IMG/VR virus record: IMGVR_UViG_3300029953_000001
From: a virus
Reading direction: 5' to 3' (one strand)
DNA length: 64,000 nt
Part shown: positions 1 through 64,000 of the stretch, piece by piece
Layout of the letters: every line of letters begins with the position of its first letter
How positions within the stretch are numbered: position 1 is the stretch's first letter
The notes under the pieces: generated by a model
Told to the model about the DNA's origin: nothing
What the model saw: only the letters and a program-made list of their open reading frames with translations
Database searches by the model: none
Position numbers and translations under genes: made by a program

Positions 1-8973: not shown

Positions 8974-9394
8974 GGATGCCAAGGCACAGGTCGTCCTTGA
9001 CGGCATCACCACGGCCTTGATGGCCGGGACGACTACCATTGTCCCCGGTACCTACATCATGTTCCGACGTGAACCCGCCATGAAGAAAGGCATCACTGAA
9101 ATTTACTCGGTAAACTCCTCCGTAGCGATTCCAGTTGAAGGTGCTGGATGGGTGGTGGGAAGCGAGGTCATCGGGTACATCAAATGGTTTGGTCGCTGGA
9201 GGAAGTATGGCTTCTTCCCCAAGCCCGATACAATTTACGAAGAGACCTGTCTCCGAGAGATAGCACACTTTGGTCAGATGTTGACGCATGTACACCGACT
9301 ACTCAAAGCACAAGAGAGAGTCAAAGCGAAGTATGGAGACGGCCCCATCGACTTATGGCCGAAGGATTTATTGGAGGCACCACATGGCAGCTAA
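8963..9394 (+). CDS. hypothetical protein (143 aa)
   Basis: ORF 8900-9394 with the start moved to ATG 8963, which overlaps the previous stop. Confidence 0.45.
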   Translation: MKSKDAKAQVVLDGITTALMAGTTTIVPGTYIMFRREPAMKKGITEIYSVNSSVAIPVEGAGWVVGSEVIGYIKWFGRWRKYGFFPKPDTIYEETCLREIAHFGQMLTHVHRLLKAQERVKAKYGDGPIDLWPKDLLEAPHGS

Positions 9395-9632
9395 GCAAGC
9401 AGTCGTAACCTTTGCAAAGGGCGACCCGAAGAAGCACTCAGTCAAGATGGAGGCTATCTCGGCCACGCTGGTTGGTGCCGAAGCGGGTACCGTTCTCGTT
9501 GCCGATAAACTTGGCGACATCTACGTCAGCCGTCACATCATGGACGCACTGGGTCTGAAGGATTCAGCAACCATTCAGGTTACATTCCAAGGGGTCAATA
9601 AGGCGACCGCTGGGGATAGCGAACTCATATGA
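9384..9632 (+). CDS. hypothetical protein (82 aa)
   Basis: GGAGG SD followed by ATG 9384. Confidence 0.5.
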   Translation: MAAKQAVVTFAKGDPKKHSVKMEAISATLVGAEAGTVLVADKLGDIYVSRHIMDALGLKDSATIQVTFQGVNKATAGDSELI

Positions 9633-9958
9633 TGTTCTGGAACTCATTCAATCGACCACCCAAGGAAGGCGAGAGGATTCTCGCCCTGACGCACGACCGT
9701 GGGACGATTCACATTGCCACGTACTCGGCCTCAGTTCCTTGGACTGACTGCATCGGATGGATGCCAGCCGGGGAACTCCTCGACGCTGAAACCGGCGATG
9801 ACCCGAACTTGGAGTGCCTTTGTCCACCCAAGCCCATCCCATCCCCGCTGACACAACGGAGCTTCACCCGTGAGCACGTAGACTGGCTGGCCGTGGCTAT
9901 GGGGCTCACCCTCGCCATGCTCATCCGGTTCAACATCATTCATCAAATCAAGTTCTAG
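9629..9958 (+). CDS. hypothetical protein (109 aa)
   Basis: ORF coupled to the previous gene by an ATGA overlap. Confidence 0.5.
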   Translation: MMFWNSFNRPPKEGERILALTHDRGTIHIATYSASVPWTDCIGWMPAGELLDAETGDDPNLECLCPPKPIPSPLTQRSFTREHVDWLAVAMGLTLAMLIRFNIIHQIKF

Positions 9959-9967
9959 GAGACGGTG

Positions 9968-10183
9968 ATGGACAAGTTCGTGATTGAGGCTCTCTCAGGG
10001 GAGCCCGACGTAGAGGATGGCGGACAGGCCCGGATACTTCACATCGAGTCCGACGACCCTAAGCACTGCCATTCCGCCTTCCATTTCATCCGCCTTCAAA
10101 GCTGGGACGAGACGCGGGAACACGCCATCATTCGACAGTTTGAGGGTAAGCGAGTACGGGTCACTGTGGAGGTCATCGAATGA
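9968..10183 (+). CDS. hypothetical protein (71 aa)
   Basis: ORF; GGAG upstream. Confidence 0.45.
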   Translation: MDKFVIEALSGEPDVEDGGQARILHIESDDPKHCHSAFHFIRLQSWDETREHAIIRQFEGKRVRVTVEVIE

Positions 10184-10395
10184 GCGAACCATTCAAGGTT
10201 CACAACTTCAGCACCATCGACAAGTGGATTGACATCACCGGCCCTGAGGGTCTGTCGATTCGTGTTGACTACGACGATGTAGCACACAAGTCTGTGGAAA
10301 ACGCAACCAAAAAGATGGTGGACTTGCTGAATAACCACTGGAATGAGTATGCCGGGAACGCCATCATGGCCCACCGGGCGGACATTCGGGACTGA
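10180..10395 (+). CDS. hypothetical protein (71 aa)
   Basis: ORF coupled to the previous gene by an ATGA overlap. Confidence 0.45.
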   Translation: MSEPFKVHNFSTIDKWIDITGPEGLSIRVDYDDVAHKSVENATKKMVDLLNNHWNEYAGNAIMAHRADIRD

Positions 10396-10449
10396 AAAAA
10401 TTCCCAAAATTACTGTTCAAAACGGTCGTGAGTCCCGTATACTGTGGGT
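10392..10449 (+). promoter_or_regulatory. promoter of the conserved family: UP tract aaaaaattcccaaaatta + TGTTCAAAAC box + TATACT; ATG 6 nt downstream (leaderless)
   Basis: ctgaaaaaattcccaaaattacTGTTCAAAACggtcgtgagtcccgTATACTgtgggtATG. Confidence 0.55.
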
Positions 10450-11037
10450 ATGACAGCGACAGCCAAGCTCGAACGTAAGATTGAGCACCTTGAGAACTTT
10501 CAGGAAATCGTCCGAAAGTTCGTTGTGCGTCTCGGAGACCCTTCCGAGTTCGAGTTCCGCAACGAGGTTATCGACCTTGGTTCCGTGAAGGGGAAATGCA
10601 CCTGTGACCAGCCCATCCGGTATATGTTCTTGATTTGGGGGCCGAACGGTCGCGTTGCCCCGGTCGGATGTGAATGCATCAAACACTTTCAAGCCTACAA
10701 CGAGACCCTGTTCGGCAAACTGGAGCACGCCCGTGAAGGGCTCATGGAAGCCCTCGCTCGTGAGAAGCGTGAGAGCGATGAGGCTCAGCGTCAGGACAAG
10801 GTGGCTGAGATTCTCCCCTGCTACGAACTGGCACGCCGGAAATTCCTCGCGGTCTGCAAGATGCACAAGGACAACATCGGCTACATGCTTCCGCGTGCGA
10901 TGTGGCTGCTTCAGTCCGACCTCATGAAGAAGGTTCAGGAGTACAAGACCACCAACGGTTACATCAATTTCTACAAGACCACCATCGTCAAAATTGAAAC
11001 GGTACTCGGCAAGTACGAGCGAGGGGAGCTACGCTAA
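10450..11037 (+). CDS. hypothetical Cys-containing protein (196 aa)
   Basis: ORF 10444-11037; start placed at ATG 10450. Contains GKCTCDQ...VGCECIKHF. Confidence 0.55.
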   Translation: MTATAKLERKIEHLENFQEIVRKFVVRLGDPSEFEFRNEVIDLGSVKGKCTCDQPIRYMFLIWGPNGRVAPVGCECIKHFQAYNETLFGKLEHAREGLMEALAREKRESDEAQRQDKVAEILPCYELARRKFLAVCKMHKDNIGYMLPRAMWLLQSDLMKKVQEYKTTNGYINFYKTTIVKIETVLGKYERGELR

Positions 11038-11258
11038 TGAACAAAATCCTAATCAAAGTTTCGGCACCATTACTCTACAAGTTCGTGATGGGCTTCGACC
11101 CTTCCTACGCGCAGATGAATGACCCGATTGTGAAGAAGTACGGCTCGTACTCGGGCAGCTACGACCGCTGGACGTGGCACTTGGTGAAATCGTCACCTAT
11201 CGCGGATGTCCTCTACCTCTTGAATTTATTCGCTGGTGATGACGTGGAGGTTTCATAA
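11037..11258 (+). CDS. hypothetical protein (73 aa)
   Basis: ORF with an ATGA overlap. Confidence 0.45.
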   Translation: MNKILIKVSAPLLYKFVMGFDPSYAQMNDPIVKKYGSYSGSYDRWTWHLVKSSPIADVLYLLNLFAGDDVEVS

Positions 11259-11467
11259 TGGCTGGAGCCTTAGTCAACTCGGTCGTTGAAGAAATGTCGT
11301 GGAGTTCCTCTAGGGAGAGCCCCGCCAGCATGGAACGTGAAGCTGAGCGGGACTTTCGACGCTCCAAAACTCCTCAGGAGTTGCACGACCGTCAGTACGA
11401 GTGGCGTGTCATCGAGGCTGTCTACCTCAAGCGTCTCACAGAGAGGAACCGTGATGCCAAAGCGTAA
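11258..11467 (+). CDS. hypothetical protein (69 aa)
   Basis: ORF with an ATGA overlap. Confidence 0.4.
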   Translation: MAGALVNSVVEEMSWSSSRESPASMEREAERDFRRSKTPQELHDRQYEWRVIEAVYLKRLTERNRDAKA

Positions 11468-11837
11468 GTACATCTCCGCCGAGGAACCAGCCAAGATTCG
11501 CATCGTCATCGGTGCCCGGTACACCGTCACCGACTACAACAGCCAGCCTCTCCCCGGCTACGTGAAGCCTGTACGGTGGGAGCCGTCCATGTCGATGTAC
11601 AAGTGTGAGAACGACCTTGGCGGTCAGGTGTGGGTCAAGCGTGGCTGCTTCGTCGCTGGTCTCAGTTCCAAGCCCAAGCCTTCTACTCACTGGTCGCTGT
11701 CGTATCCCAAGAGCGTCCGGCCCAAGCCAGTGCCGAAGTCATTCTGCGGACAGGGCAAGGCCCTCACGCCCGACAAGACCAAGGTCACGTGCCTGAAGTG
11801 CAAGAGCCTGATGAAGCTGCACACCGCCCCGGCGTGA
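11454..11837 (+). CDS. hypothetical basic protein (127 aa)
   Basis: ORF 11286-11837 with the start trimmed to ATG 11454. Lys/Pro-rich. Confidence 0.4.
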   Translation: MPKRKYISAEEPAKIRIVIGARYTVTDYNSQPLPGYVKPVRWEPSMSMYKCENDLGGQVWVKRGCFVAGLSSKPKPSTHWSLSYPKSVRPKPVPKSFCGQGKALTPDKTKVTCLKCKSLMKLHTAPA

Positions 11838-11923
11838 AGTAAGCAGTGGGGGAGCATCGTTCCTCATCACGCAGAACTTCTACCTCGCTATGGCCGAGTT
11901 AGATTTCTTGTCAAGGTCGTCAT

Positions 11924-11970
11924 GGAATATACATATTCCATAAAGCCGTTTAAAGAAATATGTATATTCC
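11924..11970. promoter_or_regulatory. AT-rich hyphenated palindrome GGAATATACATATTCC-N15-GAAATATGTATATTCC; candidate operator or protein-binding site in a 225-bp non-coding gap
   Basis: Two 16-bp palindromic half-sites that together form a roughly 47-bp inverted repeat. The element is conspicuously AT-rich against a GC-rich background. Confidence 0.45.
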
Positions 11971-12029
11971 TGCCGATGTGGTCAAGTGTGATGGTGGGAC
12001 TTCATTCGGTGAAGACCAATTTTTCCACT

Positions 12030-12064
12030 ATGCGTGCAAAGTCCTTTGGGGTATACTGGCCTAA
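12030..12064 (+). promoter_or_regulatory. promoter: TATACT -10 located 7 nt before the GTG start at 12065 (leaderless)
   Basis: aatttttccactatgcgtgcaaagtcctttggggTATACTggcctaaGTG. Confidence 0.35.
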
Positions 12065-12340
12065 GTGATAACCTTTCTCCGCAAGCTAGTTGGTCGCAAA
12101 CCAGCACCACCGGCTCCTATCAAATGGGGGCCGGAACTAGACTCGGCTGTTCTTAATCGAGGACAGTGCCCGGACTGCGGTATTGAATCAACGTGGAAGA
12201 CCGAAACTTGCGTGTTCAGCCAGACTACAATCGAGTGCGACCCATGCGGTAGTCGATACGCTGTGATGCCGTGCTTCCCACCTTACACCCGTGCCCACTT
12301 CGTGGGCTACAACCGCATCAAGAGGGACAAGCCACTATGA
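12065..12340 (+). CDS. hypothetical Cys-rich (Zn-ribbon-like) protein, GTG start
   Basis: CPDCG...CDPCG pattern. Confidence 0.4.
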   Translation: MITFLRKLVGRKPAPPAPIKWGPELDSAVLNRGQCPDCGIESTWKTETCVFSQTTIECDPCGSRYAVMPCFPPYTRAHFVGYNRIKRDKPL

Positions 12341-12642
12341 GCGGAAACAGTGAACTGAAGACCATTCTGATTTACGACCAGCTTGACGCTGAACTGAAGT
12401 TCTTCGTACTTGAGGGGAACTACACCCACCTGAACAAGGTGTACATGAACTCGGTGCTGCCTGATGGTGCTACCAAGAAGGCTCAGAAGGCTCACGACAA
12501 GTTGCAGGAAGAGTTGGAGAAGCTCATCTACGGGGACGGCGGGGACATCCTCCTCCCGTACACGACGGAGTTCCCGTTGGATGTAATTGACGACGGCCTG
12601 TTCGGTTCTGTTGCCGTCATCGTCGCAGGATTCCTGCCATAA
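12337..12642 (+). CDS. hypothetical protein (101 aa)
   Basis: ORF with an ATGA overlap. Confidence 0.45.
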   Translation: MSGNSELKTILIYDQLDAELKFFVLEGNYTHLNKVYMNSVLPDGATKKAQKAHDKLQEELEKLIYGDGGDILLPYTTEFPLDVIDDGLFGSVAVIVAGFLP

Positions 12643-12657
12643 CTGAAAGGTAAAGCC

Positions 12658-12855
12658 ATGGGACTGTCAACGTATGTGCAAGCCTTCCGTCCCCCGGACG
12701 CGAAGTGGAAGAAGATGAAGCAAGCCTACGACGCCTGTGAGGCCGCTGGCGTCCCCGTCCCGGAAGAGGTCGATGATTTCTTCAACAACGAACCGCCTGA
12801 CCCTGCCGGTGTCAGTGGAACCGTGGTGGGGAGGAAACCGAATGACAGACCGTGA
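12658..12855 (+). CDS. hypothetical protein (65 aa)
   Basis: ORF. Confidence 0.35.
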   Translation: MGLSTYVQAFRPPDAKWKKMKQAYDACEAAGVPVPEEVDDFFNNEPPDPAGVSGTVVGRKPNDRP

Positions 12856-13567
12856 ACGTATCCTTCTCAATATTGCTTCCATGCTCGCTCAAGAAGTCGC
12901 TACCCTCCAGCGGTTACCGGCGGTTCAGCAATACATGGCAAGCCAGTATTCTCTGAGCCATATTGCGATTGAAGAACCCGGTTTTGAGCGGCCCAAGTAC
13001 AACAAGGGCGACCTCGTTCTCTGTCAGTCCAGTGTCGGTCGCAACGAAAATCCGTTCGTCCTAGCCTTTGTCGAAGCGAATGGGTGCAAGAATGATCCTA
13101 GCGGACTACTTCTCCGCGCCATCGGAACAAACGATTTGTGTGACTACGGAAACGAGCGGTTTGCCCGGATCACCGGCATCCCAGAACGCATGTTGTGGGA
13201 GGGGGAAAAGCAGCAATTCGCCAACAAACTTTACAAGACCCTAAGGAAGATGGACACCTACGTTCATCGGTTTCGCGGTCTCAGTTTCCCAGAAGATGGT
13301 CAGGCTGACGTTACCTTTGGTGAGATTTTTGGTGGACTCTCGAAGCACTCGAAACCGTACACTCTGCGAGTCGCCTACACGCCCAAGACGACACTGAAAA
13401 GCATCCGCCAGCAACTGGAGGCGCAAGGATTTGGCGTACGGAAATTCGAAGAGGACGATGGGACCTACGACGGACAATTCCACAATCCGCAAGCGATCAC
13501 TCGCGAGAGTCTGATTGGCGAGTTGACAGCCGCCGGAATTGAGCTGAAACCAGAGGTGGCATCGTGA
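12842..13567 (+). CDS. hypothetical protein (241 aa)
   Basis: ORF 12737-13567 with the start trimmed to ATG 12842. Confidence 0.45.
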   Translation: MTDRERILLNIASMLAQEVATLQRLPAVQQYMASQYSLSHIAIEEPGFERPKYNKGDLVLCQSSVGRNENPFVLAFVEANGCKNDPSGLLLRAIGTNDLCDYGNERFARITGIPERMLWEGEKQQFANKLYKTLRKMDTYVHRFRGLSFPEDGQADVTFGEIFGGLSKHSKPYTLRVAYTPKTTLKSIRQQLEAQGFGVRKFEEDDGTYDGQFHNPQAITRESLIGELTAAGIELKPEVAS

Positions 13568-13613
13568 GCGAGTGGACGTGGATGATTCTGTCGGATTCCG
13601 ATGAAGTGCCGAT

Positions 13614-14126
13614 GTGTACGCGAATGGCAATGGAAGAGTCCAATGGGTGGCGGGTCGTGTCCATTTGCCGCACATCTTACGAAAGTCCGACCGCATACTT
13701 TCAGGTATTTATGAGGCGCGAGAAGACCCCATGACTGACCACCCAATGAGTCAGAAGATGAAGGACTGCCTCGCCACGATTGCGGATGCCAAGAATGGCG
13801 AGATGAGCGGATGGACTGTGGCGACTTGGCTAAACAAACGCAGGCATCCTGAAGGTGTCCGCGAATCGCTGAGGGCGTTGACGAACCGAGGTCTGATCGT
13901 GATGCGTCCGATGGACGACCCAAATGACGAGTTCCGTAAGCGGTTTCCAGACCGTCTGAAGGCGATGTACTCAATTGCGAAAGGAACCGAAGCCGGTAAC
14001 CCCATCCCAGCTGAGGTTGGTCGTCTCATCGCTGGCACCACTAACGGTGCGGCTCATTACACGCCCCTGCGACCGGGTGACCTCCTCAGTAAAAAATTCC
14101 AAAATAAGTGTTCAGAACGATGGTGA
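13614..14126 (+). CDS. hypothetical protein, possibly a winged-helix DNA-binding protein
   Basis: ORF whose start is uncertain (alternative in-frame ATG at 13729). The segment WTVATWLNKRRHPEGVRESLRALTNRGLIV looks like an HTH. Confidence 0.35.
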   Translation: MYANGNGRVQWVAGRVHLPHILRKSDRILSGIYEAREDPMTDHPMSQKMKDCLATIADAKNGEMSGWTVATWLNKRRHPEGVRESLRALTNRGLIVMRPMDDPNDEFRKRFPDRLKAMYSIAKGTEAGNPIPAEVGRLIAGTTNGAAHYTPLRPGDLLSKKFQNKCSERW

Positions 14127-14146
14127 CTCCGGTATACTGCTGACAG
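14091..14146 (+). promoter_or_regulatory. promoter of the conserved family (UP + GTTCAGAAC + TATACT); ATG 8 nt downstream
   Basis: aaaaaattccaaaataagTGTTCAGAACgatggtgactccggTATACTgctgacagATG. Confidence 0.55.
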
Positions 14147-14344
14147 ATGAAAGAACCACTCACACCCGAGCAGCGGAAGGCCAAGCAGAGGGCTTACTAC
14201 AAGTCCCAGTACAGCCGACCTGAAGGCTATAACGGCAATGACACTTACCACAAGCCGGACGAGAACTACGCTGCTACTCTCGAATCACGGTACCAAATCC
14301 GCCTACCTATCTGGTTGGCTAAAGGTCTAAGGGGAATCATATGA
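14147..14344 (+). CDS. hypothetical basic protein (65 aa)
   Basis: ORF directly after the promoter; leaderless arrangement. Confidence 0.5.
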   Translation: MKEPLTPEQRKAKQRAYYKSQYSRPEGYNGNDTYHKPDENYAATLESRYQIRLPIWLAKGLRGII

Positions 14345-14871
14345 TTACGCTCACAGCGTTCCGCAATCTGGCTGAAGTTATCCTCGCATTTGGCAGCAAC
14401 GAGATGGGTGAGCACGGTGGCGGAGCCGCCCGTGATGCCCACAAGAACTTTGGAGCACGTTGGCACGTTGGCTTCGGCCATCAGGGCAACAGCTTCGCCA
14501 TCCCAACCTGCTCGAAATCCACAGGTCAGCCGGGGTTCCAGATTACGCCTGAGGCCCTCCGCTTCTACATCTACTGCTTCATTCTCTTCGCCAAGATGAA
14601 CCCCACCCTCGAATTCAAGGTCTCCCGCATCGGCACTGGCCTCGCTGGCTGGCAGGATGCACAGGTCGCCCCCATGTTCCAAGAGGCCCCGGACAACTGC
14701 TTCTTCGACACCGCATGGGCGGACTTCCTCACCCCGACCACTGCTGCTGGCCTCGACCGCAAGTATTGGGGCACCTACAGCGCAATGGCTGTCGCCGGAG
14801 CGGCTGGTGTCGCAACCACGACTCCGACAATCACCCTCGACCAGACTCTCTCCTTGGGCGACGGCAACTAA
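14341..14871 (+). CDS. hypothetical protein with a Gly-rich nucleotide-binding-like motif (GEHGGGAARDA ... SFAIPT ... IGTGLAGW)
   Basis: ORF with an ATGA overlap. The motif pattern is reminiscent of SLOG/DprA or macro-like folds, but the spacing does not fit macro. Confidence 0.45.
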   Translation: MITLTAFRNLAEVILAFGSNEMGEHGGGAARDAHKNFGARWHVGFGHQGNSFAIPTCSKSTGQPGFQITPEALRFYIYCFILFAKMNPTLEFKVSRIGTGLAGWQDAQVAPMFQEAPDNCFFDTAWADFLTPTTAAGLDRKYWGTYSAMAVAGAAGVATTTPTITLDQTLSLGDGN

Positions 14872-15029
14872 GTTTGACTACCGCGATACAGACTCACCGA
14901 AAAACCTGTAGGCCACAGGAAAATACTGGTGAGCGAGTTGAGCGTGCCCTAGATACCCTGCGCGTGGGGTCACAATACTAGGCAGCGACGGTGAACATGT
15001 AACCGGACGCAACCAATTAGGAGTTCCAA

Positions 15030-15221
15030 ATGCGTTGGATTCCAGAACAGACCGAGCATACAAGAGTCAGGGCAACACCACCAGCCCTCAAGCATGTGGT
15101 CTTCGCCCTGACTTACCTCGTCTTCGCAGCGTTCATCATCGGCATCTTCGTGGTGAGTCCTGTCCTCGCTGTACTCATCGGTGCTATCATCATCGGTGGC
15201 AACCTCTTCAACTGGAGCTAA
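15030..15221 (+). CDS. small hydrophobic membrane protein (63 aa)
   Basis: Two predicted TM segments; GGAG SD. Confidence 0.4.
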   Translation: MRWIPEQTEHTRVRATPPALKHVVFALTYLVFAAFIIGIFVVSPVLAVLIGAIIIGGNLFNWS

Positions 15222-15222
15222 C

Positions 15223-15573
15223 ATGGCATCCTCACACGGCAAGTATCTCGGCGAGACACCCCTTGACATCGACATCCATCCAGACTACCGGAGCATGACG
15301 CCGACCGACTGGGCTCTCCGCTACATCGAAGCTTACGGCCAGATTGATGGCGGACACCACAAGCTGTGGGTACTCGACCAAGTGGCCCGTATCCTCAACG
15401 GCACACCTATCGTCGTAGTTCAAGCCAAGTGGGAAGATGGGTTCACCGAAGACCGCTTCTCCACAGTGGAGCCGCCTTCACAGAAGTACAAGGATTGGGT
15501 TGTGTCCACGTTAGGGCCGAAGGATGAAGACGGCGAGTATGAGTACGACTACGACGAAGGGATTGCCCCGTAA
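15223..15573 (+). CDS. hypothetical protein (116 aa)
   Basis: ORF 15181-15573 trimmed to ATG 15223. Confidence 0.45.
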   Translation: MASSHGKYLGETPLDIDIHPDYRSMTPTDWALRYIEAYGQIDGGHHKLWVLDQVARILNGTPIVVVQAKWEDGFTEDRFSTVEPPSQKYKDWVVSTLGPKDEDGEYEYDYDEGIAP

Positions 15574-15830
15574 TGAAGCCGGGATTCAAAAAGCCGGAAT
15601 TCAAAAAGATGGTGTGCGACACCATCCCCACGCCGATACGACCTCCAGCCTATCAGCAGTTCCGTGGCTGTACCCGAAAGGTGGCTTTCAAGACGCAGGA
15701 GTTGGCACAGAAGGCTATCAACCAACTCCTATCGAACAACAGGGACACCAACCCGGCGAAGCCGCTACTGCCTTACAAGTGTGAACACTGTCTCGCATGG
15801 CACTTCGGGCACTCAAGGAACCCTCAATGA
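15573..15830 (+). CDS. hypothetical Zn-ribbon protein (85 aa)
   Basis: C...C...CEHC pattern. Confidence 0.45.
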   Translation: MKPGFKKPEFKKMVCDTIPTPIRPPAYQQFRGCTRKVAFKTQELAQKAINQLLSNNRDTNPAKPLLPYKCEHCLAWHFGHSRNPQ

Positions 15831-16195
15831 TTTACACAAGTCTCAACGGAAACCGAATCAAGTACAGGGCCGCACCGACCGAGACTTTGCGGTCGGTGAA
15901 CCTGCGTTTACTCGAACCCGGCACATGGTCGGAGTATGACTTCCTCGACCTCGTGTGGAGGATGGCCGGGAACCTCTGCACTGGCGTCCGGCTGCGTGGA
16001 GCCTACCGGGAGGTCAATAAGCCCGTCGTTCACAACTACGACCTCTTCTTCCTCATCGGCAGGAACATCATGGGGCCTCAGGCCGTCAACAAGCTTGTCA
16101 CCGAGATTGAGGAAGAGGCTGAACGTACCCTCAAGGTAGAGGTACCTAACCACGCTCGTCACCGGGACAAGTTAGGGGAGACAGGAACCCTATGA
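15797..16195 (+). CDS. hypothetical protein (alternative start at 15827)
   Basis: ORF. Confidence 0.45.
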   Translation: MALRALKEPSMIYTSLNGNRIKYRAAPTETLRSVNLRLLEPGTWSEYDFLDLVWRMAGNLCTGVRLRGAYREVNKPVVHNYDLFFLIGRNIMGPQAVNKLVTEIEEEAERTLKVEVPNHARHRDKLGETGTL

Positions 16196-16605
16196 ACCCA
16201 CGAATCGAAATCGACTACAACGATATCGTTGAAGAGGGGAACCGATATTTCCAACGTGGAGACTACGCCTGTGCCATGACCTTCTTCTTGGATGCGTTCC
16301 GCATCTGCCCGGAGTCCCCCGTCGTCCTCTTCAACGTAGGTCGTGCGATGGAGGAACTTGGGGACATGAAGGCGGAGGATTTCTACCTCGCCGCCATCAA
16401 TAAGGGCTCCACAGACGCCCAGTACCAGCTTGGGGTCTACTACGCCTCCATCGGGCGCAAGGAAGACGCTGTAGACACTCTCAAGGGCTTCCTGAGGGCG
16501 GGTTTACCCCCGGATGAGTGGAGCAAGCACGCCCGTGTAGTGCTCAAGCGACTCGGTGCCGGGGAGTTAGAACTGGTATGGAAAAACCCCAAAATTATTT
16601 CCTAA
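16192..16605 (+). CDS. Sel1/TPR-like repeat protein
   Basis: AQYQLGVYYASIGRKEDA-type helical repeat units. Confidence 0.45.
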   Translation: MNPRIEIDYNDIVEEGNRYFQRGDYACAMTFFLDAFRICPESPVVLFNVGRAMEELGDMKAEDFYLAAINKGSTDAQYQLGVYYASIGRKEDAVDTLKGFLRAGLPPDEWSKHARVVLKRLGAGELELVWKNPKIIS

Positions 16606-16647
16606 AATAGGTGTTCAGAACCAAGGTCTGCCCGGTATACTACAGAC
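16581..16647 (+). promoter_or_regulatory. promoter of the conserved family (UP + GTTCAGAAC + TATACT); ATG 6 nt downstream
   Basis: gaaaaaccccaaaattatttcctaaaatagGTGTTCAGAACcaaggtctgcccggTATACTacagacATG. Confidence 0.55.
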
Positions 16648-17457
16648 ATGATGCAGGGTATCCAAGCCGAACTTCTCACCGAGACGACCGAGCTTCATTT
16701 CCAGCGGATGCTGACCAACCCGGACTACGGGTATCAGGAGAAGCACAACGGTCATCGGCTGATGATTGCCAAGCAGGACGGTCAGCTTTTCTGGTTCAAC
16801 CGTGAGGGCGAGAAGTCAAGCAAGGCCCTCCCCATTCAGGTTCGCCACGCCCTTCTGTCCCACCCCCTCGACACATTCGTAATCGACGGCGAACTGGTCA
16901 AGACCACGTTCTTCGTCTTCGATGCTCTCATCCTTGGCGATGAGGTTATCACCAACGACGTTTACGAGTACCGTGAAGCCCGGTACCATCAGGAGTTCGA
17001 CAACCACTCCAAGAACCTCATCACGGTCAAGACTGCCCGTACCGCTGCGGAGAAGAAAGCCCTGTGGGAGCAGGTACTGGCCGCGAAGGGCGAGGGCATC
17101 GTCTCGAAGAATCTACGGAAGTCCTATCGTACTGGTAGGGCTGAGCAACATTTTAAATTGAAGTTCTGGAAGATGGCGGATGCGTTCGTCATCGGCCCCA
17201 GCCCTGAGGGCAAGGATAGCGTTGAGATTGGCATGGTGAACTCGAAGGGTCAAGTCCACCGCATCTCTGGTTGCTCTCTGCGGAACAAGTTCAACCCGGC
17301 TCCGGGTCAGGTCATCGAAGTCCGCTTCCTCTATGCGACTCAGGAACGCCACATCGTTCAGCCTACACTCCTGCACCTTCGCAATGACAAGCGTGCGGCT
17401 GACTGCCATCTGTCGCAACTCGAACCTTACATCAACAAGAACTGGGCTACCAAATGA
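16648..17457 (+). CDS. lig: small ATP-dependent ligase (nucleotidyltransferase superfamily; DNA-ligase-like motifs)
   Basis: Motif I YGYQEKHNGHR (a KxDGxR variant with N in place of D), motif III FVIDGELV, motif IV EGIVSK and motif V HFKLKFWK occur in the canonical order and spacing of minimal T7/Chlorella-virus-size ligases. Confidence 0.65.
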   Translation: MMQGIQAELLTETTELHFQRMLTNPDYGYQEKHNGHRLMIAKQDGQLFWFNREGEKSSKALPIQVRHALLSHPLDTFVIDGELVKTTFFVFDALILGDEVITNDVYEYREARYHQEFDNHSKNLITVKTARTAAEKKALWEQVLAAKGEGIVSKNLRKSYRTGRAEQHFKLKFWKMADAFVIGPSPEGKDSVEIGMVNSKGQVHRISGCSLRNKFNPAPGQVIEVRFLYATQERHIVQPTLLHLRNDKRAADCHLSQLEPYINKNWATK

Positions 17458-17813
17458 GCGGCCCACTAGAAGAGTTGGAGTTCCCTGTGTACTGTTCCTG
17501 TTGCGAGGAAGGCCTGTTCATCAACGCGATTGAAGTGGACGAACACATCACGGCGGAACACTTACCAGAGGCAGTCTGGAGTTTCGCACACGACTACATG
17601 AAAGAGCGGTGCCAAAGTGAAACAACGGAACCCAAAAGCAGCCTTCGGTTTATTCGACCACACTATGCTCCCGAAATTGAACCGGCTGTTGAAGTCCCAC
17701 GGCCTGAAGCTGAAGACCCGGAGCGACCGGCTCTGGTGGGGCGACCAAGTGGAAGTCACAGTCGAACACATTCCCATGGACATAGGCAAGTCCATCGGAA
17801 TCATTCAACTTGA
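17454..17813 (+). CDS. hypothetical protein (119 aa)
   Basis: ORF with an ATGA overlap. Confidence 0.45.
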   Translation: MSGPLEELEFPVYCSCCEEGLFINAIEVDEHITAEHLPEAVWSFAHDYMKERCQSETTEPKSSLRFIRPHYAPEIEPAVEVPRPEAEDPERPALVGRPSGSHSRTHSHGHRQVHRNHST

Positions 17814-17943
17814 AGAGCTTGAAGGGCGGAGACCAAAAAATGCACAGACTCGATAAAACCAAGGTATCGGCCATCGCTGTATGGGACATCTTGGTGTACG
17901 ATGGTAAGCAACCTGAGTTTGTCATCATAGGAGATGCACACTA

Positions 17944-18144
17944 ATGTCAGTGCTACGCGATAAGGCATACCTCGCTGTCCAATGTGTACTCGGTCGGCAA
18001 ACCGTGAAGGCACTGGAACTCGCCGGGAACCATCTACCGGAGTTGGTCAAGCTGGCAGCACTGCACTGCTTCACCAATAAACTTGATGCCCCCTACCTCC
18101 GGGACTTCCTAGTTGAACTCAACACGAAAGGCAGCGTGGACTAG
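17944..18144 (+). CDS. hypothetical protein (66 aa)
   Basis: ORF with a GGAG SD. Confidence 0.35.
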   Translation: MSVLRDKAYLAVQCVLGRQTVKALELAGNHLPELVKLAALHCFTNKLDAPYLRDFLVELNTKGSVD

Positions 18145-18146
18145 AC

Positions 18147-18332
18147 ATGTTCGAGAACATTGTCCAACACATCACGACCACGGGTTCGGTTGCATGTAGT
18201 GTCCGCTGTCCGCGCCGGTACGTCTTCGCGTGTGGCTCCAAGTTCACGGGGAGAAAGTTCGGCTCAGCCCGTGCTCTCATCAACTACCGAGAATTACTTG
18301 AAACTTACTGTACCGCGAAGAGAGAGTTGTGA
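18147..18332 (+). CDS. hypothetical protein (61 aa)
   Basis: ORF. Confidence 0.3.
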   Translation: MFENIVQHITTTGSVACSVRCPRRYVFACGSKFTGRKFGSARALINYRELLETYCTAKREL

Positions 18333-18442
18333 TACTCTATTGCCATGAAACCCCTTTTCGGTAAAGACTTCGACGGTATCTTCGAGTATCGAAGACAGAA
18401 TCAAACATCTCGTTGGCTTTGTAAGAAGAAAGAGACCACGAC

Positions 18443-18928
18443 ATGAAGAGACTATTCCTTGACTGCGACGGCGTACTCGCTGATTTCAACACCGCCATGC
18501 TCACCCACTTCGGCATGTCCTTCGCACAATTGAAGGAGAAAGTCGGGTATGATGAGGCGTGGGTATTCCTACGTACTTCTAAGAATAGGTTCTACCGCGA
18601 CCTCCCTCTGATGCCCGGAGCTATCCAGTTCTACGAAGCTGTCAAACACCTGAAGCCCACGATTCTCACTGGAGCCCACGAGGGTGACGGCTACGAAAAC
18701 GACAAGACCGACAAGGTTGAGTGGACGGCCCACCACTTCCCCTCCGTGCCCACCATTGTCTGCCTCTCTGAAGAAAAACATCTATTTATGTCGCCCGGTG
18801 ATGTTCTGGTCGATGACCGCTTGAAGTACCGACATTTGTGGGAAGCAGCGGGGGGGGTATTTGTTCACTACCAAACCCCCGACCAAGCATTAAAAGAAAT
18901 CAACCGCATCTTCTACACGGAGGATTGA
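18443..18928 (+). CDS. 5'(3')-deoxyribonucleotidase (HAD superfamily, NT5C-like)
   Basis: The N-terminal FLDCDGVLADF matches the DxDGVLADF motif of 5'(3')-deoxyribonucleotidases. Size is 161 aa. Confidence 0.6.
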   Translation: MKRLFLDCDGVLADFNTAMLTHFGMSFAQLKEKVGYDEAWVFLRTSKNRFYRDLPLMPGAIQFYEAVKHLKPTILTGAHEGDGYENDKTDKVEWTAHHFPSVPTIVCLSEEKHLFMSPGDVLVDDRLKYRHLWEAAGGVFVHYQTPDQALKEINRIFYTED

Positions 18929-19362
18929 TGAAGAGTTATCACATCGGTGACGTGCTGAGCGTCACCACCGGACGCCTTGTTGCCTCTAGGCACATAGAAG
19001 CGGTTTACGACATCCTGAACTTCCTCACCGGCGACGACCTGTTCACGCACCAGTTGCCCCGTGCGATGACCGAGTGTAGGCCGTGGCTTGCAACCCAGTT
19101 CCCCACCCTGATGGATGACGCCCCGGAGATGCAGTCGCATCTGGAGAGGTTGACGGTAACCCTCGAAGGCATGACGAAGGAAACCGCGCCGGGACTGGTA
19201 GCCGCATGGGTGGAGTCCGTTCGCGAAGCCTTCGGCCTTCCTGAGATGCTTCCCGTCTATGAGATGGGTGCGGACATGCACACCCACATCGACCCTCTCG
19301 AAGAGTTGAAGGCGATGACAGGTGACAAGAAGCCGGTAATTGTTCTCAACATGGGGGAGTGA
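18928..19362 (+). CDS. hypothetical protein (144 aa)
   Basis: GGAGG SD followed by ATG 18928. Confidence 0.5.
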   Translation: MKSYHIGDVLSVTTGRLVASRHIEAVYDILNFLTGDDLFTHQLPRAMTECRPWLATQFPTLMDDAPEMQSHLERLTVTLEGMTKETAPGLVAAWVESVREAFGLPEMLPVYEMGADMHTHIDPLEELKAMTGDKKPVIVLNMGE

Positions 19363-19781
19363 TGCCAACCAAAGTGAACGCATGGCAGAGTCAGCGTAGC
19401 GGCAAGGTATTCGACAACGCCAAGGATGCGGCCAAGGATGAGAACAAGCTTGACCGTGCGAAGCTGAAGGTGCTGAAGGAACGCATCAAGTCTGGCAAGA
19501 AGTGGACGCCAAAGGTGGGCGACTACATCTATGTGCAGACTCACCTGTACATCGACCATGGCGAGGATGATGTCGTCGGCGGTTTGGCTCAGGTCACCAA
19601 GGTCAAGCCGAGTATGAGCGGTGGCGACCCCAACACCCTCTTCGTGTCGGTGGCTCAGCACGGGGGGAACTCCTACAACTGGTCACAGATACTTGTGCAT
19701 GAACAGGGTAAGCACATGAAACGCTACGACGAGGACTTCGCGTACGAAGACCCCGACGTTGTGGAGAACCCCTACGCATGA
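19359..19781 (+). CDS. hypothetical protein (140 aa)
   Basis: ORF with an ATGA overlap. Confidence 0.5.
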   Translation: MMPTKVNAWQSQRSGKVFDNAKDAAKDENKLDRAKLKVLKERIKSGKKWTPKVGDYIYVQTHLYIDHGEDDVVGGLAQVTKVKPSMSGGDPNTLFVSVAQHGGNSYNWSQILVHEQGKHMKRYDEDFAYEDPDVVENPYA

Positions 19782-19984
19782 ATGTCAAGGACGTAATGGC
19801 GAACTCCCCGAGCAATCGGGACAACTTGATAGCCGCCGTCAAGGATATGGCGACGGCTTGCGGCTTGCAGAACTGTGAGCAGATTTCCGAAGAGCGGGGA
19901 GCGACAGGTGCTGTCCGCATGATTCAACGCGAGTACATCGACCTGCGGGAACGGTACTTTCAACTCCTGAAAGATAGACGATGA
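19778..19984 (+). CDS. hypothetical protein (68 aa)
   Basis: ORF with an ATGA overlap. Confidence 0.4.
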   Translation: MNVKDVMANSPSNRDNLIAAVKDMATACGLQNCEQISEERGATGAVRMIQREYIDLRERYFQLLKDRR

Positions 19985-20484
19985 GCTATACATCCCTGTA
20001 CAAGGTCTACAAGACCAAGCGAATCGAAATCGAGGAGTTCCGCAACAGCCATGGCTCCGCACCCCCGGTGTGGGAGTACCTTGCTGAGACCCAGTTCGGT
20101 CTTCGGTATTACAACGACATAAACCCTATGTCGCTGCTGTGGAACTTGGCCTACGATAAGAAGGTGAACCTGCACGTCCGCCTGTGCCATGCGTTCACGT
20201 TCGACTACGCTTATGTTTCCCCTGAGCACTTCGCTCTTATGAGTGACTCCGCTGCTCGTATGAACGTCATCCTTGAAGCGTGGCCGAAATGGGCCGGGTG
20301 TGTGAATCACTGGGGGCTCATCAGCGAAACGTTCAAGAACCTGAAGGTGGACAAGCGATGCATCGGTATCGGGATGCGGGGTACCTCTGTCTGTGACGTT
20401 TGGGATAACTACCCACGCGAAGGAAAAGACCGGATGTTTGACTGTGTTAGGGCTGTGCTCCAACACGCTTCGAAGGAGATTTGA
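19981..20484 (+). CDS. hypothetical protein (167 aa)
   Basis: ORF with an ATGA overlap. Confidence 0.5.
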   Translation: MSYTSLYKVYKTKRIEIEEFRNSHGSAPPVWEYLAETQFGLRYYNDINPMSLLWNLAYDKKVNLHVRLCHAFTFDYAYVSPEHFALMSDSAARMNVILEAWPKWAGCVNHWGLISETFKNLKVDKRCIGIGMRGTSVCDVWDNYPREGKDRMFDCVRAVLQHASKEI

Positions 20485-20825
20485 TGGGATTCATGACTGA
20501 AGTAGGCATCCTGAACGACCGTTGGGATGAGATTCGCAGGGAACCGGCTAAGTTCGTGGAGGAGATTTACGACGCCTCCATGGGCTACGACGGGCATCGG
20601 TACATCATCGGCCAGACCACCGTGCCTCCATCGCACCATGCCGACGATGTGAAGGTCTATTACTCCGGCCAGAACTCGTTCTTCGAAGCGTACCCGACTC
20701 GCCACATGGATGAACGTCTGTTGAAGTATCATCTGGCTTCTCTCAAGTACATGACCGCCTATTTGAAGACGGCGACGGCAGAGACCAAGAGGATGCTGGG
20801 GAAGATTGAAGAGAAGAAGGTATGA
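20481..20825 (+). CDS. hypothetical protein (114 aa)
   Basis: ORF with an ATGA overlap. Confidence 0.5.
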   Translation: MMGFMTEVGILNDRWDEIRREPAKFVEEIYDASMGYDGHRYIIGQTTVPPSHHADDVKVYYSGQNSFFEAYPTRHMDERLLKYHLASLKYMTAYLKTATAETKRMLGKIEEKKV

Positions 20826-21205
20826 GCTTAGACTACGAGCAACTTACTCTGAACAGGTTTCCGGGAGCGTTTGAACGCTTCGACGGTGTGTACCTCCCAC
20901 AGAAGAACGGCAGGGTTATCTGCATGGGGCCTGATTGGAAGACTGCATCGGCGTTCCTGACCCGTCCTTGCGTTGAAGACTTACCACCTTCCGGGCTCAA
21001 GATGACAGAAGCCGAGAAGCGTATCATTCAGTTCCTCCACAAGACGAGTTTCAACCCGTTCCAACTGGTTGCCCTTGTCGCCATCCCCGGTCGCATCAGC
21101 GAGGCCGATGTCCGTGAGGGTGTGGCTCATCTTCTCCATGAGCAGGTAGTCCACCTGTCGCCCGACCGCATCCTAAGTCTCACACCAATCGAGGAAGACC
21201 GATGA
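20822..21205 (+). CDS. hypothetical protein (127 aa)
   Basis: ORF with an ATGA overlap. Confidence 0.5.
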   Translation: MSLDYEQLTLNRFPGAFERFDGVYLPQKNGRVICMGPDWKTASAFLTRPCVEDLPPSGLKMTEAEKRIIQFLHKTSFNPFQLVALVAIPGRISEADVREGVAHLLHEQVVHLSPDRILSLTPIEEDR

Positions 21206-21507
21206 AAGCACAAGCAAAGCCAGAGTGTGCTCACTGCAAGCGGAAGAGTGCGAGAGTAGAGGGTGGCGACGGTCTCTTCTATCACACCGTCAAAGAGAGC
21301 AACGGGTACGACTACGACCGCTACACCTACCCGTGTGCGATTCAGACTGCCTCCGCCATGCGTAAGGCGATGACCCGCACTGAGAAGGTCATTGACAAGA
21401 AGATTATCGAGGTTACCAAGCAGCTTAGCTCTCTGCTCGAAACCCGTGAGAAGGTTCGGAAGTGTCCGAACGTCTTTGCTCTTGAGGAGATTTTGAGGAC
21501 GCTATGA
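21202..21507 (+). CDS. hypothetical protein (101 aa)
   Basis: ORF with an ATGA overlap. Confidence 0.45.
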   Translation: MKAQAKPECAHCKRKSARVEGGDGLFYHTVKESNGYDYDRYTYPCAIQTASAMRKAMTRTEKVIDKKIIEVTKQLSSLLETREKVRKCPNVFALEEILRTL

Positions 21508-21692
21508 AGGGCTCAACTAAAGCTCGTCTCTTCATCGGGCAGATGGCCGCTCAGTTAGGCTCTCTGTTCGCTCTGGCTGATGTCGTAGTCAAGCACAACT
21601 GGGGTCTACCGGGTGTACTTGGGGCAGCGACAATATCCGCCGCAATCGGCATGTGGTGCTTCCCCTCATATGAAAGTGATGCGTACGACTAA
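21504..21692 (+). CDS. small membrane protein (62 aa)
   Basis: Hydrophobic ORF. Confidence 0.4.
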   Translation: MKGSTKARLFIGQMAAQLGSLFALADVVVKHNWGLPGVLGAATISAAIGMWCFPSYESDAYD

Positions 21693-22330
21693 TGGACTTC
21701 AGCCGCAGATGGTTTCTCAAATCCGCCGTGATGGCCGCTGTGGCAACGCAGCTTCCTATCTCTCTGCCTGAGGGACAGAAGGTGCTGTTCATTGACGGGG
21801 CCGCTCATGTGGTCAGCAACGTCAAGACGGAGAATGGCGTCATCCGGGCCAAGGTTGTGAACGGTGCTTGGGACTTGGTGGTCGATACCAACACGAAGAT
21901 GATGTACGCTTACTCCAACCCGGCCTACGGCTATGACCATGCAGAGTTCGAGCACGGCTTGCAACACTCTACCTCCTACTCCACGCTGCTTGAGATTGAA
22001 GTCCCTCACTCGGTCGGTGAAGTGAGCGAGGATATGAAACCCCGTAAGGTCAGGGTTCAGAAGTTTGTTGAGCAGGGTCATCCGGGCTCTGAGTGGGTAC
22101 AAGGTGTTCCTGTCATCGACCTCATCACCGGTGAACCGCTGTTTCAATCTACGCTGGTGCCCTCGATGGTTGAGGTCACTCGCATGTTCGGCAGTCCCGA
22201 TGGCGAACACATGACCTTCACAAGCTGGGAGAAGGAATACGAAGAGGTTGAGATTGACCCGCTGCATGGAGCCGGGATGGACTATGAAGCCATCATCGAA
22301 GCAGCGAACCGGAAAAGGATGTGGGCATGA
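21692..22330 (+). CDS. secreted protein with a twin-arginine (Tat)-like signal peptide
   Basis: The N-terminal MDFSRRWFLKSAVMAAVATQLPISLP fits the S-R-R-x-F-L-K Tat motif followed by a hydrophobic stretch. Confidence 0.5.
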   Translation: MDFSRRWFLKSAVMAAVATQLPISLPEGQKVLFIDGAAHVVSNVKTENGVIRAKVVNGAWDLVVDTNTKMMYAYSNPAYGYDHAEFEHGLQHSTSYSTLLEIEVPHSVGEVSEDMKPRKVRVQKFVEQGHPGSEWVQGVPVIDLITGEPLFQSTLVPSMVEVTRMFGSPDGEHMTFTSWEKEYEEVEIDPLHGAGMDYEAIIEAANRKRMWA

Positions 22331-22830
22331 GCTACACATGCATCGGCACACTCGCGTGGGTGGACGCCAAGGCCCGGACAATCGACGTGGTTCTGTGCGA
22401 CGGCGACCAGTACACCGACAACGTGACCATCAAAGTCCCGAAGAAGTTCCCGCTGCCTACGGTGGTGGATGACATTGAGTTCTTGGGTAAGTACGGCAGA
22501 CTCCCCAAGACTATCGAGAAGTGCCACATCAAAATCGGGTATGACTATGCCTACGATGTGAAGAAGTACGAGGGTAAGTTCAAGTTCCGCAAGCCTGTGT
22601 ACTTGGGTGAAGTACGTGCCCGGAGTTGCAGTTCGATGAACCACCTGAAGAGGAATCCCGGTGAAACCAAACCGAAGGGGCACACCTTTGACATTCGTTG
22701 CAAGGAGTGTAAGGTACGCATCAAGGGCGAACACTGCGTGTTCCTGCCAACCCTAAGCACCTATGTCGTTTGCAAGTGCGGGTATGAGAACATAGTCCCA
22801 TTCACAGGTAAGCTTATCTCGCAATGCTGA
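22321..22830 (+). CDS. hypothetical Cys-rich protein (169 aa)
   Basis: ORF with multiple CxxC pairs. Confidence 0.45.
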   Translation: MGMSYTCIGTLAWVDAKARTIDVVLCDGDQYTDNVTIKVPKKFPLPTVVDDIEFLGKYGRLPKTIEKCHIKIGYDYAYDVKKYEGKFKFRKPVYLGEVRARSCSSMNHLKRNPGETKPKGHTFDIRCKECKVRIKGEHCVFLPTLSTYVVCKCGYENIVPFTGKLISQC

Positions 22831-22845
22831 TACAATAGATGAGAC

Positions 22846-23871
22846 ATGACACCTGTACTTCTAACCCGAGACGACTTCCGCGAAGAGGTCTTCGCCAGAG
22901 ACAAGCATACGTGTGTCCACTGCGGCCAGCCGGGTGTGGACGCTCATCACATTCTCGAACGGAGACTATTTCCTGATGGCGGATATTACCTTTCTAACGG
23001 GGTCACCTTGTGTGGAGGATGTCACCTTGACGCCGAGTCCACTGGACTCGACTGTGATACTCTACGCCTCGACGCCGGAATCACTCGACCAGTGTACCCT
23101 CCGCATCTCGAAGAAGAGGGAGCCTACGACAAGTGGGGCAACCCTGTCCTTCCAAACGGACAGCGTTTCATGGGGGAACTCTTCTTCGAAGAAGGAGTCC
23201 AACGAGCCCTAAAGAACCACCTGTACCTCTTCACGGATAAGTACAAGTACCCAAAAACCTTCCACTGGCCCTCCTCCCCCGGACTTAGCAATGACGACCG
23301 GATGCACACGTCCACTGACCAATGGGACGGGTTAGAAGTGGTAGTAACCGAGAAGATGGATGGAGAGGGTACGACCATGGCGAGGGACTTCATCCATGCT
23401 AGGTCACTGGAATTCAGTCCCCATCCTTCTCGGACGTTCATAAAAGCAATTTGGGCTCAGGTTGCCAACGACATCCCCCTTGGGTTTCGTGTTATCGGGG
23501 AGAACGTCACAGCCATACACTCCATCGAATACTTTGACTTATCTTCTTACTTCTTCATCTTCAATATTTGGGAGGGGCATAAGTGTCTATCATGGGATGA
23601 TACGGCTGAGTACGCTGGGCTGTTGAACCTACCTACCGTCCCCGTTCTGTATCGAGGATTGTGGAAGGATGGATTGGTGGACGACCTTGCTTCTACTCTA
23701 AACTTCGAACGGCAGGAGGGTCTCGTGTTTCGACCCACGAGGAGCTTCACCTTGAAGGAGTTCCCCACCCTCATGGCTAAGTGGGTTCGGAAGGGTCATG
23801 TACAAACCGACGAACACTGGATGAGCCAACCCGTAAGGTTCAATGGATTGAAAATACCCGCGTGTAGTTGA
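22846..23871 (+). CDS. HNH endonuclease fused to an Rnl-type RNA ligase
   Basis: N-terminal HNH: CVHCGQ...DAHHILER...CGGCH. C-terminal nucleotidyltransferase motifs: I VVTEKMDGEGT, III RVIGENV, IV QEGLVFRP and V MAKWVRKGHV (Pfam RNA_ligase-like). Confidence 0.65.
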   Translation: MTPVLLTRDDFREEVFARDKHTCVHCGQPGVDAHHILERRLFPDGGYYLSNGVTLCGGCHLDAESTGLDCDTLRLDAGITRPVYPPHLEEEGAYDKWGNPVLPNGQRFMGELFFEEGVQRALKNHLYLFTDKYKYPKTFHWPSSPGLSNDDRMHTSTDQWDGLEVVVTEKMDGEGTTMARDFIHARSLEFSPHPSRTFIKAIWAQVANDIPLGFRVIGENVTAIHSIEYFDLSSYFFIFNIWEGHKCLSWDDTAEYAGLLNLPTVPVLYRGLWKDGLVDDLASTLNFERQEGLVFRPTRSFTLKEFPTLMAKWVRKGHVQTDEHWMSQPVRFNGLKIPACS

Positions 23872-23909
23872 GTTTGGATACTTTCAGCCTCTTATATGGA
23901 GGCTGGGAT

Positions 23910-24473
23910 ATGACTTTAGAAGAGAGAAGGAAACGGGCTGAGAACGCCCTGATGAAGTATCACAGTAGACGGGAGTCGGGGGTATGCGTTGCCTGTGGGC
24001 AGAACCCTCCCGTTGAAGGAGTCTTACGATGTGCTGGTTGTAGAAAAGTAAGAAAGGCTACATCGCAAAAACAGAAGTATAATAGACCCGAAGGTAACTG
24101 TAGGCAGTGCCTCACCCGTAAGGCAGTTCAGGGTATCACCAGTTGTTCGGTGTGTAGGGAGCGAGGAAGAAAGAAGTCAAAGGCTCAACACCGAGACGTA
24201 CGAATTCGAGTAATAACAAGGTATGGCGGTCGGTGTACTTGCTGTGGAACTTCAAACTACAAGTACCTCCAACTCGACCACAAGAACGACGATGGTAACG
24301 TAGAGAGAAAAGCTCTACCACCTTCAATCAGAGGCTCTCGGTACTTCAAGATGGTGCTGAGTCAACCTAAACGAGACGATTTACACCTTCTCTGTGCTAA
24401 TTGTCACAATGCTAAACGGTATGGGGGTTGCACCCCCGAAGACCACCCACTAAGGATGCGTGATGAGCGATGA
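23910..24473 (+). CDS. HNH endonuclease with Zn-ribbons
   Basis: GGAGG SD followed by ATG 23910. Contains CVACGQ...CAGC...CRQC...CSVC and the HNH core LQLDHKNDDGN...LLCANCHNAK. Confidence 0.6.
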   Translation: MTLEERRKRAENALMKYHSRRESGVCVACGQNPPVEGVLRCAGCRKVRKATSQKQKYNRPEGNCRQCLTRKAVQGITSCSVCRERGRKKSKAQHRDVRIRVITRYGGRCTCCGTSNYKYLQLDHKNDDGNVERKALPPSIRGSRYFKMVLSQPKRDDLHLLCANCHNAKRYGGCTPEDHPLRMRDER

Positions 24474-24795
24474 GGCTCAAAAGGAAATAAACAAAATCGT
24501 ACAGGCATCGCATGATTCCGGCCCTCATGTCGTACACGACATCTTCGATGGGTTTATGGCTCTATCGCGAATAATGGGGGAGCAAGCGCGTCAAGTTAGA
24601 CACATTAAACATGAGAGACGCAAGGAACGTGCTAGAGCACGCTACGCACTCAACAAGAAACTGGGCATACCAAATCGTAAGCCTAAAGCCGCATCTGAAC
24701 CGGAGCCGGAATACGAGGCTCCGACGAGTTGCTACTGCCATATGGGGCACCCACCCTGTAGCTGGTGTACCAGAGAGACTGAAGAAGAGGAGTAA
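24460..24795 (+). CDS. hypothetical protein (111 aa) with a basic segment and C-terminal CxC...C
   Basis: ORF. Confidence 0.45.
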   Translation: MMSDEAQKEINKIVQASHDSGPHVVHDIFDGFMALSRIMGEQARQVRHIKHERRKERARARYALNKKLGIPNRKPKAASEPEPEYEAPTSCYCHMGHPPCSWCTRETEEEE

Positions 24796-24797
24796 AC

Positions 24798-25040
24798 ATG
24801 GGACGCGGTGATTTTGCATTTGAGAACGACTACTTTGGCGATACAAAAATGGAATCAAAGGATACACCAGAGCAGAGAGACCTTGATGAGGAAATTAGCT
24901 TCATTGAGGGTCTTGCTGCTGGTCTCCTTCTTGCCAAGACGGACGAGAGGGATGAGGAGGAGAGGAACAACATCGAACACGACCGGCTGGTATTCCTCCG
25001 GGCCGTTGAACGTCTCAAGAAGATTCGAAAGGCGTTGTAA
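24798..25040 (+). CDS. hypothetical acidic protein (80 aa)
   Basis: ORF. Confidence 0.4.
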   Translation: MGRGDFAFENDYFGDTKMESKDTPEQRDLDEEISFIEGLAAGLLLAKTDERDEEERNNIEHDRLVFLRAVERLKKIRKAL

Positions 25041-25061
25041 ACTGAAACTATTAGAGATGCC

Positions 25062-25280
25062 ATGACAGACGAGCTATACAACGCGGCATGGGCGGCTATT
25101 GACGACCTCATGAGTGAATACATGAGTCTCACGGGACGGTTCACTGTTCCCGACCCACCCACACAGGCCGACCTCAACCGCGTCCATGCAGAGTACGTAA
25201 TAATCCGTGACAGTGAACTAGCCCCGTTGGGTGTCACCATGGATGAGCTTGAGATAGACTGTGTTCGGAGGTTGGGGTGA
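25062..25280 (+). CDS. hypothetical protein (72 aa)
   Basis: ORF. Confidence 0.4.
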   Translation: MTDELYNAAWAAIDDLMSEYMSLTGRFTVPDPPTQADLNRVHAEYVIIRDSELAPLGVTMDELEIDCVRRLG

Positions 25281-25657
25281 CAATGGCTGAGGTACAAAGA
25301 ACGGGCGGGATACTCAGCGGAGAGAAACCATACACAGCGGAAGTTTGGTACCGCTTGGAGGTAGTCACCTACTCCCATTTGGACGAGTGGGAGAACGTCT
25401 ACTTCGACCGGCCTCAGGTCTCATGGCGTGAATACGAAGTGGTGAAGACCACCCCGAAAGGGGTGTGGGTGACCCTGACTTACTTCGGTGAGAAGCGGTT
25501 CATTCTGCGGGATGCGAAGAAGAGGTTCGCGTGTCCGACCAAGGCTGAGGCCAAGGAGTCCTTTATCTTTCGTAAGAAAAGACACATCAAAATTCTTACG
25601 GCTCAACTGAAAGAAGCTCAGGAAGCCCTTCGGGTAGGAGAGAAAGCACAAGCATGA
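25277..25657 (+). CDS. hypothetical protein (126 aa)
   Basis: ORF with an ATGA overlap. Confidence 0.45.
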   Translation: MTMAEVQRTGGILSGEKPYTAEVWYRLEVVTYSHLDEWENVYFDRPQVSWREYEVVKTTPKGVWVTLTYFGEKRFILRDAKKRFACPTKAEAKESFIFRKKRHIKILTAQLKEAQEALRVGEKAQA

Positions 25658-25818
25658 AACCGACAACACTTGCATACATTTTCGCATTGTTACTGGTACT
25701 TTTTGGTGCTGTGTTGATACTGAACGCTGTCTATCATCCGATGCTGGTTGACCCCACCGTCAAGATGTAAAACGGAGTATTAGAGAGAGCAAGAGTCGTA
25801 CTCACCGTGAGGTCACTA

Positions 25819-26463
25819 ATGGCGAAAAAATATAAACTTTTCATCGACGTGGATGACACGATCATCGCGAACTGCTATAAGGGTTCCGGCTTCGACCTCC
25901 GTCCCGGTGCTCTCACTCAGCTTCGCGTGCTCACTAAGCTGTACGATTGTGAATGGCTCACCATGTGGCCGAAGAAAGACATCTTCGCCCTCGTCCGTTC
26001 TCTCTACGGCTCCTACATCAACACCAACATAGGCTACGCAGACTGGGAGACGCACCCGCGCCATCCATGGCGTAAGGCTGGCTACGTTCTCGACCCGAAG
26101 CGTACGCAGGATTTCTACTGGCTGGAAGACCCGCTGTGCCCCGAGGAGATGCACGCACTCCGTGACCACAAGAAGCTTGACCGCTACATCCGAGTGGAGC
26201 CGTTCGGCCAATTCGCTTTCCTCGATGCTGTGAATGAACTGTTCAAGCGTTCCGGTGTCGGCACCAACGAACTCAAACGTGTGGGAGCCTCCCCTGAATG
26301 GTTTGACCGGGAAGCCATCATGCATCAGAATCCCGACAAAGAGAATCTCCGCGAAACGCTTTCCATGCTTCGGGTCATCGCCAGCACCACCACGCTCGAC
26401 CCTGAAGCCAAGCTGAAGGAAGTTCAGTCGTACATCGACAACCAATTGGAGACCTTGTACTAA
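25819..26463 (+). CDS. HAD-like hydrolase (DxDxT motif), possible phosphatase
   Basis: MAKKYKLFIDVDDTII carries the HAD motif I. No P-loop is present, so this is a phosphatase-only candidate. Confidence 0.4.
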   Translation: MAKKYKLFIDVDDTIIANCYKGSGFDLRPGALTQLRVLTKLYDCEWLTMWPKKDIFALVRSLYGSYINTNIGYADWETHPRHPWRKAGYVLDPKRTQDFYWLEDPLCPEEMHALRDHKKLDRYIRVEPFGQFAFLDAVNELFKRSGVGTNELKRVGASPEWFDREAIMHQNPDKENLRETLSMLRVIASTTTLDPEAKLKEVQSYIDNQLETLY

Positions 26464-26714
26464 TGGCTAAGCAACTATCTCTTGCGGCACAGAAAAAGCA
26501 GAGGAAGGGTACCACCACCATCAAGATTGACCAGCGTAAGTTCGCTACGTTCATTCGCCACTTCGGTGAGAAGTTCAAAGAGGGAGACGAGGACGCTTAC
26601 ATGCTGAGTATGCCTATGCATGTGTGGGCCGAGACGCCGAAGAACAGCCGAGTCATTGCAGCCGACATGCCTCCCATGGTTCAGTTCGTCACATTTGTAG
26701 ATTCAGAAGGGTAA
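26463..26714 (+). CDS. hypothetical basic protein (83 aa)
   Basis: ORF. Confidence 0.4.
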   Translation: MAKQLSLAAQKKQRKGTTTIKIDQRKFATFIRHFGEKFKEGDEDAYMLSMPMHVWAETPKNSRVIAADMPPMVQFVTFVDSEG

Positions 26715-26723
26715 GGGGCCACG

Positions 26724-27317
26724 TTGTTTACTGAAGAGTTTTTGACATACGCACCCGCTGGGGAGTCGGTGCTAGACCGTTTGATAGCCCGGTACAAGGA
26801 GCCTGTAGACAGCAGGTTCTATCACGTGTGGGGTCACATTGAATATGGGCTGTCGGTGTACAACCGACTATTCCCCTCTAAACCCCTGTCGCGAGTGCAG
26901 TTGTTCGCGTGGGGGTGGCACGATTCAACCTATGACTCCAAGCAGTCCAACAATGAGCAGATGAGTGCCGACAACCTTATGCACGTAGCCTCGGCTCTTG
27001 GCTTGACCATGGACGAGTCGGATGAAGCCGGTCGCTATATCCTCGCCACCAGTCCCTCAGCGGAACCTATAAGCGTCATCAACGACATCGACCTCGCGGT
27101 GCTGGGCGAAGAGCCCCTCACGTATGACTCATACGTGACCAGCGTACGAGAAGAGTATCGCTGGGCTGAGGACGAGTTGTGGAAGAAGGGACGCACGGCT
27201 GTCCTTCGCCAGATGCTGAAACGAGACCGGCTGTACATTACACCTGAGTTCGAGAACGAGTTTACTCTTCAGGCTATCGATAATTTGAGCCGGGAACTAA
27301 CCAGCCTACAACGTTAG
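26724..27317 (+). CDS. HD-domain-like phosphohydrolase, TTG start
   Basis: FYHVWGH ... WGWHDSTYD has the H...HD...D pattern. Confidence 0.4.
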   Translation: MFTEEFLTYAPAGESVLDRLIARYKEPVDSRFYHVWGHIEYGLSVYNRLFPSKPLSRVQLFAWGWHDSTYDSKQSNNEQMSADNLMHVASALGLTMDESDEAGRYILATSPSAEPISVINDIDLAVLGEEPLTYDSYVTSVREEYRWAEDELWKKGRTAVLRQMLKRDRLYITPEFENEFTLQAIDNLSRELTSLQR

Positions 27318-27410
27318 GGAGAACTGAAGATGAAACTCGTAAGTACGGCTGCAACCGAAAAGTAAGATAAATAAGAGGACTGCGGAATCCATAGGTAGGA
27401 GGGTTTCGCT

Positions 27411-27725
27411 ATGTTTATCCAGAGGATTCTAGGCTGGCTCCACGCGCTTGTCTCTGAGCCCGATGGCACACCGTCGTCCACACGTGTGCTTATGTTTGTA
27501 TTCTCAGCCTTCTCTATGCACCTGATTTGGGGATGCTTCCGTCACATCTATACACTAACAGACCCTATGCAGGTATCTGTATGGCTGGCAAACATGCCCA
27601 TGCTCATCACCGCTCTCATCGGTCTCATCGCGTTGCCTTACGGCATCAACAAGGGCACAGCGACGTTCTCGGACATCGCCAACATGATGACCGCTGCCAA
27701 GTCCAAACAAAACGATAAAAGATAG
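27411..27725 (+). CDS. membrane protein with two TM helices and a charged C-terminus (holin-like)
   Basis: TAGGAGG SD; hydrophobic segments followed by KSKQNDKR at the tail. Confidence 0.4.
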   Translation: MFIQRILGWLHALVSEPDGTPSSTRVLMFVFSAFSMHLIWGCFRHIYTLTDPMQVSVWLANMPMLITALIGLIALPYGINKGTATFSDIANMMTAAKSKQNDKR

Positions 27726-27756
27726 GGGTACCCACTAGGCCCCTGTTTTCCACAAT

Positions 27757-35350: not shown

Positions 35351-36658
35351 ACTGTGTGTATGGATATGAGTGCCGCAGCCAGTATAGTGTTGAATACCTT
35401 ACGTAGAGCAGGGTATGAGGGAAACCTCGTGGGGGGTTGTGTACGAGATTTAGTGTTGGGAAAAACCCCCAAGGACTTCGACGTTTCGACCAACGCACGC
35501 CCGGAGCAGGTTCAGCCTCTGTTTGAGAAAACCACTCCAGTCGGTGCCAAGTTCGGCGTCGTCGTGGTCATAGTGGACGGTCACCAGATAGAGGTTGCGA
35601 CGTACCGTGCAGATGGCGAGTACACCGATGGACGCCGCCCGGACGAAGTTCGCTACAGCGAGTCGGCTGAAGAGGATGTTCTTCGCCGCGATTTCACCAT
35701 GAACGGGCTGATGTCCCTGATACCGTTTGGCCCCGCTGGCGACCCGTCCAACTTCGTGGTTGACCACGTTGGCGGTTTGTCAGACCTGAGAGCCGGTTTG
35801 GTTCGCTGCATAGGCAACCCGGATGACCGTTTCATGGAAGACCCGGCACGCATGTTGCGTGCGGCTTCCTTCGTCGCCCGGTTGGGCTTCACTGTGGAGC
35901 AAGGTACGTTCGACGCGATAGTGCGAAATGACAGCCGGGTACGGATGGTTAGCATGGAGCGAGTTGCGGCTGAACTGAAGAAGCTGGTCGTTGGGCCGTT
36001 CGCGGTTCAGGGTCTGACTCTCTTGGCTTCTACTGGGTTGTTGACTCAGGTATTCGGACTGGGCTTCACGTCCTCTCTGAACTTCGCTTCGATGCTGGAG
36101 CGGTTCACCAAGTTCCCGACCAAAGACCCGTTGCTGGGTCTGGCGATGTTCTTTGCCGATTGTTCCAGTGACCTGCAAATGGCGATGGCTGTCAACAGCC
36201 TGAAGCTGTCGGTAGGAGAGCGGGATGTTGTCGTCAACGCTGTGGCTGAGAAGCTGGATAGAGTTCTCAACGCAGATGACGCCACCGTCAAGCGGTTCGC
36301 TCGTAAGCCGGGTGTCCTGTCGCATGGGGTTGACCTGTTCGAGCAGACTGTGAACATGACTCAGGGTAGGGACAGAGGCGGCTTGGACTTGCGTGAGACG
36401 ATGGCACGTGCGGTTCTGGTTGAACGCTTCCGGGCATTGACGCCGGAAACTGTCCGCCCGGTGCCGATGGTCATGGGACAGGATTTGATGGACATGGGCT
36501 TCAAGCCGGGGCCGATGTTCACTCGGGTCTTGTTCGCTGTGGAGACGGAGCAGTTGAACGGGAACTTTGACGAGAGACGCTTCGATTCACGGCAGGAAGC
36601 ATTGGACTTCGCACGAGGGTTCGCGATGTCGGACATGGAGTTGACGAATGGCCGATAA
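35351..36658 (+). CDS. cca: tRNA nucleotidyltransferase (CCA-adding enzyme) / poly(A) polymerase, class II
   Basis: GGCVRDLVLGKTPKDFDVST ... RDFTMNGL matches the GGxVRD...DxD...RDFTxNA head-domain signature. The start coordinate is approximate, within a few nt of 35351. Confidence 0.7.
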   Translation, partial: TVCMDMSAAASIVLNTLRRAGYEGNLVGGCVRDLVLGKTPKDFDVSTNARPEQVQPLFEKTTPVGAKFGVVVVIVDGHQIEVATYRADGEYTDGRRPDEVRYSESAEEDVLRRDFTMNGLMSLIPFGPAGDPSNFVVDHVGGLSDLRAGLVRCIGNPDDRFMEDPARMLRAASFVARLGFTVEQGTFDAIVRNDSRVRMVSMERVAAELKKLVVGPFAVQGLTLLASTGLLTQVFGLGFTSSLNFASMLERFTKFPTKDPLLGLAMFFADCSSDLQMAMAVNSLKLSVGERDVVVNAVAEKLDRVLNADDATVKRFARKPGVLSHGVDLFEQTVNMTQGRDRGGLDLRETMARAVLVERFRALTPETVRPVPMVMGQDLMDMGFKPGPMFTRVLFAVETEQLNGNFDERRFDSRQEALDFARGFAMSDMELTNGR

Positions 36659-37028
36659 GTACCCTCAGTCTGGCGACGTAGAGGGGTGGTTCGCATGGCA
36701 TCGCGAACATAACCCCAACGCAGACGAGGACGTGCGTTACTTCGATGTGCTGTGCATCTTCGAGTCGGAGTTGTGGTGCCAGCGGTCTAAGGTACGTGTT
36801 CTGCGTATCAGGAAGGCGGATACGTTGTCTGTTGAGGTTGACAGGTTGCAACGTATCCTCGCCTTCCTGAACCAGAACACGATGCACCACCGCAACCGCA
36901 CGTTCAAACAGTACCGGGACAAGCTACTGCATGGTCGTTACGTCTACGCCACGTTCAACAACATCCCGATAGATAATCCGTACGATGAAATCGAGATGGA
37001 AATTCTAAGGTGTGAGGCTACCCAATGA
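36648..37028 (+). CDS. hypothetical protein (126 aa)
   Basis: ORF with an ATGA overlap. Confidence 0.45.
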   Translation: MADKYPQSGDVEGWFAWHREHNPNADEDVRYFDVLCIFESELWCQRSKVRVLRIRKADTLSVEVDRLQRILAFLNQNTMHHRNRTFKQYRDKLLHGRYVYATFNNIPIDNPYDEIEMEILRCEATQ

Positions 37029-37309
37029 GGAAGCGTATCGACAGATTGGAGCAGACCCTGTTCGGGTGCCAGCGAAAGCTGGAACGAGCACGGGATAGAC
37101 GGCTCCGCATCCAGCGACTGTTGGAGATGGGTGAGAACGACCACCCGCTGTTCCGGGGCTTCATCGGCAAGCTGGAAGGTTGGCACCCGTCCCTCGATAA
37201 GGCACGTCACCCGAATGTTGAAGAGGCTCGTGCCTACAAGTCCACCCGCGACCCCGGCATGAGGTATCGCATCGTCAAGGAAATCCTCACGCGGAAAGTT
37301 GTTGGTTAA
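37025..37309 (+). CDS. hypothetical basic helical protein (94 aa); last gene of the plus-strand block
   Basis: ORF. Confidence 0.45.
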   Translation: MRKRIDRLEQTLFGCQRKLERARDRRLRIQRLLEMGENDHPLFRGFIGKLEGWHPSLDKARHPNVEEARAYKSTRDPGMRYRIVKEILTRKVVG

Positions 37310-37313
37310 GTAC

Positions 37314-37826
37314 CTACTTGGCAGAGCGAGAAGCTGCGGCAATGGCGGCGATACGGGCTGCGGGAATATCCTGAAGGCACGCCGCCGTCTGTGTCAGTTG
37401 GATAGCGTAGTTGGCCTCCCACGTCCCCGGCTCGACCAGAGCCTCGTACTCAAGATAGAACTCATCGTCAACGTCAACCTCTTCATCATCGTCCTCGTGC
37501 CCATACTCAGGGTCGAGATACATGGCGTCGGGTTCGACCATGAAGCCGTGGTTTCCGGCGAGACCCGGCAGGTCACCCGCCAGCTTGAGACCGGACACGT
37601 TCACCTTGAGCAGCACACTGGTCTCGTCGTGGTATGCGTCGGGCTTGATGCTCAGGTAGATGGGGTTGCAGCCGTACTTCTCGTGAGCCCACGTGCCAGC
37701 CTCAGTGAAGTTGACCTCGCTGTTTATCTTGAGCCCGTCCCGCAAGATGGCTTCAACTCGCGTCTTGTCCGTGGCGTGGTACATGATTCGCGGCTGGAGG
37801 AACTTACTCTGAAACTTCATACACAA
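37314..37826 (-). CDS. standalone ART-fold (ADP-ribosyltransferase-like) protein
   Basis: H-motif MYHATDKTRVEAILRDGLK. The block NPIYLSIKPD matches the PVYLAIKKP / PVWLSIKNP / PVYLSIKNP blocks of the ART domains in the giant proteins. Acidic C-terminus. Confidence 0.5.
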   Translation of the reverse strand: MCMKFQSKFLQPRIMYHATDKTRVEAILRDGLKINSEVNFTEAGTWAHEKYGCNPIYLSIKPDAYHDETSVLLKVNVSGLKLAGDLPGLAGNHGFMVEPDAMYLDPEYGHEDDDEEVDVDDEFYLEYEALVEPGTWEANYAIQLTQTAACLQDIPAARIAAIAAASRSAK

Positions 37827-38514
37827 CCTCGCTTGCAGGTTTGAGAATCAACTCATGGTAAAGCTTGTGGTTGACGGGTGGCTCAGGGCCGATGTAAACC
37901 GTTCGAGCCAAACGCATACGAGCCTCATGAATGAATCCGGCAGCGGGGAAAACGGTGCCTGATGTTCCAATGACAATCATCAGCGTGACCTTATCCAGTT
38001 CGGAGTCGATGCGATTCAACTCCAGCGGGGTCTCCTCGAAGAACACAATGTGGGGCCGGAGCAGAGCACCACACCACAGGCAGCGGTTCACATCTTGCAA
38101 GCTATCGTACAGAACCTTGTCGGTTACTGGGGCGGAGCACCCATCGCTGCATCGAGCCTTAGCCAACTCCCCATGCATGTGAATCATCCGCTGAGAACCA
38201 GCACGGTCGTGGAGGTCGTCCACGTTCTGCGTGCAGAGGAAGAAGCGGTCGCCCATCTTCTTCTCCAATTCAGCTAAAGCGTAGTGGGCAGGGTTAGGCA
38301 TAGCCAGAGCCGCTTCCCGGCGACGAGAGGAGTAGAAGTTCCACACCTTCCATGGGTCTCGTTCCCATGCCCCCGGTGTGCATACGTCCTCAAGCTTCTC
38401 TGTATTCCACGTCCCATCCTTGCTGCGAAACGCTGGGAGCCCACTCTCGACGCTGATACCAGCCCCGGTCAACACGAACACGTAGTCATTGGGAGATACT
38501 TTTACAGATTCCAT
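37804..38514 (-). CDS. SIR2-family NAD-dependent deacylase (sirtuin)
   Basis: GAGISVESGLPAFRS...FFLCTQNVDDLHDRAG...HMHGEL...CxxC...CxxC are classic sirtuin motifs. Start trimmed to ATG (MESVKV) at 38512-38514. Confidence 0.7.
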   Translation of the reverse strand: MESVKVSPNDYVFVLTGAGISVESGLPAFRSKDGTWNTEKLEDVCTPGAWERDPWKVWNFYSSRRREAALAMPNPAHYALAELEKKMGDRFFLCTQNVDDLHDRAGSQRMIHMHGELAKARCSDGCSAPVTDKVLYDSLQDVNRCLWCGALLRPHIVFFEETPLELNRIDSELDKVTLMIVIGTSGTVFPAAGFIHEARMRLARTVYIGPEPPVNHKLYHELILKPASEVVYEVSE

Positions 38515-38550
38515 CTTGCCATTATACAGCAACGGTGTTCTGCACTTCCA
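38515..38550 (-). promoter_or_regulatory. minus-strand promoter: GTGCAGAAC box + perfect TATAAT located 6 nt before the sirtuin ATG (leaderless)
   Basis: Minus-strand read: gtGCAGAACaccgttgctgTATAATggcaagATG. Confidence 0.45.
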
Positions 38551-38705
38551 CCTGTCCCATGGAGAACACGATGTACTCGGTCGAAGCCTGACCTGAGCCC
38601 TTACCATCGCGGATGTTATGGATGACAGCCCCATCATTACCGGTCATGTGGGCTAGTTTAGCGAGTGTGTCGGCGTCTATGGTCTGGTCTTCATAGCCAT
38701 TGAAA

Positions 38706-41288
38706 TTAAGCCCACTGAACCATCTGTTCAGGGGAGACGGCGGAGGTCTTGCCCTTGGTCAACCCCGTGCATCCACACTCAGCCGCGTTACGGCAGCTAC
38801 CATCTGGATTGTGAGCGGGGGTTGGGCACTGACATGTACCGCAGCGTTCCATGGGAGGCTTCGGTGTGCGGTCGGAGGTCTTCCCTGTGGCAAGCTCCCA
38901 GAACTTACGCAGGTCGTTGTCCGAGTTGATATACTCGTCCAGCACGTCACCATAGTGACGAGCGTAGGCAAGGGCCTCATCTATAGGCATTACCTTGACC
39001 ACCCGTGCTCCAGCCGGGTTCTCCACCCAGAACTCATTACCGAATCCACGACCCACCTGACCGTAGTTCTCGCGGGGTACCTGACTGAAGTCAATCAGGG
39101 CAGCGTAGGGGCGACTATTGCTGCGATTATCATCATGGTCGAAGTTGTAGTAACCGTCCCAGTGTTCCAGATGGGAAGTCACCATAAGGGCTCCCTTGGT
39201 CATCTGGTTGTCGGCCATGCTCGACATATCCCTTGGCCCCTTCTCCGGGTCAATGAAGAAGTTAGGGTCGGTGGTCACATGCCAGTAGTCCCCGTGCTTG
39301 ATGTCGTGGCTGAAATCCTTCTTGAACTCCTCGAAGGTGTCGCACTTCCTCGCCTCTGCCGCCAGCGGTTCAAGCTCCTGTGGAATCTTGGTCATAGGTT
39401 TGCGGCCAGCTACCTTGGTCTTATTGAGGTCGATTACATGTCGGCTCATCTTGTCATCGAAGTAAATCTTGTAGCGAGTCCGCAGACGTGCCCATGCCTT
39501 GTACGCATCCTTGGACATGCAACTGGCTGTATCCGAGTAGAAGCGAACGCACCCTCTCGCCTTTGCTATTTGAATCGCCCGGTCGTAGAGCTTCTGACCG
39601 ATACCCTGCCCCTGATAGTGTTTAGCTACCAATATCCCACGAACGAAGGCGACCTTGTATCCCCGCCCCCTTTTAACCTCGTCGCCCAGCATGATTTCAA
39701 TGGTGCCAACGTTTTCTCCGTCTATCCCTGCCTCGATGCGTACACCCGGTAGCGATGTACCTTCGAAAGAACTCTGCTCAGGGCTGATGTCACGCTCAGA
39801 CAACTCAATAGGTGCGGAGGGCTCATCGGCTCCGGTCTTCATCTGAATAACTTCAGCAGGGATTTCAGACCACCCCAGTTTCTTAGCAGCGAAGTAGCGG
39901 TGATGACCGTCTTCAATGTAATAGGCACCGTCTCCATAGTCGATGACGGTTATAGGTTCACGCAGTCCTTCCTTAGCCATAGACTGAGCGACGTGAGCTA
40001 TAATCCGTTCGTCTTGGTCTTCTCCCGCAGGAACAATCTTGTCCATGGGAATCATTACCGGCTGCATAGCAGCGGTCACACTCATGCTCTTCGGGTCAAA
40101 CTTACTGTTGCCGATAGCTGACTTGATTTGGTTCGGGAACCACGCGACGTAGTGAGTTTCATCGCCAACTTCGGCAATGATGCCATCGTATCCAGCCGCC
40201 TTACGCACAGCCTCGTTGAACTCCTTCACACTGTGACGATAGAAGTCATTAGCAAGGGTGAACAACTGGTACATGATGTCGGCGTTCCCATAGAGGCTTA
40301 CGGCCTGATTGATGACAGCGTTCTTCCCTTCAGAGTCCACATCACCAAAGTTCGTGAGAGCGTCGTCAAGCTCAGGAGACGCCATGATGATACGACGCAC
40401 CAGGGCAGTCGTCAGGTCAGGAGCCGACGCCTTATCGTTCGTGAAGTAGATTGGCTTCTTTATCGCCAGATAGACGGGCATGACGTTGCCGGCATCGCTC
40501 TGGTTTCGGCTGGTCGCGTAACCGGACGCGGTGTCCTTGTTGTTGGTGAAGTAAAAGCCGGAGCCTAGCTGGTCGTTACCCTGACCGGTGAACTCGTAGC
40601 TGAACTCCTTGATGTCAGCACCGGTGCCGTGATAGACACGCAGAGGACGGCCATGGTCATCGACCACCTTACTGCCCTTGAACCATGACATGAACGCGGG
40701 GTTCTCGGTAATGTCTCCGGGCTGGCTCATGAAGCTCTGGTCTTGCGTGGGAGCGGCTGCAATCTTGGCTCGTCCGTCATCCACCACCTGTATAGCCGCT
40801 GGGTTGAAGACGATATACTCAATTCCGCGATACGGGGACTCCTTGATTACACCGTCCGCCTCGCTCTGAAGGTTCAGGTAAGCGGAGATGACTCTTGATT
40901 TTTCGTCAAGGGCTCCATCCACATCTTCCGCGTGCTGCTCTGCCACTCGCCTATCCGTTGTGAAATACACACCCTTCGGATTCCCCGGAGCACCGCGAGG
41001 ATGTTGGGGTTCAAACTCATCGAAGTCCTTACGTGTCCCGTGATAAACCAGAACCGGCTGAGCACTCGCAGTCTTCGTACCATGCTTCTTCTGCATGTAC
41101 TCCAACGCCTTAGCTTCATTCTCAGCGTGGTCTTTACGGAACTTCTCAATCTCCTCGGGGTTGTGCAGCCATGCGTTGTCCGGGTTGTCCCAGTCCTGTT
41201 CGAGGTAACGCACCACGTCCATCCACGGTTCGTGAATGGCAAGAATCTGCGACGTGGGGATACTTCCCCGTGAGCCTAAGTTCCCCAT
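38706..41288 (-). CDS. polyvalent protein (860 aa): 2x ART-PolyVal-like + ParB-like nuclease + GNAT + Cys-rich tail
   Basis: Contains VLVYHGTRKDFDEF...GVYFT and FMSWFKGSKVVDDHGRPLRVYHGT...GFYFT...PVYLAIKKP...FPNQIKSAIGNS. ParB core: DGHHRYFAAKKLGWSEIPAEV. GNAT: HYQGQGIGQKLYDRAIQIAKARG. Confidence 0.75.
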   Translation of the reverse strand: MGNLGSRGSIPTSQILAIHEPWMDVVRYLEQDWDNPDNAWLHNPEEIEKFRKDHAENEAKALEYMQKKHGTKTASAQPVLVYHGTRKDFDEFEPQHPRGAPGNPKGVYFTTDRRVAEQHAEDVDGALDEKSRVISAYLNLQSEADGVIKESPYRGIEYIVFNPAAIQVVDDGRAKIAAAPTQDQSFMSQPGDITENPAFMSWFKGSKVVDDHGRPLRVYHGTGADIKEFSYEFTGQGNDQLGSGFYFTNNKDTASGYATSRNQSDAGNVMPVYLAIKKPIYFTNDKASAPDLTTALVRRIIMASPELDDALTNFGDVDSEGKNAVINQAVSLYGNADIMYQLFTLANDFYRHSVKEFNEAVRKAAGYDGIIAEVGDETHYVAWFPNQIKSAIGNSKFDPKSMSVTAAMQPVMIPMDKIVPAGEDQDERIIAHVAQSMAKEGLREPITVIDYGDGAYYIEDGHHRYFAAKKLGWSEIPAEVIQMKTGADEPSAPIELSERDISPEQSSFEGTSLPGVRIEAGIDGENVGTIEIMLGDEVKRGRGYKVAFVRGILVAKHYQGQGIGQKLYDRAIQIAKARGCVRFYSDTASCMSKDAYKAWARLRTRYKIYFDDKMSRHVIDLNKTKVAGRKPMTKIPQELEPLAAEARKCDTFEEFKKDFSHDIKHGDYWHVTTDPNFFIDPEKGPRDMSSMADNQMTKGALMVTSHLEHWDGYYNFDHDDNRSNSRPYAALIDFSQVPRENYGQVGRGFGNEFWVENPAGARVVKVMPIDEALAYARHYGDVLDEYINSDNDLRKFWELATGKTSDRTPKPPMERCGTCQCPTPAHNPDGSCRNAAECGCTGLTKGKTSAVSPEQMVQWA

Positions 41289-41884
41289 TGTACCCCCCGA
41301 TGGGTAAGGATGTGGTTTAGGTGGGTGTAAAATGCCACTTGTGATAATTCTCTTTTCATATAGTTACATACCTTACAGCATGAGACACAGTTTGCGTGCG
41401 TATACCCTATGCCACTATCTACTCGGTCTATACCACCATGTGTATACCGCCCGTGGTTTTTACCCTGTTCTTGATATGGAGGAACCCCACAATAATAGCA
41501 ATCACCTGTAGTAAGTAAATCGAAATCACTATTTGACAACTCCCATGGTAACCCCCGTTTACTGGCACATTTTTGATAGTCAGCTAGGACAGAATTCCTA
41601 CCTGCTCTGCCCGGAGCTAGTCTCCTTGCCTTTCCGTTTATAACGGCTTTCTCCCGACCTATGCACCCACAACTAAGACTTATAGCTGCGTTTAAAGAAT
41701 GAGCTTCTACAACTCGCTCGGTTCCACACTCACAATGGCAGAGCCACTGTAGCATAGTCTTCCCATCTTTTAGCCTTGTCGATTCGACCTGTCTAACAAC
41801 ATACCATCGCCCAACTTTACGTCCAGTTAAATCAATTGCCCTTGGCATACTACCCTCCGTATAAGGAGGGCGTAGTTGTTTCAT
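41276..41884 (-). CDS. HNH (His-Me finger) endonuclease; homing-endonuclease-like insertion between the polyvalent genes
   Basis: WLCHCECG...LSCGCIGR Zn-binding cluster and CYYCGVPP...HGGIDRVDSGIGY...NCVSCCKVCNYMK. Its 3' end overlaps the start of the 860-aa gene. Confidence 0.55.
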   Translation of the reverse strand: MKQLRPPYTEGSMPRAIDLTGRKVGRWYVVRQVESTRLKDGKTMLQWLCHCECGTERVVEAHSLNAAISLSCGCIGREKAVINGKARRLAPGRAGRNSVLADYQKCASKRGLPWELSNSDFDLLTTGDCYYCGVPPYQEQGKNHGRYTHGGIDRVDSGIGYTHANCVSCCKVCNYMKRELSQVAFYTHLNHILTHRGVQWGT

Positions 41885-41907
41885 TCACTACCGGAAATAA
41901 CCATTCA

Positions 41908-42414
41908 CTAACCAATAATGACGTGATGGTAACCTTTAGCCCACTCATCCAACATCTCTTGGCTAATCTCGTCCATCTTCTCGTACTGCCCTGTAGCCTC
42001 ATTCTTCTTATACTTGTCTGGGTAATCGGCTCTGTGGCTAATCTGGTCAACCGTAGCCCAAAACTCCACATATGGATGGTTACGCAAATCAGAAGTCGAA
42101 GGCTGACGGGTGGACGCCCAGATACCAGCGGACGGCCCTGTACCGCTCAGGTCATCTCCACGTGCCTTACTGGCATCCAGACCACTCGCACGAATGCTGT
42201 CCAAGTTCTCGGGCCGGGTGTAGTGCCACAGCCGTACCGTCCTCGGAGGGATGGGCTGAGAACCGGGGGCAGGGGGAACCTGTCCCTTCGGTTGAGGGTT
42301 GGCGGTCTTGGGCATGGTGAAACTTTCAACCTCAGTGAGGGCCGACTGTAGGTTACCGAGAGATGCTCCTTCCCAGTCAACATATTCGCCTTCCTCTTCA
42401 TCGAGGCTAACCAT
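41908..42414 (-). CDS. small ART-fold protein (DarT/PARP-like H-motif)
   Basis: RLWHYTRPENLDSIRASGLD resembles the NAD-binding H-motif of ART-fold enzymes. Acidic N-terminus. Confidence 0.35.
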   Translation of the reverse strand: MVSLDEEEGEYVDWEGASLGNLQSALTEVESFTMPKTANPQPKGQVPPAPGSQPIPPRTVRLWHYTRPENLDSIRASGLDASKARGDDLSGTGPSAGIWASTRQPSTSDLRNHPYVEFWATVDQISHRADYPDKYKKNEATGQYEKMDEISQEMLDEWAKGYHHVIIG

Positions 42415-42468
42415 GAATTCGTTCCACTCGCCCGTCGTGAGCTTAGACCACTTCTCCTGCCACCAAAT

Positions 42469-45400
42469 CTAAATATGCTGGGGTGGGATGGGTTGGGTCG
42501 TCCAATATTCACCGTTGCCGACCTCTACCTTGATTTCTGGGGGTAGCATAATACGCAAGCAAAGGGGAATACCTGAACGTCCAGTATTCTGCACCCGTTC
42601 TCCAAAAAGAATCCGGGCATAGAACATTGCGTCCTTAGGGGTGTCGGCAAGAAATACCTTACCTATGGATGTATTTCCTAAATCACCCCCCCATTGTGGC
42701 TCCTTCGACGGAAGCAATCCCTGCGTTGCAATACGATTCAACCGTTTGGATGACGTGGCATGATAGTAAGTCCTCGTCATCGCCGCCGCCTTCCGCACCA
42801 TGTAACCCAGAGCCGGGTCGTGGCCTTCCTCTTCCTCGAAGCCGTGTGACTTGTACCAGTCCTTCAGCTTGTCGCCGGAGATTCGGTCGCCTTCACCGTA
42901 GGGTGAGGCTGTGAGTTCTACGGTGACGCCGTGCTGGTCTGCGATGTTGATAATACGCTTGAGCACGATGGAGCCAACGCCGGAATTGGGTTCAACCGAA
43001 CGGATGCCACGCAGACGTAGACGACCCTCACGCTCATCCACTTCAAAGAAGAGAGCGGGTTTGCCCTGAGCGAAGAAGACACGCTCCTTCGGGTTCTCGG
43101 GGTTAGCCGGGAACTTCTGGTAGATGGCTTCAAGTGCAGGTTGTAGTCTGATGTCAGGCACATCAGTCGAACCTTCCTTGCTCATTGGGACTTGGATGTC
43201 ACGATTCGGGTTGGGCTCAGGCTCTCCCAATTGCGGAAACACGACTGAACCCTTCAACCAATTAGTCGTGTTTGTCTGAGGGTCTTCTCCCACAAAATTC
43301 AACTTGGGGTACTTGCCCACCACGCTCGTGATGTTATATGTACGACCATCGAGTTCTACCTGACGACCAACGTACTGCGAACGCCACCACAGGTCATTAT
43401 TCTTCACCGTCTCAGGGTCGAACTTATTCCAGAACGCAGTGGCTTCATCGGACAGGCAGTTCTCCGTGGGCATGAGCCTCCAGCCGCGACCGGCACACCA
43501 CTCCTTAGCGACGGTGTAAAGTTTTTGAGCTACACCTTTGCGACGGTACATGGGTTTGACATAGGACTTCCAGACGTGCGTCTCCTTGCGTTCCTTCTCT
43601 TCATCAGTGAGGCCGCTTGGAAACACAGTGACGTAGCCAATACGACGCTTGCCGATGTAAGCACAGAACGTGCCTGAGCCGTAACTGTCCTCTCGCACTT
43701 CAACCCGGTTGATGTCGAACGCACCCTTCTTACCCCTTCCATGTTCCCATGATTGGTCTACGTCCAAGTTCCCCGACATGATGACGGGCGCGGTGTCCCA
43801 CAGCTTCTGCCACTTCACAGCCATGTCACCCCAACGCAGGAACGCAGAGTCCCAGCCAACGCCAATCTTCTTGGTCTTGAAGTCGGTGTCGTTCGTCTTG
43901 ACGACTTTCCACGGGTCGGTCATTCGCTTCTCAAGCTGAGCCTTCTGAAGCGGAGTCATGGAGGCCGACCATGCGAAGTATCGCATATTGTGAGCGTCAC
44001 GCAAGCATACGAAGAATTCCTTGTTCGGGTCTGGTGCCTTGGGTGCCTTTGCTCCGGGCACAGCCACCGGCGTGCCTTCGTCCCATAGTTTCTGTAGCTG
44101 AGCCTTCATCTCCTCCCCTTGAGGATATGCCCAACCTTGTCCAATCGGCGTTCCCCGCTTCAGGTAGTTATCGTCGGTGGTGAGGAACAGCTTACCCGCA
44201 CCCGCGTTCACCTGAGACTCGGCACGGTTTCTCTGCTTCGGTGATAGCTTTACCGAAGTCGCATAGGTGAGGTTTCCCCTGAACATATTTGTAACTAAAA
44301 CATAGAATTGCTTGGTGTTTTCATCCTGAACGTAAGACTCATCCGACTTAGGTGTGATGAAGTTGGCACCAAATTCCGCGTTGAATACAGCAGCACGCTT
44401 CAGCCACTCTTCGCCATGACCGAAGTCAGAGTGGGCCTTCTGAAGAAGCCGTGCAGTTCGAGGATTCAGGAGTTTCCAATACGTCAGGTTCCAGTCGTGA
44501 TGGCACAGTTCATGAGCAACCACCCGGCGAAGGGTATTGTCGTCGTTGATGATAGACTTCTGAATCTTAATGACCGTGTTGTTTACATCCAATAAAGGAG
44601 TGTACTCGCAACGACCCAACCACCGCTTCTTCAATGTGTTGACGACTTGAATTACGGGAAGGGGAAGACCGGGAGCTATGTACTTCATGTACTCCTTGAC
44701 GATAGCCATCACCTTGGCCTCGTCGTCAGCGACCTTCGCTATCTTCGGCAGATTGTACATCTCCGACGTAACAGCGGAGGCCGGAACCTTCTCCACCTTC
44801 AGCACGGCCTTGGGATTGAACACGACAACCCACTGCTCATTCTGAAACCCCATAGACGGGCTCTCGCTGGCGGCGTCAACGTTGTGGTCTTGCAGGAATT
44901 GAAGCAGGGCCTTCCCCTTAGCACCAGCACCAGCCTCATAGTTGACCACGAGATTGATGAGAGTGCTGGCCGTGAACATATCCTTATTCATGCGAGTGCA
45001 GTTGGCACGCAAGTCAGCGGCAATATCCTTGCCCTTACCGCCTAGCCGCTTCATTGCGAACTGGATACCCTCCGCCAGAGGGATGAGCACGTCATCGGCA
45101 AAGTTGAGGTTATCCTTCACAGTGACGAGGAATGTGGAGCCGCCACCCTTGGCATACTTGCACGCACGCTGGTAGCTGGTGGTCAGGTAGAGACCCGGTC
45201 CCGCCTCATAGCGTCCCTTGGTTGGTGCTTGAATGTCGATAGGGCCGGTGATGCGTCCACCATGCCAGAGCTTGCGGAAGCCTGTACCTTCTTGAGCCGC
45301 CTTCTTTATCATGGCAGCAGGAATCTTGTCCTTGATGTAAATCTCATCAGGCTCGAAGTTGTTGTCGTAAATGCGAGTACCAGCAGGTATTGTCACAGCA

Positions 45401-47286
45401 AGCACTACACTATCCCCACTCACATAGTGGGCACAGGTGTCTTCGGTTCCAAGAAATAGCTTGGGCTCCTTACCGCTGCGTACGGTATAACGTCCGCGAG
45501 GTTCCAGACCCTTCTTGAAGATGCCATTGATTCGGTCTGGTGTGGTGGCGTGATGCAACGTCGTGGGCTGCTTCAGCACTGCCGAGTCCACTCCATTTAT
45601 GTTCTCAATATCCAAGCCCTGCTCTTCTACAATAACCTTGAACAGGTGGGAGTATTCCTCGTTCTCGTAGTCCTTATACAGGTAGGCTTCCTTTGGCTCC
45701 AGCAAGGACATCTGACGAGGGTCGTGCTTGGCGACGAATAGCCGCTCTTCCTCCGTCTGTTTCTTCCATGGCTTCTTGAGGATTTGCTTCAGGCGTGCTT
45801 CTACATCCGGGTCGGCGGTCGCGGTGTGCATTTTCCCACTCTTGACCAACTTTAAACGCTCAGGTGGAATCGTCTGCCATACAACCCACCACGAGTCGCC
45901 CTCATACTCGGGGTTGTCCGCAATGTCTGTGGTCTCGTCAGGTTCTACATCATAACCCGTCAGGTCAGCTTCCCACACATCGGTGTACCTGCTCTCTTGG
46001 GTGAGCTTAGTGTGGAAAAATATACCATCGTGAGCGGCCAGTGCAAACTCAGTGGACAGACCATGCTTCATGATGCTCTCTCGGTTCATCACATCGGAAT
46101 CATGATAATAATGCACGTCAGTAGACGCAACGACCACGCTGGGTGCCTTGATGGGCTTCATGCTCATCTCTTCAGGAGTCAAAGCACGGTCTAGCTGGCA
46201 GAACACTGAGGGTCTAAAAGAGTCCATAGGTACCCAGCATTCAAAGCACACAAGCTTACCAGCCTTCAGTCCACGGTCTCGCCCAGCCTGATGCAAAGCA
46301 GTCTCAGCGTCGGTCGCGAGGTACGAGTCTTGACGCAGACCTTCCTTCTCAATGATGAGGGCAGTGGGTTTCGGAGTCGCATGATACAGTCGTGCCCGTC
46401 CTTGAGCGTCGGTGGGGAGACCACTTCGTTCCACCCAATTCTGGGTGCGTGCCAGACGGTCTTCGGGGGTGCGGTCTTGCCAGTAGACGAACTCTTCGCG
46501 TGCGGCGATAATGCTGTTCGTATCGCTGTATGTCCCTGAATTGCGTGTGGCCGACTTGATTTGCGTTGGGCTGAACACCACGAAGATGTCACTCTCCACC
46601 GGGCCATCGAACACACCCTTCGCAATGATGCCATCATGACCCCCCTTACGGGCAGCATCGAACTCCTGAGCACGGGGAACCACGTTAACGACTAAAGGGT
46701 TCTGAATCTTGAGGTAGGCGGCGGTGACGAATGTGTCCAGATTCAAGGAAGCGTTGTAGAGCCGTGCTTCCTTGGTGGCTTCTTCCTTAGCCATCTCATA
46801 GGTGGGGAACGGCCCCACATCAAAGATGTGCTCCGTCTCCCCGTCCTCGCTCTCAGCGACAGCGGCGACGGCAGCATAGTATTCGCCGGGGCGACCATAG
46901 GCTATTGGGTTGTCCTCGTCCGCTTCGAACTTGTCCTTGTAGTTGGCGAACCACGTTGCATTATCACGCTCAGACGTGAACCAGATAGCCCCATCCTTCG
47001 CCTTGCTGACGCAACCAGTTCCCTCACACTGGAGGTCGAAGCTGGTGAGCCATGGAGAACGGCTACCGTGATAAACGACGCGAGGAGTCCAGTCCTCGTT
47101 AACAACTTGGGACTTGCCGAACCACGATTTGAACGCGGGGGTCATCTGCACCGGGGGAACGGCACCCGGAGCTTGGAGTTCGTCGGCTGGCACAGCAGCG
47201 ACTACCGCTTTTGTTTCAGCGATTTCGGCTGCGGTCATGCTCCGAGTACCCTTGCAGGTTTGGGGGTCAAGCAGTTGATTCTTCAT
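42469..47286 (-). CDS. polyvalent protein (1605 aa): several ART-like H-motif domains + SprT-like Zn-peptidase + GNATs
   Basis: PAFKSWFGKSQVVNE...RVVYHGS; further H-motifs RLYHATPKP, LHHATTPDRINGIFKKGL and the C-terminal YYHATSSKRLNRIATQGL. Metallopeptidase: VVAHELCHHDW...GHGEEW. GNAT: YRRKGVAQKLYTVAKEW. Confidence 0.75.
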   Translation of the reverse strand: MKNQLLDPQTCKGTRSMTAAEIAETKAVVAAVPADELQAPGAVPPVQMTPAFKSWFGKSQVVNEDWTPRVVYHGSRSPWLTSFDLQCEGTGCVSKAKDGAIWFTSERDNATWFANYKDKFEADEDNPIAYGRPGEYYAAVAAVAESEDGETEHIFDVGPFPTYEMAKEEATKEARLYNASLNLDTFVTAAYLKIQNPLVVNVVPRAQEFDAARKGGHDGIIAKGVFDGPVESDIFVVFSPTQIKSATRNSGTYSDTNSIIAAREEFVYWQDRTPEDRLARTQNWVERSGLPTDAQGRARLYHATPKPTALIIEKEGLRQDSYLATDAETALHQAGRDRGLKAGKLVCFECWVPMDSFRPSVFCQLDRALTPEEMSMKPIKAPSVVVASTDVHYYHDSDVMNRESIMKHGLSTEFALAAHDGIFFHTKLTQESRYTDVWEADLTGYDVEPDETTDIADNPEYEGDSWWVVWQTIPPERLKLVKSGKMHTATADPDVEARLKQILKKPWKKQTEEERLFVAKHDPRQMSLLEPKEAYLYKDYENEEYSHLFKVIVEEQGLDIENINGVDSAVLKQPTTLHHATTPDRINGIFKKGLEPRGRYTVRSGKEPKLFLGTEDTCAHYVSGDSVVLAVTIPAGTRIYDNNFEPDEIYIKDKIPAAMIKKAAQEGTGFRKLWHGGRITGPIDIQAPTKGRYEAGPGLYLTTSYQRACKYAKGGGSTFLVTVKDNLNFADDVLIPLAEGIQFAMKRLGGKGKDIAADLRANCTRMNKDMFTASTLINLVVNYEAGAGAKGKALLQFLQDHNVDAASESPSMGFQNEQWVVVFNPKAVLKVEKVPASAVTSEMYNLPKIAKVADDEAKVMAIVKEYMKYIAPGLPLPVIQVVNTLKKRWLGRCEYTPLLDVNNTVIKIQKSIINDDNTLRRVVAHELCHHDWNLTYWKLLNPRTARLLQKAHSDFGHGEEWLKRAAVFNAEFGANFITPKSDESYVQDENTKQFYVLVTNMFRGNLTYATSVKLSPKQRNRAESQVNAGAGKLFLTTDDNYLKRGTPIGQGWAYPQGEEMKAQLQKLWDEGTPVAVPGAKAPKAPDPNKEFFVCLRDAHNMRYFAWSASMTPLQKAQLEKRMTDPWKVVKTNDTDFKTKKIGVGWDSAFLRWGDMAVKWQKLWDTAPVIMSGNLDVDQSWEHGRGKKGAFDINRVEVREDSYGSGTFCAYIGKRRIGYVTVFPSGLTDEEKERKETHVWKSYVKPMYRRKGVAQKLYTVAKEWCAGRGWRLMPTENCLSDEATAFWNKFDPETVKNNDLWWRSQYVGRQVELDGRTYNITSVVGKYPKLNFVGEDPQTNTTNWLKGSVVFPQLGEPEPNPNRDIQVPMSKEGSTDVPDIRLQPALEAIYQKFPANPENPKERVFFAQGKPALFFEVDEREGRLRLRGIRSVEPNSGVGSIVLKRIINIADQHGVTVELTASPYGEGDRISGDKLKDWYKSHGFEEEEGHDPALGYMVRKAAAMTRTYYHATSSKRLNRIATQGLLPSKEPQWGGDLGNTSIGKVFLADTPKDAMFYARILFGERVQNTGRSGIPLCLRIMLPPEIKVEVGNGEYWTTQPIPPQHI

Positions 47287-47313
47287 ACCTATCTCTGTAA
47301 TAGGGTTGGAAAG

Positions 47314-50300
47314 TTATTGAGTCGCGTCGAACTCCTGACGCAACTTCGCCATCAAGTTTTGATCATTCGTCACGTCTACTCGCGTGTAGCCACGGTCGTT
47401 GAAGTAGTCGATGAACTCCTGAGTCAGTATCGGCTCCGGGTGCTCCACGCCATCCACCGTGATTTTGTCTGGTGAGAATACAGCTAAGGTGTCAAACTCC
47501 CCCCTGGTCTCCACCATCCATACACCGTCGAATCCGGCTTTCCGAATATAACGAACAAGGGGTTCAATATAGTCATAACCTGCATCTTCAAGGTCATCAA
47601 TAACCTGTTCCCGAGACTTGAAATATCCTGTTACCGAGTCCAGTTTATCCCCCATGCTATCCAGTAGAATCTGCTGATGCTTCGGGTCACGTGGGTTGAA
47701 TACGTTGTCGCAATCCACTGTGCATTCGTATACGTGGGGTACAGGATTATCCAAAGCAAAGGACTCAGCCAATGATTTGTTCGGTGTGAAGAAAATCAAA
47801 CCATGGTCATTCCATTTCGATTCAAACTCCTTAATCGCATACCCGGTGCCGTGATACATACTAGGGTAAGCAGCGGCGGTCTTCATCTCCCCGACAATAC
47901 GAACCTGATTCGGTTTGAACAGGATGACATCGAACGTCCCGTCTGGGTCTGGCAGGACAACGCTATCGAAACCGTCACGCTTCAACTCTCCAATGGACTT
48001 ATTCTCGTACTCCGCCCAGCCAGCCGGGTTCTGTACGTTGATGTAGCAGCCAAGAATACACTTGCTGGAGTTCGCTCCGGCCTCTCCCTTTTCAATACTG
48101 GCTTTGTCGGATGCAACCCAGAACAATCCTTGGGCACCGTGACTCATATTCACGCGAGTGAAGGGCTCGCGGGTGCCATGGTACACCATCTGGGGCACCT
48201 TGGAGTCGGGGAACGGCTTCGCTGCCGCTTCCTTACCGAACGGGCGGTCAGGTTGAGCCCACAGTGACTTACCCGCTGGCGTCTGCTCGGTGGATGGGAT
48301 GACGGTGTATCCGGTCTGACGTTCTGCATAGACGTACATCGCTGTCGCCAGCCCCTGACGATGATAGGTTGCGGTGATGTCGAGGGACATGGGGTCAAGC
48401 TTCTTGTCCTCACGCTTGGCGAAAGTGACGTAGCCGAGGGGGGTTCCATCCTTCAATGCACGCACGGTGACCATCGGCGTACCAATGTACGACTTGCCGT
48501 GTTCAATCGTTAGCTGGAAATCCTTATACCGTCCATCAGGAGAAACGGCAACCGGGCCGGAGGCGGTCTTCTTTCGTAAATCTAGCTTATAGGGTGAGAC
48601 CATGGGGTATCGCTTGCTCAATTTCTCCCATGCTTTATAAGCATCGGGGGACATCCTCCAGTCTAGGTCGGAGATGAGGTACCTGCGCTTCTGCTTCCGG
48701 GATTCCACAATAAGACGGTCGTACAACATTTGACCTAGACCCGTGCCCTTCCATTCATCTCGGATGATGGCTTTCTTGACTCGCACGGAATCCCACTTGT
48801 CGGCATCGTCTGAACTCAGCCTTCCTGTAGAGTCATAAGCACTCGCCTCCAGAAACCCCGGTGGTGTAGCGTGGGGGTTAGCTTCAGGGTCTCGTGCGTT
48901 GATATCAATTGTAAAGTCCGTGGCTAGTACACTCCACTTTAACTTGGCGAGGTCAGCTTCGCGGTCATTGAATTTGGAGTAACCAAAGTCAGGGCTGGCG
49001 GTCTTCTCCTTGTATTTTTTGAAATCAGAAGGGAGCCACACGATTTTCCAGTGTCTCTCGTACTTGCCCGTCAACTCACACTTCGACTCACCCGGCTTCT
49101 CCACGTGATCGCACACAGTTTCAGCGACCGGTTTCTTGTCGAAGGTGAAGATGATCTTCTCTCCCTTGAGCACGCGAGGACGAGTGCGGAACGCCCAAAA
49201 CTCCCACTGCCCCTCAGGAACCGGCGACCAGAAGTGGTCACGTGCCGACTTAGGCACTTCGATGTAGAAAGCGTAAGGGCCGGTGTAGTTAGCGGCGGCG
49301 GTCTTCACCGGGTCTGTACCTTCCAACTTAATCTGCGATGTATCCCATACCATGTAATGCTTGGTGCCGGGATTGAACTTCAATCCACGACGACGGAACA
49401 CCGAACTCGGTGTCATGATGATGCCGTCAAAGCCCAGAGCACGATACACGTCAGCTACGAACTGTCCGGGCTTACTGATGTTTAACCCCCATACTTCCAG
49501 ACGCTTTGCACCTTCCTCGAACTCCAGTGCGGAGAACGTGGTCTTCTGAATCACGCTGTTGATGAGCACGTCGTATATCTGCTCGACCCATTTCACCTGA
49601 TGCTTCGTCGCGACTGACTCAAGAGCTTGCTTGAACGTCTCGTCCGCTGTGAACGTTGTGCCGCCGCGACTGACCTTCACCGGCTTGTTCAACTCGATGC
49701 GGACACGCTTGATGCTGGGCTCGTTGCCTACAATCTCTTTCTTGGCTTCAGCAAAAGCATCGGCCAGAGCTTCCTTGTACTCCTCGGAAACCTCTCCCTC
49801 TTCTCCATCATGGTCATACTTCATCATCGCAAGGTCGTCTTTGTCATACCATTCATTGAGAATCTTGTCGCGAAGAATCTCAAGGCGACCAGCGAGGTCG
49901 TCGTTGTCCGGGTTGGCATACTGCTTAGCCTCGGTGTAGTCACTGGTGAAGAAGAACGCCTTGCCGTACCAACTGGACTCAGACGCATGTTCGAGCGAGA
50001 ACGCTTCGAACCCCTGTGTCGTCCCATGGAACACATCGGAAATCTGTGCCGCCGACTTCATCGGCGAGGGAATCCAGAAGTCCACCTTCTGCTCGTTGGG
50101 GACTACTCCCTTGCGGAAGTGCAGGATTTCAGACCAGCCTTGGTGATAGGTCTTGCCATCTTGAGGCTCAGCAGCCTCTTCCGGCGACACGTTCGACTGG
50201 CCGAAATGCGTCCACCCAAGTTCTGTGAATGCCTGAATGATACTGTCCCTCGCCACTGCTTGCGTAGTAAGTAAGTCGATGTCATGGAAAGACTCTCCAC

Positions 50301-53300
50301 GTTGTTCGACGCCCCCCACCAGCTTGGTGGAGATGCCCTTGCTTTGCAAATCGCCAATCAACGCCTGAGCGTCTTCCTGTGTGTGCAGGGTAGAGGTCTT
50401 GTTCCACTCGGCATCGCGTAGCTCAATAAACCGCTTGATTTGGTCAGGCCCGACCGGATAGGCGTCGATAATCTGAGACGCGGGGATAGGACTCATGGTC
50501 TTTATCCACTGTCCACGATTACCCCCCTGAGACATCGGGTCGTTATAATCCACTTCCCACTCTTCCTCACCCGGCTTGAAGCGGACGATGGAAATCTTGC
50601 CGCTGCCGGTCTTCTTGTTCAACTCCCAGTCCATACGACCAGCCCAACGGAGAGCATCGAACTCCTCAGTCATGGCGTAGACTTCTCCCTCACCATAACG
50701 CGCACCGCTCTCAGCGACAGCCCAGTTGGATGGCTTGAACCGTTGCAGACCGTTCTTCTTTATCTTAGCCACGTTGGTGGTCTTGGTAACGTGATACAGC
50801 ACTTCGTTGTATCCTTCGCCGGAGGCGGTCATCGCAAGGTCAGGGTACTCACGGTCGAGAAACTCCCTCTGCCAGTGATTGAACTGGTCACGAAGGTGCT
50901 GCTCTTCCGAGATGCCCGACCGCTGCCTGTCCATCTTCTCCGCAAGCTCAGGGTAAAGCTCACGCATGGCAATTTCAGTCTCATCCCGAGTCGGCTTGCG
51001 GTCGGCGACCTTTTCACGCTCCATGATGTCCAACGCAGCCGCGAGGTTTTCCTTGTAGCTGTCAGAGATAACCTTGCACGCAGGGCATGAACCGTTGTAG
51101 GACTCCAAGTCCTCAAAGCGAACACGGTTGCAGTTCTTCTCGTGGGTCATTGCCGCCATCTTGTTCAGGGGCTCCACGCTACGCTCCATTACAGGGAGAC
51201 CCTGTTCGGTGGTTGTGACTACATTGAACCCCAACCGCTCATACCAAGTCTGGAGGTCGAATCCCTCAACCTGTTCACCATCCACCGTTGCCAGCAGGAT
51301 AATGGAGTTCGCTCCATGGGCACGTGCAGCGTCAATGAACTGAGCGACGAGTTGCTTACCCAAGCCCGTACCCCGCTTATCGAGGTCAACACCGACTGAG
51401 CCTAAGGATGCCCAAGGCTCTGCTTCAGACAGCATCATTTCAAGTTCTTCCGGGTCTTCCATCTGAACAGCTTCAGCCCAGCTACGCAGTTCGTCGTAAT
51501 CGTCAAGGATGCGTCCACGCACATAGCCGCCATCAACCTTGATGTCTATCTGGTCGTAGGATGCCAGCTTGGCCGTCTTTACCAACGGTATAAACTTGGA
51601 GTCCCCGGTCACCCCGCCCAATTCTACTGGATACTCCTTAGCCAAGCGATTCCAGATGATAGCGGCGTCCTGCGTCTGAGGGATTCCCTGATATAGTTTG
51701 ACGGCTCCCTTCTTCTGTGCCAGCTTGATGGCTTCCTTGTACAGGAGCAGACCGATGCCACGTTCTCTGAACTCAGCCAGTACCTCGACACCACTAACAA
51801 AGAAGGCTACCTCTTCATCCTTCTGATTGCGAACATGATACGGAGAGAGATTGATGAAGCCTATTCTCTCATCTCCAAGATACGCATCATCGAGGTAGGC
51901 ACTGATGAGAAACCCATAACGAGGGGAACCTGCCACTCTGAAGGTGATGCCTTCTGGTGTGGGGTATTTGGCCGCTGTCTTAGTGTCTGTGGACGCATCG
52001 AATGTATCCACGCGAAGGATGGCGTCAACCGGGATGCCCACACCATACTCAGTGCTGTAGTTGTGAGAGCCGAAGTTTTCGAAAAGCTCAGGGCACTTGC
52101 TGCGGTCAACAACTACCACAGCGTACTGGTCAGTCGGCTTTATATCAACCCGGTTGTTTGTGCTCCGCATCATCACACGAGCAAAATCACGGGCCACACT
52201 TGGGCTAGTGGAGAGATGCACAGTATCGTCGCTCCCCGGCGTGATACCCTGCTGCTCGATGAGACGGGCGTTGTCCACGGAGGTTCCGTGGTAAAGCAAC
52301 TGGGCTGAAGCCAGCTTGAACGTCTGAGCGGCAGTGACATCCTCACCGTTCATCCAGTTATACCAAGCGTCCTCACTCGCGTGGAGAAGGTTGGTGATGT
52401 CCACCACAGGAATCGTCTTGCGACCCACGCGGTGATACGCTTCCAAACGGTGGGCACCGTCAAGGAACTTTCCATCCGCCATGAGGATGGGGTCGAATTC
52501 AAAGCTGGGGTCTTGCTGAAGCATCGCGATGTACTTGGTAACGGCTGCTTCACTCACGGCCCTGTCCATTGTGGCATAAAGAGGCTCAACTGGAACGGAG
52601 CCAGCCTTCACCTTCGGCTCATCCGCGATACCGAAAAGGTTGTTGAATACGTCGGTCTCATCGTATCCCGCACGTTGCAGGAATTCCACGCGGTCGTAGA
52701 CCATATAGGCGATGTCGCCCTGTGTATCGCGAGGCAAGCTGTCGATACCTACGGGTTTGAGGCCAGCAGCGGTCAATGACTTGCGGTACCGCTTGCCTGT
52801 GTCGTAGTCATCTTCATACTTCTCATGAGTTACAGTCGGGTCGGTCTTGATACGCTTCTTCCAGATAGCCTTGGCTCCCGGCTTCAACGCATGGTCGGAG
52901 TACACCGCTTCGAAGCCTTCCTTCTTGGCATACTCGAAGAGATGGCGGTATAGTTCCGAACCAATTCCTTGGCGACGGTAATCCTTGTCCACGGTGATGA
53001 ATCCAATTTCAAGGGCCGAAGGGTCGTTCCAATCTATCTTGGCTGAAACCTGTCCAACCAACTTCAAATCGTGGTAAGCTTCGATGCGATACGAACCCTT
53101 AGCGTTCATCTCCTTATAGCGAGTCTTTGCCGCTGCGGTCTTTGGCTGCACCACACGAATCTGGTCAGGGTGGAACGCTATCCACGCTTCATTCCGGTAC
53201 TGGGCTCCATCGTATCCTTGAGCCTCAAGCTCCGCAGCAATCTCCTTGAAGTTGGGAACACTCGGACTGATGTGCATCGCGTGGAGGTCAGCCGGGTTGT

Positions 53301-54771
53301 TGATGGTCAGGATGGCCTCAATGATGTGACCATTCGGTAGACCCGCGATGATGTCCTCAGCATAGGACTTCTTGACAGTGAACATCGCAGGAGTGTCGAA
53401 CAGGTCGAAGTCGTGCGTCGTGCCATGGTAGGCACGCACGGTCTTAGCCGACGCTTCCTTAGCGTCGATTAGTATCTCGTCTGCAACCGAAGCTGTGATA
53501 CGCTTGTCGCTGGGGTCGTATGTACCCGCGTTGCCAACAGCACTCTTCACCTGATTCGGGCTGAATGCAACCCAGTCATCACGGTCAGCGTTGCCATCCG
53601 ACATGCTGTTGCGAATCACAAGACCATCATGACCCTCCGCTTCAAGATGCTTGCGGAAGTCTTGCCACGAGGGGTAAGAGCGACGGTCGTCCTGAAAGTG
53701 TTCGTACTCTTCAAACTCTGCGGGGTTCTTGATAGACAGCCAGACCGGCTTCACGTGGGCACCGGGCTTGTACTCGTCCCAGTTCTTACCCTGAGTGAAG
53801 CTCTCCGCTACGAACTCCGCATTGCCTTCGTCGTAGTTACCCTGATGCAGGGACTCGGTGGTGAACCATGAGCCCATGGCTCCGCCCCAGTCTGGGTTCT
53901 TGCCATCGGGCTTCGGGGTTGTATCGAACTCATCGAAGTCCTTGGTCGTACCGTGATAGGCACGCAGGGGGTTGCCCTTGGCGTCAACGACCTTCGAGCC
54001 GTTAAACCATGCCTTGAACGCGGGAGTGTTTGGAACCTGATAGGTGAACTCTTTCACAGGCTCAGGTGGGGGGTTGGCTGCTCTGTAAGCACGCCACAAC
54101 TCATTCAGTTCAGTTTCAAGCTCAGCGTTCTCCTGAACAAGGTTGGCAGCTTCCTCCAGCTTCGCCCGGTTATTGAGGTCTTTGAATCCCTCCCGGATAA
54201 TCTTCTGGTTGTCCTGCATCTTCTGAAGGATGACTTCCTGCTGCTCGGTGATGTTCGCATTCTTAGAAGCACACAACGGCTGAACGCTGTGCGGATTTTC
54301 CACAGGCTCGAAGAACCCAACTGGGCCATCAGAGTTTGCTTCTTGGTCGTGGGGTGTGGCGGTCTTATCGTCGGACGAAATCTTCCAGTCCGAACCGTAG
54401 TCCAGACGAATCACGATAGCAGGGATGGTCTTGAAGCCCATCTGCTCTGCCGCCGCAACGCGGTGGTGCCCATCCGACAGCTTGAAGGTCTTGCCATCGG
54501 TCGTGGTGACCAAAACAGCTTCAATCCACTTCTCACGGAGACCCTGTTTCATCTCCTCGACACGTTCGTTCTTGGTGTCCCGGCTGGACTGGGTGTGCTG
54601 AAGACGGTTGATGGGCACGTTTTCATCGGTTACAGAGCAGTCAGCCTTGTAACGGAACTCGTGTAGAATCTGCTTCTCACCGGATTTGTCGTACCCAATG
54701 GAGTACCCCTCGTATTCACCTTCACCGGGGCGGTCTTCAAATTGTTGGGTGCGCGTAGAAAGTTCTGCCAT
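47314..54771 (-). CDS. giant polyvalent protein (2485 aa): 2 ParB-like nucleases, at least 7 ART-PolyVal-like H-motifs, at least 5 GNAT modules, Pol-beta-type nucleotidyltransferase module
   Basis: ParB modules: DGHHRVAAAEQMGFKTIPAIV and FLDGAHRLEAYHRVGRKTIP. H-motifs: PAFKAWFNGSKVVDAKGNPLRAYHGT, RAYHGTTHDF, LLYHGTSVDN, VLYHVTKTTN, VFHGTTQGF, MVYHGTREPF and SMYHGTGYAI. GNATs: YRRQGIGSELYRHL, FRERGIGLLLYKEA, KRGTGLGKQLVAQF, WKGTGLGQMLYDRL and HRQGLATAMYVYA. NTase: LVGGVEQRGESFHDIDLL. Confidence 0.8.
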   Translation of the reverse strand: MAELSTRTQQFEDRPGEGEYEGYSIGYDKSGEKQILHEFRYKADCSVTDENVPINRLQHTQSSRDTKNERVEEMKQGLREKWIEAVLVTTTDGKTFKLSDGHHRVAAAEQMGFKTIPAIVIRLDYGSDWKISSDDKTATPHDQEANSDGPVGFFEPVENPHSVQPLCASKNANITEQQEVILQKMQDNQKIIREGFKDLNNRAKLEEAANLVQENAELETELNELWRAYRAANPPPEPVKEFTYQVPNTPAFKAWFNGSKVVDAKGNPLRAYHGTTKDFDEFDTTPKPDGKNPDWGGAMGSWFTTESLHQGNYDEGNAEFVAESFTQGKNWDEYKPGAHVKPVWLSIKNPAEFEEYEHFQDDRRSYPSWQDFRKHLEAEGHDGLVIRNSMSDGNADRDDWVAFSPNQVKSAVGNAGTYDPSDKRITASVADEILIDAKEASAKTVRAYHGTTHDFDLFDTPAMFTVKKSYAEDIIAGLPNGHIIEAILTINNPADLHAMHISPSVPNFKEIAAELEAQGYDGAQYRNEAWIAFHPDQIRVVQPKTAAAKTRYKEMNAKGSYRIEAYHDLKLVGQVSAKIDWNDPSALEIGFITVDKDYRRQGIGSELYRHLFEYAKKEGFEAVYSDHALKPGAKAIWKKRIKTDPTVTHEKYEDDYDTGKRYRKSLTAAGLKPVGIDSLPRDTQGDIAYMVYDRVEFLQRAGYDETDVFNNLFGIADEPKVKAGSVPVEPLYATMDRAVSEAAVTKYIAMLQQDPSFEFDPILMADGKFLDGAHRLEAYHRVGRKTIPVVDITNLLHASEDAWYNWMNGEDVTAAQTFKLASAQLLYHGTSVDNARLIEQQGITPGSDDTVHLSTSPSVARDFARVMMRSTNNRVDIKPTDQYAVVVVDRSKCPELFENFGSHNYSTEYGVGIPVDAILRVDTFDASTDTKTAAKYPTPEGITFRVAGSPRYGFLISAYLDDAYLGDERIGFINLSPYHVRNQKDEEVAFFVSGVEVLAEFRERGIGLLLYKEAIKLAQKKGAVKLYQGIPQTQDAAIIWNRLAKEYPVELGGVTGDSKFIPLVKTAKLASYDQIDIKVDGGYVRGRILDDYDELRSWAEAVQMEDPEELEMMLSEAEPWASLGSVGVDLDKRGTGLGKQLVAQFIDAARAHGANSIILLATVDGEQVEGFDLQTWYERLGFNVVTTTEQGLPVMERSVEPLNKMAAMTHEKNCNRVRFEDLESYNGSCPACKVISDSYKENLAAALDIMEREKVADRKPTRDETEIAMRELYPELAEKMDRQRSGISEEQHLRDQFNHWQREFLDREYPDLAMTASGEGYNEVLYHVTKTTNVAKIKKNGLQRFKPSNWAVAESGARYGEGEVYAMTEEFDALRWAGRMDWELNKKTGSGKISIVRFKPGEEEWEVDYNDPMSQGGNRGQWIKTMSPIPASQIIDAYPVGPDQIKRFIELRDAEWNKTSTLHTQEDAQALIGDLQSKGISTKLVGGVEQRGESFHDIDLLTTQAVARDSIIQAFTELGWTHFGQSNVSPEEAAEPQDGKTYHQGWSEILHFRKGVVPNEQKVDFWIPSPMKSAAQISDVFHGTTQGFEAFSLEHASESSWYGKAFFFTSDYTEAKQYANPDNDDLAGRLEILRDKILNEWYDKDDLAMMKYDHDGEEGEVSEEYKEALADAFAEAKKEIVGNEPSIKRVRIELNKPVKVSRGGTTFTADETFKQALESVATKHQVKWVEQIYDVLINSVIQKTTFSALEFEEGAKRLEVWGLNISKPGQFVADVYRALGFDGIIMTPSSVFRRRGLKFNPGTKHYMVWDTSQIKLEGTDPVKTAAANYTGPYAFYIEVPKSARDHFWSPVPEGQWEFWAFRTRPRVLKGEKIIFTFDKKPVAETVCDHVEKPGESKCELTGKYERHWKIVWLPSDFKKYKEKTASPDFGYSKFNDREADLAKLKWSVLATDFTIDINARDPEANPHATPPGFLEASAYDSTGRLSSDDADKWDSVRVKKAIIRDEWKGTGLGQMLYDRLIVESRKQKRRYLISDLDWRMSPDAYKAWEKLSKRYPMVSPYKLDLRKKTASGPVAVSPDGRYKDFQLTIEHGKSYIGTPMVTVRALKDGTPLGYVTFAKREDKKLDPMSLDITATYHRQGLATAMYVYAERQTGYTVIPSTEQTPAGKSLWAQPDRPFGKEAAAKPFPDSKVPQMVYHGTREPFTRVNMSHGAQGLFWVASDKASIEKGEAGANSSKCILGCYINVQNPAGWAEYENKSIGELKRDGFDSVVLPDPDGTFDVILFKPNQVRIVGEMKTAAAYPSMYHGTGYAIKEFESKWNDHGLIFFTPNKSLAESFALDNPVPHVYECTVDCDNVFNPRDPKHQQILLDSMGDKLDSVTGYFKSREQVIDDLEDAGYDYIEPLVRYIRKAGFDGVWMVETRGEFDTLAVFSPDKITVDGVEHPEPILTQEFIDYFNDRGYTRVDVTNDQNLMAKLRQEFDATQ

Positions 54772-54896
54772 ATTAATCCCTAATAATCAACTCGGTAGGT
54801 CAGTTTTGTGGAGTGACTTCCACGAAGTCCGGCCCGAGTTCAAGTTGTTCCTGAACCACCGGAATCTCCTTGGGCTTCGGTTGGGCCTTCTGGCTG

Positions 54897-64000: not shown

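Follow-up and report, generated by a model that had tools for sequence, protein, structure and literature searches.

The DNA analysed in this study is a 64-kb stretch of phage genome (IMG/VR record IMGVR_UViG_3300029953_000001), referred to here as the window, and its G+C content of 54.4% makes it only moderately GC-rich, less so than the initial annotation implied. The plus strand carries genes for a Ku homologue, an ATP-dependent DNA ligase (16648–17457), an RNA ligase, a PARP-like enzyme and a CCA-adding enzyme together with many ORFans, while the minus strand between 38.7 and 61.7 kb encodes giant polyvalent proteins with ART, GNAT and ParB_N domains. The phage additionally encodes a 5′-nucleotidase. 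The Ku homologue comprises 318 aa in full and adjoins an rIIB-like gene (window 11–712; sequence L188, 8790–9746 and 7392–8594). In the GenBank phage collection, nothing similar to the window was found at the DNA level. A 127-aa protein of the window is present, in identical form, on many metagenome contigs, the longest of which has 431,749 bp, and the source is an uncultured giant phage with contigs of up to 431 kb. Several independent metagenome contigs begin at 9353–9798 (region 9350–9800), and this clustering of starts suggests a strain-variable region that breaks assemblies. Contig L029 shows a substitution/indel patch at 11297–11328 and a 55-bp deletion (13084–13138) that splits a 241-aa gene; 33 homologues of this gene were found, located in non-syntenic contexts where comparable repeats are absent. 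At 8270–8530, a G+C-rich gap of ∼260 bp without a called gene separates genes of the plus strand. Its many short complementary runs of GC give it a structured look, and Rfam shows no match for it at the gathering score.

The genes of the rightward, early-type array abut or overlap each other, with promoters tucked against the preceding stop codon. The exception is a spacer at 11838–12064, which is the only long non-coding one in this tightly packed array. It measures 227 bp (corrected from the 225 bp given initially) and the codon-usage scores of all its frames are non-coding. On its left ends the basic orphan gene for the 127-aa protein (11454–11837, plus strand), the last gene of an operon that runs from the promoter at 10437; homologues of its product beyond the phage itself were not found. 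On its right begins, at 12065, a gene for a 91-aa zinc-ribbon protein, the first of another operon. The spacer harbours a 47-bp element (11924–11970) that reads GGAATATACATATTCC-ataaagccgtttaaa-GAAATATGTATATTCC, and both this sequence and its arrangement as a larger inverted repeat are confirmed as first described. Box O1 (11924–11939; GGAATATACATATTCC) is a perfect 7+2+7 palindrome, GGAATAT-AC-ATATTCC, and extends to 18 bp when the outer T...A pair is included. It is followed by an AT-rich linker of 15 bp with weak self-complementarity (11940–11954; ATAAAGCCGTTTAAA) and by box O2 (11955–11970; GAAATATGTATATTCC), which starts 31 bp past the start of O1 and reads GAAATAT-GT-ATATTCC. Of the two 16-bp palindromes originally proposed, therefore, only O1 is perfect, O2 having one arm mismatch (GAAATAT compared to GGAATAT); with its complementary outer A...T pair, O2 also spans 18 bp. 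There are thus two levels of symmetry, each box being a dyad and the two boxes being inverted copies of one another. O2 differs from the reverse complement of O1 by a single mismatch and from O1 as a direct repeat by three, the direct match being worse because the central dinucleotide is flipped (AC compared to GT). The centre-to-centre distance of 31 bp corresponds to three helical turns and places both boxes on the same face of the helix.

A lone palindrome of this kind is unremarkable in the window, where 30 perfect 7+N+7 palindromes with spacers of 0–4 nt are observed and roughly 20 expected. The pairing of O1 with O2 is non-random: none of 300 dinucleotide shuffles produced a perfect 7+2+7 palindrome accompanied by a second copy (≤3 mismatches, within 100 bp). 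Of only five occurrences of the half-site heptamer in 64 kb, three fall in the element, which is also the longest local inverted repeat of high identity (86%) in the window, with arms of 21 nt. The striking AT-richness noted at the outset holds up. The 47-mer at 11922–11968 is the most AT-rich of the window (76.6% AT, compared to a mean of 45.6%), and the element itself has 72% AT. Symmetry continues outward, more loosely, into the flanks TTGTCAAGGTCGTCAT and TTGACCACATCGGCA, which, compared in the inward direction, agree at 10 of 15 positions; an additional base adjoins O1. The full symmetric unit is therefore the imperfect inverted repeat of 78 bp at 11908–11985.

Both boxes coincide with sequences that resemble σ70-type promoters by consensus match. 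A candidate on the plus strand (TTGTCA-18-CATATT, 11908–11937) has its −10 hexamer within O1 and another on the minus strand (TTGACC-17-CATATT, 11957–11985) has it within O2, so that the two mirror each other face to face, with predicted starts ∼6 bp apart; both are 9/12 consensus matches, which are frequent by chance. Further downstream in the spacer, a small hairpin on the plus strand (CUUCA-UUCGG-UGAAG, then AAUUUUU; 11996–12024) is weakly terminator-like, and its folding z-score of −1.4 is statistically not notable.

The promoters of the array are of a highly regular design, consisting of an A/T-rich tract, TGTTCAGAAC, N13, GTATACT, usually N6, and an ATG or GTG start codon. The plus strand of the window has 12 copies of GTATACT and the minus strand none, the expectation being ∼3 per strand. 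The long consensus is common to 10 of the 12 sites (7029, 10437, 14132, 16635, 27796, 28139, 30080, 33954, 34584 and 35347), and the upstream box is lacking at the remaining two, 12051 and 29763. A generic promoter scan reads the family sites as TTCAGA-16-TATACT, that is, as σ70-type. Given the start codon 6 nt past the −10 element, the mRNAs should be leaderless; together with Ku, the leaderless genes hint, short of proof, at a host from a group in which leaderless mRNAs are abundant. The spacer does not hold a member of the family, its best score against the 52-nt family profile being −12.3 compared to 31–64 for the ten members, and its likeness to them is confined to the A/T-rich, ATTCC-A-rich part, with the −10 element absent. 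A related motif, A(A/T)ATTCC-AAAAT, is present in the upstream A/T-rich tract of family promoters. O1 plus linker (ATATTCCATAAAG) resembles this motif, which might be chance or may reflect a common recognition element. Apart from the boxes, the half-site ATATTCC is found near a promoter only once, at 28101–28107, within the A/T-rich tract that precedes the 28139 promoter. At the promoter at 27796, an operator-like element of tandem or dyad repeats, CACAATTTGTTG-CACAAATTGTTG (27745–27785, palindromes at 27754 and 27761), stands where the A/T-rich tract would be and runs up to the −35-type box; its presence suggests that site-specific regulators act on this genome.

The gene to the right of the spacer (12065–12340, plus strand) is presumed to be leaderless, as the initial annotation had it, and the evidence obtained here supports this. 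Its GTG start stands 7 nt past a GTATACT element (12051–12057) that belongs with the GTATACT-N6-ATG arrangement used elsewhere in the phage, and the hexamer TATACT (12052–12057) lies 81 nt past O2, close to the 80 nt stated earlier. Having neither the TGTTCAGAAC box nor the A/T-rich tract, the predicted promoter at 12051 is of a −10-only type. The stop codon of the ORF overlaps the start of the next gene (ATGA). None of the metagenome gene callers called it, and its codon-usage score is borderline (0.017, where known coding windows score 0.415 ± 0.128). In an exhaustive search, the 91-aa protein turned up seven small homologues with 28–53% identity and E-values as low as 1e-13, all aligned from residue 1 and with the invariant pattern LN..CPD...EC..CGS...G.NR, a zinc ribbon, in common. 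These homologues identify the ORF as a real gene and a member of a small conserved family. At least one real gene is therefore missed systematically by gene callers, because its promoter–start layout implies a leaderless mRNA. A sequence search of the PDB with the 91-aa protein returned only non-significant zinc-ribbon matches (best E = 0.1), and similarity to NrdR was not detectable.

One syntenic relative was found, IMGVR_UViG_3300029913_000009 (98 kb), whose genes come in the same order as in the window: the C-terminus of an 861-aa protein, a homologue of a 197-aa protein (66% identity), the zinc-ribbon protein (42%), a homologue of a 176-aa protein, a TPR protein and the ligase (68%). Its promoters are of the same style (A/T-rich tract, CTAGCCAAAAC, N13, GTATACT, N6, ATG), with a box that differs from TGTTCAGAAC. 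In the relative, the zinc-ribbon gene (3001–3261 of sequence L183) directly follows the upstream stop codon in the arrangement TAG-TATAAT-gaggt-ATG, which is again −10-only and leaderless. Non-coding spacer and palindromes are both absent at the corresponding position, a box-like sequence is found nowhere in 16.6 kb of the relative, and upstream of its zinc-ribbon gene lie small genes that bear no relation to their counterparts in the window. From this it follows that the element is lineage-specific, which makes an origin or another core role unlikely. The −10-only promoter type of the zinc-ribbon gene, found there without boxes, is independent of the element. Judged from this comparison, the element sits in a variable slot, together with orphan genes. 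Within the phage itself, the boxes are identical in all 11 other contigs examined, and the population thus gives no informative variation; the sole difference in the spacer is a single-nucleotide polymorphism outside the boxes (11904 T>G, one contig).

The genome-wide search for further copies that had been suggested came out negative: none was found at ≤3 mismatches in the 64-kb window and none in ∼19 kb of additional phage flanks, ∼83 kb being covered in total. In IMG/VR, the exact 16-mer has 17 single, unrelated matches. The paired-box pattern has no match in IMG/VR and none in 185,579 species genomes (GTDB), and in metagenomes it was found only in the phage itself (L051) and in AT-rich repeats such as CAGGGAATATACATATTCCCTG. 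Repeats of this latter kind were judged to be coincidental, and their contigs look eukaryotic. Tandem 22-bp palindromes CAGGGAATAT(AC/GT)ATATTCCCTG with a period of ∼29 bp contain the O1 16-mer; their contigs (L038, L041, L042, L046, L047 and L058) are low in GC and have low-complexity ORFs and a retroelement integrase-like ORF. A single box has at least 120 matches in genomes, scattered, none of them paired and no taxon enriched, which argues against a host regulon and against a MITE. The terminal repeat of a longer mobile element, an alternative named in the initial annotation, was rejected for MITE and IS alike, for which multiple copies and a target-site duplication would be expected, the element being single-copy in ∼83 kb and its paired pattern having no match in IMG/VR or the 185,579 species genomes. 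To our knowledge, the boxes match neither parS, dif/Xer, invertase/resolvase, LexA, ArgR, Fur or CRP sites, nor the σ54 −24/−12 elements, N4-type hairpin promoters or φKZ-type early promoters. A promoter motif should recur, and that the boxes do not is a further point against such a motif. Screening of ∼50 window proteins against Pfam and PHROGs revealed no HTH or regulator family. The candidate small HTH protein put forward initially (gene at 13614–14126; the 131-aa candidate) gave no family match and nothing in the PDB sequence search, and its AlphaFold model (pLDDT 44) was too poor to use.

Our tentative reading is that the element is a candidate operator-type site, at which two dimers or one tetramer would bind and either repress transcription or form a roadblock, and we assign to this reading a probability somewhat below one half (∼0.45). 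The reading is favoured because two copies of a dyad site explain, by one assumption, both levels of symmetry and the three-turn spacing. It draws support from the 31-bp spacing, which is that of proven tetramer sites, the NrdR boxes (PMC13584703), from the location in non-coding DNA at the sole place where abutting genes leave 227 bp, from the two σ70-like −10 hexamers inside the boxes, and from the further operator-like element at the 27796 promoter. Measured against the generic operator for a cooperative pair of dimers, the symmetry and phasing are as they should be (dyads of 14–20 bp, integral turns), whereas overlap with a promoter is represented only by the 9/12 σ70-like matches and a cognate regulator was not recognised in the window. 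Among the roles listed in the initial annotation, that of an operator therefore fits the anatomy best, the dyad boxes and their three-turn phasing above all; the binding protein to go with it was not found among the ∼50 window proteins. Further points against it are the flipped central dinucleotide and the weak symmetry of the flanks, both expected of a hairpin or an inverted duplication, and a conservation record that lends no support, the boxes being identical in the 11 other phage contigs and absent from the syntenic relative.

Mechanistically, the two 16–18 bp dyad boxes on one helix face would be taken by two dimers or by a dimer of dimers of a sequence-specific DNA-binding protein, which may be encoded elsewhere in the phage or by the host. 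The bound protein would block RNA polymerase at the spacer, the effect being most likely negative. Such a block could stop read-through from the upstream operon, whose promoter at 10437 is operator-less. Alternatively or additionally, it could occlude the weak σ70-like promoters that have their −10 hexamers inside the boxes. The accessory genes at 12065–14126 would then depend on their own −10-only promoter. With box centres ∼133 bp (O1) and ∼102 bp (O2) upstream of the presumed start at 12065, the boxes at about −102 and −133 are too far away for simple occlusion of the 12051 promoter, or for a simple operator of it.

Tandem operators of the lambda, 434 and P22 type and the inverted-repeat operators of Aca proteins at phage accessory-gene promoters cover core elements of a strong promoter, and their repressor is encoded by an adjacent gene. 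The boxes share with these phage operators, whose sites are bound by interacting dimers, the adjacent dyads of 14–20 bp, the intergenic location and the proximity to accessory or early genes. They are distinct in that the only well-supported promoter lies at a distance of ∼100 bp, those that overlap the boxes are weak consensus matches and a gene for a repressor was not recognised.

The element could instead act in the transcript, as an RNA hairpin at the 3′ end of the upstream operon that serves as a stabiliser, an RNase III-type processing site or a site of pausing or termination. We consider this unlikely, but to be taken seriously. The 86-nt RNA segment folds into one long AU-rich hairpin of −27.4 kcal/mol (z = −5.4, reached by 0 of 200 shuffles) and the 47-nt core into one of −15.4 kcal/mol. 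The inverted-repeat fit (one mismatch) beats the direct-repeat fit (three mismatches), the flipped centre included, and the complementarity between O1 and O2 extends into the flanks. Its place just 3′ of the operon's last gene would suit such a function, and given that canonical terminators are not enriched in the genome, another 3′-end device could be needed. Yet the hairpin leaves the inner palindromy of each arm unexplained. A hairpin needs no palindromic arms, whereas paired dyad sites yield a large inverted repeat automatically, and the operator-type site is favoured for this reason. Furthermore, the stem is AU-rich and followed by UGCCGAUG instead of a U-tract; as the only hairpin of its kind in 64 kb, it is not a general operon-end device; and the syntenic relative manages without it. 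Rfam 15 gives no match in the window at the gathering score, and a permissive scan of 11700–12450 returned mir-1 (E = 0.86) as the sole sub-threshold match. Compared with RNase III hairpins and 3′ stem-loops such as the T7 R sites, the element is similar in being an imperfect hairpin of ∼20 bp in an intergenic spacer between genes of the same strand, with no U-tract, and differs in its palindromic arms, its single instance in 64 kb and an extremely AU-rich stem. A canonical intrinsic (Rho-independent) terminator was rejected, since the stem is AU-rich, UGCCGAUG stands in place of the U-tract and a terminator scan did not flag the site. The transcription boundary suggested initially thus survives as an RNA hairpin or a protein roadblock and falls as an intrinsic terminator.

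Somewhat less likely again is that the element has little or no function, a near-neutral local inverted duplication or recombination scar having arrived with the orphan accessory genes in the variable slot. The lineage specificity of the element would be accounted for, as the relative has other small genes and no spacer at this position, and so would be the orphan status of the neighbouring 127-aa gene. The imperfect symmetry of the flanks is as after duplication and then decay, and neither a second copy nor a cognate protein was found. Against this, the boxes, with 31 of 32 positions preserved, have fared far better than the flanks, with 10 of 15; their inner dyads are intact and the boxes' spacing is an exact number of helical turns. 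In addition, it is rare for a phage genome packed this tightly to retain 227 bp of DNA that serves no purpose.

That the boxes might serve as an upstream activator site, with a dimer pair at about −102/−133 stimulating the leaderless 12051 promoter by bending or looping of the DNA, appears improbable to us. The two sites do share one helix face, and the 12051 promoter, having GTATACT and a correctly spaced start and lacking TGTTCAGAAC and the A/T tract, may need help. However, the homologous gene of the relative has the same −10-only promoter (TATAAT-N5-ATG) with no upstream sites, and activation from beyond −100 without a proximal site is unusual for σ70-type promoters.

More speculative, and rated slightly lower, is the idea that 11908–11985 constitutes a compact switch or insulator, in which two mutually exclusive, face-to-face promoters would be placed under the control of one tetrameric protein in NrdR-like geometry. 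The tetramer would possibly be a phage zinc-ribbon protein, for example the adjacent 91-aa family member. If true, this would present a new pair of transcription factor and operator in giant phages.

The origin-like element of the initial annotation is disfavoured, and a replication origin or DNA-structural role as AT-rich unwinding DNA or a cruciform seems to us distinctly improbable. The element is the most AT-rich spot of the window, its single-stranded DNA folds with −10.6 kcal/mol (z = −6.8), and long arms with a short loop favour extrusion of a cruciform. There are only two boxes, however, with no array of iterons and just 47 bp of AT-rich DNA, the GC skew is unchanged at the element, a gene for a replication initiator was not found nearby and the relative has no non-coding DNA at the corresponding position. 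By these features the element does not fit the definition of an iteron-type origin (at least three iterons, an AT-rich unwinding region, an adjacent initiator and a position conserved among relatives).

The closest architectural match to the element is the site of NrdR, the host ribonucleotide-reductase repressor, and in geometry the likeness is complete. NrdR sites comprise two partially palindromic 16-bp boxes separated by a non-conserved linker of 15–16 bp, rarely 26–27 bp, and both boxes are needed for binding of the tetramer on one helix face (PMC13584703). The layout of 16-15-16 within 47 bp is identical here, with palindromic boxes, a linker of 15 bp, AT-rich centres, and A6 and T11 in both boxes (PMC13584703). 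The conserved bases of NrdR boxes are C4, A6, A8, T9, T11 and G13, and mutation of C4 or G13 abolishes or severely reduces binding (PMC13584703). The corresponding bases are A4, A6, A8, C9, T11 and T13 in O1 and A4, A6, G8, T9, T11 and T13 in O2, so that each box has A and T where the critical C4 and G13 would stand, and a C-N8/9-G register is not found in or around the boxes. NrdR sites overlap the promoters of nrd and nrdR operons, whereas here the 91-aa zinc-ribbon gene and ORFans lie downstream. An NrdR-like protein with zinc ribbon and ATP-cone was not detected among the window proteins, nor did those scanned give a ribonucleotide reductase or ATP-cone match, and none is encoded downstream. 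Binding by the host NrdR, though suggested by geometry, is therefore largely refuted by the sequence and highly improbable.

Lastly, our study has implications for how regulation in this phage might be approached. Tandem dyad boxes in a phage intergenic region are a familiar kind of element; the box sequence, by the searches made here, is a new one, known to date from this single uncultured phage. If a protein binds, the boxes would serve as a defined bait of 47 bp with which to isolate a sequence-specific regulator, and would mark a control point between two operons of accessory genes, in a phage whose early-type genes are almost all ORFans. Arguably more useful than the element itself are the leaderless promoter family and the zinc-ribbon family missed by gene callers, with its conserved −10-only promoters.

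Follow-up and report, generated by a model that had tools for sequence, protein, structure and literature searches.

Organization of the locus

The window, which is the whole 64,000 nt stretch of viral DNA that was analyzed, contains a sirtuin gene, a short gene (o170) that overlaps its 3′ end, a block of giant genes on the same strand, and a convergent tRNA nucleotidyltransferase gene. The features of this locus are:

35312..36658 (+): CCA-adding tRNA nucleotidyltransferase (Pfam PolyA_pol and PolyA_pol_RNAbd; PHROG 2244), convergent with the sirtuin and o170 genes
37314..37820 (-): o170, a 168-aa single-domain protein of an unannotated family with an ADP-ribosyltransferase (ART) fold
37804..38514 (-): sirtuin of the CobB/SIRT5 class (class III), 236 aa (Pfam SIR2, PHROG 2162, alignment to CobB in the PDB)
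38521..38526 (-): TATAAT hexamer, a candidate promoter element seen in the sequence, 6 nt 5′ of the sirtuin ATG
38522..38647 (-): 41-codon ORF lying 3′ of the 860-aa gene and 5′ of the sirtuin, also a called gene in three other assemblies (L001-L003)
38706..41288 (-): 860-aa polyvalent protein with two ART-PolyVal domains, ParB_N and GNAT (Pfam)
41276..41884 (-): HNH/endonuclease VII-like ORF between two polyvalent genes (PHROGs 1035, 374 and 3118)
41908..47286 (-): single polyvalent gene of about 1776-1792 codons with an in-frame TAG (Pfam; 1776-aa call in L001)
41908..42414 (-): o168, the C-terminal 168 codons of that polyvalent gene, carrying the H-motif RLWHYTRPENLDSIRASGL
42469..42471 (-): amber codon TAG, which is GAG (Glu) in three other assemblies (base-by-base comparison with L001, L002 and L003)
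47314..61695 (-): three further genes of the polyvalent block, encoding 2485, 1442 and 825 aa (Pfam)

The locus is rich in NAD+-using domains, including the ART-PolyVal domains, a Tpt1-like module, the sirtuin and, at a distance of 6 kb, a PARP protein, in agreement with the original prediction of an NAD+-centred gene cluster. Taken as a whole, the cluster does not represent a new kind of system, since both phage sirtuins and polyvalent ART/GNAT effectors are known from earlier work.

A CobB-type sirtuin

The product of 37804-38514, predicted to be a SIR2-family protein with complete motifs, is confirmed as such. It matches Pfam SIR2 (PF02146) over model positions 1-180 of 180 (1.1e-44, 152.9 bits, cutoff 24), its PHROG match is PHROG 2162, and it aligns with the E. 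coli CobB structures 1s5p and 6rxj at E ~1e-59 (phmmer), with 48% identity to E. coli CobB across the whole catalytic core and retention of every catalytic and NAD+-binding residue. In particular, residues 17-30 are GAGISVESGLPAFR, with GAGISVESG at 17-25; residues 95-102 are TQNVDDLH, with TQNVDD at 95-100; and residues 183-193 are GTSGTVFPAAG, with GTSGTV at 183-188. The alignment also contains the catalytic histidine, His114, which is located within HMHGEL (112-117), is encoded at 38173-38175, and is aligned to the CobB catalytic His. Four Zn-binding cysteines (Cys122, Cys126, Cys145 and Cys148) occupy the region aligned to the CobB Zn module, and FYSSRRR at 60-66 is aligned to FYNARRR of CobB, providing the Y61-x-x-R64 acyl-pocket motif by which class III sirtuins recognize acidic acyl groups.

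The protein therefore shares with CobB and SIRT5 the GAGxSxESG, TQNxD and GTSxxVxPAA motifs, the catalytic His in HG, the Y-x-x-R acyl pocket and the Cys4 Zn module. It differs in being encoded by a phage; in addition, the N-terminal basic extension of long-form CobB is absent, and its first cysteine pair has the spacing C-x3-C, which is unlike that of E. coli CobB or SIRT5. Further, its scores fall below both NCBIfam CobB equivalog cutoffs (236.5 versus 318 for NF001755; 189.3 versus 320 for NF040867). Judged by sequence, it is a diverged CobB homologue and not an equivalog. The short start at 38514 is supported by a homologue in a related phage (L012) that is 52% identical, likewise begins with ME, and has an in-frame TGA two codons 5′ of its ATG.

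Homologues are present in more than 1000 deposited phage records, and the sirtuin is therefore an ordinary one. Two other phage sirtuins, gp107 of the rV5-like phage 4MG and gp119 of the Rak2-like phage GAP32, are likewise SIR2-family proteins encoded among nucleic-acid and NAD+ metabolism genes. However, they are only 31% identical to the window sirtuin, neither has the Zn-binding cysteines or the TQN motif, and they group together (40% identity to each other); the genes near them encode RNA ligase, phosphoesterase, NUDIX and NadV and are not polyvalent genes. For sirtuins from rV5-like and Rak2-like phages, Iyer et al. (2022, PMC9503650) drew a link with RNA repair or NAD+ salvage. As for SIR2 NADases of the defence type (ThsA, DSR, SIR2-HerA and SIR2-pAgo), no PADLOC family matches the window sirtuin at E <= 0.01, and its neighbours are the polyvalent genes and o170, in contrast to the partner genes of defence-type SIR2.

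o170 and its family

The o170 ORF spans 37314-37826 (-), and the 168-aa database protein starts at the ATG at 37820, with GAGG 6 nt 5′ of it and a 17-nt overlap between the o170 start and the sirtuin stop. An identical protein is found on more than 21 contigs, one of them 431 kb long, and homologues are 47-52% identical. The family, whose domain is roughly 150 aa, forms 257 clusters (50% identity) in metagenomes, and none of its members was found in 50,697 deposited phage genomes. Its members are solo proteins, fusions with NUDIX (P0046 and P0079), or terminal modules of polyvalent proteins, in which they occur together with cREC. o170 itself has no Pfam, PHROG or NCBIfam match; the family would be an addition to the ART inventory that is invisible to all three collections, and a small, tractable candidate for the biochemistry of nucleic-acid or protein ADP-ribosylation.

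The AlphaFold2 model of o170 has a pLDDT of 88.4 and a pTM of 0.83, and in a Foldseek search with it the best-ranked structures are KptA/Tpt1 and DarT1. When PDB sequences are searched with the family profile, KptA (E = 0.0018) and DarT1 (E = 0.017) are found, and sub-threshold Pfam matches among 90 family members are to PTS_2-RNA (22), PARP (14) and DarT (7). H15 is aligned with the histidine of KptA and DarT1, and o170 has both the strand-1 His (H15) and the strand-2 aromatic residues (Y49, Y/F55) expected of an ART. The structural model indicates that o170 is an ADP-ribosyltransferase-fold protein, nearest to DarT and Tpt1/KptA. The original prediction of a standalone ART-PolyVal-type protein at 37314-37826 is thus upheld in part: the gene is real and its product has an ART fold, but not one of the ART-PolyVal type. 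The ART-PolyVal profile (PF18760, requiring at least 31.2 bits) matches neither o170 nor o168 at E <= 0.1, and hhalign assigns a probability of 27% to the o170 family against the nine ART-PolyVal copies of the window. Moreover, the helix that follows the histidine in o170 has the '...I...GL' pattern of PARP, Tpt1 and DarT, whereas ART-PolyVal proteins (Tox-ART-HYD2 clade) have 'YHGT..F..F'.

Residues conserved across the family are H15, T17, G29-L30, Y49, P53, Y/F55, S57, D83, G92 and T143, and o170 keeps them all. H15 is invariant (90/90 sequences), Y49 is 99% conserved, Y49, P53 and D83 are each at least 99% conserved, and position 55 (in 'PIYLS') is always Y or F, in equal shares. D83 is the likeliest candidate for a catalytic acid, judging by its 99% conservation. 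The alternative strand-5 candidate, a segment aligned by eye to DarT and PARP, is T143-x-T145-A-A and contains no Glu or Asp; if T143 or T145 were the strand-5 residue, o170 would lack the catalytic acid of protein-modifying ARTs. With D83, the putative H-Y-D set would echo the H-Y-D site of ART-PolyVal.

Compared to DarT/DarT1 (PDB 8baq and 7omv), a single-stranded DNA ADP-ribosyltransferase, o170 is 40 residues shorter, has no Glu at the expected strand-5 position, and has a family-specific C-terminal segment, 'TxTAAxLxxIPPxRI'. Pfam DarT (PF14487) does not match o170, the seven matches within the family are all sub-threshold, and no DarG or macrodomain partner was seen adjoining o170. The RNA 2′-phosphotransferase Tpt1/KptA (PDB 9ld3, 8tfi and 1wfx) is its top Foldseek and top profile match, and the o170 family, like Tpt1, may lack a catalytic Glu. 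However, Pfam Tpt1/KptA (PF01885) does not match o170, and the similarity is limited to the C-terminal NAD+ lobe (about 83 residues); the N-terminal RNA lobe of Tpt1, with its Arg-His-Arg-Arg tetrad, has no counterpart because only about 11 residues precede strand 1 of o170.

Polyvalent proteins and module shuffling

The 825-, 2485-, 1605(+168)- and 860-aa products contain ART-PolyVal, GNAT and ParB_N domains, with weaker SprT-like and Tpt1-like matches, making the giant genes of the block textbook polyvalent proteins as defined by Iyer et al. (2017, PMC5512222). In particular, the 2485-aa protein has ParB_N, three Pfam ART-PolyVal stretches, several GNAT domains and a Tpt1/KptA-like module (31.9 bits, cutoff 26), and the 825-aa protein has ART-PolyVal and GNAT (Pfam); the 1442-aa protein has no Pfam match. 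Across the block, the several GNAT domains are RimI-like (Pfam). The HNH/endonuclease VII-like ORF and the start of the 860-aa gene share 13 nt. The polyvalent gene at 41908..47286 encodes ART-PolyVal, four H-x-T...GL modules, a weak SprT-like match, GNAT, a C-terminal YHAT module and then the o168 module. Motifs of the H-motif class occur 8 times in the block proteins, compared to 0.026 expected in shuffles.

The ORF at 41908-42414 had been predicted to be a second small ART-fold gene with a DarT/PARP-like H-motif. The H-motif RLWHYTRPENLDSIRASGL is present, but the ORF does not stand alone: it lies in the same frame as the '1605-aa' ORF, 18 codons past its TAG, and the TAG is GAG in L001, L002 and L003, three independent metagenome assemblies that are otherwise 99.98-99.99% identical over the covered parts of the 10.4-kb region. 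In L001, the gene is called as a single 1776-aa product. o168 is a polyvalent-gene fragment made by a GAG-to-TAG variant in the window assembly, and a single amber variant thus produced an apparently standalone gene, which calls for caution in annotation. Since o168 belongs to the polyvalent gene itself, ART proteins are not found on both sides of the operon, contrary to the flanking arrangement first proposed. An ART fold of o168 is putative only: its sole Pfam match is DUF7002, below threshold (E = 0.005-0.01), its hhalign probability against the o170 family is 49%, and neither a PDB sequence search nor a search for homologues returned a match.

The predicted shuffling of ART modules between solo genes and polyvalent proteins is real, because the o170 domain is the C-terminus of an orthologous polyvalent protein in a related phage. 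P0004 and P0005 are ART-PolyVal, GNAT, cREC and ParB proteins that end in an o170-type domain, so that the o170 domain itself serves as a polyvalent module; these terminal domains are 52-57% identical to o170, and that of P0004, which is the best evidence, is 52% identical. Elsewhere, P0004 contains blocks that are 52-67% identical to the 1605-aa protein, of which it is an orthologue. It shows clearly that, among related phages, a module has passed between a free-standing gene and a polyvalent protein. The YHAT module that was first cited for shuffling is indeed C-terminal in the 1605-aa protein, but it is weakly similar to the o170 family (hhalign 73%, N-terminal half only).

Possible functions of the sirtuin and o170

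The reading that we hold, with confidence only a little above even, is that the canonical sirtuin and the coupled ART-fold o170 are host-takeover enzymes, with o168 being a truncated polyvalent part. They are the last two genes of a roughly 24-kb co-directional polyvalent effector array, in a phage that is very large and uncultivated. Sirtuins of the CobB type remove acyl groups from protein lysines, and this one would be an NAD+-dependent deacetylase and, given its Y-x-x-R motif, probably a desuccinylase, using His114 as the general base and yielding O-acyl-ADP-ribose and nicotinamide. o170 would be translationally coupled to the sirtuin through the 17-nt overlap, and is a solo copy of the effector module that is C-terminal in the orthologous polyvalent protein of related phages. 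It is predicted to bind NAD+ through H15 on strand 1 and through Y49 and Y55 around strand 2, and to transfer ADP-ribose to a macromolecular target. Together, the pair would act as free-standing members of the host-takeover toolkit of polyvalent proteins, which are full of ART and GNAT domains, and would alter, in the course of infection, how proteins of the host, or of the phage, are acylated and ADP-ribosylated.

Several other functions were weighed against this one. The o170 family, possibly with the sirtuin, might be a minimal KptA/Tpt1 analogue in RNA-end repair, using NAD+ to remove or tag terminal phosphates on tRNAs cut by host anticodon nucleases, in partnership with the CCA-adding enzyme next to it and the RNA ligase of the phage. 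An NAD+-dependent RNA repair centred on sirtuins and KptA, with exactly such partner domains, was proposed for phages by Iyer et al. (2022, PMC9503650, section 3.7.3). By both structure and sequence, KptA/Tpt1 is one of the nearest relatives of o170, the convergent CCA-adding enzyme is about 650 nt away, and an RNA ligase is encoded at 22846-23871. In addition, one o170 homologue (L008) directly follows a KptA-like gene (E about 1e-4), with a PTP-like phosphatase and a CCA-adding+HD enzyme, another (L007) has a 2H-like protein two genes upstream, and the NUDIX fusions and the o170-type domains beside cREC in polyvalent proteins point the same way. Yet o170 is without the RNA-binding lobe and catalytic tetrad of Tpt1, its strongly acidic loop (EDDDEEVDVDDE) disfavours RNA binding, the sirtuin belongs to the cellular CobB type and not to the phage clade without cysteines that is linked to RNA repair, every neighbour match in L007 and L008 is below its Pfam threshold, and the closest fused relatives of o170 are polyvalent effectors; overall, RNA-end repair is unlikely. 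A broader proposal, which we find doubtful, is that the o170 family is a catalytically distinct minimal ART clade (with an H-Y/F-D or H-Y-T site) that forms a two-enzyme NAD+ system with the co-translated CobB-type sirtuin. If true, it would constitute either a new NAD+-dependent route of RNA-end healing that dispenses with the Tpt1 RNA lobe or a writer/eraser pair that adjusts the reactions carried out by the ART and GNAT domains of polyvalent effectors, and the adjacency kept in three roughly 50%-diverged phages would reflect function instead of mere synteny. The pairing also bears on the main reading: in the two closest relatives (L011 and L012), which favours that reading, a sirtuin is immediately 5′ of the o170 homologue; against it, the linkage is absent in four more distant family contexts, so that the pairing may have been inherited as synteny in a single phage clade instead of marking functional coupling.

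Alternatively, the sirtuin could strip lysine acylation laid by the polyvalent GNATs, either shielding phage or host machinery in the producing cell or resetting targets later in infection, with o170 being an unrelated passenger effector. The block contains several RimI-like GNATs, the sirtuin gene comes next on that strand and is of the lysine-deacylase type noted above, and the L012 sirtuin is also downstream of polyvalent-type genes, where the upstream ORF ends in a ParB_N-like motif. This argument is purely contextual, however; the substrates of this clade of GNATs may be N-termini or molecules other than proteins, whose acetylation a sirtuin could not reverse, and the predicted time of action of polyvalent proteins is after injection and not in the cell that produces them (Iyer et al. 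2017, PMC5512222). Such a safeguard is improbable, and to a similar degree so is a catalytically dead o170 that serves as a binding or decoy module, like the pseudo-PARP domains of PARP13 and TASOR. The latter would account for the equal shares of Tyr and Phe at the canonical strand-2 position and for the strand-5-like T-x-T-A-A segment; but the conservation of H15, Y49, P53 and D83 is typical of an active site, and Phe can stand in for Tyr in nicotinamide stacking. Least of all do we expect the sirtuin, the ART or both to counter host SIR2-, TIR- or NAD+-depletion-based immunity, as the original prediction had suggested for SIR2 defences. NAD+ is a known phage-host battleground (PMC9503650) and the locus is rich in domains that use it, but the sirtuin is of the housekeeping CobB type, neither enzyme resembles defence-type SIR2 or other PADLOC models, no NAD+ salvage gene was found among the scanned subset of window ORFs, and no Macro or ARH-type eraser was seen; further, both enzymes consume NAD+, and would therefore aggravate its depletion instead of relieving it.

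The region upstream of the sirtuin

The sirtuin had been predicted to be transcribed from a leaderless TATAAT promoter. The TATAAT at 38521-38526 has no -35 element and was not called by a sigma-70 promoter scan, and the window contains 6 TATAAT hexamers, compared to 7.1 expected; the one before the sirtuin is a lone hexamer at chance frequency and a putative promoter only. The TAA within it is also the stop codon of the 41-codon ORF, which is probably a relic fragment. In L012, a TATAAT likewise precedes the sirtuin, by 14 nt, and a GAGGG Shine-Dalgarno sequence lies between the two. By eye, the end of the 41-codon ORF ('...STEYIVFSMGQVEVQ') resembles the last ART-PolyVal strand, as in the 860-aa protein ('GIEYIVFNPAAIQVV').

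A polyvalent gene array ending in a sirtuin and an ART-fold gene

The window is phage DNA and carries tail-fibre and head-decoration genes at 61781-63980, an RNA ligase gene at 22846-23871 and a CCA-adding enzyme gene at 35312-36658; a megablast search of 36500-43000 against deposited phages returned no DNA-level similarity. From 61695 down to 37314, the minus strand holds every gene, and the giant genes of this array encode textbook polyvalent proteins in the sense of Iyer et al. 2017 (PMC5512222), who predicted that such proteins are delivered together with the DNA. The 2485-aa member additionally contains a Tpt1/KptA-like module (31.9 bits against a cutoff of 26).

Genes and ORFs of the array, in order of transcription
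Gene 1, minus strand: 825-aa protein with ART-PolyVal (ART, ADP-ribosyltransferase) and GNAT domains
Gene 2, 54897-59225, minus strand: 1442-aa protein, mid-polyvalent block, no Pfam or PHROG match
Gene 3, minus strand: 2485-aa protein with ParB_N, three Pfam ART-PolyVal stretches and several GNAT domains
Gene 4, minus strand: '1605-aa' protein with ART-PolyVal, GNAT and a weak SprT-like match
ORF 5, 41908-42414, minus strand: 168-aa ORF (o168)
ORF 6, 41276-41884, minus strand: 202-aa HNH/EndoVII-like ORF, wedged between two polyvalent genes
Gene 7, minus strand: 860-aa protein with two ART-PolyVal domains, ParB_N and GNAT
Gene 8, 37804-38514, minus strand: sirtuin
Gene 9, minus strand: 170-aa ORF (o170), end of the array

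The HNH/EndoVII-like ORF shares 13 nt with the start of the 860-aa gene and may be a homing-endonuclease insertion.

A CobB-class sirtuin

The sirtuin ORF scores 152.9 bits against Pfam SIR2 and matches structures of CobB, the E. coli class III sirtuin, with an E-value of ~1e-59 (phmmer). In a five-way alignment, it is 48% identical to CobB and 52% identical to the sirtuin of a metagenomic phage relative (L012), with all motifs intact (GAGISVESG, F-Y61-S-S-R64, TQNVDD, H-M-H114-G and GTSGTVFPAAG) and four cysteines kept at positions 122, 126, 145 and 148. The original prediction of a sirtuin with complete motifs is borne out by the alignment with CobB, including the catalytic His114, and the protein is a sirtuin of the CobB class whose active site is complete. 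In contrast, the sirtuins of phages 4MG and GAP32, whose genes neighbour RNA-ligase, phosphoesterase, NUDIX and NadV genes, are only 31% identical to it and have neither the Zn-binding cysteines nor a TQN motif. Iyer et al. 2022 (PMC9503650, section 3.7.3) tied a phage sirtuin clade to RNA repair; judging from these identities, motifs and cysteines, the window sirtuin belongs to the cellular CobB type and not to that clade. Its scores fall below the NCBIfam CobB equivalog cutoffs, indicating a diverged homologue. Moreover, a sirtuin homologue is present in 1011 deposited phage records (tblastn), so that a phage-borne sirtuin is in itself not unusual, and this one is ordinary.

The best 'phage' match, vB_EcoS-813R8 (L015, ON470619.1), was rejected as a phage sirtuin and taken as CobB itself, because it lies on an E. 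coli chromosomal segment. The record is deposited as 'Escherichia phage vB_EcoS-813R8, partial genome', yet the sirtuin stretch is annotated lolD-lolE-nagK-cobB-ycfZ-ymfA-potD, which is chromosomal DNA in a phage-labelled record.

The sirtuin starts at 38514 ('MESVKV'), and its L012 homologue begins alike, with an in-frame TGA two codons upstream of its start. A longer 277-aa form starting at 38637 was rejected because homologues begin with 'ME' and because of that L012 stop. Transcription from a leaderless TATAAT promoter had been proposed: the hexamer is found at 38521-38526, 6 nt upstream of the ATG, and no Shine-Dalgarno sequence was seen before this ATG. A -35 element is absent, a sigma-70 scan did not report the site, and the window contains 6 copies of TATAAT where 7.1 are expected. 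In L012, TATAAT also precedes the sirtuin, 14 nt away, with a GAGGG Shine-Dalgarno sequence in between. Overall, a leaderless transcript is a possible, though unsupported, candidate. The TAA within TATAAT is the stop of a 41-codon ORF (38522-38647, minus strand) between the 860-aa gene and the sirtuin, reported by gene callers in three assemblies. By eye, it resembles the last ART-PolyVal strand ('STEYIVFSMGQVEVQ', compare 'GIEYIVFNPAAIQVV'), and is probably a decayed fragment of an ART-PolyVal domain.

An unannotated ART-fold family

The last gene of the array encodes a 168-aa protein (P0001, here o170), whose ATG at 37820 is preceded by GAGG 6 nt upstream and whose gene shares 17 nt with the end of the sirtuin gene. 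P0001 is found on more than 21 contigs, the longest being 431,749 bp, and has no matches in Pfam, PHROG, NCBIfam or PADLOC. Among 1.84 billion cluster representatives, a profile made from P0001 plus two homologues (BLAST identity 47-52%) picked up 257 proteins at E <= 1e-3, of which 164 also reach E <= 1e-10; in nearly all, the match spans the whole 150-residue domain. The majority consist of the domain alone (145-190 aa). In some giant proteins, among them P0004 (2250 aa) and P0005 (1985 aa), it forms the C-terminus, and in others, such as P0046 and P0079 (~950 aa), it is N-terminal and followed by a NUDIX domain, paralleling a fusion of KptA to Nudix that PMC9503650 reports in Bodo saltans virus. 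The family is absent from 50,697 deposited phage genomes (tblastn with two family members as queries) and near-absent from PHROGs (5 weak matches among 90 members); a search of a viral contig collection with a 3-sequence alignment found no relatives.

Across a 90-member alignment, H15, G29, L30 and P53 are invariant, T17, I25, Y49, D83, G92, T143 and I152 are at least 90% conserved, and position 55 is always Y or F. An AlphaFold2 model using 90 sequences (pLDDT 88.4, pTM 0.83) replaced one using a 3-sequence alignment (pLDDT 34.7). KptA is a near-best structural match to this model, and TreX, CARDS toxin, pertussis S1, DarT, scabin, PARP15, Arr and others follow after the top; matches to BFVD were weak, with TM below 0.5. 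The family profile also finds KptA (E = 0.0018) and DarT1 (0.017) among PDB sequences, at the 'YHxT...I...GL' motif, and sub-threshold Pfam matches include PTS_2-RNA (22/90 members), PARP (14/90) and DarT (7/90). Together, the model, the structural matches, the profile matches and the Pfam hits make the predicted ART fold well supported. The small ORF had been called ART-PolyVal-type; the ART part of that description holds, while the ART-PolyVal part does not, as there is no HMM match and hhalign against the nine ART-PolyVal copies of the window gives a probability of 27%. o170 is an ART-fold protein translationally coupled to the sirtuin, with a conserved H...Y...Y/F...D signature.

In the closest relatives (L011 and L012, contigs of 1.4-1.5 kb), a sirtuin lies directly upstream of an o170 homologue, with both proteins ~50% identical to their window counterparts. 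The sirtuin is absent from four distant family contexts (L007-L010), which share with the window only the o170 homologue, plus a CCA-adding enzyme in L008. The pairing is conserved in a single phage clade and may be synteny.

Module fusion and a severed C-terminus

Most of the '1605-aa' protein aligns with P0004 in blocks of 52-67% identity, and the C-terminal domains of P0004 and P0005 are 52% and 57% identical to o170. As P0004 is orthologous and ends in an o170-like domain, the module is fused to the polyvalent protein in a related phage and is a separate gene after the sirtuin in the window. An o170-type ART module thus also occurs within polyvalent effectors, and the unannotated ART-fold family to which o170 genuinely belongs switches between solo and polyvalent forms. 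Domain shuffling had been proposed on other grounds, namely a YHAT-type domain at the C-terminus of the '1605-aa' protein; P0004 and P0005 bear out the shuffling, whereas that module ('YYHATSS...') has a weak likeness to the o170 family (hhalign probability 73% over 53 columns) and no relevant match among PDB sequences (phmmer).

The second small ART ORF originally predicted, o168, is an amber-variant artefact. Window positions 37000-47400 are 99.98-100% identical to six metagenome contigs, and position 42471 is the sole difference common to all three contigs covering it (L001-L003). On the minus strand, the window has T, producing TAG, where the three assemblies have G, producing GAG. This TAG ends the '1605-aa' ORF, o168 starts 18 codons on in the same frame, and in L001 both are called as a single 1776-aa gene. 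From frame and assemblies, o168 is not a gene but the C-terminal tail of the polyvalent protein, severed either by a nonsense polymorphism or by an error in sequencing. Recoding of TAG was rejected because GAG stands at this codon in the other assemblies and the standard code leaves all the remaining giant ORFs uninterrupted.

A word-indexed protein search found no o168 homologues, not even the 1776-aa L001 product containing its exact sequence, perhaps because of a limitation in the word index. Pfam gives DUF7002 only (E = 0.005-0.01), phmmer finds nothing relevant among PDB sequences, and the hhalign probability with the o170 family is 49%; none of these searches shows that o168 has an ART fold. 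The block proteins contain 8 copies of the pattern [aromatic or aliphatic]-H-x-[TS]...G[LIFM], compared to 0.026 in shuffles, with one more copy in a PARP gene, and by this count the H-motif modules, including o168, form a clearly non-random class. The proposed NAD+-centred cluster is confirmed in part, with a genuine sirtuin and one genuine ART-fold gene, and its interpretation is likewise supported in part.

Possible functions of the pair

The sirtuin would act as an NAD+-dependent lysine deacylase, while o170 would bind NAD+ via H15 and Y49/Y55 and transfer ADP-ribose, with D83 the likely catalytic acid. Both would then be free-standing components of the toolkit with which the phage takes over its host, to which the polyvalent proteins, rich in ART and GNAT domains, would also belong. 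The main rival is that the o170 family functions in RNA-end repair, consistent with its structural likeness to KptA, with the CCA-adding enzymes nearby in the window and L008, and with NUDIX and cREC associations that belong to the network of NAD+-dependent RNA repair described by Iyer et al. 2022 (PMC9503650). In particular, a co-directional run in L008 (795-5463) looks like an RNA-end repair cassette, consisting of a CCA-adding+HD enzyme, a 214-aa ORF, a PTP-like phosphatase (5e-4), a KptA-like gene (E ~1e-4) and, directly after it and last, the o170 homologue, followed by an IS605 OrfB/TnpB gene; in L007, the second gene upstream of the homologue is 2H-like. The KptA-like, PTP-like and 2H-like matches are sub-threshold. 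However, o170 lacks Tpt1's RNA-binding lobe and has a very acidic loop, and the window sirtuin falls outside the RNA-repair clade.

Other roles are less likely than either host takeover or RNA-end repair. These include a writer-eraser relationship between GNAT domains and the sirtuin; an anti-defence role, with PADLOC defence models giving no match for the sirtuin; and a pseudo-enzyme role for o170, which itself retains every family-conserved residue.

Other genes in the window

A eukaryote-like PARP of 554 aa is encoded by this phage at 29919-31583 (plus strand), 6 kb from the sirtuin; its PARP catalytic domain is complete (Pfam PARP 3.8e-19), includes the motifs 'ELWHGTR' and 'GVYFS', and is accompanied by a weak WGR domain. 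An 861-aa protein (4208-6793, plus strand) has Major Vault Protein shoulder (8.6e-25) and vault repeat (1.6e-9) domains; a Major Vault Protein homologue sharing a phage with PARP and Ku proteins is unusual. Further, the plus strand encodes a Ku beta-barrel homologue (11-712, 7e-30), an R2K-clade ATP-grasp protein (2053-2841) and an ATP-dependent DNA ligase (16648-17457), which, together with the PARP, may constitute an NHEJ-like or DNA-end-repair set.

Follow-up and report, generated by a model that had tools for sequence, protein, structure and literature searches.

The window analysed here, a stretch of 64,000 nucleotides of phage DNA, carries five co-directional giant genes on the minus strand with a total of about 7.2 kaa. 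These are gene 1 (59218..61695; 825 aa), gene 2 (54897..59225; 1442 aa, with a TTG start), gene 3 (47314..54771; 2485 aa), gene 4 (42469..47286; 1605 aa in the window and 1792 aa in sibling contigs, as seen in P0023 and in the L005 and L006 gene calls), and gene 5 (38706..41288; 860 aa). Sizes, strand and coordinates agree with the preliminary description of this DNA, and the reiterated modules that it reported were recovered with self-BLAST and self-HMM. It had also called the five genes consecutive. The shared minus strand holds, while strict adjacency does not, since an ORF of 168 aa and an HNH ORF of 202 aa are situated between the 1605-aa and 860-aa genes. At least 5-14 modules per giant gene were assigned in the Pfam and HMM maps, and the five genes together appear, on balance, to encode ~45 small modules on short linkers.

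The five giant genes probably form one transcription unit. Promoter and terminator scans returned counts at chance level, with no operon-defining signal above chance. The SIR2-family gene described earlier was found just downstream of the array (37804..38637, minus strand; Pfam SIR2 1.1e-44, PHROG Sir2). It is co-directional with gene 5 across a gap of 68 nt, in which no terminator-like site was found, and may share its transcription unit.

Gene 4 ends at a TAG (42469-42471), beyond which the 168-aa ORF (41908..42471 including this codon, minus strand) continues in the same frame; this ORF contains a module of ADP-ribosyltransferase (ART) family B at 41920-42276. In the same frame, the sibling protein P0023 has Glu (QHIEIWWQEK) at the position of the TAG. 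Judged by this comparison, the 168-aa ORF is the C-terminal module severed from gene 4 by one TAG. It could plausibly be one of the “standalone ART-fold proteins” mentioned previously, and as the tail of gene 4, through which P0023 reads, it does not stand alone. Stop-codon recoding was considered for the in-frame TAG and rejected because TAG terminates 7 of 32 window ORFs and siblings carry GAG at this position. The second intervening ORF (41276..41884, minus strand; 202 aa) overlaps gene 5 by 13 nt and matched the PHROG groups endonuclease VII and HNH endonuclease (~1e-13), with no match in Pfam. It probably represents a homing endonuclease of the free-standing type that has entered the array.

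ART domains were robustly supported in 15 cases, 10 of them ART-PolyVal (PF18760) and 5 Tpt1/KptA/DarT-like, so that the earlier count of at least 15 ART-type domains stands only if the second family is included. The ART identity, whose failure in HMM searches had been named as a refutation, withstood such searches, with ART-PolyVal found in Pfam and the second family recognized by PDB profile and fold. At a gathering score of 31.2 bits, PF18760 reached 97.9, 167.6, 56.2, and 144 bits in genes 1, 3, 4, and 5, respectively. The ART-PolyVal modules, all on the minus strand, are located at 61132-61650 and 60664-61143 in gene 1 (Pfam, self and deep HMMs), and, by Pfam and HMMs, at 53458-54045, 53077-53469, 49285-50067 (with a large insert), 47866-48249, and 47440-47886 in gene 3, at 46465-47157 in gene 4, and at 40734-41132 and 40038-40721 in gene 5. 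A divergent ART-PolyVal-like module of gene 4 (44722-45285, minus strand; residues 668-855) was assigned by HMMs and hhalign (95%). Regions without assignment were negative by hhalign against the ART-PolyVal profile with shallow alignments, and deeper family alignments were required before such regions were linked to ART profiles. The ART-PolyVal consensus had been reported for every gene. This does not apply to gene 2 (1442 aa), which has no Pfam or PHROG match and neither YHGT nor AFKxWF, and the AFKxWF motif occurs only three times. All 10 ART-PolyVal modules share an invariant His on strand 1 and an invariant Asp on strand 5, in agreement with the published H-Y-D site. Only 6 of them retain the Tyr of strand 2, which is replaced by Trp in two and by Ile and Thr in one each; some copies may therefore be inactive.

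By PDB profile search, AlphaFold model, and Foldseek, the modules designated family B were established as a second ART family, which is Tpt1/KptA/DarT-like. They were delineated with HMMs at 51934-52341 and 50365-50841 in gene 3 and at 45787-46155, 45208-45603, and 42472-42810 in gene 4, and a short family-B-like module of gene 4 (46147-46485; residues 268-380) was added by hhalign (97%), all on the minus strand. PDB profile matches comprised Tpt1/KptA (2.9e-7) and DarT1 (2.4e-6, near full length), and also diphtheria and cholix toxins. The AlphaFold model of gene 3 residues 1303-1460 had a pLDDT of 81.5, and its top 15 Foldseek matches were all Tpt1/KptA (probability 1.0), followed mainly by cholera, LT, and pertussis toxins, DarT, and Arr. 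The Pfam family PF01885 (PTS_2-RNA) covers profile positions ~90-147 of 177 in these modules of 110-150 aa, and its cut-off is reached only when short matches around the YHGT strand are summed. Tpt1 combines an N-terminal RNA-binding domain with an NAD+ lobe, whereas family B consists of the NAD-binding ART half only, and DarT differs in that no DarG-like antitoxin context is seen here. By these sequence features the family-B modules are related ART domains and not Tpt1 orthologues.

Gene 2 is built of other parts. Module X occurs three times (57873-58433, 56967-57464, and 55017-55595, minus strand) and carries an R-S-ExE signature, of which R and ExE are invariant over 76 X modules from 45 related proteins. 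Based on this signature, module X is probably a toxin-like ART of the R-S-ExE type. It is not in Pfam, NCBIfam, or PHROGs, and none was detected by tblastn in 50,697 cultured phage genomes or in a pattern scan of IMG/VR. Its comparison with both H-type ART families by hhalign was not significant, and its PDB profile search gave chance-level matches only. The remaining modules of gene 2, all on the minus strand, are M1 (58620-59186), an all-alpha domain, M3 (57501-57848), a GNAT (56553-56813), and M6 (55635-56342), which has an invariant HExxH in the form HEVTH and a hydrophobic helix at ~56187-56243. For M6, the only family match was a weak one to eCIS_core (0.005) in standalone homologues, and no PDB profile match was above chance. 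M6 was also considered as kin of the SprT-like module of gene 4, for which hhalign gave no support.

Several further modules of the array are uncatalogued domains. The C-terminal module of gene 1 (59221-59895, minus strand) displays YHGT and VSTS motifs; it had no PDB, Pfam, or NCBIfam match, its PDB profile search yielded chance-level matches only, and hhalign related it to ART family B at just 71% over 22 columns. The C-terminal module of gene 5 (38727-39443, minus strand) matched nothing in NCBIfam, and the modules of gene 3 that have no family assignment include one at 48973-49329 (minus strand). An NCBIfam scan of ten modules without assignment produced nothing but a hint of RNA 2'-phosphotransferase (0.032) at gene 4 residues 268-378, and phmmer found no PDB match for genes 2 and 4.

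The array might also have arisen by duplication and shuffling and now be decaying, or it might serve as a recombination reservoir, with many copies decayed or catalytically dead instead of ~20 working enzymes. The nonsense codon in gene 4, the inserted HNH gene, the replaced strand-2 Tyr in 4 of 10 ART-PolyVal modules, and the large insert in one ART would all fit such decay. However, the invariant His and Asp of ART-PolyVal and the invariant R and ExE of module X speak against it, as do the intactness of all ORFs but one across 7.2 kaa and the conservation of array modules in distant relatives at 30-60% identity. Decay is thus considered highly improbable.

The many GNAT modules noted before were confirmed and amount to 11. 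Besides the copy in gene 2, they are found on the minus strand at 60343-60627 and 59956-60219 in gene 1, at 52834-53106, 51625-51921, 51205-51492, 48601-48900, and 48232-48483 in gene 3, at 43402-43689 and 42817-43104 in gene 4, and at 39465-39758 in gene 5. A GNAT follows an ART in genes 1, 3, and 5. The array GNATs are likely to be RimI-type acetyltransferases.

The ParB-like modules with DGHHR, probable nucleases/NTPases, were likewise recovered, as two ParB_N modules with this motif (54370-54633 in gene 3 and 39807-40067 in gene 5, minus strand) and a third with DGAHR (52357-52611 in gene 3, minus strand). ParB_N (PF02195) scored 27.4 and 28.1 bits on tiles (cut-off 26.3), and the third copy was assigned by hhalign (99.8%). 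Two metallopeptidases had been proposed, of which the SprT-like one with HELCH in gene 4 (43744-44751, minus strand) is likely; its SprT-like score of 25.3 bits falls just short of the 25.6 required, and PF10263 appears in the precomputed annotation of its homologues. The second cannot be counted as confirmed, as HEVTH in gene 2 amounts to the invariant motif and the weak eCIS_core match of M6. A proposed Pol-beta NTase within the giant genes was not borne out, with no NTP_transf or Polbeta match in whole-protein and tiled Pfam searches at E up to 0.1; the sole nearby match is a separate CCA-adding enzyme on the other strand (35312-36658).

Part of this arsenal could act on nucleic acids, with the Tpt1/DarT-like ARTs and the ParB modules modifying or nicking DNA or RNA, whether the phage genome itself, as anti-restriction, or the DNA or tRNA of the host, and with SIR2 and the RNA-repair genes belonging to the same NAD+/RNA theme. 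The nearest solved kin of family B, the RNA/DNA-modifying Tpt1/KptA and the ssDNA-modifying DarT1, point in this direction, together with the three ParB-like nuclease modules and the SIR2, RNA ligase, and CCA-adding enzyme genes of the window. In contrast, family B, at only ~120-150 aa, is devoid of the Tpt1 N-terminal RNA-binding domain, and ART-PolyVal and RimI-like GNATs have been predicted to act on proteins (PMC5512222). This reading is therefore rated as very unlikely.

ART, metallopeptidase, ParB/DdrB-ParB, and GNAT beside ART are hub domains of polyvalent proteins, which are defined as large phage or plasmid polypeptides that join numerous unrelated catalytic domains (2-15 or more), and both the hubs and this composition are found in the array. 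The earlier view of polyvalent phage proteins with ART, GNAT, ParB, and metallopeptidase modules is accordingly supported by the Pfam and HMM maps, and the locus probably encodes a series of polyvalent effector proteins of the phage type, arrayed in the genome of an uncultured phage of ~430 kb. It shares with the published polyvalent proteins (Iyer 2017, PMC5512222) the H-Y-D ART of the Tox-ART-HYD2 clade, the RimI-like GNAT beside ART, the DdrB/ParB-like nuclease, the zincin metallopeptidase, the multi-copy ART, and an InPase gene nearby. It differs from them in the distribution of its modules over five neighbouring genes with a total of ~7.2 kaa and in the presence of three ART clades at a single locus, one of them Tpt1/DarT-like and one uncatalogued and R-S-ExE-like. 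Furthermore, no MuF, portal, SNF2, methylase, or RNAP modules were found in the five genes, and a recurrent clade-specific junction motif is present.

The ART density had been called extreme, which is overstated. Twelve ART copies have been described in one prophage protein (PMC5512222), at least 10 ARTs were reported for Bacillus phage G (PMC9503650), metagenomic homologues hold 11 in one protein, and sister phages have comparable arrays. The P. aeruginosa protein WP_023121221.1 (12 ARTs) and the proteins P0031, P0121, and P0124 (11 each) resemble the array in their tandem diverged ART-PolyVal domains within 2-4 kaa proteins. Their ARTs lie in one polypeptide and mostly belong to one family, whereas several genes and mixed families are involved here. 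The array is thus a very rich example of the polyvalent proteins already described and not a new kind of system. When the locus was searched by megablast, none of 50,697 phage genomes gave a match. Relatives of 405-435 kb contain the same module set in shuffled order beside a conserved pair of an InPase and a small SprT-like gene, and diverged copies share 25-35% identity. That the copies are many and diverged, and that sister phages carry them in shuffled order, suggests an arsenal that has diversified, perhaps with a separate target for each member.

On one side, the array adjoins tail-fibre-like and head-decoration-like genes, which are encoded on the opposite strand; its other side is occupied by non-structural genes, namely SIR2, the CCA-adding enzyme, and a PARP-like gene. 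In homologues, ART-PolyVal is found in fusion with Phage_Mu_F (PF04233) or Phage_portal (PF04860), and the Tunturi_5 homologue gp321 is positioned between a head-tail connector and a minor tail protein. These homologues, the adjoining tail-fibre-like and head-decoration-like genes, and the published model lend indirect support to a head association of the array proteins. Packaging cannot be assumed, because the standalone ART-PolyVal genes of the cultured jumbo phages CBB and JA29 occur in non-structural neighbourhoods, among tRNA and replication genes. The same enzymes might instead be made in the infected cell for takeover or anti-defence and never be packaged, like ModA and ModB of T4 and not like Alt, and the giant ORFs may then be fused simply for co-expression. 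The non-structural flank and the CBB and JA29 homologues favour this possibility, as do the whole and tiled Pfam searches of the five proteins, which detected neither MuF nor portal nor any other domain known to target the head. It is weakened by the repeated MuF and portal fusions, the structural setting of the Tunturi_5 homologue, the adjoining tail-fibre-like and head-decoration-like genes, and the published rationale of polyvalency, which is simultaneous delivery. On this evidence, unpackaged enzymes are regarded as unlikely.

The preferred reading, that of packaged effectors, has its functional prototype in Alt of T4, an ART delivered with the DNA, and module X has an R / S-T / ExE signature like that of the Alt clade. 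Alt is single-domain and its packaging has been proven by experiment, whereas the array proteins are only predicted to be packaged, and no sequence similarity between the array and Alt was detectable.

The junction motif [K/V]TA[A/S], which is clade-specific and recurs at module boundaries, occurs 22 times versus 2.4 expected, and it is depleted in domain cores (10 versus 65.8 expected, p = 5e-24). This distribution suggests that it may mark proteolytic processing. A more far-reaching proposal, rated as less likely than not, is that the ORFs are polyproteins cut at [K/V]TA[A/S] by built-in or neighbouring zincins into ~45 enzymes, that X is a new R-S-ExE ART family, and that three mechanistically distinct ART clades are injected at once.

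The mechanism would most likely follow the published model and T4 Alt. The array proteins would be synthesised late, packed in the head, and delivered along with the DNA. Cleavage at the linkers, possibly at [K/V]TA[A/S] and possibly by the built-in metallopeptidases, would release separate enzymes, which, within minutes of the start of infection, would spend NAD+ and acetyl-CoA on the modification of many different proteins of the host and probably of nucleic acids as well. The outcome would be host takeover and blunted host defences.

If this model is true, one phage would possess ~20 diverged NAD+-using transferases and 11 acetyltransferases, ready-made and possibly injected, and the locus would be a compact source of candidate takeover or anti-defence enzymes with distinct targets. 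Sister phages with the same parts in another order represent a natural experiment in module shuffling. Modules X, M1, M3, M6, and the other uncatalogued modules offer concrete starting points for structural and functional studies, and the junction motif may provide a defined processing site for the long-standing idea that polyvalent proteins are cut into effectors.

The locus is a real and very rich array of polyvalent proteins of a known type. The five giant ORFs of 825, 1442, 2485, 1605 and 860 aa (genes 1 to 5) listed in the preliminary description were recovered at exactly the same coordinates, on the minus strand at 38706-61695. Genes 1 and 2 overlap by 8 nt, while 125 and 27 nt separate genes 2 and 3 and genes 3 and 4, respectively. 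Gene 4 is followed by a 168-aa ORF (+54 nt), a 202-aa ORF (+23 nt), gene 5 and a SIR2 gene (+68 nt). Negative AT skew was restricted to ~36-62 kb of the window, consistent with a single minus-strand block. Consensus promoter and terminator scans gave counts at chance level with no intergenic terminator within the array, and since no terminator separates the genes of this skew block, it is plausible that the five giant genes form one transcription unit.

Two gene models within the array were revised. The 168-aa ORF shares its frame with gene 4 and is separated from it solely by one in-frame TAG (42469-42471, minus strand), where sibling contigs encode Glu and a protein of 1792 aa. Sequence comparison attributes this TAG either to a nonsense polymorphism or to misassembly. 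Stop-codon recoding was ruled out, as TAG is an ordinary stop in the window and the siblings have a Glu codon at the site. The HNH/endonuclease VII-like 202-aa ORF (41276-41884, minus strand), which overlaps gene 5 by 13 nt, is probably a free-standing homing endonuclease amid the polyvalent genes.

Modules were assigned with whole-protein and tiled Pfam scans together with iterated HMMs, for which the locus and 370 homologues supplied the sequences. Ten ART-PolyVal (PF18760) ADP-ribosyltransferase (ART) modules were identified, with two, five, one and two copies in genes 1, 3, 4 and 5, respectively. The His of the YHGT strand, a Gly and the Asp of xDGxx were invariant in their alignment, and the strand-2 Tyr occurred in 6 of 10 modules; His, Tyr and Asp correspond to the published H-Y-D active site of this family (PMC5512222). 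The ART-PolyVal motifs had been expected in every gene, but gene 2 carries none of them, and AFKxWF occurs just three times. HMM iteration revealed a second family, family B, with the consensus YH[GA]T..N..I...GL ... vYLt...A ... pD ... iPp..Ik; gene 3 has two copies, gene 4 three and the 168-aa ORF a single one. The proposed minimum of 15 ART domains therefore holds, with ten ART-PolyVal and five family B modules in four genes and one more in the 168-aa ORF. Two extra modules of gene 4 were matched by hhalign to ART-PolyVal (residues 668-855; 95%, 2e-8) and to family B (residues 268-380; 97%, 5e-11).

Against the PDB, the family B profile (42 sequences) matched Tpt1/KptA (2.9e-7) and DarT1 (2.4e-6, near full length), and likewise diphtheria toxin, cholix toxin and PARP1. 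Some individual members matched PTS_2-RNA, PARP, DUF7002 and Arr in Pfam. Gene 3 residues 1303-1460, modelled with AlphaFold (pLDDT 81.5), retrieved only ART folds among the credible Foldseek matches, with Tpt1/KptA at probability 1.0, followed by cholera, LT and pertussis toxins, DarT and Arr. These profile matches and the predicted fold place family B in the ART superfamily.

Gene 2 had no matches in Pfam, PHROG, NCBIfam or PDB sequences, while profile comparison resolved it into the modules M1, X, M3, X, GNAT, M6 and X. Module X was found in 76 copies across 45 related proteins, with P..R (FPLTVYR), G.yW[S/T/A]W, DW..T and E.E invariant. In an AlphaFold model (pLDDT 82) covering residues 1-460, the Arg lies on strand 1, the YWS triplet on strand 2 ahead of a helix, and ExE where a later strand begins. 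Module X is an uncatalogued, probable ART family. M1 (58620-59186, gene 2 residues 14-202) is an all-alpha module of ~190 aa with a confident predicted fold. Its 759 representative matches below 1e-10, many of them standalone proteins of 185-350 aa, include none catalogued in Pfam, NCBIfam or PHROGs. M6 is a candidate zincin metallopeptidase in which HExxH is invariant and a hydrophobic helix is present. The hydrophobic, transmembrane-like stretch LIKGVGVALLSGIVGVMAV (~56187-56243, residues 995-1013) lies immediately upstream of the HExxH module, and a feature of this kind is also found at the N-terminus of standalone M6 homologues, which match eCIS_core weakly.

The many GNAT modules anticipated earlier amounted to eleven. 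Two ParB-like modules carry the predicted DGHHR, while a third carries DGAHR. The SprT-like peptidase was recovered as HELCH in gene 4, with homologues annotated PF10263 but a borderline Pfam score of its own. The predicted Pol-beta nucleotidyltransferase is absent from the five genes, its sole representative being a separate CCA-adding enzyme. NCBIfam, hhalign and PDB-profile comparison left several modules without a family, notably the C-terminal ones in genes 1 and 5 and gene 3 residues 1815-1933.

The motif [KVIMLT]TA[ASG] occurred 22 times in the five proteins compared to 2.4 ± 1.5 in shuffles, a ~nine-fold enrichment. Of 154 occurrences across 23 clade proteins, only 10 were inside the core of a domain, where 65.8 would be expected (p = 5e-24), and 71 were within ~10-15 residues of domain ends. 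The clade-specific linker form [K/V]TA[A/S] appears at junctions throughout 38706-61695 and in the homologous proteins P0115, P0117, P0118 and P0130. It is possibly a protease processing site, which accords with the published proposal that a metallopeptidase cuts polyvalent proteins into units.

By gene content the window is phage DNA, with PHROG and Pfam matches to a tail-fibre-like collagen/CBM protein, a head-decoration-like protein, an RNA ligase with an HNH-like N-terminus (22846-23871, plus strand), a CCA-adding tRNA nucleotidyltransferase (35312-36658, plus strand) and Sir2. No tRNA genes were found within the 64 kb despite the latter RNA ligase and CCA-adding enzyme. The best terminator-like hairpin of the region (34337-34356, minus strand, 8 pairs, 7 of them G-C) lies past the strand switch. 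A 554-aa PARP-like protein (29919-31583, plus strand) aligns over 86% of its length, at 29-35% identity, with genes annotated as poly(ADP-ribose) polymerase in the jumbo phages XacN1 and Xoo-sp13 and in Klebsiella phages, and is by homology an additional standalone ART outside the array.

Megablast of the locus against 50,697 phage genomes returned no near-identical cultured phage, while a 431,749-bp contig encodes an unchanged copy of gene 2. Arrays on contigs of 405-435 kb comprised, for example, proteins of 1156, 2161 and 3742 aa or 2256, 1951, 332 and 813 aa. The same module families are ordered and partitioned differently on the 405-kb relative L004, where three genes contain at least 12 ARTs; this points to modules being shuffled inside a conserved locus. 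In the relatives, an InPase gene (PF18823) and a small ORF, SprT-like (~105 aa) on the 405-kb contig, lie directly upstream of the array; the pair is conserved (L004 5501-6504; sibling contig L005 1541-3003). In the window phage it lies a few genes farther out, beyond three opposite-strand genes (486, 395 and 330 aa). The collagen/CBM5_12 tail-fibre-like gene (61781-62779; 330-332 aa in the window and sibling contig L006) is replaced by a 107-aa ORF at L005 6447-6770, a difference beside the array that reads as strain-level variation. Single metagenomic proteins contained up to 11 ART modules, and published counts are 12 for a single prophage protein and at least 10 for Bacillus phage G (PMC5512222, PMC9503650). 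The ART density first called extreme matches the upper end of the known range and does not exceed it.

The published polyvalent-effector model is the best-supported reading of the locus, whereby the giant proteins would be packaged in the head and injected together with the DNA. Head association is suggested indirectly by homologues fused to MuF or portal domains, by Tunturi_5 gp321 within a structural module and by structural-like genes adjoining the array. However, no head-targeting domain was found in the five proteins, one array flank is non-structural, and in phages CBB and JA29 standalone ART-PolyVal genes occur in non-structural regions. Three ART clades within one locus, the uncatalogued probable ART family of module X and the junction motif may each be new. 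Under the polyvalent-effector model, the delivered modules would modify many host macromolecules, consuming NAD+ and acetyl-CoA, and nucleic acids may be among the targets of the array given the Tpt1/DarT-like affinity of family B and the ParB modules.
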